This document shows, piece by piece, positions 1-48,487 of a DNA stretch of 48,487 nt (positions within the stretch are counted from its first letter, which is position 1; every line of letters starts with the position of its first letter). Source of the DNA: Anaerolineae bacterium (lineage in GTDB: Bacteria; Chloroflexota; Anaerolineae; B4-G1; DUEL01); NCBI GenBank assembly GCA_041082215.1, contig JBDOIF010000047.1:62001-110487 (forward strand), given 5' to 3'. A program made the translations under genes and the position numbers. Below the pieces are notes generated by a model, which was not told the origin of the DNA, did no database searches, and saw only the letters and a list, made by a program, of their open reading frames with translations.

Positions 1-169
1 CGATAAGGGAGAAGATGACAGCCGGGACAGCACCCCACAGGAAGGAGATAACGATGAGGGGCAGCGGCTCCTTCTCATACCGGTCGAACCACCAGAGGAT
101 GAGGGCGTAGAAAATCATTGGAACGATGGCCAGGATCAGGATGGCGAGGCCTGCAATCACGATCTCCAT
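1..169 (-). CDS. PrsW-family intramembrane metalloprotease, 5' part only (runs off window start)
   Basis: Not in the ORF track. Manual translation from ATG 169: MEIVIAGLAILILAIVPMIFYALILWWFDRYEKEPLPLIVISFLWGAVPAVIFSLI; DRYEKEP...FLWGA is typical of PrsW N-termini; purine-rich RBS upstream. Confidence 0.8.
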   Translation of the reverse strand, partial: MEIVIAGLAILILAIVPMIFYALILWWFDRYEKEPLPLIVISFLWGAVPAVIFSLI

Positions 170-229
170 CTTCTAACCGCTCCCTTTCTTTCTGTGCGCA
201 GGCTGTTAGCCTGCGTAAAGCAGGCCTGG

Positions 230-395
230 CGGCCTGGGATGCGTGGGCAGACAGCGTGGCCCCCGCGGCGATCATGACTGCCAGCGCTGCGACGAACCCT
301 GGCCTGAAGAACTCCCAGACCCTTGGCCGCTCCAGCCCGTCTATCTTCTTCAGATTCTTCCGGCAGGCCTTGTTAAAGAGATAGCCGGCCTGCAC
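230..395 (-). pseudogene. Probable remnant of a small membrane protein gene
   Basis: About 50 protein-like codons (YLFNKACRKNLKKIDGLERPRVWEFFRPGFVAALAVMIAAGATLS) without a well-spaced RBS; the frame then runs into the PrsW gene. Confidence 0.3.
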
Positions 396-436
396 CCTCC
401 GAGCAGCAGTCCGATCGGTCTACCACCACTGTACTC

Positions 437-3052
437 CTATACCCTCCACCGATAGTCGTTGGACAGCGCCGACTTGAAATCCGCCTGCACCTTATCCCGG
501 ATGTCAATCGCCCATTCGTCCCCCTGCCACCGGTAGAGCAGCAGACAGCGGATCTGCTGGGCGTGAGGGGCGCTGTTCCAGCGGTGGATCTCCTCGTAGG
601 CGGCCCGCACCCAGCCGGTGTTCTGGTTCTCCCAACCCAGGCTCCCATCCCGCTTTGTCCAGTGGTTGGTCTCGGTGATGTAGACGGGCTTGTCCCGCCA
701 CCTGAGAGGGATGGCTTCGATAAAGGGCCGATACGCCTGGAAATCGTAGTAGTGGTCCTTGATAGGGTCGTCGGTGAACTTACGCAGCACGGTTATGAGG
801 GTCAGGTCTGGCCCGTGGGTGTAAGTGTGGAGGGCGAAGCCGTCCAGCGCCTCGATCCCCTCCAGCATCTTGATAAAGTAGTCAAGGGGGCGCTGGAGCT
901 GGGCGTTGTAGGGGTCCACTGCTCCCGGCACGACCCGGGCGTTGGGCAGCACCGCCTTGATCGCTCGATAGGCCAGGTTGAAGGCCCGGGCGTACCGCTC
1001 CGGGGTGATCGGCTCCGGCGGGTGGCCGCTGCGCGGCCATTCGCGAGGGTTGTTCTGCTCGTTGCCGATGATCAGGGTCCAGGTATATTTCCGGGGGTTC
1101 TCCTCCGGATGCTTCAGGTACAGCTCGGCATACCGGGCGCAGGTCGCGGCAAAGGCCTCATAGTGGGCCTCCTCCGGCAGTGTGCCGGCGGCGTCATAGC
1201 CGTGGTTGAGGCGGATGATGATCCCGTACCCAGCTCTGGCCCAGTCCCACAGCTTCTGGCGGCGGTTCGGATCCGGTCCCAGCGAGCCGGGGTGCCGGCC
1301 GATCCCCTCGGTGAAGAGGGCCCAGCCGGTCTTGCCCGACCCCTGGAAGAGGTGGCGGAAGTCCTGGGTCTCGTTCACCCCCACGCCGTGGATGCCGAAG
1401 ATCCAGGCGCATTCGCCGAAAGGCAGGACCGCATCCACTGCTGGCCGACGGTTGTCGGGGGGGACATCGGCGCTCAGATGCCAGGCGGCGACGTACCCTT
1501 CGTGGAGGCTGGGGGTGCGGACGCGGATCCATTTCCCGTCCACGCCGACCTTCTCCGCAGCCTCCAGGGGGTCCTCCAGGACCTGCAGGATGGTCCCGTC
1601 CGGCACGTGCCAGACCTTTTCGGCGCTGGTGGATGGGGCGGCCCGCACGTTGAGGCCGATCGGGCTCTGCACACGGACGTAGGCGGCGGGGATGACCTTC
1701 TCCCGCGGCGGTGCGTGGTCGGTGACGTACCAGGCGGCGATCCATCCCTCGGGGCCGTCCGGTTCAAGCTGGACCTGGAGCCACTGCCCCAATTTGCCAA
1801 CCTTCCCCCGTGCCTGGAGGGGGTCTTCCAGCACCCGCAGCCGGGCTCCCGGATAGAGGCGGCCGATAAGGGTTTCCGGGCGGGCGTTCGGTCGGCTGCG
1901 GTAGTTGACCTCCTGTTCGGTCCAGACGTGGGTCAGGTGCCCCGGCGGAGGGGGGGGGAGGGGGGGGAGGCTGGGGGGAGGGCCGGGGTTGGCCATGAGG
2001 AGACGGTCCTCCAGCACCCACCCGATCGTACCGTCTGGGGCACGGACCTGGAGCCAGGTGGCTCCGTCGCTCCCTTTGCGGCGGGCCAGCCCCTCCAGAG
2101 GGGTAGCGTAAATCACGGCCAGCAGTCGCAGCGCGCCGGGGTCCGGCTGCTGGTAGAGCACCACCCCCTCCAGTGGACGGGCCCATGCTGTCTCCGGGAC
2201 TGGCCGGACCTCTTCCTTTTCCTCGCCAACGGCCACGTCCCGCAGCAGTGGCAGCAGGGCGTCGTCTATCACGGCTGCGGTGAAGAGGCTGAAGAAGGTC
2301 GGGTTGTGGGCGACCAGTCGGTCCAGCCACACCTGGAACTCCTCCGGCCCCATCCTGGCCGTGCCGTGCTCGTCATGGTAGGGGCCCAGGACGGGGTAAA
2401 GGGGCGGGCGGTAACCCCACTGGTTGGCCCAGTACTCATAGTGGCCGTAGGTCCATTCGTCGAGCACCCGGCGGGCCTGGGCCTCCCAGGGGGTCGGGTC
2501 GCCCGGGGCGAAGAAGGAGCCGTAGGCCATCGGCATCAGCCCGCCCCGACAGATCTCGTTCAGTTCGTCGTAGGGGAGGTCCCGGTGGTGGGAAATGTTG
2601 GGGAAGGAGCAGTTGTAGAGCCGGGTCCGGTCCACGCCAGCGTTGCGGACGGCAGAGACCAGTGTGCGGGCTTCGGCGAACTTGCGGCTGCAGGGATCCT
2701 CCGTATCCAGGACCATCCCCTGGTAGCCGTCCTGGAAGGCGCGGGCGATGGCCTGCGCTTCGCCCGACGGATCCGTCAGCATCAGCCATATCCAGCCGAA
2801 GGGGATCAGCCCTGCGTCCGTGATCCGTCGGGCAGCCTGGGCTGACCCTTCCAGGCAAGTTGCCCCGTGGGCCACTTTGTAGAAAACATGGGTCGCACCG
2901 ATCCGGTGGGCGATCTCGATGGCCCGTTCCAGCTCGGAGGTGCCGTCCGGGCGGGGGCGGGCCCAGACTCCCTTGCCCTGAAGGGGATCCGGCAGCCTCT
3001 CCGGTTCCTCCCGGGAGATGAAGGGTAAGAAGATCCGCTTCCAGTCGCTCAT
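437..3052 (-). CDS. Multidomain envelope protein: N-terminal glycoside-hydrolase-like domain, three SH3b-like domains, C-terminal clan GH-A-like domain
   Basis: Start moved to MSDWKRIF (RBS AAGGAG); 871 aa. Repeats W-L/I-x-V...G-W/Y-V/I and VNYRSRP/LNVRAAP; C-terminal IIGNEQN, FALHTY, PVYITETN, LLYRW; Pro-rich linker. Confidence 0.7.
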   Translation of the reverse strand: MSDWKRIFLPFISREEPERLPDPLQGKGVWARPRPDGTSELERAIEIAHRIGATHVFYKVAHGATCLEGSAQAARRITDAGLIPFGWIWLMLTDPSGEAQAIARAFQDGYQGMVLDTEDPCSRKFAEARTLVSAVRNAGVDRTRLYNCSFPNISHHRDLPYDELNEICRGGLMPMAYGSFFAPGDPTPWEAQARRVLDEWTYGHYEYWANQWGYRPPLYPVLGPYHDEHGTARMGPEEFQVWLDRLVAHNPTFFSLFTAAVIDDALLPLLRDVAVGEEKEEVRPVPETAWARPLEGVVLYQQPDPGALRLLAVIYATPLEGLARRKGSDGATWLQVRAPDGTIGWVLEDRLLMANPGPPPSLPPLPPPPPGHLTHVWTEQEVNYRSRPNARPETLIGRLYPGARLRVLEDPLQARGKVGKLGQWLQVQLEPDGPEGWIAAWYVTDHAPPREKVIPAAYVRVQSPIGLNVRAAPSTSAEKVWHVPDGTILQVLEDPLEAAEKVGVDGKWIRVRTPSLHEGYVAAWHLSADVPPDNRRPAVDAVLPFGECAWIFGIHGVGVNETQDFRHLFQGSGKTGWALFTEGIGRHPGSLGPDPNRRQKLWDWARAGYGIIIRLNHGYDAAGTLPEEAHYEAFAATCARYAELYLKHPEENPRKYTWTLIIGNEQNNPREWPRSGHPPEPITPERYARAFNLAYRAIKAVLPNARVVPGAVDPYNAQLQRPLDYFIKMLEGIEALDGFALHTYTHGPDLTLITVLRKFTDDPIKDHYYDFQAYRPFIEAIPLRWRDKPVYITETNHWTKRDGSLGWENQNTGWVRAAYEEIHRWNSAPHAQQIRCLLLYRWQGDEWAIDIRDKVQADFKSALSNDYRWRV

Positions 3053-3197
3053 CACGCTCTTCTCCTTTCGGCTCGGCAACTTCTGTTCGGCTTCAGCTAT
3101 GGAGGCACAAAGCATCTCGGAGGCTCTTCTCGCTCTCTCGAACCACTTTGGTCTCCCTGTCTCTTTGGTTTGACCTGTCCCCGCGTTCCCCGTCTTC

Positions 3198-3788
3198 TCA
3201 CCGGGAGACGTAAGGATTATCCCGCAGGTAGAACCGCCATTGGGCCTGGAGGGCGGCCTGGTCGCCACGGACCCCCACCCGGGGGCTGGACAGGATGGCG
3301 CTTTCCGGGATCGGCCCTCCTTCCTCCAGGAAGAGGAGGCTATCCGGTGCGCAGAGGTCTGCTCCGTCGAATCTCCGGTCAATGGCGAGTGCCTGGCAGA
3401 GCCGACCCGGCCCGCTGGTCAACTGAAGGTCAGGCCGGCCGGGGCGGAGCGCCCGCATCCGCTCGATCCCTTCCAGCGGCTCCAGCGCCCTGACCAGCAC
3501 CGCCGCCGGGAACCCTTCCGGCCCGGTCACCAGGTTGAGGCAGTGGTGGACGCCATAGATCATATAGACGTAGGCGTGGCCTGGAGGGCCGTACATCGCC
3601 GCGTTCCGCTCCGTGCGGCCGAAGCGGGCATGGGAGGCCTGGTCCTCCTCGCCGATGTATGCCTCTACCTCCACGATGCGCCCGCTCAGCCGCTCCCCAT
3701 CCAGCACCCGCACCAGCCGCTTTCCCAGGAGGGCCCGGGCGACCCGGAGGGTATCCTGGGCGAAGAATTCACGCCCCAGACGTGCCAT
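3198..3788 (-). CDS. mpg: DNA-3-methyladenine glycosylase (AAG/MPG family)
   Basis: MARLGREFF..VARALLGK, GRIVEVEAY, AYVYMIYGVHHCLN, AVLVRALEP, GPGRLCQAL; start at ATG 3788. Confidence 0.93.
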   Translation of the reverse strand: MARLGREFFAQDTLRVARALLGKRLVRVLDGERLSGRIVEVEAYIGEEDQASHARFGRTERNAAMYGPPGHAYVYMIYGVHHCLNLVTGPEGFPAAVLVRALEPLEGIERMRALRPGRPDLQLTSGPGRLCQALAIDRRFDGADLCAPDSLLFLEEGGPIPESAILSSPRVGVRGDQAALQAQWRFYLRDNPYVSR

Positions 3789-4710
3789 GGGCAAACCGGG
3801 GGTCCTGTTTGAGCGTCCGTCGCAGCCCTTCCTCCAGCCCCACGCGGGGCCTGTAGCCCAGGAGCTGTCGGGCCAGCGAGATGTCGGCGCAGAGGCGGGA
3901 GACGCCGCCGCTCTCCGCCGGGCTATGGAGCACCTCCACCTCCTGCCCCACCACCTTCGCCACCAGCGCCGCCAGCTCATTGATCGAGGTCTCTTTGCCG
4001 GACCCGACGTTGATAATCCGTCGGTCCACGTCGGAGGCGGTGGCGGCAGCGACCAGCGCGTCAACCACGTCGTCCACGTAGACGAAATCCCGGGTCTGGG
4101 CGCCGCTGCCGAAGATGACCAGCGTGCCGCCCCGGAGCGCCTGCCGCAGGAAGCGGGGGACCACCGGCGGGTGAGAGGGGGGGAGATTCTGTCCCGGCCC
4201 GTAAGCGTTGAAGACACGCAGGACCACTGTCTCGATCCCCCAGAGGGCACCGATGGCGCGGACGTAGTGCTCCGCGGCCAGTTTGCTCACTGCGTAGGGG
4301 GATTGGGGGTTGGGGGGCTGGTCCTCCCGCACCGGCTGATGGGCCTGCTCCCCATAGATGGCGCCGGAGGAGGTGAGGATCACCCGGCGCACCCCTGCAT
4401 CCCGCATCGCCTCCATCACGCTCACCGTCCCCCCAACGTTGACCTCGTTGTACTCCCGGGGGTAGAGGATGGATTCGGAGACCAGCACCCGGGCCGCCAG
4501 GTGGTAGACGCAGTCCACGTCTTGCAGGAGCGTCCACAACTTGGGCCGGTCCAGCACGCTGCCGCGGGTGAAAAGGACCCGTCCGTCCAGCCGGGCCGGG
4601 TCCCCGGCGCTCAGGTCGTCAATGACCCGCACCTGGTGCCCTTCGGCGGCCAGCCGGTTGGCCAGAGCTGCTCCCAGGAACCCGGCCCCACCGGTGACGA
4701 GAAAGCGCAT
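3769..4710 (-). CDS. NAD-dependent epimerase/dehydratase (extended SDR, nucleotide-sugar)
   Basis: TGGAGFLG, YAVSK (YxxxK), FNAYGP, RDFVYVDD; 313 aa. Confidence 0.92.
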   Translation of the reverse strand: MRFLVTGGAGFLGAALANRLAAEGHQVRVIDDLSAGDPARLDGRVLFTRGSVLDRPKLWTLLQDVDCVYHLAARVLVSESILYPREYNEVNVGGTVSVMEAMRDAGVRRVILTSSGAIYGEQAHQPVREDQPPNPQSPYAVSKLAAEHYVRAIGALWGIETVVLRVFNAYGPGQNLPPSHPPVVPRFLRQALRGGTLVIFGSGAQTRDFVYVDDVVDALVAAATASDVDRRIINVGSGKETSINELAALVAKVVGQEVEVLHSPAESGGVSRLCADISLARQLLGYRPRVGLEEGLRRTLKQDPRFAHGTSGA

Positions 4711-4731
4711 TCGGTCGTCCCTCCTCCGACG

Positions 4732-5028
4732 CTACATCTCTTTCAGAAGCTCGCGGAACTCATCGAACGGGATCGCCGTCAATGTGTGGGTGGTGCAATT
4801 GCCGAATGTATTGGCCAGCAGGGCCACTTTGGTGGCCGTCCTCGCGTCGGGCGCTTCGAAGATGTGCAGGAAATCATACTCCCCCAGCAGCGCATAACTG
4901 GCAATCCGCTTGACCTCCGGGCATTCTTCCCGCAGCCGTCGGTCGAACTCCTCGTCCATCACGCTCAACGCCCGGACCTCGCCAGGGCTGCGCAGGGAGA
5001 CTTTTGAAAGAAGGATGAACGTGGCCAT
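4732..5028 (-). CDS. GYD domain-containing protein
   Basis: 98 aa; YALLGEYDF..EAPD and TLTAIP. Confidence 0.8.
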   Translation of the reverse strand: MATFILLSKVSLRSPGEVRALSVMDEEFDRRLREECPEVKRIASYALLGEYDFLHIFEAPDARTATKVALLANTFGNCTTHTLTAIPFDEFRELLKEM

Positions 5029-5040
5029 CGGTTCACCTCC

Positions 5041-5093
5041 TTACCAGGTCTCCAAATCACCGAGTCACCGAATCACCGGGTCACCGGGTCACC
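5041..5093. repeat. 8-bp periodic tandem repeat (TCACCGRR-like) between mutL and the GYD gene
   Basis: ttaccagg tctccaaa tcaccgag tcaccgaa tcaccggg tcaccggg tcacc. Confidence 0.85.
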
Positions 5094-5094
5094 A

Positions 5095-6831
5095 TTACTC
5101 CCGTCCAAACGCCCGCATCAGTTGGGCCGAGCTGATGTAGATCATCGTCGGACGGCCATGGGGGCAGGTGCGGGGGCTGGCGCATCGTTCCAGTGCCCGG
5201 ATCAGCTCTTCCATCTCCTCCCGTGTCAGCACCTGCCCGGCTTTGACCGCTGCCTGCTTGCAGACCCGCCGTATTACCGCCCGCTCCATCTCCTCCGCCA
5301 CCTGCGACCGGCCCTCCTCAAGCCCTTCGACGACATCCTGCAGCACTTCCGCAGGGCGGGTATGGGCCAGGATCGTCGGTATGGCCCGTATCAGAACGGT
5401 GTTCCCCCCGAAGGGCTCCACCTCAAAACCCAGCCGTCCCAATATGTCCTGATAGGCCTCCACCATCCCCACCGCTTCCGGCGGAAGTTCCGCCGTTGCC
5501 GGTTCCAGCAGCCCCTGGGAGGGCACGCCCTCTTCCTTTCGGGCTACCATCTGCTCGTAGAGCACCCGTTCGTGGGCCGCGTGCTGGTCAATCATGTAGA
5601 GGCCGTCCGGACCCTCGGCGACGATATAGGCCCCGGCGATCTGTCCCACCACCCGCAGCGGCGGCATCTGGGAGGGGGCCTGGGAGGGGGACAGGGCGGG
5701 TTGAGTGGGCAGTTCTATTCCCCTTTCCACGGGCCGAAAGAGCGGCCGATCCCACCCGGCCGTCCTCCACCGGGCAGGTGGGCGGGACTCAGGGGACAGC
5801 CCGCCCGGGAGGGCGCGGGCCGGCGCCGCGACGGCGGCCTGCTGCTCCACCCCTCGCCGCACTGCCCGCTGCACTGCCCGGAAGACCCGGTCCGCATCCC
5901 GAAAGCGGACCTCCGCCTTGGCGGGGTGGACGTTGACGTCCACCTCCTCTGGCGGCAGGTGGATGAAGAGCACCGCCACCGGGTAGCGGCCGGTGGGGAG
6001 GAGGGTATGGTAGGCCTGGATCACCCCATAGGTCAGCCGGTTATCCTGCACCCACCGCCCGTTGACGAAGAGGGTGATCCCTCCCCGATTGCCCTGATGG
6101 AGGGAGGGCGGGCCGACAAAGCCGAGCACCCGGATGTGGGAATCCCCCCCGGGGTCCTCCGGTATCTCCAGCATCGCCGCGCCGGTCCTTGTGCCATAGA
6201 CGGCGACCATCACCTCCCGCAGCTCGCCGGTCCCGGGTGAACGGAAGGTCTCCCGTCCGTCGTGGGTGAGGGTGAAGCGGAGGTGAGGATAAGCCATCGC
6301 GTATCGGGTGACCCAGGCGTCAATATGGCGGCGCTCCGTTGCTTCGGAGCGGAGAAACTTGCGGCGGGCGGGCACGTTGAAGAACAGCTCTTCCACTGTG
6401 ACCGCCGTTCCCGGTGGGCGGCCGGTGGGCCGGCGGGCCACCACCTCCCCACCCTCCAGCCGCAGCAGGGTGCCCACCTCCTCCCCTGTCGCCCGGGTAA
6501 TGAAGGTGACCCGGCTGACGGCGGCGATGGAGGCCAGCGCCTCCCCCCGGAAGCCCAGCGTGGTGATATGGTCCAGGTCCTCCACGCTGGAGAGTTTGCT
6601 GGTGGCGTGGCGGTGGAAGGCCAGTTCCACTTCTGCCGTCGGGACCCCGCAGCCGTTGTCGGAGACGGAGATGAGCTTTTGCCCCCCCCGTTCTACTTCG
6701 ATATCCACCTCAGTCGCGCCGGCGTCTATGCTGTTCTCCACCAGCTCCTTCACCACGGAGGCGGGACGCTCCACTACCTCACCTGCGGCGATCTGAGAGG
6801 CCACCTCTGGCGGAAGGACCCGGATACCCAT
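5095..6831 (-). CDS. mutL: DNA mismatch repair endonuclease MutL
   Basis: IAAGEVVERPASVVKELVENSIDAGA, GFRGEALASI, DQHAAHERVLYE, CPHGRP. Confidence 0.98.
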   Translation of the reverse strand: MGIRVLPPEVASQIAAGEVVERPASVVKELVENSIDAGATEVDIEVERGGQKLISVSDNGCGVPTAEVELAFHRHATSKLSSVEDLDHITTLGFRGEALASIAAVSRVTFITRATGEEVGTLLRLEGGEVVARRPTGRPPGTAVTVEELFFNVPARRKFLRSEATERRHIDAWVTRYAMAYPHLRFTLTHDGRETFRSPGTGELREVMVAVYGTRTGAAMLEIPEDPGGDSHIRVLGFVGPPSLHQGNRGGITLFVNGRWVQDNRLTYGVIQAYHTLLPTGRYPVAVLFIHLPPEEVDVNVHPAKAEVRFRDADRVFRAVQRAVRRGVEQQAAVAAPARALPGGLSPESRPPARWRTAGWDRPLFRPVERGIELPTQPALSPSQAPSQMPPLRVVGQIAGAYIVAEGPDGLYMIDQHAAHERVLYEQMVARKEEGVPSQGLLEPATAELPPEAVGMVEAYQDILGRLGFEVEPFGGNTVLIRAIPTILAHTRPAEVLQDVVEGLEEGRSQVAEEMERAVIRRVCKQAAVKAGQVLTREEMEELIRALERCASPRTCPHGRPTMIYISSAQLMRAFGRE

Positions 6832-6869
6832 TGTTCCCCTTTATGTCGGAACAGAAGCTGCTCTTTCCA

Positions 6870-7472
6870 TCACGGAGGCACGGAGGAAACAGAGTTCTGC
6901 GAAGAAGCTGTTACCCCAAGGACAAGGACAGGGATGTCAATGTCTGAAACCCCACGGTGTTCTAGGTCCCAAACGAATTGCTCGAAATATGAAACCCCTG
7001 TTGACATCTCTTCTGCAAAGAGCTTAATGGGCACAATCTCAATTCCTACATCGATCACTCCCAGCTTGTGGAAGATGGTCATCTTGGCGCAGACGTTGTA
7101 AACCATGAAGGCGTACTTGCCGAATTGAACCTCTACACCCACACGATTCTTCACAAAATCCATCTCGCGAAAAGCTCCCTTTGATGGGCTATCGGGGGCA
7201 AAGCCGGACACATAATATGTGGTCGGATAGACGCACGACACCTTGTATTTTTCCCAGCCAAGTAGAGTGAACTCTTTTTTGAAAGCCCTGTTCAAGGCTT
7301 GTGGGCTGTAGAGCGTTCTGCCGAGCATTGTCCTTTCCCGGCTGGTTTTGGTTTTACACCTTGTGCTGTCTACAGCAGCAATTACCTGCTCCACTTCCTC
7401 AAGTTCTGCCGGATATTGGGAGCGGATAACTTCCTCACCGTGGTTGAAGGAGTAGATTCCCGCGATGATCAT
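6870..7472 (-). CDS. Type II restriction endonuclease, BglII/BstYI family
   Basis: DFVKNRVGVEVQFGKY (D..ExQ catalytic motif), LYSPQALN, IDVGIEIVP, EMSTGVSYFE; overlaps MTase stop (ATGA); AT-richer than flanks. Confidence 0.85.
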   Translation of the reverse strand: MIIAGIYSFNHGEEVIRSQYPAELEEVEQVIAAVDSTRCKTKTSRERTMLGRTLYSPQALNRAFKKEFTLLGWEKYKVSCVYPTTYYVSGFAPDSPSKGAFREMDFVKNRVGVEVQFGKYAFMVYNVCAKMTIFHKLGVIDVGIEIVPIKLFAEEMSTGVSYFEQFVWDLEHRGVSDIDIPVLVLGVTASSQNSVSSVPP

Positions 7473-8458
7473 TCGTATTCATCCTGTTTTTCCAACAGTC
7501 GTGCCTGAGAAGGCCCTTTCCACTCTTCAGGGATCTGAGACACTTTCTCTTTGCCCGTAGGCTGATATACTGGTCTACCTATGGGGCGGTAACGAAGCGT
7601 GCCGTTGAAGAAATCTAAAAGACGCTGGCGGGCTATTTCTACATAAACTTCTTCCTTTTCACATCCCATTGCCCGTCTATTATGCATTGTGGCTGCAATA
7701 AGAGCGGAGCCGACGCCCATATAGGGGTCAAAAACCCAATCGCCTTCATTTGTGAGTGCAAGGATGCAGCGCTCGACAAGTTCGATGGGAAATTGGCAGG
7801 GATGGATTGTTTTTTCGGGATGATTGGACTTTACATTGGGAATATCCCATACCGATTCTTCCCAATCCTGAACCACGATTTCCCATACATCAGAGGGATT
7901 CTTCCCAAGGGGGTTGCCTGAAGGTTTTCCTTTGTTCGGCCCCTTGAAATGACGCTTACCAGGATACTTGGCAGGCACACGAACAGCATCCAGGTTGAAT
8001 ACGTAGCGGTCAGATTTGGTAAACCATAGGATAGTTTCATAGCGACCTGAGAAACGCTTGGATGCGTGCAATCCATGGCCAAACTTCCAGATAATACGGT
8101 TGCGTAGTTTCATGCCGAGTTCTTTGAAAATCGGATAATAGAGAATGTCAAGTGGATAGACTTCTCCGTTCTCCACAAAGTTGCCTACCTGCCAGCAAAG
8201 GCTACCGTCTTCTCGTAAAACTCGATGAAGTTGAGCGATCAATTGAGCTTGTGTTTTCAAGTATTGTTCTATCGAGACGCGGCTCTCGTACTCTTTGCCC
8301 AGGTTGTAAGGCGGGGAGGTGACAATCAGGGCAATGGAGTTGTCTGGAATTCCCCCGATGAATTCGCCCACGTCACCAGAATAGATAACGATCTCGGCAT
8401 CGGGTTTGAAACTCGTTTCAATGGGCTTTATGGAACGAAACAGGGGCAACTCACTCAT
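7469..8458 (-). CDS. Site-specific amino DNA methyltransferase, beta class (probably N4-cytosine)
   Basis: TSPPYN (motif IV) precedes HPCQFP and DPYMGVGS (motif I); adjacent to the REase. Confidence 0.92.
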   Translation of the reverse strand: MSELPLFRSIKPIETSFKPDAEIVIYSGDVGEFIGGIPDNSIALIVTSPPYNLGKEYESRVSIEQYLKTQAQLIAQLHRVLREDGSLCWQVGNFVENGEVYPLDILYYPIFKELGMKLRNRIIWKFGHGLHASKRFSGRYETILWFTKSDRYVFNLDAVRVPAKYPGKRHFKGPNKGKPSGNPLGKNPSDVWEIVVQDWEESVWDIPNVKSNHPEKTIHPCQFPIELVERCILALTNEGDWVFDPYMGVGSALIAATMHNRRAMGCEKEEVYVEIARQRLLDFFNGTLRYRPIGRPVYQPTGKEKVSQIPEEWKGPSQARLLEKQDEYE

Positions 8459-8533
8459 ATCCTGTTATCCCGCCGCTCCGAATTTGTGCTCCATATTTTA
8501 TCATACAACAGTTGGAAACGCGAACCTGAGTTG

Positions 8534-8724
8534 AGGTGTATTTCAGTTTGGGGGCGAGATGTCCCTGGCCCGGGCCGGACATGGGGAACACGAATGGCGC
8601 GAATGGAAACGAATGCCGCGAATGGGACAGGGCTTCCTCCTGTTCGTGGTATTCGGGCCATTCGTGGGATTCGCGATCCACCGGCGAGCGAGAGGACCAC
8701 TTGCCCCGAAATTGAAATACACCC
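8534..8724 (+). mobile_element. MITE family A, copy 1 (191 bp)
   Basis: Imperfect ~25-bp TIRs AGGTGTATTTCAGTTTGGGGGCGAG / CTTGCCCCGAAATTGAAATACACCC; direct repeat CCTGAGTTG at 8525-8533 and 8725-8733; three more copies in window. Confidence 0.9.
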
Positions 8725-8730
8725 CCTGAG

Positions 8731-8758
8731 TTGACACTCCTGCATCTCAGGGTATAAT
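8731..8758 (+). promoter_or_regulatory. sigma70-type promoter
   Basis: TTGACA-16 bp-TATAAT, 27 bp before GTG 8786. Confidence 0.8.
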
Positions 8759-8785
8759 GCGGCCCGCCTCGAAAGGGGAGATCCA

Positions 8786-9685
8786 GTGAGCAGGTGGCAA
8801 ACCGATCCTCAAACCGGCCTGCGCGTCGGCATCGCTCTGATGGCCGCCGTTCTCCTGCTGAACGGCAGCCTGATCACGTGGGCCGCCACCCGGTCGGTGG
8901 ATTTCTGGACGTTTCTGGTTGGGCTGACAGCGCTGATGGGCCTGGCCGCCCTGGGACTTCTGGCCTACTGGATCAGCGGCCTGGTCCGCTCCGGATACAC
9001 TGTGGACCGGAACGCCATCACGATTACCTGGGGGCCTGCCGAGCAGGTGATCCCTACCCCCCAGATCGAACGGGTCGTGCTGGGGGAGGAGCTGAAGGGG
9101 CAGGTGCGCTTCCGGGGGGTTCGGTGGCCTGGCCACTGGGTGGGGTATGGGGAGGTGGAGGGGCTGGGCCCCACTCTTTTCTACGCCACCGTCCCCCCCC
9201 GACGACAGGTCTTCCTCGTAACCCCCGGCCTCACCTACGCCATCTCCCCGGAGGATCGGAACGGGTTCCTGCAGGCCCTCCATACCCGGATGCAGATGGG
9301 GCCGACGCAGGCGGTGGAACCCAGCTCCCATGGTCCGGCTTTCCTCAAATGGGGTTTCTGGCGGGACCGGCTGGGGCTGGGTCTGATCCTGGGGACGCTG
9401 GGGGGGAATCTGGCCCTCTTTGGCTTCCTTTCCGCCCGCTTCCCAACCCTTCCGCGCCTGTTACCCCTTCACTTCGACGCTGCGGGGTCGCCCGACCGGC
9501 TGGGGGCGCAGGGACAGATCTTCTTCCTCCCCCTCATCGGCGTGGTGGTCATGCTGGTCAACGGCGGCCTGGGGGGCGTTCTCTACCGTCGGGAGAGGAT
9601 GGCCGCCTATCTGCTCTGGGGGGGGAGTGCGGTGGTGCAGGTGCTTCTCTGGGCGGCGGTCCTCGGCATCCTGAGCGCATTGTAG
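8786..9685 (+). CDS. Membrane protein with bacterial PH-like domain and DUF1648-like segment
   Basis: Two N-terminal TM helices, YAISPED..FLQAL, LPLHFDAAGSPDRLG plus TM helices; RBS AAGGGGAG. Confidence 0.7.
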   Translation: MSRWQTDPQTGLRVGIALMAAVLLLNGSLITWAATRSVDFWTFLVGLTALMGLAALGLLAYWISGLVRSGYTVDRNAITITWGPAEQVIPTPQIERVVLGEELKGQVRFRGVRWPGHWVGYGEVEGLGPTLFYATVPPRRQVFLVTPGLTYAISPEDRNGFLQALHTRMQMGPTQAVEPSSHGPAFLKWGFWRDRLGLGLILGTLGGNLALFGFLSARFPTLPRLLPLHFDAAGSPDRLGAQGQIFFLPLIGVVVMLVNGGLGGVLYRRERMAAYLLWGGSAVVQVLLWAAVLGILSAL

Positions 9686-9701
9686 CAGCAGGGGTGAGAA
9701 G

Positions 9702-10541
9702 GTGGTCGGCTTGCTGAACCCGGTGGAAGTGCTCGGCGGGCTGTTGCTGGCAGCCGTAGCTGCCGGGATCGGGTACCGGCGGGGAAGCCTCTCTCGAAGC
9801 GGCGTGCTGGGAGCGCTGCTCAGCGGTACGGTCATCTTTGGCCTGGGAGGTTGGGAGTGGGGGCTGCTCCTCCTGGCCTTTTTCTTCAGCTCCAGCGGCC
9901 TTTCCCACTATCGGGCAGAGGAGAAGGCCAGCCTGGCGGAGAAGTTCGCCAAGGGGTCTCAACGGGACCTGGGGCAGGCGCTGGCGAACGCGGGGGTGGC
10001 GATGGGACTGGCGGTGGCCCGTCTCTTCTGGCCCCAGCCGCTTCTCTACGTAGCCTGCGCCGGGGCGATGGCGGCCGTCAATGCCGACACCTGGGCGACG
10101 GAGGTAGGGGTGTTGAGCCGCACTCCACCCCGGTTGATCACCACTGGACGGGCCGTGGAGGTGGGGACCTCCGGCGGGGTGACAGGCCTGGGGCTGGCGG
10201 TGAGCGCAGCAGGTGCCCTCTTCATCGGGCTGCTGGGAAGCGGGGCGAAGCTGCTTTTGGGGGAAGGGGCGGCGGTTGGGGCGGCGGTCCTGGCGGGAGC
10301 GGTGGCCGGCGGGCTGGCCGGCTCCCTCTTTGACAGCCTGCTGGGAGCCACAGTGCAGGCCATCTACTGGTGCGACCGGTGTGGGAAGGAGACAGAACAG
10401 CCGGTCCACCGCTGCGGAGCTGCCACCCGTCGGGTGCGAGGGCTGCGATGGCTGGGGAACGACCTGGTCAACTTCGCCGCCTCCGCGATGGGCGCGGCGG
10501 TCGCGGGGAGCATCGGCGCCCTCGTGCTGGGGACGGTCTAG
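9702..10541 (+). CDS. DUF92 (TMEM19-like) membrane protein
   Basis: RDLGQALANAG, ADTWATEVG, GTSGGVT, DSLLGATVQ, NDLVNF. Confidence 0.9.
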   Translation: MVGLLNPVEVLGGLLLAAVAAGIGYRRGSLSRSGVLGALLSGTVIFGLGGWEWGLLLLAFFFSSSGLSHYRAEEKASLAEKFAKGSQRDLGQALANAGVAMGLAVARLFWPQPLLYVACAGAMAAVNADTWATEVGVLSRTPPRLITTGRAVEVGTSGGVTGLGLAVSAAGALFIGLLGSGAKLLLGEGAAVGAAVLAGAVAGGLAGSLFDSLLGATVQAIYWCDRCGKETEQPVHRCGAATRRVRGLRWLGNDLVNFAASAMGAAVAGSIGALVLGTV

Positions 10542-10594
10542 CGCTTTACCCGCGTATCATGGAAAGGCTCTGCGCTCTCCACAAATCTCTGTAG

Positions 10595-11533
10595 TTACGG
10601 AAAAGCGATCTTTCCCCGTGCTTTCAGTTCCAGTGGCAGCAGGCTGTAGTAGATGAAGGCGTGAAGCGGGGTCTCTACCCCCACCTCCCGTCCCAGCCGC
10701 ACCACTGCCCCGCTCTGGGATTCCAGCTCCGATGGCCGTTCGGCCATAATGTCCCGTTGCATCGAAGCAGTCCCTCCTGGAGGCAGGCCCTCCACCAGCG
10801 CCATGGTCTGCGGGATAGCCTCCGGAGGTAGAGCGATCCCCCGGGCGCGGGCTACAGCCACGATCTCCTCCATTGCCTGCCTCAGCATCCCCCGCGTCTC
10901 GGGCAGGCTGCACAGCACCCCTGCTGGCGCGCGGGTCACCGCCCCCACGCCGCTGAAGGAGGCGATGAAGAGGAATTTTTCCCATAGTGCTACGTGGATG
11001 TCGGGAGGGACCTCTGCCCGCACTCCGGCGCGGACGAAGGCCTGCCGGAGCCGCTCGGCCCGTTCGCTGGGCCGGTTGTCCAGCTCTCCAAAGGCGATGT
11101 AAGGCTCCATTCCCGGATGTCGGATATGGCCCGGCTCGACAACAGTGCTGATGATCCGGCAGAGGCCGCCCAGCACATGGTCGGCCCCCAACACCTGAGC
11201 CAGTTGGGTCGGCGCTTCCACCCCGTTCTCCAGTGGCACCACGAACGTCTCCGGTCCCACCAGTGGTCGCATTGCCCGGGCCGCTTCTTCCACCTGCCAG
11301 GCCTTCACTCCCACCAGCACCACGTCCACTATCCCCACCCGGGTGGGGTCATCGGTCGCCTGGGCGGGGTGGATGACGAAATCGCCCGCCACGCTGTCCA
11401 CCCGCAGCCCATGGGCCTGGATCGCCCGCAGGTGCTCTCCCCGGGCGATGAAGATCACATCCTCCCCGGCCTGGGCCAGCCGCCCGCCGAAGTAGCCCCC
11501 TACGGCACCAGCTCCGAAGACCGCGACGCGCAT
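10595..11533 (-). CDS. panE: 2-dehydropantoate 2-reductase (ketopantoate reductase family)
   Basis: MRVAVFGAGAVGGYFG, ENG, WEKFLF, SMQRD, ELE; RBS GAGGAGG. Confidence 0.88.
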   Translation of the reverse strand: MRVAVFGAGAVGGYFGGRLAQAGEDVIFIARGEHLRAIQAHGLRVDSVAGDFVIHPAQATDDPTRVGIVDVVLVGVKAWQVEEAARAMRPLVGPETFVVPLENGVEAPTQLAQVLGADHVLGGLCRIISTVVEPGHIRHPGMEPYIAFGELDNRPSERAERLRQAFVRAGVRAEVPPDIHVALWEKFLFIASFSGVGAVTRAPAGVLCSLPETRGMLRQAMEEIVAVARARGIALPPEAIPQTMALVEGLPPGGTASMQRDIMAERPSELESQSGAVVRLGREVGVETPLHAFIYYSLLPLELKARGKIAFP

Positions 11534-11551
11534 AAATATCCTCCTCACTTA

Positions 11552-11637
11552 GCCACAGAGACACGGAGTACACAGCGTTTCGCTAAGGACGCCGGGTTTT
11601 ACCATTGTTTCTCCGCGTCCCCGCATCCCCGCGTCTC
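11552..11637. repeat. Periodic imperfect inverted repeat (CACAGAGA-type left arm, TCCCCGCG-type right arm)
   Basis: gccacagagacacggagtacacag ... tctccgcgtccccgcatccccgcgtctc; related copies elsewhere in window. Confidence 0.7.
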
Positions 11638-12652
11638 ACTCCCCCCACACCCCTGCTGCCAGCGTACCGCAATCCGGGCAACGGCCCGTTGGTGAGATAT
11701 GATCCTCCAGCACCCAGAAGCCGGAGCGGCGGATCAACAGACGGCCGCAGGCATGACAGTGGGTATTGGACTCGCCGGGGACGTTTCCCACATAGACGTA
11801 GCGCAGCCCTTCCTCCAGCCCGATTTCGTGCGCCTGCTGGAGCGTGGAGATGGGAGTGGGGGGAGTGTCCCCCATCCGGTAGGCCGGGTAGAACCGGCTG
11901 ATATGCCAGGGGGTCTCCACCCCCAGCTCCTGTGCCACAAACCGGGCCGCATCCCGCAGCTCCGCCGGGTCGTCGTTGACGCCGGGAACGATCAGAGTGG
12001 TCACCTCGACCCAGATCCCCAGTTGCTTCATCTTCTTGAGGCTGTCCAGCACCGGCTGGAGCCGCGCCCCAGCATATTCGCGGTAGGTCTCATCCCGGAA
12101 TGCCTTCAGGTCCACGTTGGCCGCATCCAGATAGGGGTGAAAGAATTCCAGCATCTCCTCCGTCATATATCCGTTGGTCACGTAGACGTTGGCAATGCCA
12201 GCCTCGTGAGCCAGGCGGGCGATGTCGTAGGTGTACTCAAAGAAGACGGTCGGTTCGGTGTAGGTGTAGGCGATGCTCCGGCTGCCGGCCCGCCGGGCGC
12301 TGGCGACGATCCCCTCCGGGCTGGCCGGCTCTCCCATAATCAGGTGTTGTTCCCGGACCATCTGGGAGATCTCCCAGTTCTGACACCACCGGCAGCGGAA
12401 GTTGCAGCCTACCGTAGCAATGGAATAAGCAGTGGAGCCGGGATAGAAGTGGTGGAGCGGCTTCTTCTCCACCGGGTCCACATGCTGGGAAATGGTGCGC
12501 CCGTAGACCAGCGTGTAGAGGGTCCCCTCCCGGTTCTCCCGCACCTGGCAGACCCCCCGCTTTCCCTCAGCGATGGTGCAGCGGTGAGCGCAGAGGCTGC
12601 AATGGACCCGTCCGTCCGCCAGCTTCTCATATAACATCGCCTCTTTCATCAC
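11636..12652 (-). CDS. amrS: AmmeMemoRadiSam system radical SAM enzyme
   Basis: CSLCAHRC, DPVEKKPLHHFYPG, GCNFRCRWCQNW, YTYTEPT, YVYVGN, C-terminal CxxC pairs. Confidence 0.92.
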   Translation of the reverse strand: MMKEAMLYEKLADGRVHCSLCAHRCTIAEGKRGVCQVRENREGTLYTLVYGRTISQHVDPVEKKPLHHFYPGSTAYSIATVGCNFRCRWCQNWEISQMVREQHLIMGEPASPEGIVASARRAGSRSIAYTYTEPTVFFEYTYDIARLAHEAGIANVYVTNGYMTEEMLEFFHPYLDAANVDLKAFRDETYREYAGARLQPVLDSLKKMKQLGIWVEVTTLIVPGVNDDPAELRDAARFVAQELGVETPWHISRFYPAYRMGDTPPTPISTLQQAHEIGLEEGLRYVYVGNVPGESNTHCHACGRLLIRRSGFWVLEDHISPTGRCPDCGTLAAGVWGE

Positions 12653-12669
12653 AGCACCTCAAGCCTCTC

Positions 12670-12962
12670 TCATTCCCTTGGTATATACCGTACCCCTTCC
12701 ATCCCCTCAAAGTCTGCATCCTGGGTCCACAGCTCCGCCCCATATGCCCGTGCCGTCGCCAGCATCACGCTGTCTGCCATCGGTAACTTCTTCTCCACCG
12801 ACAGCCGCGCTGCCTCCAATGCGATCTCCGCTGTCAGCTCCACCACCTGCCCTTCCATCATCACCGCTGCGGCCTGTAAAGCCTCTCCCTCCCCCCGTTG
12901 CTGCAACACTCGCTTGAACACCTCGTACAGGCTCAGTGCCGGCACCACTCCACCACCTTCAT
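12670..12962 (-). pseudogene. vapC: VapC/PIN toxin with internal deletion and frameshift
   Basis: ATG 12962 overlaps antitoxin stop; reads MKVVE then stops after 9 codons, while the PIN body (VVPALSLYEVFKR..LPMADS..LWTQDADF) is in another frame. Confidence 0.8.
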
Positions 12963-13165
12963 ACCCGATCCCCCTCCCGCTCGATAGTTACGTCTATCCC
13001 TTTCAGGAACCCGCGCGCTTCTTTCATTGACCGGACGGGGATCAGCTCGATTCGGTTATCGTACAGGATGACTCTGACCTTTTGCCCAGGGCGCATGCTC
13101 AGCGACTTCCGGACCCGGCTTGGAATAACCACCTGAAATTTGGGCGAAATTGTCACTGTTTCCAT
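12959..13165 (-). CDS. AbrB/MazE/SpoVT-family antitoxin
   Basis: METVTISPKFQVVIPSRVRKSLSMRPGQKV; 68 aa; directly upstream of PIN gene. Confidence 0.88.
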   Translation of the reverse strand: METVTISPKFQVVIPSRVRKSLSMRPGQKVRVILYDNRIELIPVRSMKEARGFLKGIDVTIEREGDRV

Positions 13166-13296
13166 TTCATTCTCCATTTCGACCCACAAATCGTATTACT
13201 TATGCTGTTTTACCATACACGGCTGTGGGGTCAAGGCGGTGGCCAGCAAGCCGATGCGGTGTGCCTCCGAATTCCCGCTCAATCTGCCAATCCGGT

Positions 13297-16224
13297 TTAT
13301 CCGTATCCCCGCAGCGCCCGCCAGACCCGCTCGGGGGTGAAGGGAAGCTCCCGGATCCAGACCCCCGTGGCGTCGTGGATGGCGTCGGCAAGGGCGGGGG
13401 CGATGCCGTCCATGGGAATCTCGGCGATGGACTTGGCCCCGAAGGGGCCGGTGGGCTCGTCCGTCTGCACGAAGATCACCTCCACCCGGGGCATCTCGTT
13501 GGCTTTGTAGACGTGGTAGGGGCCGAGGCGGGGGTTGACCAGGTGGCCGTTCCCATCGTAAACCATCTCCTCACAGTGGGCAAAGCCCAATGCCTGGGCG
13601 ATCCCACCCTCCGCCTGTCCCGAAGCGGTAATGGGGTTGACCACCCGCCCGGCGTCCACCACCATCAGGATGCGGTCCACCGTTACCTGCCCCGTCTCCG
13701 TATCTACCGTCGCCTCGACGAACTGGGCGCCGAAAGGCGGAGGGCTTTCGTAGCTCATATGGGAGGCACTGGCGACGATCTGATGCTGGCTGTCCACGTG
13801 GAGGCTGTTCAGCGCCACCGTTTCCAGGCTGGCCGAGCGGCCGTCGGGGGCAAAGACCTGACCGTCCCGCAGTTGAAGTCCCTCTGCGCTTTCCAGACCC
13901 AGCATACGGGCGGCGTGCTCTTTGATCTGGCGGGCTACCTCCAGGGCCGCTTTCCGCACCGCCCCACCGCTGATATAGGTGGTGCTGGAGGCATAAGCCC
14001 CCTTGTCGAAGGGGGTGAAGTCGGTGTCCGAGGCGTAGACGACGATGTCGTCCACTGTCACACCCAGCACCTCGGCGGCGATCTGGGCCAGGATGGTATC
14101 AGAGCCGGTTCCCAGGTCGGTAGCGCCTACCAGCAGGTTGAAGGAGCCGTCGTCGTTCATCTTGACGGTGGCGCTGGCCATATCCAGCCCGGCGACGCCG
14201 CTGCCGTGCAACATCACCGCCATCCCGACCCCCCGCCTCCGCATCCCTCCGGCGCTCTGCTGCCAGGCTTCGTTCCCGCGCTTGTTGTACCAGTCCATCG
14301 CCTCCAGCCCCACCCGGACGCACTGCTCCAGGCCGCTGGTGCGGATCACCTGCTCAAACCCCTCCCGCCCCTCGCCCAGGGCCTTGGCCAGCAGCATCTC
14401 CTCTCCCTCTTTGATCCAGTTCTTCCGCTTGAACTCCACCACATCCCATCCCATCTCGGCGGCGATCTCGGACATGATGGTCTCGATGCCGAAGAAGCAC
14501 TGGGTCGCTCCGTAGCCACGGAAAGCGCCCGAGGGCGGCTTGTTGGTGTAGACCACGTCGCAGACGAATTTGGAATAGGGTGCGTTGTAAAGGGTGAGCC
14601 CCTTCTGTCCGCCCACCATCTGGACGGTGAGGCCGTGGGTGGCGTAGGCGCCCGTGTCGCCGATGAGGTACAGTTCGGTGGCAACCACCTCCATATCTTT
14701 GGTGACGCCGACCCTGTAGCGCATGATCTGGGGATGGCGGCTGCGGGAGCTGGTGAACTCCTGCCTGCGGGTGTACTCCATCCGCACCGGCCGGCCTGTG
14801 CGGAGCGTCAGCAGGGCGCAGAGGTCCTCGATCACCATCTCCTGTTTGTTGCCGAACCCCCCGCCCAGGCGGGGCTTGTAGACCCGGATCTTCCGCACCG
14901 GCAGGCCGATGAGGGGGGCCAGCATGCGGCGGATGTGGAAGGGGACCTGGGTGCTGGAGCGGACGACCAGCCGGCCGTCCTCGTCGAAATAGGTGATGCA
15001 GACGTGGGGTTCCAGGTGGGCGTGCTGTTGTTTTGAGGTGCGGTACTCCCGCTCGAAGACGTAATCGGCCCGGGCCCACTGGGTTTCGGCATCCCCTCCC
15101 TCTGCCTCGATGTGGTGGACGATGTTGTGCTGGCGGTCGTAGATGCCGGTGGTGTCCGGCTCGTCGTGGATCACCGGCGCTCCGTCCTTCATTGCCTCCA
15201 CGGGGTCGAGCACGTGGGGCAGGAGTTCGTACTCCACCTCGATCAGCCGGAGCGCCTGCTGGGCCAGCTCCGGCGTCTCCGCTGCAACGACCGCCACCCG
15301 ATCCCCCTCGTGCCGCACCTTGTGGTCCAGCACCACCTGATCGTAGGGGTGGGGCTGGGGGTAGCTCTGCCCGCCGGAGGCGTACTTCACCCGCTCGATG
15401 TCCTGATAGGTCAACACGGCGTGGACCCCCGGGAGGGCGCGGGCGCGGCTGGTGTCAATCCGTTTGATGCGGGCGTGGGCGTGGGGGCTGGTGAGGAGTG
15501 CGCCATACAGCATCCCCGGCAGCCTGATGTCGTCGGTGAAGGCGGGACGGCCGGTCGCCAGCTTGACCCCGTCCACCTTGGGAACCCCCCTGCCGACCAC
15601 CCGCAGCGGTTCCATATCCGGCGGCGAAAGGACCAGCGGCGGCAGCAGGCCCCCGTCCTCTGCCAGATGGTAGTATCGGTCTATGATGGGGGCCGGAGAT
15701 TGGTCCGGAGGCAGAGTTGCCTCGACCGGCTCGAAGGGGGGGATCCCCTCCCTTCGCAACATCGCTGCTGCCCGCTGCACGGCCTGAATGATCTTGACAT
15801 AACCAGTACAACGGCAGAGGACGCCGCCCAGCGCCTCCCGAATCTCCTCCTCGGTGGGGTTGGGGTTCCGGTCCAGCAGGGCCTTGGCGGTAAGGACTTG
15901 GGCCGGGGTGCAGTAGCCGCACTGAATTGCGCCGGTCTCGATGAACGCCTGCTGGATGGGATGGAGCTGCCCGGGAGGAGCCAGACCCTCCAGGGTCTCG
16001 ACCCGGCGACCGGCGACGTCGGCGGCGCGGAGCTGGCAGCTATGGACCGGCTTCCCATCGAGCAGGACCGTGCAGGAGCCGCAGTCCCCTGTCTTGCAGC
16101 CGTGCTTGACGCTCACGTAGGAAGCGTTCCGCAGCGCGTCCAGCAGCGTCTCCCCCCGATGGACCGTGAGGGTTTTCTCCTCCCCGTTGATCGTCAGCCT
16201 GATCGAAATCGTTCCTTCGCTCAT
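13297..16224 (-). CDS. Xanthine dehydrogenase-family molybdoenzyme, fused 2x[2Fe-2S] and molybdopterin domains (XdhD-like)
   Basis: CKTGDCGSC, QCGYCTP, CRCTGY, GGGFGNK, AFRGYG, GAKSIAE; start MSEGTIS at 16224. Confidence 0.9.
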   Translation of the reverse strand: MSEGTISIRLTINGEEKTLTVHRGETLLDALRNASYVSVKHGCKTGDCGSCTVLLDGKPVHSCQLRAADVAGRRVETLEGLAPPGQLHPIQQAFIETGAIQCGYCTPAQVLTAKALLDRNPNPTEEEIREALGGVLCRCTGYVKIIQAVQRAAAMLRREGIPPFEPVEATLPPDQSPAPIIDRYYHLAEDGGLLPPLVLSPPDMEPLRVVGRGVPKVDGVKLATGRPAFTDDIRLPGMLYGALLTSPHAHARIKRIDTSRARALPGVHAVLTYQDIERVKYASGGQSYPQPHPYDQVVLDHKVRHEGDRVAVVAAETPELAQQALRLIEVEYELLPHVLDPVEAMKDGAPVIHDEPDTTGIYDRQHNIVHHIEAEGGDAETQWARADYVFEREYRTSKQQHAHLEPHVCITYFDEDGRLVVRSSTQVPFHIRRMLAPLIGLPVRKIRVYKPRLGGGFGNKQEMVIEDLCALLTLRTGRPVRMEYTRRQEFTSSRSRHPQIMRYRVGVTKDMEVVATELYLIGDTGAYATHGLTVQMVGGQKGLTLYNAPYSKFVCDVVYTNKPPSGAFRGYGATQCFFGIETIMSEIAAEMGWDVVEFKRKNWIKEGEEMLLAKALGEGREGFEQVIRTSGLEQCVRVGLEAMDWYNKRGNEAWQQSAGGMRRRGVGMAVMLHGSGVAGLDMASATVKMNDDGSFNLLVGATDLGTGSDTILAQIAAEVLGVTVDDIVVYASDTDFTPFDKGAYASSTTYISGGAVRKAALEVARQIKEHAARMLGLESAEGLQLRDGQVFAPDGRSASLETVALNSLHVDSQHQIVASASHMSYESPPPFGAQFVEATVDTETGQVTVDRILMVVDAGRVVNPITASGQAEGGIAQALGFAHCEEMVYDGNGHLVNPRLGPYHVYKANEMPRVEVIFVQTDEPTGPFGAKSIAEIPMDGIAPALADAIHDATGVWIRELPFTPERVWRALRGYG

Positions 16225-16247
16225 AGCTTTTCTCCTGGGAACTTCCA

Positions 16248-16346
16248 CCACAGAGACATGGGGGGCACAGAGAAGTATCAGGAGACCTCACACTCTCCAT
16301 GGAGCTCTGTGTTCTCCGCGTCTCCCTTGCCCCGCGTCCCCGCGTC
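16248..16346. repeat. Periodic imperfect inverted repeat
   Basis: ccacagagacatggggggcacagag ... ctctgtgttctccgcgtctcccttgccccgcgtccccgcg. Confidence 0.7.
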
Positions 16347-16983
16347 ACCTTCCTGCGCACTGCTCCAGAGCACGGCGGGCCATCACCCCTGCCATCGCCC
16401 GGCGGTACGCCTCGCTGCCCAGAAAGTCCCCTCTGGGGGCCACTTCCTGCTCGATGGCAGCGGCCACCTCCCGGATGTGGGCTTCGTCCAGCGGCCGGCC
16501 CACCAGTCGGGCGGGGGCTTCGGCCAGGCGGACCGGCTCGGGCCAGGCGCCGATGAGGGCAACGCGGGCCTGACGCACGGTCTCCCCTTCCAGGTCCACT
16601 ACGGCCACTGCCGCGACGATCGGATCGTCGGCGGGGGTGCGGGCCACCCGGGCCTGTCCCCATCGTCGGCCGGGCCGTTCTGGCTGCACGCGCAGCTCCT
16701 TCATCCGGCCCCGAACCTCATGTCCCAGCGCAGCCTCCAGAGCGACCTCCTGTTCCCCCTCTTCCCTCTCCAGCAGGACCGTAGCGCCCAGGGCCAACAG
16801 CGCCGCCACCCAGAGGGAGGCGAGCTGTGGGGTAGCCAGCGCCCGTCGCACCGTGATCTCGTTCCGCTTTTGCCAGGAGAGGGGGCCGGTCAGCGTCTGC
16901 CGGAAGAGAGGGGGGCAATCCGGACGCTCGATCACCGATTGGAGCGTGGCCTCTCCGTCTATGCTCCAGATTGGCTCTCCCAT
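16345..16983 (-). CDS. Shortened XdhB/CoxM-like flavoprotein-type subunit
   Basis: ALLALGATV, RTPADDPIV, DFLGSEAYRRAMA; 212 aa; RBS GGAGG; lacks the N-terminal AGGT motif. Confidence 0.75.
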   Translation of the reverse strand: MGEPIWSIDGEATLQSVIERPDCPPLFRQTLTGPLSWQKRNEITVRRALATPQLASLWVAALLALGATVLLEREEGEQEVALEAALGHEVRGRMKELRVQPERPGRRWGQARVARTPADDPIVAAVAVVDLEGETVRQARVALIGAWPEPVRLAEAPARLVGRPLDEAHIREVAAAIEQEVAPRGDFLGSEAYRRAMAGVMARRALEQCAGR

Positions 16984-17007
16984 ATCGTTACCCTCCAGGT
17001 TTTTCTT

Positions 17008-17088
17008 GCCACAGAGGATATGGAGCTTTGGGAAAATGTCAAATTCCCCGGCGTTCCTCCGCGCTCTCCGTGTCTCCGCGTCTCCTCG
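17008..17088. repeat. Periodic imperfect inverted repeat
   Basis: gccacagaggatatggag ... ctccgcgctctccgtgtctccgcgtctcc. Confidence 0.6.
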
Positions 17089-17105
17089 CCTATCCCTCTC
17101 CCAGG

Positions 17106-17705
17106 CTACGGCCCCGGTTTAGCGGTGATCACCACCCAGTAATGGACGTAAGGGCTGGTCGGGTCGTAGGCGTAGCCGATGCCGTACTCGATCTGCTCGG
17201 CAAAGAAGGGATGCAGGCCAAGGAGGTGGGTGCGGTGGCCTGAGGAATTCATCCATCCGTTCCAGACTGCCTCGGCCGTTGGGTAGCCGGCAGCGATGGA
17301 TTCGATGTTGTTAGCAGTGGGGGAAGTATCATAATAAGAGGGGAGCACGTAGCCTGCCTGCCGCACCAGGTAGTTAGGCCCGTAGCCGTCGGGGTTGACG
17401 TGGCTGAAGTAGTGGCGACGGGCCATGTCCTCCGCCCGCTCCCGGGCCACCCGGGCCAGGATCGGATGGCAGGTGAGGGAAGGGCGACGCTGGTCTGGAT
17501 GCTCGATCATATAGCGGGCGATCGCTTCCTCCTGGGGGTTGGGCACGCAGGAAGGATATGCGGCGATAAAGGGCAGGTAGGCCCGGGGGGTAACCGGGCC
17601 GGACTGGGCCTGTGTCCAGCGGGCCGGGGTGAGGATGAGCAGGCCGATAAAGGCCAGGGCTATTCCTGAGGCGACCCATTTTTTGATCCAGGTGGTGAGC
17701 TTCAT
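17106..17705 (-). CDS. Secreted CAP (SCP) domain protein
   Basis: Signal peptide, AEDMARRHYFSH, ESIAAGY, WMNSSGHRTHLL, GIGY; start ATG 17705. Confidence 0.88.
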   Translation of the reverse strand: MKLTTWIKKWVASGIALAFIGLLILTPARWTQAQSGPVTPRAYLPFIAAYPSCVPNPQEEAIARYMIEHPDQRRPSLTCHPILARVARERAEDMARRHYFSHVNPDGYGPNYLVRQAGYVLPSYYDTSPTANNIESIAAGYPTAEAVWNGWMNSSGHRTHLLGLHPFFAEQIEYGIGYAYDPTSPYVHYWVVITAKPGP

Positions 17706-17784
17706 TCCTGACCCTGCCTCCCGGATGGTAGCGTTGTATAATTCCAGTATAGCACACGCTACCCGGTATGAAAAGGCGAGAGGC

Positions 17785-17963
17785 CTGGGCTTCGGACAGG
17801 CGTTCGGACAGGGTGGGAGAGCGACCCTCACCCCACCCCCTGGCCCCCTCCCCTCTCCCGCGCGGCGGGGGAGGGGAGGGGGTAGGGGGAGGGGTGAGGG
17901 GGATGGGGTGAGGTCAGAAGCGGCCGATGAGCGGTTGCGTCCGCACTCACGTCCGAACTTCAG
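17785..17963 (+). mobile_element. MITE family B, copy 1 (~179 bp) with internal C-rich/G-rich palindrome
   Basis: Left CTGGGCTTCGGACAGGCGTTCGGAC; right end reverse-complement CTGAAGTTCGGACGTGAGTGCGGAC; flanks GAGAGGC/GAGACGC (6/7); left end recurs at 48389. Confidence 0.65.
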
Positions 17964-17999
17964 GAGACGCGAATGGGAGCGAGTGGGGCGCATGGAAAG

Positions 18000-18121
18000 A
18001 GGTGCATTTCAGTTTGGGGGCGAGATGTCCCTGGCCCGGGCCGGAACTGGGGAAACACGAATGGCGCGAATGAAAACGAATGCCGCGAGAGGACCACTCG
18101 CCCCGAAATTGAAATACGCCC
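18000..18121 (+). mobile_element. MITE family A, copy 2 (internally deleted, 122 bp)
   Basis: Both TIRs present; flanking direct repeat (C)ATGGAAAG; ~70 bp lost between GCGA microhomologies. Confidence 0.9.
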
Positions 18122-18137
18122 ATGGAAAGGTGCACCC

Positions 18138-18166
18138 TTGACACCAGTCCTGGCCTGGGGCATAAT
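18138..18166 (+). promoter_or_regulatory. sigma70-type promoter of radA
   Basis: TTGACA-17 bp-CATAAT, then RBS GGGGAGG and ATG 18185. Confidence 0.75.
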
Positions 18167-18184
18167 TCCCATCGGGGAGGAAAG

Positions 18185-19549
18185 ATGACGAAACCGCACA
18201 CCCAGTGGGTCTGTCAGGTCTGCGGCCGGGTCAGCCCTCGCCAGATGGGGCGGTGCCCCGGCTGCGGTGAGTGGAACACGATGGTGGAAGTGGTGGAAGA
18301 GCGGGAACCGACCGCCCCGGCCCGTGCTGTATCCAGCGAGCCACACCCACTTTCGGCCGTGGAGGCGGAGGACCTGGGACGATTGGCCTTGCCGATGGAG
18401 GAATTCTCCCGCGTGCTGGGCGGAGGATTGGTCCCCGGCTCGCTGGTCCTGGTGGGGGGGGAGCCGGGGATCGGGAAATCCACCCTGCTTCTGCAGATCT
18501 CCGCTCTGGTCGCCCAGACGACCGGCCGGCCGGTCCTCTACGTCTCCGGGGAGGAGTCGGCCCGGCAGATCAAGATGCGGGCCCGGCGGCTGGGCCTTCG
18601 GACCGACGGGATCTTCGTCCTTACCGAGACCAACCTGGAGGCGATCCTCCATCATGCGGACCGGATGGGGCCGGTGATGCTGGTGGTGGACTCGATCCAG
18701 ACCGTCGCATCGGGCGATCTGACCTCGGGAGCGGGGTCCATCAGCCAGGTGCGGGCGGCTGCGGCCCGCTTCCAGTGGTGGGCCAAGTCCGGCGGCAGCT
18801 CCGTCTTCCTGGTGGGCCACGTCACCAAAGAAGGGGCCATCGCCGGGCCGAAGGTGCTGGAGCACATCGTAGATACCGTCCTTTATCTGGAGGGGGACCC
18901 GTTCCACACCTATCGGCTTCTGCGTTCCACCAAAAACCGGTTCGGGCCGACCGCCGAAGTGGGGGTGTTCGAGATGCGGGAGGAGGGGATGGTGGAGGTC
19001 GCCAACCCCTCGGAGGCGTTTCTGGCCGAGCGGATGGTCAACGCGCCGGGGTCGGCCATCGCCGTCACGATGGAGGGAACCCGTCCGCTGCTGGTGGAGA
19101 TCCAGGCGCTCACCAGCCACACCAGCTTCGGCCATCCCCGGCGCACGGCCAACGGGGTGGATTTCAACCGGCTGCTTTTGATCGTGGCGGTGCTGAGCCG
19201 GCGGGTGGGGCTGCGGCTCTTCGATCAGGACGTGTTCGCCAATGTGGTGGGGGGCCTGCAGATCGAGGAGCCGGCCGCTGACCTGGCGGTTGCTGCTGCC
19301 ATCGGCTCCAGCATCCGGGAGCGGCCCGTGGCAGCGGACCTGGTGCTGGTGGGGGAGGTGGGCCTCTCCGGCGAGGTGCGGGCGGTGGGGCAGATCGAGA
19401 CAAGGCTGAAGGAGGCTGCCAAGCTGGGCTTTCGCCGCTGCATCCTGCCCAGAATGATCCGGGGGGCGCGTCTTCGCTTCCCCGAAGAGCTGGAGCTGAT
19501 CCCTGTCCGTTCGGTGGCGGAGGCACTGGAGCGGGCGCTCGTCCCTTAA
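18185..19549 (+). CDS. radA: DNA repair protein RadA/Sms
   Basis: C4 zinc finger, GEPGIGKST, KNRFG, Lon-like C-terminus GEVGLSGEVR. Confidence 0.97.
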   Translation: MTKPHTQWVCQVCGRVSPRQMGRCPGCGEWNTMVEVVEEREPTAPARAVSSEPHPLSAVEAEDLGRLALPMEEFSRVLGGGLVPGSLVLVGGEPGIGKSTLLLQISALVAQTTGRPVLYVSGEESARQIKMRARRLGLRTDGIFVLTETNLEAILHHADRMGPVMLVVDSIQTVASGDLTSGAGSISQVRAAAARFQWWAKSGGSSVFLVGHVTKEGAIAGPKVLEHIVDTVLYLEGDPFHTYRLLRSTKNRFGPTAEVGVFEMREEGMVEVANPSEAFLAERMVNAPGSAIAVTMEGTRPLLVEIQALTSHTSFGHPRRTANGVDFNRLLLIVAVLSRRVGLRLFDQDVFANVVGGLQIEEPAADLAVAAAIGSSIRERPVAADLVLVGEVGLSGEVRAVGQIETRLKEAAKLGFRRCILPRMIRGARLRFPEELELIPVRSVAEALERALVP

Positions 19550-19609
19550 AGAAGGTCCCGATGAACCGCTATCTCACCGCAGGTTGGGTGATCACCGGGA
19601 AAGTGCGAT

Positions 19610-19637
19610 TTGACAAGGAAATCCTTTTGTGTAAAAT
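19610..19637 (+). promoter_or_regulatory. sigma70-type promoter of the liv-type operon
   Basis: TTGACA-16 bp-TAAAAT. Confidence 0.75.
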
Positions 19638-19644
19638 GTAGGCA

Positions 19645-19768
19645 TCCTACGGAGGGAGCGCCTGGGGTGCGAAGAAAGCTACGCGTATTGCAGAAGGTAG
19701 CAGGGACTGGATAGTTGAAGCTACCTATTCTGCCAGAATCCCCAGGATGTCTGCGGGGTTCCGTAGGA
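19645..19768 (+). ncRNA. Candidate structured leader RNA (unassigned family)
   Basis: Three nested helices starting at the predicted transcription start: 19645-54/19759-68, 19661-67/19740-46, 19690-701/19720-33. Confidence 0.45.
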
Positions 19769-19877
19769 AATTCATATATCGGGGAGGTGGAATATAGGAG
19801 GAGAAGAACGAGAGATAGCCCGGATTGAACGGACTACCTGAACCCATTCCATTAGCGATAGGGAAGGAGGAAAAGAG

Positions 19878-21023
19878 ATGAAGTACGTACGCCCCCTGTG
19901 GATCCTCGTTATTCTGTCCATTGTCGCCCTCGTTGCCTGCCAGCCGGGAGGGGGTGGCGGCGGGCCGTTGAAGATCGCCATCCTGGCCCCCCTGAGCGGC
20001 GATGTGGCGACCTTTGGCGAGTCCACCCGCGATGGCGCGCTCCTGGCTATCGAGGAATGGAATGCCAAGGGCGGCGTCCTGGGCCGGCAGATCGAGACGG
20101 TCGTGGAGGATAGCCAGTGCTCGGCTGAGCCAGCGGTGAGCGCCGCCAACAAGGTCATCAACCAGGACCAGGTGAAATTCATTATCGGCGAAGTTTGCTC
20201 CAGCGCTTCCATCCCGGTCTCCGAGGTTGTGATGGCCAAAGGCGACGTCCTCCAGATCAGCCCCACCTCCACCAACCCCCAGGTGACGGTGGATGAGAAC
20301 GGCAATGTCAAGAGCATGGTCTTCCGCGCCTGCTTCATTGACCCGTTCCAGGGGACGGTGGCGGCCAAGTTCGCCCTGGAGGAGCTGGGAGCACAGACGG
20401 CGGCCGTCTTCCTGGATCAGGGCAACGACTACGTCCGCGGCCTGGCCGAGTTCTTCCGCGACGCCTTCGAAGCCGGTGGCGGGCAGGTGGTGGTGTGGGA
20501 GACCTATACTGGTGAGGATCAGGACTTCTCCGCGATCCTGACCAAGGTCAAGGACGCCAACCCCGACATTCTCTACCTGCCGGACTACTACTCCACGGTC
20601 AACGTGATCGCCTCCCAGGCGCGCGAGATGGGCATCACGGCCGTCATGATGGGCGGTGACGGTTGGGATTCGTCCGACCTGGACCGGGAGGCGACGGACG
20701 GCGGCTACTACACCAACCACTACTCGGGTGACGACCCGCGGCCTGTCGTCCAGGATTGGGTGCAAAAGTACGTCGCCAAGTACGGCTCCGAGCCAGATGC
20801 GCTGGCTACGCTGGCGTATGATGCGGCCAATATCCTCCTGCAGGCGATCGAGAAGGCCGGCACGGATGATGCCAGGGTCGTAGCTCAGACAATGGCCGGG
20901 ATGGAGTTCGATGTGGTCTCCGGGCACATCTCCTTCGACGAGCACCACAACCCGGTCAAGAGCGCTGTCATCCTGCAGGTGAAAGACGGCCAGATCATCT
21001 ACATCAGCACAGTCAGCCCGTAA
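19878..21023 (+). CDS. Branched-chain amino acid-type ABC transporter substrate-binding lipoprotein
   Basis: Lipobox LVAC; APLSG, IIGEVCSS, FRACFIDPFQG, AYDA. Confidence 0.92.
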   Translation: MKYVRPLWILVILSIVALVACQPGGGGGGPLKIAILAPLSGDVATFGESTRDGALLAIEEWNAKGGVLGRQIETVVEDSQCSAEPAVSAANKVINQDQVKFIIGEVCSSASIPVSEVVMAKGDVLQISPTSTNPQVTVDENGNVKSMVFRACFIDPFQGTVAAKFALEELGAQTAAVFLDQGNDYVRGLAEFFRDAFEAGGGQVVVWETYTGEDQDFSAILTKVKDANPDILYLPDYYSTVNVIASQAREMGITAVMMGGDGWDSSDLDREATDGGYYTNHYSGDDPRPVVQDWVQKYVAKYGSEPDALATLAYDAANILLQAIEKAGTDDARVVAQTMAGMEFDVVSGHISFDEHHNPVKSAVILQVKDGQIIYISTVSP

Positions 21024-21044
21024 GGCTTTCTGTATGTGCGCTTC

Positions 21045-21078
21045 AGGCCGGGGGAGCCTGGAAGGGCTCCTCCGGCCT
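21045..21078 (+). other. Intercistronic hairpin after the binding-protein gene (mRNA stabiliser or partial terminator)
   Basis: aggccgggggagcc-tggaag-ggctcctccggcct; no U tract. Confidence 0.6.
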
Positions 21079-21121
21079 ACCTCAAGTTCATTAACAGAAC
21101 TTACGCAGTTTAATCTTTTCT

Positions 21122-21205
21122 CACCGCGGAGGCAAGGAGAACACAGATTTTTATAGATGATGGGGTTTTCTCGAAGTTTCTCTGTGCCCTCTGCATCTCT
21201 GTGGT
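21122..21205. repeat. Periodic imperfect inverted repeat
   Basis: caccgcggaggcaaggagaacacaga ... ctctgtgccctctgcatctctgtggt. Confidence 0.75.
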
Positions 21206-21254
21206 CTTTCACCTGTCGCCGGTGCGTAGCTCCTGTCGTTAAGGGGAAACAGGC

Positions 21255-22559
21255 ATGACTGCAATAGAAGGGATGAAGCAAAACGAGCGCTTGCTTTTGC
21301 GCCGCCAGAGCGGAGCGGTCTTGAACCGGATCAGTCAGGGTATCCTCGCGCTGGCGGGGATTTTTGTTATTTACGTCGTGGGAAAGGCGGCCGCTGCCAA
21401 TCCCGCCGTTTTCTTCCAGCAGGTCCTCAACGGCCTGCAGTTAGGCTTCATCTATGCCCTGATCGCCCTGGGCTATACGATGATCTACGGCATTGTCAAG
21501 CTGATCAACTTCGCCCATGGCGACGTCTTCATGGTGGGCGCATTTACCAGCTTCTTCGCCATCGCAACAGCCAACCTGCATCGCTGGCCCCTCCTGATCT
21601 GGCCCGGGATTGGGGAGGGAGCAGCGACGGTTATCGGCACGGTCACCGTCATTCTCGTTTCTATGCTGGTCTGTGGTTTTCTGGCGGTGGTGATGGAACG
21701 GTTCGCCTACCGTCCATTGCGGAACATGCCCCGCATTGCAGCGTTGATTACGGCGATCGGCGTCTCTTTCTTTCTCGAGTATTTCGCCCAGTTGCCGTTC
21801 GCGTATACCAATAACTACATCACCTACCCCCGCCCCTTTAATATTACGGTATTCCACGCAGAGGCGATCTCCGGGTCGGCGGTGATCCTATCCTGGGCTG
21901 TGCTGGCCATCGCGGCGGCGGCCTATGGAGTTTTCGCCTGGATGGAAAAGCGTGGAGCGATGAAGGCTGCGGTTTGGCGGCGTCACCCCCTGATACAGTT
22001 TGGACTGCTGCTCGGCGGGTTCCTGGCTGTGGTGTTCTCTCTGGTTGGTCTGCCCCCCGCGCTGGGAGGGGAGGGGTGGGACCTCACCGTGTCCAATATC
22101 ACGGTGGTCATTATGATCTCCTCCATTTTCCTCCAGGTCGTGCTCCAGTACATTGTTCGGCAGACCCGCATAGGCAAGGCGATGCGCGCGACTGCATACG
22201 ACAAGCCTACCTCCCGCCTGATGGGCATCAACGTGGATGGCGTCATCGCAGCGACGTTTGCCCTGGGCGGCGGCCTGGCCGGAGCGGCCGGCGTCCTCTA
22301 CGCCACCGCCTACAAGCAGGTCCACCACCTGATGGGGATCATGCCCGGCCTGAAGGCGTTTGTTGCAGCGGTGATCGGCGGGATCGGCAGCATCCCCGGC
22401 GCTCTGGTCGGCGCGTTGATTATGGGGCAGACGGAAGTCCTGAGCGCCGGCTTCATCTCTACCCCGATGCGGGACGCGATCGCCTTCTCGTTGCTGATCA
22501 TCGTCCTGCTGATCCGACCACAGGGCATCTTCGGTGAACCGCCCGGTGAGAAGGTCTGA
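21255..22559 (+). CDS. livH: Branched-chain amino acid ABC permease, LivH-like
   Basis: YALIALGYTMIYGIVKLINFAHG, GKAMRA, KAFVAAVIGGIGSIPGA; extra TM insert. Confidence 0.88.
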   Translation: MTAIEGMKQNERLLLRRQSGAVLNRISQGILALAGIFVIYVVGKAAAANPAVFFQQVLNGLQLGFIYALIALGYTMIYGIVKLINFAHGDVFMVGAFTSFFAIATANLHRWPLLIWPGIGEGAATVIGTVTVILVSMLVCGFLAVVMERFAYRPLRNMPRIAALITAIGVSFFLEYFAQLPFAYTNNYITYPRPFNITVFHAEAISGSAVILSWAVLAIAAAAYGVFAWMEKRGAMKAAVWRRHPLIQFGLLLGGFLAVVFSLVGLPPALGGEGWDLTVSNITVVIMISSIFLQVVLQYIVRQTRIGKAMRATAYDKPTSRLMGINVDGVIAATFALGGGLAGAAGVLYATAYKQVHHLMGIMPGLKAFVAAVIGGIGSIPGALVGALIMGQTEVLSAGFISTPMRDAIAFSLLIIVLLIRPQGIFGEPPGEKV

Positions 22560-22569
22560 GGAGGCGAAC

Positions 22570-23835
22570 ATGCTCCAGCGACTCCGACAGCCAAGCATCC
22601 TGTTCCTTGTGGGCTCGCTTTTGATCTTTGTCCTCGTGCAGGTGCTGATCAGCGCCGGCGTGGTCAACACCTACTGGCGAGGCATCATCTTCTGGGGTGC
22701 GGCCATCACGATGGTGAGCCTGGGCCTCAACCTCATCTACGGCTTCAACGGCCAGTTCTCCCTCGGGCAGTATGGCTTCTATGCCATCGGGGCCTATGCC
22801 TCCGCCGACGTTACCTACCGCTATGTCCATAACGATGCCTCTGGCCTGATCGTGGTCATCGGCGGTTCGCTGCTTACCTTGCTACTGATGTGGGGCGTTT
22901 CCGCCCTGCTGAGGCGCTTTTATGGCGTGAGTGTGATCGCCTCTTTCGTATTCAACCTGCTGGCCGCGTTGCTGGGTTTCTTCATCGCCGTGCGTTTCCT
23001 CTCCCCTGCCCTCAAGGCCCCCGTGATAGCCGCCTTCCAGGCGCTGCCCCCCTCGATCGCGCAGCAGGTCGTCTTCTTCCTGGCGCTGCTCGGAGGAGCT
23101 GTTCTGGCCGGGATTGTCAGCTTTCTCTTCGGTATCCCCGTCCTCGAACTGGGGTCCGACTACTTCGGCATCGCTACCCTCGGCTTCACCATCATCATCA
23201 AGGTCCTGGCCGACAATACCGACACCATCCTCCCCTTCCCGGAGATGAAAGGGGCGCGGGGGATGGTCGGCATCCCGCAGTGGACCACATGGCCGTGGGT
23301 TTTCTTCTCCTTTATGCTGGTCGTCCTGGTGATGCGTAACCTTCTCCATTCCAGCACTGGCCGGGCGATCGTCTCGGTCCGGGAGGATGAGCGGGCGGCT
23401 GAACTGATGGGGATTGACGTGGGCAAGGCCAAAATCCTGGCTTTCGTCGTCGGCAGCGTCTTTGCCGGCCTGGCCGGAGGGATCCGGGCCCACGACCTGG
23501 CCTTCCTCCATCCCCAATCCTTCCACTTCATCCAGTCGTTCAACCCGCTCATCATCGTCGTCTTCGGTGGCCTGGGCAGCATGACCGGTACGATCTTCGC
23601 TGGCTTTGCCTGGATCGTCTTACTGGAGGGGGTCCTTCGCCTCTATCTGCCAGCGGGTTTTGAGGCCTGGCGCTTCGTGGTCTATCCACTGATCCTGTTG
23701 CTGATGATGCTGCTGCGGCCTGCGGGGTTGATGGGGCGGTATGAGATGCCGTTCCTGCGCCAGAAATTGCCGCCGCTTCGGGAAAGGGCAAAACAGGCCC
23801 TCAGGGTGACGGTTGCGCCGGAGGTGGCGGAATGA
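22570..23835 (+). CDS. livM: Branched-chain amino acid ABC permease, LivM-like
   Basis: GQFSLG, DYFGIATLGF, REDERAA, GGLGSMTG; start ATG 22570 with RBS GAGGAGG. Confidence 0.88.
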   Translation: MLQRLRQPSILFLVGSLLIFVLVQVLISAGVVNTYWRGIIFWGAAITMVSLGLNLIYGFNGQFSLGQYGFYAIGAYASADVTYRYVHNDASGLIVVIGGSLLTLLLMWGVSALLRRFYGVSVIASFVFNLLAALLGFFIAVRFLSPALKAPVIAAFQALPPSIAQQVVFFLALLGGAVLAGIVSFLFGIPVLELGSDYFGIATLGFTIIIKVLADNTDTILPFPEMKGARGMVGIPQWTTWPWVFFSFMLVVLVMRNLLHSSTGRAIVSVREDERAAELMGIDVGKAKILAFVVGSVFAGLAGGIRAHDLAFLHPQSFHFIQSFNPLIIVVFGGLGSMTGTIFAGFAWIVLLEGVLRLYLPAGFEAWRFVVYPLILLLMMLLRPAGLMGRYEMPFLRQKLPPLRERAKQALRVTVAPEVAE

Positions 23836-24650
23836 GCGGCAGGCCCCCAGGTCTGAGCCCCGAGGTCGAACAGCGGCCCGTCGTCCTGAATATCGAGGGG
23901 CTGACCCACTACTTTGATAGCCTGCGGGCCGTGTATGACTTCTCGCTTGTGCTCAAGCACGGCGAGCTGGTCGGCCTGATCGGCCCGAACGGGGCGGGGA
24001 AGACGACGGTGTTCAACCTCGTTACCGGCGTGTACATCCCCGCCAGGGGAAGCATTCGGTATAACGGTGTCGAGCTGATCGGCCTCCCCTCCCATGAGAT
24101 TATCCAGATGGGGATCGCACGAACGTTTCAGAACATCCGCCTCTTTTCCAACCTGACCGTGCTGGACAACGTGCGCATCGCCTACCATCCCCATGCCGGA
24201 TACGGACTCCTCGATTCGATCCTCCATTCTCACCGGTTCCGCGAAAAAGAGGCGGAGATGACCGAGCGCAGCCAGGAGCTGCTGGCGATCTTCGGTCTGG
24301 AGGAGCGGCAGAACGACATCGCGGGGAGCCTCCCCTATGGCCTCCAGCGCCGCCTGGAGATCGCCCGCGCCCTGGCCACGAACCCGCGGCTGCTCCTCCT
24401 CGACGAGCCTGCGGCCGGTATGAACCCGCAGGAGATTGACCAGTTAATGGAATTGATCCACCTCATCCGGGACCAGTTCGACCTGACGATCCTTCTGGTC
24501 GAGCACCGGATGCGGCTGGTGATGAATATCTGTGAATGGATCACAGTGATGGACTTCGGCGAGATCATCGCCCGGGGGACGCCCGAGGAGGTGCGGAACG
24601 ATCCAAAGGTGGTGGAGGCCTACCTGGGCCGCCAGGTGGCGATTCGCTGA
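23832..24650 (+). CDS. livG: ABC ATPase, LivG-like
   Basis: GPNGAGKTT, ARTFQNIRLF, LPYG, LDEPAAG. Confidence 0.92.
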   Translation: MSGRPPGLSPEVEQRPVVLNIEGLTHYFDSLRAVYDFSLVLKHGELVGLIGPNGAGKTTVFNLVTGVYIPARGSIRYNGVELIGLPSHEIIQMGIARTFQNIRLFSNLTVLDNVRIAYHPHAGYGLLDSILHSHRFREKEAEMTERSQELLAIFGLEERQNDIAGSLPYGLQRRLEIARALATNPRLLLLDEPAAGMNPQEIDQLMELIHLIRDQFDLTILLVEHRMRLVMNICEWITVMDFGEIIARGTPEEVRNDPKVVEAYLGRQVAIR

Positions 24651-24668
24651 TGGGGGAGGGAAGAGAGA

Positions 24669-25382
24669 ATGGCGTTGCTGGAAATCGAAGACCTGCACGT
24701 TTCCTATGGAGCCATCCGGGCCCTGCACGGGGTCTCCTTCCATGTCGAAGAGGGGGAGATCGTTACCCTGATCGGTGCCAACGGCGCTGGTAAGTCCACC
24801 ACCCTGCGAACCATTTCCGGTCTACTCTATCCGGATAAGGGGAAGATCACCTATGGCGGCGTAAACCTCATCGGGAAGGACGCCGATGCGATCGTGCGGA
24901 TGGGGATTACCCACGTGCCGGAAGGCCGGAAGATCTTTGCCCCACTGACGGTTCGCGAGAATCTGGAGATGGGAGCCTATACCCGGCAGGACAGGCGGGA
25001 GATCGAAGAGACGATGGAGTGGGTGTTCGGACTCTTCCCCCGCCTGAAGGAGCGGGCAGAGCAGACGGGGGGGACCCTCTCCGGCGGTGAGCAGCAGATG
25101 CTGGCCCTGGCGCGGGGCCTGATGGCCAAGCCCCGACTCCTCCTGATGGACGAGCCTTCGATGGGGCTGGCCCCGATCCTCGTCGAGGAGATTTTCGAGA
25201 CAATTCAGGAGATCAACCAGCAGGGGGTTACCCTCCTGCTGGTCGAGCAGAACGCACATATGGCGCTCTCCGTCGCTCACCGGGGGTACGTCCTGGAGAC
25301 GGGCACAGTCCAACTGGAGGGGACGGCGAAGGAGCTGCGGGAAAACCCAAGGGTGCGGGAGGCATACCTGGGAGGGGACTAG
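24669..25382 (+). CDS. livF: ABC ATPase, LivF-like
   Basis: GANGAGKST, VPEGR, LSGGEQQM, DEPSMGLAP, VEQNA. Confidence 0.93.
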   Translation: MALLEIEDLHVSYGAIRALHGVSFHVEEGEIVTLIGANGAGKSTTLRTISGLLYPDKGKITYGGVNLIGKDADAIVRMGITHVPEGRKIFAPLTVRENLEMGAYTRQDRREIEETMEWVFGLFPRLKERAEQTGGTLSGGEQQMLALARGLMAKPRLLLMDEPSMGLAPILVEEIFETIQEINQQGVTLLLVEQNAHMALSVAHRGYVLETGTVQLEGTAKELRENPRVREAYLGGD

Positions 25383-25450
25383 CCCTTTGTATCCGTAAAA
25401 CCATCGATCTTCCGTGTCTCCGTGAGAAGACGGACAGAACTTCGTTGACC

Positions 25451-25490
25451 CGGCGGGGGGAGGCGGCGGAACTGCCTCCCCCGTTGTTTT
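25451..25490 (+). terminator. Probable intrinsic terminator after livF
   Basis: GC-rich stem gggggaggcgg/ctgcctccccc followed by gttgtttt. Confidence 0.55.
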
Positions 25491-25503
25491 GGGGAGGTGG
25501 GGG

Positions 25504-28500
25504 ATGCGGCTGTTCGCCCGTTTCTTTCTGCTTGCCGTTCTGGCACTGATGGTCCTTGCCTCTGGCTCGGCGACGGTGAGGGGGGTAGCCCCGTCGGAAA
25601 GCCGGCCCTCTCCGGCGCTCTTCCCGGCCTGGGCTCTGCCGCAGCCTTCTGCCCCTCCGCCCCCCGGTGTGCTCGAGCCGGCGCTGGCGCGGGCGCTGGC
25701 CGCGGCCCGCCCCGACGAGGAGCTGCGGGTCATCGTCATCCTGCGCCCGCAGCTTGCCCCCGAGCCGACCGTCTCCGGTGCTGCCAGCCCCCTTGAGGCC
25801 CGCGCCCGCCTCGTGGCCGCCCTCCAGTCTGTGGCGGAGCATTCCCAGGCTCCCCTGCGGGCCTATCTGGAGGGAGGACGGGCCGCAGGCACCGTCCACT
25901 CCTACACTCCCTTCTGGATCTTCAACGGCCTGGCCGTCCACGCCCTTCCTTCGGCTATCCGCGCCCTCGCCGCCCATCCCGCCGTCGCCTCCATCCGGCT
26001 CGACCACTACCGCCAGTGGCTCCCCCAGCAGCAGTCCTCGATTGCCCGCTATTCGTCATCCGTTATTCGTCATTCGTCATCCGTAACCAGCATCGAGTGG
26101 AACATCTCCCGCATCCGCGCCGATCAGGTCTGGTCTTCTCTGGGGATCTCCGGCACTGGAGTCGTCGTGGCAGGGATGGACACAGGGGTGGACTGGCTTC
26201 ACCCTGCGCTGCACGAAAACTACCGGGGGTACAACGCCCACGGGACCCCCGTCCACACCGGCAACTGGTTCGATGCCGTCGGCGGCACCCTCTACCCGAT
26301 AGACGACCACGGCCACGGTACGCACACGATGGGGACGGCGGTGGGACAGGGGGGGATCGGCGTCGCCCCCGGCGCTCGCTGGATCGGCGTGAAGGTGTTC
26401 AATAGCAGTGGCTACGGCTATGACTCCTGGATTCACGCCGGGTTCCAGTGGCTCCTGGCCCCCGGCGGCGACCCGGCGAAAGCCCCCGACGTGGTTAACT
26501 GCTCCTGGGGAAGTGATGATGGCCTCGACACCACCTTCCGGGACGACCTGCGGGCACTACAGGCGGCGGGGATTTTCCCTGTCTTTGCCAGTGGCAACAG
26601 CGGGCCGGATAGCGGGACAGTGGGGTCGCCGGCCTCCCTGCCGGAGGCCTTCGCCGTCGGCGCGACCGACGAGTACGACGAGGTGGCCTACTTTTCCAGC
26701 CGTGGCCCCTCCCCCTGGGGGGAGATCCGCCCCCACGTCGTCGCCCCCGGCGTCGCCGTCCGCTCCAGCCTGCCCGGCGGCCTCTACGGCAAGATGAACG
26801 GCACCTCGATGGCCACACCCCACGTCTCCGGCATCGTGGCACTCCTCCGCTCGGTCAGCCCCACTCTGACCATCACCCGTACCGCTTACCTCATCACCAG
26901 CACCGCTGTCCCTCTGAGCACCTCTATCCCCAACAACGACTCCGGCTGGGGCCGGGTGGATGCCTTCAACGCCGTCGTCGCCCTGGCCTTTACCGGCCGC
27001 ATCACCGGGACGGTGGCCCGCGCCGACAGCGGCCTCCCCATCGGCGGAGCGACGGTCTCCGCCACTCTGCACGGGGGAACGGGCGGCGGGGCGGCGACGA
27101 CCGACGACGGGGGTGTCTATACCCTCACCCTGGCCCCCGGCCGCTACGACGTCACCGGCTCCGCTTTCGGATACGAACCGGCCACGGTCTGGGGGGTGGA
27201 TGTTGTAACCGGCACGACGATACAGGTCAACTTCTCTCTGGCTTCCCTCCCCGTCGGCACGTTGCGGGGCCAGGTCACCGACGCCGCTACCGGCGACCCG
27301 ATCACCGCCCTTCTTTCTGTGCTGGGTACGCCGGTGGAGGCGGTCACCAGCACCTACTCTTTCGACCTGCCCTCCGGCGCATACACCCTCCGTGCCCGTC
27401 GTCTGGGCTACCGGGTGGTCACCGCAACCGCCGTCGTCACCGCCGGGGAGGTTACCACAGCCGACCTGGCCCTGCCCCCCGCCCCCTCCATCCTGCTGGT
27501 GGATAGCGGAGGCTGGTATCACGAGAGCCAGATCGGGTATTTCCGCCAGGCGCTCGACGATCTGGCCTGCGCCTACGACGAGTGGCCCATCCGCCATCTG
27601 CCCGCCGACCTCCCTGCCTCGTCCGACCTGATCCCCTACGACATCGTCATCTGGTCCGCGCCCCAGGATGCGCCCGGTTACATCGGCGCCGAGGGGGCCA
27701 TCACCGGCTATCTTTCCAGCGGAGGGGGGCTTTTCCTTACCGGGCAGGACATCGGGTATCTGGACGGATGGTGGGGATACGCACCCTATTATTATAGGGA
27801 GTATCTGAAGGTCCATTTGGAGGAGGATAGCTCCGAAGTATGGGAGCTGGACGGAGTGCAGGGCGACCTCTTCGACGGGCTGACCCTCACCATCGCCGGG
27901 CCGGGCGGCGCCGACAATCAGTTCTGGCCGGACGTCGTCGGCATCACCGATCCGGAGGCCGCTGCTCCAGTGCTGGCCTACCGGGGGGATGGGTGGGGTG
28001 GGGTGCGGGTGGGGACCTGCCTGGACTACCGGGCGGTCTACCTCTCCTTCGGCTTTGAGGCCATCAACGAGCGTGCTGCCCGCCGGGAGGTGATGGACCG
28101 GTCGCTGGCGTGGCTGGCGGCCGATCCGCCCACCGTCGGCCTGGAACTGACGCCTGCCGGCCAGACCCGCACCGCCCCCCCGGGGACCACCGTCACCCAC
28201 ACCCTGAAGTTGCGGCACGTCGGGCAGGCCGGGACCGTGGATGCAGCCTCGTTATCCCTGGTGGGGGCCGACTGGGCTACCGAATTGAGTCAGCCTGAGC
28301 TGACCCTTTCCCCCTGCACTTCCGCCACCGTCGTGGTGAGCGTCACCATCCCTATCACGGCGGGCTGGGATGAGCGGGATGTGCTCACCGTGACTGCCCG
28401 TTCCTCCCTTTCGCCGTCCCTCGTCCAGACCGCCGTGCTGACCACCAAGGCCCCCGCCCCGCTCCTGCTGGTGGACGACGACCGCTGGTATGAACAGCGG

Positions 28501-29877
28501 GAGGTGTACCGGTCCGCAGTGGAGGCAGCAGGCCTTCCTTACGACCTGGTGGAGACCTGCCCGGCGGTCGGAGATTGCCTGGGTGGAGATGGGGTCATAG
28601 AGAGATTGTCTCTCTACCCTATGGTGGTCTGGTGGACCGGTTACGACTGGTATGAGCCGGTGACTGAGGAGGAGGAGGCGGCGCTGGCGGCGTATCTGGA
28701 GGAGGGGGGACGGCTGTTCCTCTCCGGTCAGGATTTTCTGTATTATCACGGCCTGGACCCCTTCGGCCGGGACCGGTTGGGGGTATTGACCTACACCGAG
28801 GATGTGGAGGTGGCCCAGGCGACGGGTGTGCCGGAGGACCCGGTCGGCGATGGGTTGGGACCCTGGGTTCTGGATTACCCTTTCACTGCCTGGTCGGACG
28901 AGCTGGAACCCACGCCTGGCACCCGGGTCGTCTTTCGGGAGGAGGAAGGGCAGGGGATCGGGCTGGCCCGGCGGGAGAGGGGGTATGCGACGGCCTTCTT
29001 CTCCTTCCCCTTCGAGGCGTTGCCGAAAGAGGGGCGGCCGCGGACGATGGAGCGGCTGGTGGGCTGGCTTTCCTGGCTGGGTGGCTCCACTTTCTCGGCA
29101 CATAGAGGAGCTATCCCAGCCGGTTCGGTCCTCACCTATACCCTGAGGCTGTGGAACGACGGCCCTGCCCCTGTCTCTGCTTCCATTTCCAACACCCTGC
29201 CGGAGGAGCTGGAGCTGATCCCCTCCAGCCTGACCGGCCCCGACCCGCCGCTCGGAGGTGGCCCGGCGCAGTACGACCCGGCGGCGCGGCGGATCGCCTG
29301 GGAGGGGCCGCTGGGTCCGGGCGTCGAGGTCACCTTCACCTACCAGGTGACCGTGGCGACCGGCCTACCCCCCGGTGCAGTCCTTGTCAACACGGCCCGC
29401 ATCGGGCTGGAGGACCAGGCCATCCATTTCCACCGTTCCGCCGTGGTGCGGGTGGAGGCCCCCGACCTCTCCCCCTCGGCCTTCTGGTTCGAGCCTTCGG
29501 AGGCGCGGCCTGGGGGAGTGGTCACCGGGGTGGTGGTGCTGGCCAACGGTGGCCCGGCGAATGCCACGGCGGTCACAGCTATCCACCCCCTGCCGACGGC
29601 TTCGGACCTGGTTTCCGGTTCCCTGTCCTGGGCGGGTGGAGGAGAGGCGGAGGTGGTGAGCCGCACGCTTCGCTGGGCCGGTCCTCTGCTCGCAGGCGGC
29701 AAGGTGACGGTGGCTTATCAGATCACGCTGCCCACCTATCCCCTTCATCCTCCTCTCCACGGAGTGGTTTTCCTGGAGGATGGGGTGGGGGGCAGGTGGG
29801 AGCGGAGCGCGTGGGTGGTCCTTGAGCCGCGCAGGGTTTACCTGCCGGTGGCGTTGAGAGGCTTCACCAGCCGGTGA
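25504..29877 (+). CDS. Large secreted S8 serine peptidase with carboxypeptidase-regulatory-like, repeated alpha/beta and DUF11-like domains
   Basis: Signal peptide, pro-domain, triad DTG/HGTH/GTSMATP; two LLVD...YL..GG.LFL.GQD modules; C-terminal RVYLPVALR. Confidence 0.88.
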   Translation: MRLFARFFLLAVLALMVLASGSATVRGVAPSESRPSPALFPAWALPQPSAPPPPGVLEPALARALAAARPDEELRVIVILRPQLAPEPTVSGAASPLEARARLVAALQSVAEHSQAPLRAYLEGGRAAGTVHSYTPFWIFNGLAVHALPSAIRALAAHPAVASIRLDHYRQWLPQQQSSIARYSSSVIRHSSSVTSIEWNISRIRADQVWSSLGISGTGVVVAGMDTGVDWLHPALHENYRGYNAHGTPVHTGNWFDAVGGTLYPIDDHGHGTHTMGTAVGQGGIGVAPGARWIGVKVFNSSGYGYDSWIHAGFQWLLAPGGDPAKAPDVVNCSWGSDDGLDTTFRDDLRALQAAGIFPVFASGNSGPDSGTVGSPASLPEAFAVGATDEYDEVAYFSSRGPSPWGEIRPHVVAPGVAVRSSLPGGLYGKMNGTSMATPHVSGIVALLRSVSPTLTITRTAYLITSTAVPLSTSIPNNDSGWGRVDAFNAVVALAFTGRITGTVARADSGLPIGGATVSATLHGGTGGGAATTDDGGVYTLTLAPGRYDVTGSAFGYEPATVWGVDVVTGTTIQVNFSLASLPVGTLRGQVTDAATGDPITALLSVLGTPVEAVTSTYSFDLPSGAYTLRARRLGYRVVTATAVVTAGEVTTADLALPPAPSILLVDSGGWYHESQIGYFRQALDDLACAYDEWPIRHLPADLPASSDLIPYDIVIWSAPQDAPGYIGAEGAITGYLSSGGGLFLTGQDIGYLDGWWGYAPYYYREYLKVHLEEDSSEVWELDGVQGDLFDGLTLTIAGPGGADNQFWPDVVGITDPEAAAPVLAYRGDGWGGVRVGTCLDYRAVYLSFGFEAINERAARREVMDRSLAWLAADPPTVGLELTPAGQTRTAPPGTTVTHTLKLRHVGQAGTVDAASLSLVGADWATELSQPELTLSPCTSATVVVSVTIPITAGWDERDVLTVTARSSLSPSLVQTAVLTTKAPAPLLLVDDDRWYEQREVYRSAVEAAGLPYDLVETCPAVGDCLGGDGVIERLSLYPMVVWWTGYDWYEPVTEEEEAALAAYLEEGGRLFLSGQDFLYYHGLDPFGRDRLGVLTYTEDVEVAQATGVPEDPVGDGLGPWVLDYPFTAWSDELEPTPGTRVVFREEEGQGIGLARRERGYATAFFSFPFEALPKEGRPRTMERLVGWLSWLGGSTFSAHRGAIPAGSVLTYTLRLWNDGPAPVSASISNTLPEELELIPSSLTGPDPPLGGGPAQYDPAARRIAWEGPLGPGVEVTFTYQVTVATGLPPGAVLVNTARIGLEDQAIHFHRSAVVRVEAPDLSPSAFWFEPSEARPGGVVTGVVVLANGGPANATAVTAIHPLPTASDLVSGSLSWAGGGEAEVVSRTLRWAGPLLAGGKVTVAYQITLPTYPLHPPLHGVVFLEDGVGGRWERSAWVVLEPRRVYLPVALRGFTSR
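26042..26083. repeat. Heptamer tandem repeat inside the S8 CDS
   Basis: ttgcccg ctattcg tcatccg ttattcg tcattcg tcatccg (6x7 = 42 bp, frame preserved). Confidence 0.75.
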
Positions 29878-31198
29878 TCAGATAGTCCAGCTCCGCATAG
29901 GCCACCGTGGGATCGGCCTGCAGGCGGGCAAGGGTTGCTTCTTCCTCTCCCCCGGGCACCCATAGCTGCCAGGCCTGGAGAGAGGGGGAGTAGGCCGCCT
30001 CGGTCCCGTAGCGGAGCGCTGCCTGGTTGCCCGCCGTTCCTCCCCGGAAAGCGAGGATGATCCGGCCGGGGGCGTAGGGGGCGGCGGCGGAGGTGGCAGT
30101 GCTTCCCTGTGCCCAGTCGCTGACCCCATCCAGGCAGCGGGGCGATGGTCCCTGAGCTCCCTGGAGCAGGCTCTGATAGGCGTTGATGCGGCCGCAGCCG
30201 GTGTACATATCCCATCCGGGGGAGTCGAGGTCGTCGGCGTTGTCCAGGATCGCCGAAGCGACCTGGTCGGGCGTGTAGGTGGGGTAGCGGGCCCAGACCA
30301 GCGCGGCCAGGCCCGCCACGTGGGGAGTGGCCATCGAAGTGCCGCTTTTGTAGCCGTACCAGCCACCCACCAGTGTGCTGTAGATCGAGGTGCCTGGCGC
30401 GGCAATGCTGACGTGGGAGCCGTAGTTGGAATAGGAGGCGCGGGTGTCGTCTGAGTTTGTGGCGGCGACGCCCAGCACGTGGTTGCAGTTGGCGGGAAAG
30501 TTCGGGGTGTTGCCCTGCATATTGCCGGCGGCTGCTACCAGAAGCACACCCTTCTCGTAGGCATAGTCCACCGCGCTCTGCACATAGGAAGGGCAGGAGG
30601 CTGGCCCACCCAGGCTCATGTTGATCACCTGCGCCCCGTGGTCTGCGGCGTAGCGGATCGCCGCCGCCAGGTCGGATGCGTAACCGGAGCCAGCGGCATC
30701 CAGCACCCGGACAGAGAGGAGGGTCGCCTCCCAACCCAGGCCGGGTATGCCCTCCCCATTGTTTGTGGCCGCGGCGGCGATGCCCGCCACGTGCGTGCCG
30801 TGGCCGTTCTGGTCTTCGGCCACGTCGTCTTCCTCCACAAAGTCCCAATCCTCATCGGTCCTCAGTTTGTCGGCGAGGTCGGGGTGATCCAGGTCTATGC
30901 CGCTATCCAGCACTGCGATGAGGACGGTGGGCCTGCCTCGCGTCAGGCTCCAGGCTTTTGGCGCTTCGATCAGGCTTAACCCCCATTGCTGTTCAAAGTA
31001 GGGGTCGTTGGGATAGACCTCGTAGGTGGCGTCTGCGCTGGGGTTTGCCAGAACCAGCGGGAGGTAGAGGGTATGGGTAGTGACGGGGGCAGCGGGGACC
31101 GGCGCAGCCAGGGCGGGTTCGCTCCGTCCGGCCAGCGCGAGGGCAGACAGGCACAGTGGCATCAGGGCCAGAACGGGGACGATGATCACGCGACGCAT
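29864..31198 (-). CDS. Secreted thermitase-like S8 serine peptidase with C-terminal pro-domain-like segment
   Basis: Signal peptide, LYLPLV, PNDPYF..QW, DSG/HGTH/GTSMATP; C-terminal YAPGRIILAF...DPTVAYAELDY. Confidence 0.9.
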   Translation of the reverse strand: MRRVIIVPVLALMPLCLSALALAGRSEPALAAPVPAAPVTTHTLYLPLVLANPSADATYEVYPNDPYFEQQWGLSLIEAPKAWSLTRGRPTVLIAVLDSGIDLDHPDLADKLRTDEDWDFVEEDDVAEDQNGHGTHVAGIAAAATNNGEGIPGLGWEATLLSVRVLDAAGSGYASDLAAAIRYAADHGAQVINMSLGGPASCPSYVQSAVDYAYEKGVLLVAAAGNMQGNTPNFPANCNHVLGVAATNSDDTRASYSNYGSHVSIAAPGTSIYSTLVGGWYGYKSGTSMATPHVAGLAALVWARYPTYTPDQVASAILDNADDLDSPGWDMYTGCGRINAYQSLLQGAQGPSPRCLDGVSDWAQGSTATSAAAPYAPGRIILAFRGGTAGNQAALRYGTEAAYSPSLQAWQLWVPGGEEEATLARLQADPTVAYAELDYLITGW

Positions 31199-31282
31199 CT
31201 GTACCTTTCCCTCCGTTGCAGCTCTGTTGAGTCATCTTAACTTCCCCGCCAGGCGCGGCTCATCCCTCCTTTCATCAGGGCC

Positions 31283-31311
31283 ATTCTAACAGAGTTGGGG
31301 GGCGTATTCAA
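31283..31311 (-). promoter_or_regulatory. sigma70-type promoter of the small S8 gene
   Basis: TTGAAT-17 bp-TAGAAT on minus strand. Confidence 0.55.
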
Positions 31312-31377
31312 TGAGAAATCGGTCCTACAGGGGGTCAGCAAATTCCTTAAGGCTGGTCATTGGAGGTGGCTTTGGGC

Positions 31378-31410
31378 AAAGAAACACCCGGCCTCGGGTG
31401 AGGCCGGGTG
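31378..31410 (-). terminator. Intrinsic terminator of the LysM gene
   Basis: Perfect 11-bp stem cacccggcctc/gaggccgggtg followed by TTTCTTT on minus strand. Confidence 0.8.
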
Positions 31411-31434
31411 CTTCTGGAGGTGGTGGAGAGCAGG

Positions 31435-31893
31435 TTAGGGGTCGGCGGGGATACAGATTGTGTCGCCGGCACGGATGTAGTTCAGGTTGTAGATATGGTT
31501 GCACTCGGCGATGCGCCAGGCGCTCACCCCAAACCGCATCGCGATCCTGAGGAGAGTGTCCCCGCTGACGATGGTGTAGTAGGCTTTACAGGCGCAGGGG
31601 TAGGACGGGAACGTGCCGAATTGCGGCGTACAGACGGGGCCAGGAGGGAGCGAGGCGTAGACGGCCGGGATCGCCAGGACCAGGCCTGGATAGATGCGGT
31701 TGACGTTGACGATCCCGTTCTGAGAGGCGATCGCCCAGGGGCTTACGCCGTAGGCGCGGCCGATGCAGTAGAGACTCTCGCCTGGCCGAACAACATGGTA
31801 GCCCAGGATGGTCCAACCCGCCGATACGGTGGCGGGCTGTAATGTCAGGCTCAGAAGGAGGACCAGTCCTGTAATCAGGGCTGCTCTTTTCAT
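31435..31893 (-). CDS. Secreted protein with two LysM domains
   Basis: Signal peptide; YHVVRPGESL..I..N.I....IYPG and YTIVSGDTL..IA..N.I....IRAG. Confidence 0.92.
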   Translation of the reverse strand: MKRAALITGLVLLLSLTLQPATVSAGWTILGYHVVRPGESLYCIGRAYGVSPWAIASQNGIVNVNRIYPGLVLAIPAVYASLPPGPVCTPQFGTFPSYPCACKAYYTIVSGDTLLRIAMRFGVSAWRIAECNHIYNLNYIRAGDTICIPADP

Positions 31894-31986
31894 AAGGACA
31901 CCTCCTTTCCAAGAGCAGAAGCGAAAAACGCACTGTTTACATTATCATTATACAGGAAATTGTCAAAAAAACAAAGCTAATGCGTT

Positions 31987-33267
31987 TCAATTTGGTAGCA
32001 GGTTTGTGACCGGGTTACCGGGAGACGTGGAGGGGGGCAGGCAGTCTCTGTACACTGCCTCGATGCGGTCGGCGATGAGGGGCCAGGCGTACCCCTGCGC
32101 CCAGCAGGAGGCCCGTTGTCCCATCCGTCGTCGCAGCCCCTCATCGGTCAGCAGACGGATGATCTTCTCCGCCAGTGCGCCGGGGTCGCGGGCGGGAACC
32201 CGATAGCCGGTGTGGCCCTGACGGACCAGATAGGCAAGCCCGCCCACATCGGAGGCGATGACGGGGGTGCCGCAGGCCATCGCTTCCAGTGCCACCATCC
32301 CGAAGCTCTCGTAGTCGCTGGGCATCACCACCATCTCGGCGGAGGCGTAGTAGTACTGGAGCACGTCCTGATCCTGCGCACCCAGGAACGTGACCACCTC
32401 CTCGATCCCCAGCCCGGCCCGAAGCGCCTGCAGCCGGATCATCTCATCGTTGTCCTCTATGCTGTAGGGATTGCCGCCGATAATCGGCACGCACATCCTG
32501 CAGATCAGCTCAGGATGCCTCTCTTTTATCAGGGAGATGGCCCAGAGCAGGGTGTCAATCCCTTTCAGGGGCTCGATCCGCCCCACAAACAGGATGGCAC
32601 GGCAACTGGGGTCCAGGCCGACGTGCTGCTTGGCCTGGGCGGAGGGAATGGGATGGAACCGCTCCAGGTCCACTCCCGGCGGGACGACGCGGATGCGCGC
32701 CGGGTCCGCCCCGTACAGTTCGACCAGCTGGGTTTCCTCCGCAGGGGTTGCCGCGACGATCCGATCAGCGAAGCGGACAATCTCCTCTTCGGTCCGAATG
32801 CGACAGGATGGCTCCTGGGCCTGGGGGGTTCGGGCGACCCGGTCTTTCATCTTCCCCAGTGTGTGGAACATGTGGACGATCGGCACCTTCCACCGGTCTC
32901 GAAGCTCACGGGCGACCCAGCCTGAAAGCCAGTAATGGCTGTGGATCAGGTCGTAGGTGATGCCGTCCTGTACTGCCTGTTCCAGGACCCCCTCGACGAA
33001 CTGTGGGAGGTGGTCGTACACCAGGTGCTTGGGATACGGCTCCTGGGGGCCGGCGGGGATATGGATCACCCGCGCTCCCCGCCCCAGCGCCTGACTGATG
33101 CGCGGGACCGTGGGGTCTTGCGAGCGGGTGTAGATGTCCACCAGATGGCCGCGGCGGGCCAGCTCCCGGCTAAGGTCCCGCACATAGACGTTCATACCCC
33201 CGGTCTCCTTCCCGCCCAGCGTCGCCAGCGGGCAGGTGTGGACGCTGATCTGAGCGATACGGAGCAT
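31987..33267 (-). CDS. GT4 glycosyltransferase, MshA-like
   Basis: SVHTCPL..GGMNVY, HSHYWLSG, GRIEPLKG, ESFGMVALEA. Confidence 0.88.
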   Translation of the reverse strand: MLRIAQISVHTCPLATLGGKETGGMNVYVRDLSRELARRGHLVDIYTRSQDPTVPRISQALGRGARVIHIPAGPQEPYPKHLVYDHLPQFVEGVLEQAVQDGITYDLIHSHYWLSGWVARELRDRWKVPIVHMFHTLGKMKDRVARTPQAQEPSCRIRTEEEIVRFADRIVAATPAEETQLVELYGADPARIRVVPPGVDLERFHPIPSAQAKQHVGLDPSCRAILFVGRIEPLKGIDTLLWAISLIKERHPELICRMCVPIIGGNPYSIEDNDEMIRLQALRAGLGIEEVVTFLGAQDQDVLQYYYASAEMVVMPSDYESFGMVALEAMACGTPVIASDVGGLAYLVRQGHTGYRVPARDPGALAEKIIRLLTDEGLRRRMGQRASCWAQGYAWPLIADRIEAVYRDCLPPSTSPGNPVTNLLPN

Positions 33268-33327
33268 CGGAATGCACACCTCCTTGCATTCTATTCTATC
33301 CTATTATTCTCCTTATGCAAGAGCATA

Positions 33328-33371
33328 TAGGACAAGCCGAAGCTTGTCCTACATCAATCCGATGCTATAAT
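33328..33371 (+). promoter_or_regulatory. FGGY kinase promoter with a perfect palindrome over its -35
   Basis: TTGTCC-16 bp-TATAAT with TG extension; TAGGACAAGC-CGAA-GCTTGTCCTA at 33328-33351. Confidence 0.6.
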
Positions 33372-33426
33372 CCCTGTATAGTTTCCAGTCGGTCTACCAC
33401 GTTTTCAGCTCGTAGTGAGGTGAGGC

Positions 33427-34968
33427 ATGTCTCAATACATTATCGCCCACGATGTGGGCACTGGCGGCAACAAAGCCGTCCTGACCGATACGGAGGGCAA
33501 CATCCTCGCCACTGCCTTTGCCCCCTATCCGGTCCATTATCCCCGGCCCGACTGGGCGGAACAGGAGCCCGACGACTGGTGGAACGCCATCGTCACCACC
33601 ACCCGCCAGGTCCTGGAACGGGGAGGGGTCTCTCCAAAGGACGTGCTGGCGGTGGTCCACACCACCCAGATGCTGGGCATCCTCCCTATAGGGAGGGACG
33701 GGCGGCCGCTGCGCCCCGCCATCATCTGGCTGGACGGTCGGGCCCACGAGCAGGCGGAGCGGCTGATGCGTAAATTCCTCGGTCCAGGAGTCTTCACCCT
33801 TGTGGCCGGGGCAGAGCTGACCGGCAAGGACGGCCTGCCCAAGCTCCTCTGGCTCAAGGAAAAGGAGCCGGAAGTCTACGGGAAGATGGCCTGTTTCCTC
33901 GACGTCAACGGCTATCTCACCTACCGGGCCACCGGCGAGCAGGTCTTTGAGTGGTCCTGCGCCTCCGCCTTCGGGCTGGACCTGAAGAAGAAGGATTGGC
34001 TGCGGGGGATCATCCGATATATGGGGCTGGATGTGGGGAAGTTCCCTCCGCTGGTACGCTCGACCGACCGGGTGGGGGGGATGAAGCGGGAGGCGGCGGA
34101 GGCGTGCGGGCTGCTGGAGGGGACCCCCGTCTTTGGCGGTTGCGGCGACGCCCAGGGTGCGGCGGTCGGATCGGGGGCGGTGGGTGAAGGGGACGGCCAC
34201 ATCTATCTGGGCACTTCCGGCTGGGTCGGCGTCGTCACCCGGAAGACCCCCACTGGCCGCCACGGGGTGGTCGCCATCCAGGCCGCCGACCCCGAAAAGG
34301 CCTTCCTCTTCTCGGAGATGGAGACTGCCGGGGCATGCCTCAAGTGGATCGCCGACGAGTTCTACCAGCATGAGCAGGCCGACCCCAGCATCCCCAACGT
34401 CTACGCGCTGATGGACAGGAAGGTCGAAACGGTGCCGCCCGGCTCCAACTACCTGCTCTTCACCCCCTGGATGTACGGAGAGCGGTCCCCCGTGAGCGAT
34501 GTCTTTGTCCGCTCTACCTTCTTCAACCTGAGCGCGGACCACACGCGGGAGCACCTGTTGCGGGCAGTATATGAGGGGGTGGCCTACAACCTGCGCTGGA
34601 TGGTCGAGATCGTGGAGAGACATTTTGGCTTCCCGTTGCCGGTGTTGCGGGCGATCGGCGGCGGAGCCCGGGGTGTGCCATGGATGCAGATTATCGCCGA
34701 TGTAACCGGCCGCCGGGTGGAGACGGTGGTCAACCCACAGGAAGCAGGTGCGGTAGGCGCGGCGCTCCTGGCCGGCATCGGCCTGGGGCTGTATCCGGAT
34801 TTCGAGGCGCTCAAGAAGGTCGTCCGTGTGGAGCGGACCTATGAGCCCAGGACGGAGAACGCGGAGGTGTACGGGCTGCTCTACCAGGCCTACCGCCAGC
34901 TCTACAGTTCTCTGCAGAAGCTATATCGGGAGGTGAATGGGGTAAGATTTCGAGAACGTCCAAAGTAG
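33427..34968 (+). CDS. FGGY-family carbohydrate kinase (xylulokinase-like)
   Basis: HDVGTGGNK, EQEPDDWW, IIWLDGR, GCGD, LGTSGW, GERSP, RAVYEGVA, GGGA. Confidence 0.92.
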   Translation: MSQYIIAHDVGTGGNKAVLTDTEGNILATAFAPYPVHYPRPDWAEQEPDDWWNAIVTTTRQVLERGGVSPKDVLAVVHTTQMLGILPIGRDGRPLRPAIIWLDGRAHEQAERLMRKFLGPGVFTLVAGAELTGKDGLPKLLWLKEKEPEVYGKMACFLDVNGYLTYRATGEQVFEWSCASAFGLDLKKKDWLRGIIRYMGLDVGKFPPLVRSTDRVGGMKREAAEACGLLEGTPVFGGCGDAQGAAVGSGAVGEGDGHIYLGTSGWVGVVTRKTPTGRHGVVAIQAADPEKAFLFSEMETAGACLKWIADEFYQHEQADPSIPNVYALMDRKVETVPPGSNYLLFTPWMYGERSPVSDVFVRSTFFNLSADHTREHLLRAVYEGVAYNLRWMVEIVERHFGFPLPVLRAIGGGARGVPWMQIIADVTGRRVETVVNPQEAGAVGAALLAGIGLGLYPDFEALKKVVRVERTYEPRTENAEVYGLLYQAYRQLYSSLQKLYREVNGVRFRERPK

Positions 34969-35042
34969 GGGAGCCCCTTCGGCTCCTCTGAATAGGTCGT
35001 GGGGCACGGCGATTCCGGTAAGGGCACCGTCGGGGTCGCCCC

Positions 35043-35399
35043 CTATTCTTCTGTGGTGAACTCCCCCTCGATCACCGTCGGCTCTTCTGCCGACCACTCT
35101 TCGATCTTCGCCCCCAGCGCCTTCAGGTGCTCCCGGACCACATCGGCGGGGCAAAGCTCGATGAAGAGCTTGATCCCCAGAAGGAGAACCGCCAGATCGT
35201 CCAGCTGCCCCAACCCCAAACCCAGATCGGGCAGAATATCAATTGGTGAGAGCAGGTAGGCCAGGATCGCGGGGGGGATCAGCTTGACGGGCCACGGAAC
35301 CCGGGAGTCCAGGAAGAGCCGCCAGGCCAGACGGGCCTGGCGAAACAGCTCCCGGATCCAGGATATGAAGACGTTGGTCTCTTCCGGAAGAGATGGCAT
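35043..35399 (-). CDS. YkvA/DUF1232 family protein
   Basis: YLLSPIDILPD..GLGQLDD; start could be 35438. Confidence 0.85.
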   Translation of the reverse strand: MPSLPEETNVFISWIRELFRQARLAWRLFLDSRVPWPVKLIPPAILAYLLSPIDILPDLGLGLGQLDDLAVLLLGIKLFIELCPADVVREHLKALGAKIEEWSAEEPTVIEGEFTTEE

Positions 35400-35578
35400 C
35401 CTTTCCTCTCCCCTCCGAGCAGGCAATCTCGTGCTCATCAACTTCTCCTCAATGCGCCGGATGCTGAAGGGATTATACACCCTTCGTGGAAAACGGCAAC
35501 CGATCCTTCTCCGTGCCCCCCTTTTCGTTTCCGCCAAGTCGGGGTATAATAACCTGACTTTGAGGACAAGGACTGTTT

Positions 35579-37642
35579 ATGGCACCGATCTTTCCCTTTA
35601 CGGCGATTGTGGATCAGGACCGGATGCGCCGGGCGCTGATCCTGAACGCGGTTTACCCCCAGATCGGCGGGGTGTTGATCCGGGGGGAGCGAGGCACGGC
35701 CAAATCCACCGCCGCCCGTGCCCTGGCGGCGCTCCTGCCGGAGATCGAGGTCGTTGCCGATTGCCCCTTCTCCTGCGATCCCGACCAGCCAGCCACCTGG
35801 TGCACCCTCTGCCAGGAACGAACCGGGGCCGGGGAGAAGCTCCCCCGCTCCCGACGCCGAACCCGCTTTGTGGACCTGCCCGTCAGCGCGACAGAGGACC
35901 GGGTGGTGGGCACCCTCGACATCGAACGGGCAATCCAGAAAGGAGAACGCCACTTTGACCCCGGCGTCCTGGCCGCTGCCAATCGGGGGGTCCTCTACGT
36001 GGACGAGGTGAACCTGCTGGACGACCACGTGGTGGACATCCTGCTGGACGCGGCGGCGATGGGGGTGAACGTGGTCGAGCGGGAGGGGATCTCCTTCACC
36101 CACCCGGCCCGCTTCATCCTTATAGGGACGATGAACCCGGAGGAGGGGGACCTGCGCCCCCAGCTTCTGGACCGGTTCGCCCTCTGTGTGGATATCCGGG
36201 GGGTGACGGACCCGGCTTCCCGTGTGCTGATTATGGAGCGCAACCTGGCCTTCGAGGCCGACCCTGAGGGGTTTGTCGCCGAGTGGGCGCCAAGAGAACA
36301 GGCGCTTTCCCGGGAGATCGCCGCCGCCCGCGACCTTCTTCCTTATGTCCGTTACACCCATGCCGACCTGGCGGTTATCGCCCGGCTGACCTCAGAGCTG
36401 GGAGTGGACGGCCACCGGCCCGACCTGGTGATCCTCAAGACGGCCCGCGCCCACGCCGCCTTCGAGGGCCGCACCCGCATCAACGACCGGGACATCCTGC
36501 TGGCGGCGGAGCTTGCCCTGCCCCACCGTCTCAAGCGACACCCCCTCCAGCAGGTAGAAGTGACGCTGGATAACCTCAACAGCCGGCTCGCCGAGGCCCG
36601 TGCCGAAGTCCCTCCCGATCCGGAGGAACCGACGGAAGGGGAAGAGGCCCTGGGCGAGGAAAAAAAAACGGCATTGACGGTTGAGGAGGGGGAGGAGAAC
36701 GCCCCCTCGCGGGATCGGGAACTCCCCCAGGAACCTTCCCTCCAGACCATTCCCCGCACCCCTTCCGACGGGCAGTGGTGGGAGGGAGGGAAGGAGATCG
36801 CGGTGGGGGAGGTGTTCGAACCCCGTCGGCTCGATACCCCCCTGGACCGGCTGACCCGGTCCGGGAGGGGCCGCCGCAGCCGCACCTACACCGACCGGAA
36901 GCGGGGCCGATACGTACAGGCCCGCCCCTCCCCGGACAACCCCGACGACCTGGCCTTCGATGCCACTATGCGGGCTGCCGCTCCCTATCAGCTCCAGCGT
37001 CGGCGTCCAGATGGCCCTGCCCTTGCCATCCGTCCCTCCGACTACCAGCGCAAAGTGCGGGTCCGCCGAGCAGCCAATCTGATCCTCTTCGTGGTGGATG
37101 CTTCCTGGTCTATGGCGGTGGCGGAACGGATGCAGGCCACCAAGGGGGCGGTGATGTCCCTCCTCACCGATGCTTACCAGCGCCGGGACCGGGTGGGGCT
37201 GGTGGTTTTCCAGAAAAACACCGCCCGGGTGGTGCTGCCCCCCACCAACAGCGTCGAGCTGGCCCAGCGGGCGCTGGCCGACATCCCCGTCGGCGGTAAG
37301 ACCCCCCTCTCGGCCGGCCTTCAGATGGCCTACGAGGTCATCACCCGGGAGCTGCGCCAGCATCCGGACCTGGCTCCGCTGATGGTGCTCCTCACCGACG
37401 GGGCGGGAAACGTCTCCATGACCGATATACCACCTCAGGAGGAGGCCCACCGCATCGCCGATCTCTTCCCCCAGGCTGAGATCCGGTCGGTGGTCATCAA
37501 TATGGAGCACAAGGCCTTCGACCAGGGATATGCCCAGGCGCTGGCCGATCACCTGCAAGCCCCCTGCTACACCCTCGAACAGCTCCACGCCGAAGCGCTG
37601 CTGGAGACGGTGCGCGGGGAGCTGGAGGTCGGGGCAGTATGA
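35579..37642 (+). CDS. Mg/Co chelatase ChlD-like protein (AAA+ module, acidic linker, vWA domain)
   Basis: FPFTAIV, GERGTAKST, LYVDEVNLL, NPEEGDLRPQLLDRF, VDASWSM, GGKTPL, LTDG. Confidence 0.9.
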   Translation: MAPIFPFTAIVDQDRMRRALILNAVYPQIGGVLIRGERGTAKSTAARALAALLPEIEVVADCPFSCDPDQPATWCTLCQERTGAGEKLPRSRRRTRFVDLPVSATEDRVVGTLDIERAIQKGERHFDPGVLAAANRGVLYVDEVNLLDDHVVDILLDAAAMGVNVVEREGISFTHPARFILIGTMNPEEGDLRPQLLDRFALCVDIRGVTDPASRVLIMERNLAFEADPEGFVAEWAPREQALSREIAAARDLLPYVRYTHADLAVIARLTSELGVDGHRPDLVILKTARAHAAFEGRTRINDRDILLAAELALPHRLKRHPLQQVEVTLDNLNSRLAEARAEVPPDPEEPTEGEEALGEEKKTALTVEEGEENAPSRDRELPQEPSLQTIPRTPSDGQWWEGGKEIAVGEVFEPRRLDTPLDRLTRSGRGRRSRTYTDRKRGRYVQARPSPDNPDDLAFDATMRAAAPYQLQRRRPDGPALAIRPSDYQRKVRVRRAANLILFVVDASWSMAVAERMQATKGAVMSLLTDAYQRRDRVGLVVFQKNTARVVLPPTNSVELAQRALADIPVGGKTPLSAGLQMAYEVITRELRQHPDLAPLMVLLTDGAGNVSMTDIPPQEEAHRIADLFPQAEIRSVVINMEHKAFDQGYAQALADHLQAPCYTLEQLHAEALLETVRGELEVGAV
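36660..36684 (+). other. A9 slippery site with nearby stops in both shifted frames
   Basis: GAA AAA AAA ACG; TGA at 36675 (+1 frame) and 36682 (-1 frame). Confidence 0.65.
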
Positions 37643-38379
37643 GCCGTGAGACCTTCGATGTCCTTTTCTTTGTGGCTCGCCCGGCGGCAGGAAAGAGTGA
37701 GATCATAGATTACCTCACCCGGACCGATGTGGAAGAACGGCGACGCCGGTTTCATATCGGTTCTTTCGAGGTGCTGGACGATTTCCCCATGCTCTGGGCC
37801 TGGTTCGAGGAGGACGCGGTCCTGCGCAGGATGGGCTACCCCGGCCTTCACACCGACGATGAGGGGTATTTCAGGTATCCCTACCTCTGGCATGCGCTCA
37901 TCGAGCTGCTGTCGCTTGAGTTTGAGAAGCGGGAGCGGGACCGCCCGCCCAACCATGAGGTCACCACTATTGTGGAGTTTTCGCGGGGAAGCCCGATGGG
38001 TGGCTACCGGGAGGCCTTCCACCACTTCCCGGAGGAGATGCTGGCCCGGGGAGCGATCTTATATATCAGGGTTTCCTACGAGGAGTCGCTGCGGAAGAAC
38101 CGGCTCCGGTTCAACCCGGACCGGCCGGATTCCGTCCTGGAGCACAGCCTGCCCGATGATAAAATGGAGCGGCTGTATAAGGAGGACGACTGGGAGCTTT
38201 TCACCGCCGCCGATCCGGAGTTCGTTGGGGTAAAAGGGGTGCAGGTCCCCTACGTGGTGTTCGAGAACGAGGACGATGTGACGTCGGGACGGGGGGAGCT
38301 GCTGGGACAGCGGCTGGAGGCGGCCCTGAACCGGCTCTGGGCGATCTGGTCCAGACGTGGAGATAGAGAAGGGTTCTGA
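37639..38379 (+). CDS. Hypothetical protein with N-terminal P-loop-like motif
   Basis: ARPAAGKSE; ATGA overlap with chelatase gene; 246 aa. Confidence 0.7.
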   Translation: MSRETFDVLFFVARPAAGKSEIIDYLTRTDVEERRRRFHIGSFEVLDDFPMLWAWFEEDAVLRRMGYPGLHTDDEGYFRYPYLWHALIELLSLEFEKRERDRPPNHEVTTIVEFSRGSPMGGYREAFHHFPEEMLARGAILYIRVSYEESLRKNRLRFNPDRPDSVLEHSLPDDKMERLYKEDDWELFTAADPEFVGVKGVQVPYVVFENEDDVTSGRGELLGQRLEAALNRLWAIWSRRGDREGF

Positions 38380-38384
38380 AAAGA

Positions 38385-38412
38385 CTCCGTGTCCTCTGTG
38401 TCTCTGTGGTGA
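38385..38412. repeat. Periodic repeat arm
   Basis: ctccgtgtcctctgtgtctctgtggtga. Confidence 0.7.
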
Positions 38413-38420
38413 GATAGAGA

Positions 38421-38459
38421 AACCGCACGGTCTGCGGAGGGACCGTGCGGTTGCTTTTT
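38421..38459. terminator. Probable terminator between convergent genes
   Basis: 12-bp stem aaccgcacggtc/gaccgtgcggtt followed by gcttttt. Confidence 0.75.
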
Positions 38460-38481
38460 GCGAAGGGCCTGTTCTACGGGT

Positions 38482-38781
38482 CTAGTAGCGGCGGCGGCCC
38501 CCGCCGCGTCGCTCATCTCGCTGTCCGTGGGTCTGCTGGGGCCGTGCTTCGGCTACCTTGATAGCACGCCCGTCCACCACACGACCGTTGAGCTGTGCGA
38601 CGGCCTCCTGGGCAGCGTCATGCTCGGCCATCTCGACGAAGCCAAAGCCCCGCGAACGGCCTGTCATCCGATCTGTGATAATGTTGACGGAGACCACCTG
38701 ACCGATCGTTCCGAAAAGCTCGGTCAGGGTGTCCTCGGTTGTCGTGTAACTCAGGTTACCGACATAAAGCTTTTTGGACAT
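38482..38781 (-). CDS. RRM RNA-binding protein
   Basis: RNP2 LYVGNL, RNP1 RGFGFVEM, RGG-like tail. Confidence 0.95.
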   Translation of the reverse strand: MSKKLYVGNLSYTTTEDTLTELFGTIGQVVSVNIITDRMTGRSRGFGFVEMAEHDAAQEAVAQLNGRVVDGRAIKVAEARPQQTHGQRDERRGGGRRRY

Positions 38782-38827
38782 CCTCTTCTTCCCTCCAGAC
38801 GCGGCCCAAGGCCGCCTGCCACACAGG

Positions 38828-39037
38828 CTACAAAGCCCTCACATGGACGGCTTGCAGTCCCTTCGGGGTCTGCTCGACGGAAAACTCCACACGCTGGCCC
38901 TCGCGCAGCGTGCGGAACCCGTCCCCCTCGATCGCCGAGAAGTGGACGAAGACATCGTCCCCGCTCTCCCGAGAGATAAAGCCATACCCCTTGGCATCGC
39001 TGAACCACTTGACGATTCCGGTCTCTCTCTCTTTCAC
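38828..39037 (-). CDS. Cold-shock domain protein
   Basis: [24 protein letters not shown] start. Confidence 0.95.
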
Positions 39038-39166
39038 TTCCTGCTACTCCTTACATTTGGTGATTCTCGGGCGAAGCTACCCCACCGTGGCAAACAAAGA
39101 GCGCCCGGCCTCCGCAAGCCTGGGCGGTTTCTCTACCACAGACAGAACTTGCTTCGTCCCACTCTT

Positions 39167-39206
39167 AGTGTACCACCCTTGCGCTAAAAGGTCAAATCGG
39201 TATAAT
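39167..39206. promoter_or_regulatory. Overlapping divergent sigma70-type promoters (csp leftward, MBL rightward)
   Basis: Minus: TTGACC(39195-90)-17-TACACT(39172-67); plus: TTGCGC(39179-84)-16-TATAAT(39201-06). Confidence 0.65.
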
Positions 39207-39210
39207 CCAC

Positions 39211-39402
39211 AGGTGTATTTCAGCTTGGGGGCGAGATGTCCCTGGCCCGGGCCGGACCTGGGGAAACACGAATGGCGCGAATGGAAACGAATGCCACGAA
39301 TGGAGCAGGTATCCCTCCTGTTCGCTGTATTCGGGCCATTCGCGGGATTTGCGATCCACCGGCGAGCGAGAGGACCACTCGCCCCGAAATTGAAATACGC
39401 CC
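39211..39402 (+). mobile_element. MITE family A, copy 3 (192 bp)
   Basis: Both TIRs; degenerate 8-bp flanks TAATCCAC/TGATCCAT. Confidence 0.9.
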
Positions 39403-39449
39403 TGATCCATGAAGGGGAAAACGGATAAGCGAATGCCAAGGAGGCCCGC

Positions 39450-40073
39450 ATGCTCTTGCGCTCTGTTGTCGTCGGCATCACGCAGACCAACTGTTACGTC
39501 GTCGGCTGTGAGCAGAGCCGGGAAGGGGTGGTGATTGACCCCGGTGGACACCCGGAGCGGGTTCTGCGGGTTGTCCGGGAGATGGGCCTCGCCGTCCGTT
39601 ATGTCCTGAACACCCACTGCCACTTCGATCATATGGCGGCCAACGCCGATGTGGTGGCCGCTACCGGGGCGATGCTGGCCCTCCATCCGGCAGAACTGCC
39701 CATCCTCCAGGCCCGGGGCGGGGCCTCATGGTTCGGCGTGCCGGTGAAGGAAAGCCCCCTTCCGGACCTGGAGCTGGAGGACGGGCAGGCGCTGGAGGTG
39801 GGATCGCTTCGGTTCCAGGTTCTGCACACTCCCGGCCATTCCCCTGGCGGGGTGACGTTCTATCTGGAAGAGGAGGGGGTGGCTTTCGATGGGGACGTGC
39901 TCTTCGCCATGGGGGTAGGCCGCACCGACCTGCCTGGCGGCGATTGGGAGACGCTGATGCGTTCCATTCATGAGGTGCTCTTCGCCCTTCCCGACGACAC
40001 GGCCCTTTACCCCGGCCACGGCCCACAGACGACAGTGGGGCGAGAGAAGCGCTCCAACCCCTGGCTGACGTAG
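39450..40073 (+). CDS. MBL-fold metallo-hydrolase (glyoxalase II/YcbL-like)
   Basis: THCHFDH, TPGHSPG, GDVLF, GRTD, PGHG. Confidence 0.92.
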   Translation: MLLRSVVVGITQTNCYVVGCEQSREGVVIDPGGHPERVLRVVREMGLAVRYVLNTHCHFDHMAANADVVAATGAMLALHPAELPILQARGGASWFGVPVKESPLPDLELEDGQALEVGSLRFQVLHTPGHSPGGVTFYLEEEGVAFDGDVLFAMGVGRTDLPGGDWETLMRSIHEVLFALPDDTALYPGHGPQTTVGREKRSNPWLT

Positions 40074-40093
40074 GGGCAGGACTTGCCCTCTCT

Positions 40094-40912
40094 CTAGGCT
40101 ACCTGCCGCCCGGGGATGGGCGGCCCTCCAGCGTAGACGGCGGTCACTGCCATCCTTCCCGTCGGCGCCCCCAGCAGCCGACGCCCCCCCAGCCAGCGGC
40201 CCTTCGCCTGGAACGACACGATGTCCAGTGTGAGGAGGCAGGCGGCGACGGGGGCACCGACCGGCAGCTCCACCAGCAGCTCCCCATCCGGCCCGCCCGC
40301 ACAGGCCAGCGCCCGCTCCCCAGCCGGCTGGAGGGAGAGGACCGGCGCGATCCGCGGGTAGCCCTCTCCATCCAGAAAGGCCAGCACCCGTACTGCTGTG
40401 ATCGGGCGGAACCCTTCCCGCACCGGCAGCGGCATCTCCACCCCTTCTCCCGGGGGGGCGGGATGGCGGGCGGCCAGCCGGGCCAGCAGATAGTCGGCCA
40501 GGACGCGGAGCCTGGAGAGCCGAAAGTGGCCCGACACCTCCCGCACGGTCACGATCCCGGCGTTGCGGATGCCGGTGTAGGCGTTGTACCGCAGGAGATC
40601 GGTGCTCATAATCCGGTCCACGTAGGGGCCGGTCCGTTGCCAGCCGGCGAAATCCCCTCGCAGCACCCATCCTACCAGGTCGGTGGTCATCACCAGGATG
40701 CCCACCCGCGGGTCGGCGTCGAGGTTCCGCACCGACTTACGCAGCAGGAAGTTGCCGAAGATCAGCCGGTCCTCCACATCTCCTGCCGGCATCAACGAAG
40801 TGCACGGCACCACGTTCGGCACCCCGTCGGGGGAGCGAGTGGCAAGGAATTTGGGGGTCATCTCGTGGGAGAGGGCCTCCAGCAGGCCAGGATAAGATGT
40901 GAGGAGGGACAT
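40094..40912 (-). CDS. Tandem pyridoxamine 5'-phosphate oxidase-like (split-barrel) protein
   Basis: FLATRSPDGVPNVVP..KSVRNLDADPRV and a second degenerate LAFLDGEGYPRIAP; start ATG 40912 with RBS AGGAGG. Confidence 0.7.
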   Translation of the reverse strand: MSLLTSYPGLLEALSHEMTPKFLATRSPDGVPNVVPCTSLMPAGDVEDRLIFGNFLLRKSVRNLDADPRVGILVMTTDLVGWVLRGDFAGWQRTGPYVDRIMSTDLLRYNAYTGIRNAGIVTVREVSGHFRLSRLRVLADYLLARLAARHPAPPGEGVEMPLPVREGFRPITAVRVLAFLDGEGYPRIAPVLSLQPAGERALACAGGPDGELLVELPVGAPVAACLLTLDIVSFQAKGRWLGGRRLLGAPTGRMAVTAVYAGGPPIPGRQVA

Positions 40913-40958
40913 GGTTGCCTCCTGAGATAAGGGTAAAGCGTCAGGCGTCAAACGTCAA

Positions 40959-41873
40959 TCAGCGAGTTGCGCCGGACCAGCGGGCGGTGGCGACCCGCTG
41001 CAGGGCGACGGCGTAGAGGGCTTCCATCTCGGCGCGGGTCAGAAGCGGCGCTCCTTCCAGCGCGTAGGGCCGGTCCAGCCGATGGTACTTGGGCTGGCCC
41101 AGGTTGGTGTAGGCCAGCAGGTCCCACCGCTCCACCGTGGGCAGCTCGGCGGCGATGAAGTCGCCGATGGCGGCGATGTTCGCCTCGTCCGCCGTGTAGC
41201 CGGGGATGACGGGGGTACGGACCCACATCGGCTTGCCCGCCGCGGCCAAGCGTTGCCCGTTCTCCAGAATCAGCCGGTTATCCACGCCGGTGGCTTCCCG
41301 GTGGCGGTCGGCGTCGAAAAGCTTGAGATCGTAGAGGACCAGGTCCACCCACGGCAGGACCCGCTCGTACCGTTCCCAGGTCGCAGCTCCACAGGTGTCC
41401 AGTGCCACGTGGATGCCGGCCTCGTGGCAGAGCCAGGCCAGAACGGCGACGAAGTCGGCCTGTCGCATCGGCTCGCCGCCGGAGAAGGTTACCCCGCCGC
41501 CGGAGGTGTCGTAGAAGATGCGGTCCTTCTCCACCTCAGCGAAGAGCGTCTCCGGCGTCCACTCCCTGCCGATGACCTCCAGCGCCGCGGCCGGGCAGGC
41601 CTGGGCGCAGGCCCCGCAGACGGTGCATCGCTCCCGATCAATGCGCATCCCCTCTGGAGTGAGCTCCAGGGCATCCTCCGGACAGGCGGTGAGGCAATCC
41701 CGGGCGCCGATGCAGCGGACGTCGTACCAGACCAGTTCGGGGTGGGGGGAGATCCCCTCCGGGTTGTGACACCACGCACAGCGGAGGGGGCAGCCCTTGA
41801 AGAAGACGGTCGTGCGGATGCCGGGGCCGTCCTCGGTGCTGAAGCGCTGGATGTTGAAAGTGATGCCGGTCAT
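40959..41873 (-). CDS. Glycyl-radical enzyme activating enzyme (radical SAM with ferredoxin insert)
   Basis: NIQRFSTEDGPGIRTTVFFKGCPLRCAWCHNPE, GGVTFSGGEP; ATG 41873 overlaps upstream stop. Confidence 0.95.
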   Translation of the reverse strand: MTGITFNIQRFSTEDGPGIRTTVFFKGCPLRCAWCHNPEGISPHPELVWYDVRCIGARDCLTACPEDALELTPEGMRIDRERCTVCGACAQACPAAALEVIGREWTPETLFAEVEKDRIFYDTSGGGVTFSGGEPMRQADFVAVLAWLCHEAGIHVALDTCGAATWERYERVLPWVDLVLYDLKLFDADRHREATGVDNRLILENGQRLAAAGKPMWVRTPVIPGYTADEANIAAIGDFIAAELPTVERWDLLAYTNLGQPKYHRLDRPYALEGAPLLTRAEMEALYAVALQRVATARWSGATR

Positions 41874-42145
41874 AGCCTTTGTGTTTTCACGGTCCATCTC
41901 CGCCGGGCCAGCGCAAAAAGGGCGATGCCGACCCAGGCGATGTTGATGCCTACAGAGGGAAAGGCCCGGTAATAGGCGGAGTTCACGATCAGAAGCAGGC
42001 TTCCCAGGGCGTTCAGCGCCTGGTAGAGGGGCGAATCGCCCTCCAGTTTGCGTATGGAGACCAGCGCGTAGGCCACCAGCAGGGCGACGACGCCGCTCCA
42101 GCCCGCGATGTCTATCCAGAGGTTGGGTAGCATATCACTCGCCAT
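41870..42145 (-). CDS. Small three-TM membrane protein (CBU_0592-like)
   Basis: GW.G...LL.AY.L.S, YQALNALGS, NIAW. Confidence 0.75.
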   Translation of the reverse strand: MASDMLPNLWIDIAGWSGVVALLVAYALVSIRKLEGDSPLYQALNALGSLLLIVNSAYYRAFPSVGINIAWVGIALFALARRRWTVKTQRL

Positions 42146-42147
42146 TA

Positions 42148-44553
42148 CTACAGTGCGTGGCTCTCCCGCGCGATGATCTCGTCCTGAATCTCCTTCCCCA
42201 GCATCACGAAGTAGGCGTTGTAGCCGGTGACGCGGACCAGCAGGTTGCGGTAGGCATCGGGGTCCTTCTGGGCCGCCCGCAGCGTCTCCGGGCTGACCAC
42301 ATTGACCTGCAGGCAGGTGCCGCCCACCCTGCCATAGGCCCGCAACAGCGCCGCCAGCTTCCGCCGGTGTTCGGGGTCGCGCAGCATGGCGGGGGAAAAG
42401 CTCATCGTGTGGGAGGCGCCGTTGGGAGCTGTCTCCAGCCCCAGATGGCCTGCACTCCGGATCACAGCGGTCGGCCCCAGCCGGTCCGCCCCGTTGACGG
42501 GGCAGATGCCATTGCTGAGGAACTGGCCCCGCACCCGGCCGTCGGGTGTGGCTCCGGTGGAGGGCGCATAGGCCACCCAGTAGTTCCAGGAGAGGTAGCC
42601 GCCCCGATACCGCTTGCCGGTCTCAGGGGTGGTGTGCCTGAACGCCTCCGTGGTCCAGAACCGACTGATCTCCCGCGCCAGGTCGTCCGCATACGGGTCG
42701 TCGTTGCCGTACTTGGGGGCCTTGTTGAGCAGGGTCTGCCGCAGCGGCTCGTACCCCTGGAAATTGGCGTCCAGTGCCCGCACCAGCTCCTCCATCGTCA
42801 CCGCCCGCTCGTCGTAGACCAGCTTCTTCACTGCCGCCAGGCTGTCGGCGGCGGTGGCCAGGGCCACCCCTTCGACGGTGATGAAATTGTACCGCGCCCC
42901 GCCAGCGGCGATGTCCCTCCCGCTTTCCAGGCAGCCGTCCACCAGCGCGCTGAGGTAGGGGGTTGGCTCGAAGCGGGCCCGGCCAGTGTCGGCGATGTCG
43001 TTGGCCCGGATCAGGAGCTCCAGGGTAGCCTTGAGCTGGGCCTTGAAGGCGTCGAAGAACCGGTCAAAGGTGGAGAAGGTGCGCGGATCGCCGGTGCGGG
43101 GGCCGACCTGCTCGCCGGTAGCCGCGTCCTTCCCATCGTGGAGGGCCAGCTCCACCGCCTTGGCGATGTTCAGATTGACGTCCACCGTGCCGGAGCGGTC
43201 GCATCCCTGGAGGGTGTTCTCCAGGCAGCCCACAGGGGCGTAGTCCCAGAGCTCCTCCTCCGGCAGCCCCTCCCAGCGCAGGCCGGCGATGGAGTTTTCG
43301 TCGAAGTTCAGCAGGAACGGGCTACCCTGGGCGCTGGCGATCATCTCCACCACCCGGTCCAGGAGCCGGTCCGGGGTCCTGGCATGGAGGCGGATGTTGG
43401 GCTTGGGTTCCAGCAGATTCATCTCCTCGATCACGTCCAGGATCAGGTAGGTCAGCTCGTTGCTGGCGTCCTCTCCCTTCTCGTCCATTCCGCCGAGGGT
43501 GATGAGCTGGCCGAAGGAGGAATTGATCCCCTGGTTGGTGCCCACCCAGCCCTGGTAGTCGTAGGCGTAGTTGTGCTTGATCCAGAGGCACTGGAGCCAT
43601 TCCCTGGCCTGATAGGGGGTGAGGCGGCCGGCTTCGACGTCGGCTTTGTAATAGGGGTAGAGGTACTGGTCAATACGGCCGGGGGAGAGGCCGGGGCCGG
43701 GGTAGCTTTCCGCCACCATCGCCAGCATATGGGTGAACCAGAGGGACTGGAGCGCTTCGGGAAAGGTCTCCGCCGGCTCCCAGGGCACCCTGCGGCAGAT
43801 ACGGGCGATCTCGACCAGCTCGGCCCTCCGCCCGGGGTCGTTTTCCTGCCCGGCCAGCCGTTCCGCCTCGTCGGCGTATCGCCCCATCAGCGCCCGAACC
43901 CCGTCGGCACAGATGGAGATAGCGCGGGCCAGGTCCCGCTGCTCCGGCGTGGAGAGAGGATCGGCGGCGATCGCATCCGCTTCCTCTTTGATGGCCCGAA
44001 AGCCGAAACGGAGGACGCGGGGGTAGTTGGGGATGAGGTGGCCAGGGACCGCGCCGCAATTGCCCACGCCCAGCCGGTTCAGCCGCGTCACCTCTTTGAG
44101 GAACCGCCTCTCCATCTGGGCGTACTGGCGGGCCTCGGTGCGGGTGAGGCTGCGGGAGAGAGCGGTGCAGAAGTGGGAGCCGACGATCAGCTCTCCTTCC
44201 AGGATCTGGACCGGCAAATAAGCTTCCAGTACGCGCTGGAAGAAGAGGGCCCGCCGCACCACCAGCGGCTCCTCCCAGAAGCCGGGGGGAAGCTCTACCT
44301 TCGTAGCGTCGGCCAGAAGGTAGGCCTTCGCTCCCTGGAGGAACATCAGCATCTCCGGCACGTTGGTCCAGTTCCAGGGGGCATAGACCTGGTCCCAGGG
44401 GGTGCCGGTGGTGTAGGCGCGGACCTCGTTGGTGTATGCCCGGTTGTAGAAATCCCAGAACTGATCCCGCAGCCGCTGGACGCGGGGGCTGAGGGTATCG
44501 GCGGGGGACCAGAGCTCGGTGGGAGCCGTGATTTCGATCGCTGAGGTAGCCAT
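42148..44553 (-). CDS. Glycyl radical enzyme (PFL2/dehydratase-like), substrate unknown
   Basis: 801 aa from MATSAIE; SPGRIDQYLYPYY, Cys loop PVGCLE, APKYGNDD, ATPDGR, glycyl loop LLVRVTGYNAYF. Confidence 0.95.
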   Translation of the reverse strand: MATSAIEITAPTELWSPADTLSPRVQRLRDQFWDFYNRAYTNEVRAYTTGTPWDQVYAPWNWTNVPEMLMFLQGAKAYLLADATKVELPPGFWEEPLVVRRALFFQRVLEAYLPVQILEGELIVGSHFCTALSRSLTRTEARQYAQMERRFLKEVTRLNRLGVGNCGAVPGHLIPNYPRVLRFGFRAIKEEADAIAADPLSTPEQRDLARAISICADGVRALMGRYADEAERLAGQENDPGRRAELVEIARICRRVPWEPAETFPEALQSLWFTHMLAMVAESYPGPGLSPGRIDQYLYPYYKADVEAGRLTPYQAREWLQCLWIKHNYAYDYQGWVGTNQGINSSFGQLITLGGMDEKGEDASNELTYLILDVIEEMNLLEPKPNIRLHARTPDRLLDRVVEMIASAQGSPFLLNFDENSIAGLRWEGLPEEELWDYAPVGCLENTLQGCDRSGTVDVNLNIAKAVELALHDGKDAATGEQVGPRTGDPRTFSTFDRFFDAFKAQLKATLELLIRANDIADTGRARFEPTPYLSALVDGCLESGRDIAAGGARYNFITVEGVALATAADSLAAVKKLVYDERAVTMEELVRALDANFQGYEPLRQTLLNKAPKYGNDDPYADDLAREISRFWTTEAFRHTTPETGKRYRGGYLSWNYWVAYAPSTGATPDGRVRGQFLSNGICPVNGADRLGPTAVIRSAGHLGLETAPNGASHTMSFSPAMLRDPEHRRKLAALLRAYGRVGGTCLQVNVVSPETLRAAQKDPDAYRNLLVRVTGYNAYFVMLGKEIQDEIIARESHAL

Positions 44554-44554
44554 C

Positions 44555-45394
44555 TTAGGCCTCCTCTCGGCCTGCGGCCTGGCCGCCCGTTGCTCTCCGG
44601 GGCGACCTGGTGAACCGTTGCGGTCCATAGACCAGGATGATGATGACAGCAACAACGGTTGTCACTCCAACCACAAAGATGTAGGAGGATACGAAAGCCC
44701 CTAACTCAAGCAAAACGGAAGCCACTGTATTGGACATAGCGTGGAACACGCTCACGAAGAACAGGCTGTGCGCGGTGTTCAGATATAGCCAGGTGTAGAT
44801 CACCGTCAGGGACAGGCTGAAGAGGATTTCCCCGTACCACGGCAGGCCCCACATCGGCGAAGAGGGGTTCAACATCAGGGGCAGATGCCACAGGCTCCAC
44901 GACAGTCCCATAATCAAGACGATCTGCAGGTCCGTGTACTTTTGCTGGAGACGGGGCAGCGCAAATCCGCGCCAGCCGATCTCTTCCCAGACGTTTGAAA
45001 GCAGCATGGTGACGAATATCGGGAGCAGACTGGCCCACGCGAATCGGCCAAGCGCTGGAAACGGCTGACCGGAGATCGCTCCCAGGCTGAGGGCGATGGC
45101 CGCCACGATAAACCAGAAGCCAAAGGTCAATACAAACCACCAGGGCGAGGCCCGTAATCTGAACAGGGGGCCGAACAGGTTTCGGATGCCGTCCTTCTCC
45201 CGAAGCGCCAGAACCACGACCAGTGCCGCGATCGTCGGCCCCACGCCGCCCAGGAGGTTGAATAACGGACTGTCGAAGGGGAATACGCCGCGCGCGTGCA
45301 GTGCTTGCGGAACCCATCCCAGCCAGGAGAACACAAAGGCCAGGATGTAAAACGCCATCACAGGATGTCGCTTGATCGCGTTTCTGTTGTCCAT
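44555..45394 (-). CDS. CPBP/Abi (type II CAAX) intramembrane protease
   Basis: EEIGWRG, WSLWH, HAMSN; start ATG 45394. Confidence 0.9.
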   Translation of the reverse strand: MDNRNAIKRHPVMAFYILAFVFSWLGWVPQALHARGVFPFDSPLFNLLGGVGPTIAALVVVLALREKDGIRNLFGPLFRLRASPWWFVLTFGFWFIVAAIALSLGAISGQPFPALGRFAWASLLPIFVTMLLSNVWEEIGWRGFALPRLQQKYTDLQIVLIMGLSWSLWHLPLMLNPSSPMWGLPWYGEILFSLSLTVIYTWLYLNTAHSLFFVSVFHAMSNTVASVLLELGAFVSSYIFVVGVTTVVAVIIILVYGPQRFTRSPRRATGGQAAGREEA

Positions 45395-45413
45395 ATAGGC
45401 TCTCCTATTCGGT

Positions 45414-46190
45414 TCAGGCGGCGAACACCCGGTTACGCAAAATGCCGATTCTCTCCACCTCGACCTCGACCACATCCCCCGGATGGAGCGGCCCCACGCC
45501 GGCGGGAGTGCCGGTGAGGAAGAGGTCGCCCGGCTCCAGGGTCATCACCGCCGAGGCATAGGCGATGAGGGCGGCGGGGGAGAAGACCATCTCCGAGGTG
45601 CGCCCGTGCTGGCGGATCTCCCCGTTAACCCGGCATATGACTGCCAGATCGGCCACATCCGCTTCGGAGAGGCCGGTCACCACCCAGGGGCCCACCGGGC
45701 AGAAGGTATCGAACCCCTTGGCGCGGGTCCACTGCCCGTCCCGCCGCTGCAGATCGCGGGCGGTAACGTCATTGGCGCAGGTCACCCCCCACACACACTC
45801 CCAGGCCTCCTCGGGCCGCACGTTCCGGCAGCGGCGGCCGATCACCACCGCCAGCTCCGCCTCGTAGTCCACCTGCGCCGACTGGGGCGGCAGATAGATC
45901 GGCTGGCCGGGGCCGATCACTGCGCTGGGCGGCTTAAAGAATAGGAGTGGTTCGGGAGGGACCTCGGAGCCATGCTCGGCGGCATGGGCGGGATAGTTAC
46001 GGCCCACGCAGAGGATCTTGGTGGGGACGACGGGAGGCAGAAGGGGGAACTCCGCCAGAGACCCCACCTCCTCTCCCAACTCCCAGTCGGAAAAAGGGTT
46101 GCCCCGTAGTTCCCGGACTCCCCCATCGTCGGTCAGGAGGCCCCAGTGCGGGCCATTTCTGCTCCCGTAGCGCACGATCCTGGCTTGCAT
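45414..46190 (-). CDS. Fumarylacetoacetate hydrolase family protein
   Basis: [48 protein letters not shown]; start could be 46232. Confidence 0.92.
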
Positions 46191-46274
46191 TCTGTATCCT
46201 GTCCTCTTCGCTTTGTAGAATACATTGGCCATCCGCTTGGCCCTCACCTCACCCCCTCCCGGTGAGGGCGGATT

Positions 46275-47147
46275 TCACTGCTCCCGGGGCCTGCAGCGCC
46301 TGACGTTAATGCGCTGCCCCATCTCGATCACCCCATCCTCCGCCACAGGGTAGGCCCGCCCGCAGCCTGCGCAGAAGTAGGCCTCCTCCCGGACAGGCAG
46401 GGGGGTGTAGCCGCATGCAGGGCAGCGGAGCACTTCCGGCAGAGGGCGCACGCCGCCGCCCCGGGGTATTCCCACCTTCACCGCCCAGGCCAGGTCGTAA
46501 TCAACCTGCCAGGGCTGAACATTCACCTCTTCCAGGCCCACGCTTTTGAGCAGCGCCTCGAAGGTCAGGCGGGGAAAGGTGCGTCCGGGCAGGAATGGGG
46601 CATCCCGTCCCACCCGGTTGGAGACCAAAAGGACCCCGCCCGGTCGGAGCACCCGTACCAGCTCCCTCAGCACTCCCTTTGGATCGGGCGTGAACTCCAG
46701 TACCTCCAGGCAGGTGACTGCGTCGAAGGAGTCATCCAGGAAGGGCAGGTTGCGTGCGTCCTGCCAGATGAGCGATACCCGGCCAGCGTAAGGGCGGAGC
46801 AGCCGGGCGGCCTGTCCCAGCATCCGTCGGGACAGGTCCACCCCCACCACTCGCCCCCGGAACCGGGGCTGGAAGAGCAGTGCGCGGGGCAATCGCCCGG
46901 TCCCGGTCCCCACGTCCAGCACCAGGGGGGCAGGGATCGCATCCAGGGCCTGGGCCAGCGGGAGGCCCAGGAACCACTGCTCGTAAGCGGCCTCGAACTG
47001 TTTGATTCGCTCATAGGCCGGAGCCGACCAGTCGTAGAGAAGGGCGACGATCCGGGGGCCCAGATAGGTCCCTTCGGCGATGACCAGTTGCCAGTAGGCC
47101 AGCGCCGCCAGCATCAGGAGACCGACCGCCAGGGGAACCCAGCTCAT
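46275..47147 (-). CDS. Class I SAM-dependent methyltransferase with N-terminal TM anchor and C-terminal zinc ribbon
   Basis: LDVGTGTG, VDLS, FDAVTCLE, RVLRPGG; CPAC..CAGC..YPV.DGVI. Confidence 0.85.
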   Translation of the reverse strand: MSWVPLAVGLLMLAALAYWQLVIAEGTYLGPRIVALLYDWSAPAYERIKQFEAAYEQWFLGLPLAQALDAIPAPLVLDVGTGTGRLPRALLFQPRFRGRVVGVDLSRRMLGQAARLLRPYAGRVSLIWQDARNLPFLDDSFDAVTCLEVLEFTPDPKGVLRELVRVLRPGGVLLVSNRVGRDAPFLPGRTFPRLTFEALLKSVGLEEVNVQPWQVDYDLAWAVKVGIPRGGGVRPLPEVLRCPACGYTPLPVREEAYFCAGCGRAYPVAEDGVIEMGQRINVRRCRPREQ

Positions 47148-47149
47148 TT

Positions 47150-48019
47150 CTACAGCGCACAGGCGGTCAGGAGCATACCCGCCGCCAGCCAGATCCAGGC
47201 CCGCCGTGTCCGTCTCCCATCGTCGGCCTGGGCGGAGAGAAGCCACTGGGGGACGAGGAAAAGGGCCAGGAAGGGCACGGCCAGGGGGCGATGCAACAGG
47301 ATAAGGAGAAGGGCCACTGCTGATTGCCCTGTCAGCTCCAGCAGTCGCCTCTGCCCCTTTTCGGTCTGGCTCATCCCCACAGCCGCTATGGAGAAGGCCG
47401 CTGCGACAAGGAGGGAGGAGAGAGTGAGGGGGGCAAAAAGGACGTGGCCCACAAGCCATGGCCACCCCACCCGTATAACCCCGTCCCACCCGGACCTGGG
47501 CGGAGCTTTACCTTTTTCAAGGACCAGAGCCAGTTGCATCATAGCCAGCAGGCCAAGGGTGAGCAGGAGCGGTCCCTGCCCCAGCGCCAGTGCCAGGGCG
47601 GTGGAAAGGAGAAGGCCGGCGGCCACGGTACCCAGGGCGCGCCCCGCCATCGGTGAAAGAACCCCCTGGCCCCATGCCCGTAGCTGGGCCAGCCAGCGGG
47701 CGATCCGTTCGGCGGGGGAGCCGGGGCGGGAGTAGGGTGGAAGGAGGGAGAGGGGAACCTCGCCCAGATACCAGTTACGCCACCGTCGGATGGGGGCAGC
47801 CCAATCGGTCGTCGCCAGGGCCTCCCACACCGCTCCCCATCCCGCCTCTACCAGCAGGAGGGCCAGGAGCAGCCGGACGGCTCCCTCCGGTGTGGCAGCA
47901 GGCATCCCGGAGGCAATGGCACCGCAGGCCGTTGCCCAGGCGGGGAGGAGCCAGGCCAGAAGGCTGCCCCCACGGAGGCGGAGTCGGATCAACCCACCGC
48001 TACGCAGTTCGGAGGTCAC
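47150..48019 (-). CDS. Polytopic membrane protein of unknown function, probably leaderless
   Basis: Multiple TM segments; GTG 48019 lies 6 nt after TGGTATAAT; upstream ORF extension is MITE DNA. Confidence 0.6.
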   Translation of the reverse strand: MTSELRSGGLIRLRLRGGSLLAWLLPAWATACGAIASGMPAATPEGAVRLLLALLLVEAGWGAVWEALATTDWAAPIRRWRNWYLGEVPLSLLPPYSRPGSPAERIARWLAQLRAWGQGVLSPMAGRALGTVAAGLLLSTALALALGQGPLLLTLGLLAMMQLALVLEKGKAPPRSGWDGVIRVGWPWLVGHVLFAPLTLSSLLVAAAFSIAAVGMSQTEKGQRRLLELTGQSAVALLLILLHRPLAVPFLALFLVPQWLLSAQADDGRRTRRAWIWLAAGMLLTACAL

Positions 48020-48148
48020 GGCTAGATTATACCACATCCGGTGGAGGAGGGTAGTTCCCTTTGGGGTGTTCGAAGCGAAAAGTGACCGGCATACCTCGGG
48101 CAGCCTTATGAGCGGCCGCTTCGACAAGCTCTGGCGGCTTGCCAGAAG

Positions 48149-48173
48149 CTCGCCCCCAAACTGAAATGCACCT
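48149..48173 (-). mobile_element. Orphan MITE-A left terminal repeat
   Basis: Reverse complement AGGTGCATTTCAGTTTGGGGGCGAG matches 18000-18024 at 25/25. Confidence 0.8.
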
Positions 48174-48182
48174 CCACTACAA

Positions 48183-48374
48183 AGGTGTATTTCAGTTTGG
48201 ATGCGAGATGTCCCTGGCCCGGGCCGGACCTGGGGAAACACGAATGACGCGAATGGAAACGAATACCGCGAATGGAGCAGGTATCCCTCCTGTTCGCTGT
48301 ATTCGGGCCATTTGTGGGATTCGCGAGCCATCGGCGAGCGAGAGGGCCACTCGCCCCGAAATCGAAATACGCCC
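48183..48374 (+). mobile_element. MITE family A, copy 4 (192 bp)
   Basis: Both TIRs; flanks CCACTACAA/CCACTACAT. Confidence 0.9.
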
Positions 48375-48388
48375 CCACTACATAAGGA

Positions 48389-48487
48389 CTGAGGTTCGGA
48401 CATAAGTTGGGACACCACTTCCTCACCCCACCCCCGGCCCTTCGGGCCACCCCCTCCCCTCTCCTGACCTTCGGTCAGGAGAGGGGA
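48389..48487 (+). mobile_element. MITE family B, copy 2 (cut by window end)
   Basis: CTGAGGTTCGGACATAAGTTGGGACA followed by cctcaccccacccc...cccctctcc..ggagagggg as in 17785-17963. Confidence 0.6.

Follow-up and report, generated by a model that had tools for sequence, protein, structure and literature searches.

The window, by which we mean the whole analysed stretch of 48,487 nucleotides, comes from a hot-spring Anaerolineae bacterium. It contains a tightly spaced run of four genes, encoding a glycyl radical enzyme (GRE), a membrane protein, a radical SAM activase and a PNPOx-like protein, here called the partner. The ORF check showed all four genes to be intact and on the minus strand, in agreement with the preliminary description. 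The features of the locus are the following.

44555..45475, minus strand: gene of an Rce1-like CPBP intramembrane protease (PF02517 at 7.7e-14)
42148..44553, minus strand: glycyl radical enzyme, 801 aa (PF02901 and PF01228)
44038..44064, minus strand: family-specific loop GNCGAVPGH of the GRE, its last residue being His172 (HMMER alignment)
43219..43233, minus strand: Cys loop VGCLE of the GRE, residues 441–445, with the catalytic Cys443 and the CXE Glu445 (translation checked)
42220..42234, minus strand: glycyl radical loop RVTGY of the GRE, residues 774–778, with Gly777, inside the PF01228 match (translation checked)
41870..42145, minus strand: CBU_0592-family membrane protein, 91 aa (NF047864)
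40959..41897, minus strand: radical SAM GRE activase, 312 aa (TIGR02494), with an alternative start, Met9, at 41873
41769..41792, minus strand: CPLRCAWC of the activase (translation checked)
40094..40912, minus strand: tandem split-barrel PNPOx-like partner, 272 aa, with an AGGAGG Shine-Dalgarno sequence before ATG 40912
40577..40591, minus strand: RYNAY loop of the partner, the family hallmark, invariant across both clades aligned
40097..40135, minus strand: C-terminal tail of the partner, YAGGPPIPGRQVA, with conserved Y260, P264, P265 and G268

The start of the partner gene had been placed at TTG 40951. This is wrong: the start is ATG 40912, given the AGGAGG 6 nt upstream and the lengths of the homologues (about 272 aa, covering 95% of the longer ORF). 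The ATG of the membrane protein gene lies 2 nt past the GRE stop, and the activase start at 41897 yields a 28-nt overlap with the membrane protein gene, while the alternative start yields an ATGA overlap with the stop of the latter. The stop of the CPBP gene is 1 nt ahead of the GRE ATG, and the 3' end of the CPBP gene contains the Shine-Dalgarno sequence of the GRE gene. Judging by this arrangement, the run may extend upstream, with the CPBP gene co-transcribed with that of the GRE. No match to the CPBP gene was found in 80 related loci, hence it is outside the conserved unit. A different Rce1-like gene is situated between the GRE and activase genes in locus L049. Among the scanned ORFs of the window, none was recognised as a microcompartment gene. 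Since dozens of genomes, belonging to several phyla, show the order GRE–activase–partner, the gene set is more than a chance arrangement, and we consider it to be genuine and to serve an oxygen-sensitive radical enzyme.

The GRE matches PF02901 (4e-148) and PF01228 (2e-26). The VGCLE and RVTGY loops, reported earlier and borne out by the checked translation, are invariant in 18 of 18 aligned family members, which come from several phyla and are 61–88% identical over the full length. The same holds for G162, G164, N165, C166, A168, P170, G171 and H172, and Cys166 may have a role of its own. Orthologs within this range of identity are present in 58 of 80 partner loci. Cys443 and Glu445 align with Cys433 and Glu435 of B12-independent glycerol dehydratase (GD) and with Cys434 and Glu436 of trans-4-hydroxy-L-proline dehydratase (HypD), and His172 aligns with His164 of GD and His160 of HypD; the catalytic roles of these residues in GD and HypD are described in the available parts of PMC13450708 (sections 5.6–5.7) and PMC7077986.

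None of the NCBIfam equivalog cut-offs is reached by the GRE, and the shortfall is at least a factor of two for all of them: HypD, the best-scoring equivalog, yields 487 bits with the cut-off 1100, HpsG 466 with 1000, CutC 418 with 1050 and PFL 97 with 994. The score is also below the cut-off of the TIGR01774 subfamily (537 vs. 678 bits). A second GRE, encoded on another contig of the same genome, scores 1341 against the HypD cut-off of 1100, thus the HypD model works on proteins of this organism. The structural model of the GRE is moderate (pLDDT 77, with several active-site loops and the Gly domain modelled poorly); its Foldseek comparisons with solved CXE-type GREs yield TM of 0.64–0.73 at 24–30% identity, near-equal for all of them.

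GD of C. butyricum (PDB 1r8w) and 1,2-propanediol dehydratase (PD; 5i2g, 9rco) are C–O-cleaving GRE 1,2-eliminases. Their ten-stranded fold is found in this GRE along its whole length (TM about 0.70), as are the CXE Cys loop, the RVxGY Gly loop and the equivalent of His164, and their activases, like the one here, have a ferredoxin-like insert, but the identity in the structural alignment is only 28–29%. In place of the GD loop with His281 and Ser282 this GRE has YPGPGVS, and we know of no split-barrel partner of GD or PD. The top Foldseek hit of the GRE model is HypD of C. difficile (PDB 6vxc). In the HMMER alignment, mapped by hand, three of nine HypD residues are kept (His160, Cys434 and Glu436, as H172, C443 and E445), whereas Asp278 corresponds to P287, Ser334 to N344, Asp339 to Q349, Phe340 to L350, Tyr450 to N460 and Thr645 to W656; the roles of the HypD residues are as given in the available text of PMC7077986. 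The C–S-cleaving enzymes IslA, IseG and HpsG (PDB 7kq3, 5ymr, 6lon) have the same fold and CXE motif. None of the three sulfonate-binding residues is kept: R183, Q187 and R672 of HpsG, the Arg/Gln/Arg triad anchoring the sulfonate (PMC13450708, in section 5.6.3), correspond to A168, H172 and G652. The GRE is closer to the eliminases than to benzylsuccinate synthase (BSS), (1-methylalkyl)succinate synthase (MASS) or HPAD.

Taken at face value, the best equivalogs, HypD and its activase (the latter at 326 bits vs. 425), might mean that the GRE is a divergent member of a characterised class, e.g. a thermophilic hydroxyproline or diol dehydratase, and that its neighbour is incidental. His172, Cys443 and Glu445, common to GD and HypD, agree with this, as do the peptidase (C69-like, M24) and aminotransferase genes in some loci. 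We consider this explanation very improbable, given the twofold or larger shortfall at every equivalog cut-off, the replacement of six HypD and three sulfonate residues by ones that are invariant in the GRE family, the bona fide HypD already present in the genome, and the neighbour, which is not incidental, as it is present in all 37 genomes that have the GRE family (see below). Hence the earlier placement of the GRE outside the characterised classes is supported, and it belongs to an uncharacterised CXE-type family.

The CXE glutamate had been read as suggesting elimination or decarboxylation. The former stands, as the available text of PMC13450708 ties the CXE motif to eliminases and isomerases; the latter has no specific support there. 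The pocket, as read from the HMMER alignments and not from a structure, is formed mostly by uncharged polar or aromatic residues (N344, Q349, L350, N460, G652, W656). This suggests that the substrate is neutral, hydroxylated and perhaps bulky, and it would seem to be none of the known GRE substrates. The best reading of the reaction is hydroxyl-directed elimination or isomerisation. The adjacent activase would put a radical on Gly777, from where it would move to Cys443; the Cys443 thiyl would take a hydrogen beside a substrate hydroxyl gripped by Glu445 and His172; and then a neighbouring leaving group would be lost, or a ring opened, as in GRE 1,2-eliminases and isomerases.

The activase matches TIGR02494 (339 bits, cut-off 174), with Fer4 domains, the CX3CX2C motif at C36, C40 and C43, and more cysteines for auxiliary clusters. 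Its best equivalog is the HypD-activase model mentioned above. It is the sole match to TIGR02494 found in the genome at E ≤ 1e-20, a single activase for this GRE and the HypD. The membrane protein matches NF047864, the CBU_0592 family (52.6 bits, cut-off 25), and its hydropathy profile features two strong hydrophobic segments and a weaker middle one. While its gene is indeed present in this operon, as described previously, it is not a part of the conserved GRE unit: it occurs in five of 80 related loci (L011, L016, L022, L024, L027), and is a clade-specific insert, a local addition outside the core.

The N-terminal half of the partner only just passes the PF01243 cut-off (29.1 bits vs. 28.1), and the C-terminal half has no Pfam hit. 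The AlphaFold2 model (pLDDT 82, pTM 0.84) consists of two split barrels, consistent with the two-domain PNPOx-like protein described before. The nearest structures to each barrel found by Foldseek are HupZ (7kq2, 5esc), the D. vulgaris FMN-binding protein (2e83 and mutants), Swol_0183 (3in6) and MSMEG_3380 (3f7e). The matches to FMN-, F420- and heme-binding split barrels have probability 1.0, E of 1e-6 to 1e-5 and target-normalised TM of 0.66–0.79. The PDB matches include L122 mutants of the D. vulgaris protein. All these proteins are single-barrel chains of about 120–145 aa, unlike the partner with its two fused barrels, an asymmetric, degenerate C-barrel, and RYNAY and PPxPG motifs of its own. 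To our knowledge, none of the four is a GRE partner; the D. vulgaris protein is presumed to be an electron carrier. The model suggests that the partner is a pseudo-dimer, with two split barrels of the FMN-binding type fused in one chain.

The partner family comprises 344 clusters at E ≤ 1e-10; among the best 150 of them no fusions were seen, all proteins being at most 337 aa. R108, Y109, N110, A111, Y112 and G114 are invariant in 12 sequences from both clades, and R108, Y109, N110 and Y112 are at least 89% conserved in 118 diverse sequences. In the tail, Y260, P264 and P265 do not vary in either clade, and the conservation in the 118 sequences is 97% for P265, 87% for G268 and 86% for P264. 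Since the PF01243 match is marginal and profile searches of PDB by sequence found no match to the partner, cofactor binding is argued from the fold only. As only the N-half matches PF01243, there is most likely one cofactor site, and the RYNAY loop, the PPxPG tail and the N-barrel, which is better conserved than the C-barrel, are predicted to form it. The cofactor is most likely FMN. The partner had been suggested to handle a flavin or F420; here an FMN-type site is favoured, and F420 is unlikely, as the genome, which is 96% complete, yielded neither CofE nor CofG.

The two most conserved segments are at the same time the least confidently modelled, the RYNAY loop having low confidence and the C-terminal tail pLDDT below 50. 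This is typical of segments that become ordered upon binding, and so the partner could be a non-redox accessory subunit or regulator, playing a role like that of the small BSS or HPAD subunits, its loop and tail binding the GRE and gating activation, substrate access or radical stability, with the split barrel a scaffold without flavin. The C-barrel without any Pfam signal and the N-barrel barely passing would fit such a scaffold. So would the divergence between the two clades, faster in the partner than in the GRE (24–30% vs. 46–49% identity in the sister clade, tblastn), with the position kept, the order GRE–activase–partner being retained in four of five sister-clade genomes. On the other hand, the N-barrel retains PNPOx_N profile positions 16–71, which presumably hold the phosphate-binding segment. 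In dimers of FMN-binding split-barrel proteins, one chain extends its C-terminus to the flavin of the other, and this would explain the conserved tail without any binding to the GRE. BSS, MASS and HPAD do need small proteins from the same operon with an unclear role (PMC13450708, section 4.2 in particular), but in the available text these are HiPIP-like [4Fe-4S] or rubredoxin-like, none being split-barrel, whereas here we have a 272-aa tandem split barrel. A non-redox role thus seems quite unlikely.

Among 301 genomes of the class, the GRE family occurs in 37, always together with the partner; 261 genomes lack both, and three have the partner only, at contig ends or on fragments. In genomes with only other GREs (at most 44% identity), the partner is present in one of 66, and that genome is 64% complete. 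Both genes are on one contig in 31 of the 37 genomes, with the starts 1.75–6.6 kb apart. The GRE is present in 47 of 52 loci in which 6 kb or more is available upstream of the partner; in the other five of these loci with the full upstream flank, it is absent within 8 kb. The PNPOx-like gene thus co-occurs with the GRE in homologous loci, the point on which the earlier reading was to be checked, and the partner is specific to, and inherited with, this GRE family across many anaerobes.

Gaps shorter than 250 nt separate the activase and partner genes in 45 of 66 cases, many of these gaps being 15–50 nt, and the GRE and activase genes in 25 of 55; inserted genes fall mostly between the latter two. 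The link between the activase and the partner is the tightest, which fits a helper of the activase no worse, and perhaps better, than a helper of the GRE. Hence the partner might be a dedicated low-potential electron donor to the activase [4Fe-4S] cluster, substituting for flavodoxin and staying out of the substrate chemistry. The small D. vulgaris FMN-binding protein among the nearest folds is consistent with this, as is the small size of the partner, which has no evident substrate domain and no recognisable NAD(P)H module. Moreover, GRE activases depend on a donor of single electrons, a role that flavodoxin fills for E. coli PFL-AE (PMC13450708, in section 2.2). Still, we regard this explanation as rather unlikely. 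The partner follows the GRE family and not activases in general, as seen from the single case in 66 genomes with other GREs. In three related genomes, it directly follows the GRE, while the only above-cut-off activase is on another contig; these genomes are close kin and represent one or two events. The lone activase found in our genome would serve two GREs, one a HypD, and the HypD family needs no such partner. Flavodoxin_1 domains are present elsewhere in the genome, and the conserved RYNAY and PPxPG segments resemble an active site or a fixed interface rather than the surface of a carrier. Generic GRE activation is therefore the less likely role.

The literature search yielded no paper on this GRE–partner system. 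A parallel is LssP, a putative PNPOx-type protein with an unclear role, whose gene belongs to the limonenylsuccinate synthase operon and whose expression was detected, according to the available part of PMC12583861. The likeness is one of annotation, and, unlike here, the GRE in that case is an X-succinate synthase with small subunits.

On balance, we lean slightly towards a functional, uncharacterised CXE GRE family whose FMN-type split-barrel partner participates in family-specific GRE chemistry. The partner would then reduce or oxidise a reactive product of the GRE, or feed electrons into the cycle. The available sections of the 2026 GRE review (PMC13450708) list only Fe-S or rubredoxin-like proteins as accessory subunits and do not mention a flavin partner. 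A flavin-type two-barrel partner would thus be of a kind not described for the GRE superfamily.

The preliminary description of this stretch placed a glycyl radical enzyme (GRE) in one run with a small membrane protein, an activase and a PNPOx-like protein, here called the partner. The run is confirmed by the common minus-strand orientation, the tight spacing, and the domain and NCBIfam matches. The four genes occupy 40094–44553, and neighbours are spaced by 2 nt, overlap, or are spaced by 46 nt.

Genes of the run, in the order of transcription
42148–44553, minus strand: GRE, 801 aa, with PFL-like and glycine-radical domains; VGCLE at residues 441–445, RVTGY at residues 774–778
41870–42145, minus strand: CBU_0592-family membrane protein, 91 aa, following the GRE in the operon
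40959–41897, minus strand: GRE activase; TIGR02494 339 bits (cut-off 174), CX3CX2C at C36/C40/C43, ferredoxin-type domains
40094–40912, minus strand: partner, PNPOx-like, 272 aa

The partner had initially been read as a 285-aa ORF from TTG 40951, which is too long. Since AGGAGG precedes ATG 40912 and the homologues are about 272 aa long, the latter start was taken. Upstream of the GRE lies a CPBP protease gene (Rce1-like, 44555–45475), whose stop codon precedes the GRE start by 1 nt and which contains the GRE ribosome-binding site. The third-position GC of the GRE, activase and partner genes is 0.85–0.88, like that of other window genes, while that of the CPBP gene is lower, 0.74. The scan of 39400–47800 for promoters and terminators yielded two promoter-like sites (1.0 expected) and eight terminator-like sites (3.8 expected), none of them usable.

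The 801-aa protein has the features of the GRE superfamily. The Gly-radical domain matches PF01228 at 2.2e-26, and its RVTGY loop, fitting RVxG[FWY], is invariant in all 18 aligned members; the PFL-like ten-stranded barrel with the Cys loop matches PF02901 at 4e-148. A cognate radical SAM activase, with the TIGR02494 match and the CX3CX2C motif, is encoded in the same trio of GRE, activase and partner. In the alignment with glycerol dehydratase (GD), trans-4-hydroxy-L-proline dehydratase (HypD), CutC and HpsG, C443-L444-E445 takes the place of the CXE motif, which is defined for 1,2-eliminases and isomerases in sections 5.6–5.7 of the 2026 review PMC13450708. The GRE of this locus is predicted to form a glycyl radical and to turn over a substrate. 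Eighteen orthologues share 61–88% identity with it along the whole protein, including the N-terminus. They come from loci labelled Chloroflexota, delta-proteobacteria/Thermodesulfobacteriota, Riflebacteria, Nitrospiraceae and Hydrogenedentes, and the family is usually annotated as pyruvate formate-lyase or PFL2-family enzyme.

These annotations, and the assignment to any other known class, were compared with curated models and active-site residues, the latter mapped by hand from HMM profile alignments using the residue lists in sections 5.6, 5.7 and 2.2 of PMC13450708 and in the HypD structure paper, PMC7077986, as far as these sources give them. No curated NCBIfam equivalog cut-off is reached by the GRE, the coverage of the NCBIfam models being limited to residues of about 166–801. 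Pyruvate formate-lyase is rejected, as VGCLE has a single Cys in place of the adjacent Cys-Cys pair and the TIGR01255 score is 97 bits vs 994. HypD is rejected too: the score is 486.7 (NF043068, cut-off 1100), and three of nine HypD residues are retained, H172, C443 and E445 standing for His160, Cys434 and Glu436; the other six differ (Asp278 to P287, Ser334 to N344, Asp339 to Q349, Phe340 to L350, Tyr450 to N460, Thr645 to W656). The sulfonate C–S lyases IslA, IseG and HpsG are likewise rejected, as their sulfonate-binding Arg/Gln/Arg triad has no counterpart in our protein: R183, Q187 and R672 of HpsG are replaced by A168, H172 and G652, and the HpsG score is 466 (NF048011, cut-off 1000). 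CutC is rejected by score as well (TIGR04394, 418.5 vs 1050), and the indoleacetate decarboxylase cut-off is missed (326 vs 1100). For the glycerol/1,2-propanediol dehydratases of the PFL2 subfamily the evidence is mixed: the His164 equivalent, H172, is present, but the GRE reaches 537.2 with TIGR01774 vs 678.2, the match covering only residues 166–801.

The run encodes no HiPIP-like Fe-S small subunit, as would be expected for the X-succinate synthases and 4-hydroxyphenylacetate decarboxylase (HPAD), and the HPAD model NF033715 scores 288 bits vs 1150. It has a single small ORF, that of the Cys-free 91-aa membrane protein, and a Pfam scan of 33 window ORFs found no BMC domain.

The NCBIfam models do recognise enzymes of this organism, because a HypD paralogue on another contig of the same genome passes the HypD cut-off (1341.5 with NF043068 vs 1100), serving as an internal control. 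The best PDB sequence matches of the GRE (CutC, glycerol dehydratase, HypD, HpsG and A. fulgidus PFL2) have similar scores. The AlphaFold2 model is of moderate quality (mean pLDDT 77, pTM 0.84), with low quality for residues 776–801 and for several loops of the active site, and by this model all solved CXE-type GREs are about equally similar to the protein over the full length (TM 0.64–0.73, 24–30% identity). The GRE does not appear to be a characterised enzyme. Its placement outside the characterised classes, suggested at the outset, is supported by the missed equivalog cut-offs, the replaced HypD and sulfonate residues, and the equal distance to the solved CXE-type enzymes.

By the alignment, Cys443 and Glu445 match the catalytic Cys and Glu, and His172 matches His164 of GD and His160 of HypD. 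The residues that replace those of HypD and HpsG are mostly invariant within the family. According to the cited sections of PMC13450708, all eliminases and isomerases retain the CXE motif, whose Glu forms a hydrogen bond with a substrate hydroxyl. For this reason we propose hydroxyl-directed elimination or isomerisation as the putative reaction. Judging from the pocket residues, the substrate would be neutral and hydroxylated, and possibly bulky.

The partner model (pLDDT 82, pTM 0.84) shows two split beta-barrels with a helix and a linker between them. Its N-terminal half passes the PF01243 gathering threshold only narrowly (29.1 bits vs 28.1), and the C-terminal half has no Pfam match even at E ≤ 10. 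The Foldseek search against PDB produced 62 matches at E ≤ 0.001, headed by FMN-, F420- and heme-binding split barrels. Single barrels match HupZ (7kq2, E 1.3e-6, target-normalised TM 0.78), Swol_0183 (3in6), the D. vulgaris FMN-binding protein, F420 reductase MSMEG_3380 and other PNPOx-like proteins; whole-length matches to PilZ/YcgR proteins were disregarded, their rmsd being about 15–19 Å. The PDB sequence search with the partner, both as a single sequence and as a profile, gave no real match, and in the ESM Atlas it falls only in generic "PNPOx family" clusters. By the modelled fold and the borderline PF01243 match, the partner belongs to the PNPOx-like/FMN-binding split-barrel superfamily, and it probably binds FMN or another flavin.

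The preliminary description also considered F420 as the cofactor. In this genome that is unlikely: the score for F420-dependent split-barrel proteins (FDOR, Rv1155-like) is 23.2 bits with TIGR03618 vs 79, and neither CofE (TIGR01916) nor CofG (TIGR03550) was found in the 96%-complete genome, while archaeal control genomes were positive.

The partner family comprises 898 clusters (50% identity) at E ≤ 1e-3, 344 at E ≤ 1e-10 and 168 at E ≤ 1e-30. Lengths of the best 150 representatives range from 101 to 337 aa; none of these is a longer or fused form, nor was any seen at E ≤ 1e-10, which is weak evidence. The alignment of 118 sequences consists of 117 of the best 150 representatives (250–305 aa) and the window protein, and in it R108, Y109, N110, Y112, P264, P265 and G268 all reach a conservation of at least 86%. 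Invariant across both the main clade and a sister clade with a diverged partner are L23, A24, T25, G30 and P32 in the first strands, the RYNAYxG loop at 108–114, and Y260, P264 and P265 in the tail. The RYNAY loop and the C-terminal tail are low-confidence parts of the partner model.

Co-inheritance was analysed from both sides. The partner-side census relied on a pattern scan in which each species was represented by one genome, and on tblastn with the window proteins; the scan yielded 86 confirmed relatives, and 80 loci entered the analysis. A GRE orthologue (at least 55% identity) is present in 58 of these, the activase in 66, and both in 55. Where the partner has an upstream flank of 6 kb or more (52 loci), the respective counts are 47, 47 and 44. 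In 57 of the 58 loci with a GRE orthologue, this gene is encoded upstream, in the same orientation. Nine loci lacking both GRE and activase have the partner within 2 kb of a contig end in every case. Among the 52 full-flank loci, the GRE is missing from five (L005, L009, L019, L056, L058) and the activase from five (L019, L056, L075, L077, L078). L005 has a different GRE (40% identity) close by; if this locus lies in genome G286, as matching coordinates suggest, the GRE orthologue sits on another contig of that genome.

The genome-side census covered 301 genomes of the class, searched with the GRE and the partner; related genomes among them are not independent. Full-length GRE matches of 68–100% identity occur in 32 genomes, and matches of 49–51% in five more, forming the sister clade; the remaining GREs are at most 44% identical and align only from about residue 170. 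The partner is present in all 37 genomes with the GRE family, and in 31 of them both genes are on one contig with starts 1.75–6.6 kb apart. The partner alone, with no GRE, was found in three genomes (G072, G142 and G155; completeness 88%, 64% and 93%), where it is partial or on a short contig, and 261 of 301 have neither. In the five sister-clade genomes, tblastn identities are 46–49% for the GRE, 47–54% for the activase and 24–30% for the partner, and four of five retain the order GRE–activase–partner. The PNPOx-like gene, which might have failed to co-occur with the GRE in homologous loci, thus does co-occur, in 37 of 37 genomes and 47 of 52 full-flank loci.

Given this linkage, the partner may act with the GRE in the chemistry specific to the family or, alternatively, in generic activation, for instance as an electron donor to the activase. 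The activase–partner junction is the tighter one, with gaps below 250 nt in 45 of 66 loci compared to 25 of 55 for GRE–activase, inserted genes being mostly located between GRE and activase; this points to the activation role. On the other hand, the partner is tied to the GRE family, as it was found in just one of 66 genomes with other GREs, that genome being 64% complete. In three related genomes (loci L075, L077, L078), the partner directly follows the GRE and the only activase above the cut-off is on another contig, and in the window's genome one activase was found for two GREs. For these reasons we rank the family-specific chemical role above generic activation, though not by much.

A further reading, namely that the partner is an obligatory flavin subunit feeding electrons into the GRE cycle or withdrawing them from it, the GRE performing a net redox transformation such as reductive dehydroxylation or deamination, seems to us rather improbable. 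If true, this GRE, though not a ribonucleotide reductase, would depend on an external redox partner for its turnover, and the partner would represent a new accessory-subunit class for the GRE superfamily. Complex prediction from alignments of GRE residues 75–801, that is, with the first 74 residues absent and without flavin, and the full partner gave ipSAE of 0.00 and 0.01 against a mark of 0.32, which speaks neither for nor against binding.

Other genes in or beside the trio vary. The 91-aa membrane protein, described as a part of the operon, is indeed in the window's run, but it occurs in five of 80 loci and hence is a local add-on, not a member of the conserved unit. All-against-all ORF clustering of 85 loci revealed no further universal partner gene, although the clustering is noisy, since large clusters arise from alternative reading frames of the core genes. 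The variable genes encode Peptidase_C69-like proteins, adenosine deaminase, nucleoside-phosphorylase-family proteins, class-III aminotransferases and M24 peptidases, as well as nitroreductase-type, SCP2 and Rce1-like proteins and protein kinases. Among the most frequent additions are ABC-transporter components, found in 13 of 85 loci at scattered positions.

The commonest in-operon insert is the Peptidase_C69-like gene (Ntn-hydrolase type, about 466 aa), which separates GRE and activase in 11 of 85 loci, including L004:5451-6878, L007:4596-6017 and L025:3363-4730; it is a possible hint at an amide-linked substrate precursor. In 10 of 85 loci (among them L054:1789-3483, L062:1339-3192 and L060:10582-12282), an AMP-binding gene of the acyl-CoA-ligase type borders the trio on its upstream or downstream side and is encoded on the opposite strand. 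Genes of the nitroreductase family (FMN enzymes) are seen inside the trio, fused to Fer4 (L011:5633-6781), and beside a stand-alone partner (L056:7333-7902). In L049, a different Rce1-like gene is situated between GRE and activase. None of these genes is near universal, and hence they are only weak hints that the substrate may come from a peptide or an amide.

The HypD gene of the same genome (L001:1084-3450) has an FGGY-type kinase gene as a neighbour and no adjoining activase. The only TIGR02494 activase found in the 96%-complete genome is that at 40959–41897, which suggests that it may serve both GREs.

Near-identical DNA occurs in runs labelled as hot springs metagenome (at least 12 runs from five studies), one of which may be the source of the window's DNA. 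Run X8, labelled as a metatranscriptome, contains short low-depth contigs on the activase (40872–41105, 41273–41560) and the CPBP/GRE junction (44509–44673), and no contigs on most of the GRE or the partner, except a depth bin at about 40435–40721 with loose ends. As DNA can occur in such libraries, these contigs do not show transcription, and no conclusion was drawn from them. In the DNA run X2, the summed contig depth at 39000–39573 reaches about 2000 and 730 in two bins, compared to about 15–40 elsewhere, with many loose ends and joints at 39209–39403. Neither a tRNA nor a direct repeat was found in this region; the peak may reflect a sequence common to other organisms, or a repeat.

Several other features of the window deserve a record. 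A xanthine-dehydrogenase-family molybdoenzyme with fused 2Fe-2S domains (13297–16251) adjoins a gene with the CO-dehydrogenase-flavoprotein C-terminal domain (16345–16983), and a radical SAM gene (11636–12652) is near. Two subtilase genes facing each other (25489–31198), one of them encoding 1462 aa with CarboxypepD_reg and DUF11 domains, come after a branched-chain amino-acid ABC transporter operon (19878–25382); this combination is consistent with a protein-degrading lifestyle. At 6001–8800, GC drops to 0.56, and the ORFs 6870–7472 and 8225–8734 have third-position GC of 0.51–0.57, compared to about 0.8 elsewhere.

Full-text searches of literature available without subscription returned, among the papers listed, no description of a GRE paired with a split barrel of the PNPOx/FMN-binding type. 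The sole parallel found is LssP of the limonenylsuccinate synthase operon, annotated as PNPOx and, in the portion of PMC12583861 concerned, given a role stated as unknown. In the passages of PMC13450708 drawn on here, accessory GRE subunits are of the HiPIP or rubredoxin type only; "FMN" does not appear anywhere in the review, and "flavin" has three mentions, two of which are shown to refer to FMO. Within the literature searched, we thus have a GRE family of unassigned reaction with a conserved partner of a type not described for GREs. The original interpretation of the locus is supported overall, corrected as to the partner start, the membrane protein, which is an add-on, and F420, which is unlikely.

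The anaerobic chemistry performed by GREs is difficult, and every family to which a function was newly assigned has given access to a metabolic pathway, the earlier examples being choline to TMA, hydroxyproline, sulfonates and anhydro-sugars. The present family is very conserved (61–88% identity across phyla) and has a broad distribution among uncultured fermenters living in sediments, peat, groundwater and hot springs; that it is strictly paired with a flavin-type split barrel offers a concrete experimental handle. Once solved, this system would bring to light a new anaerobic reaction or else a new means by which a glycyl radical enzyme is supported.
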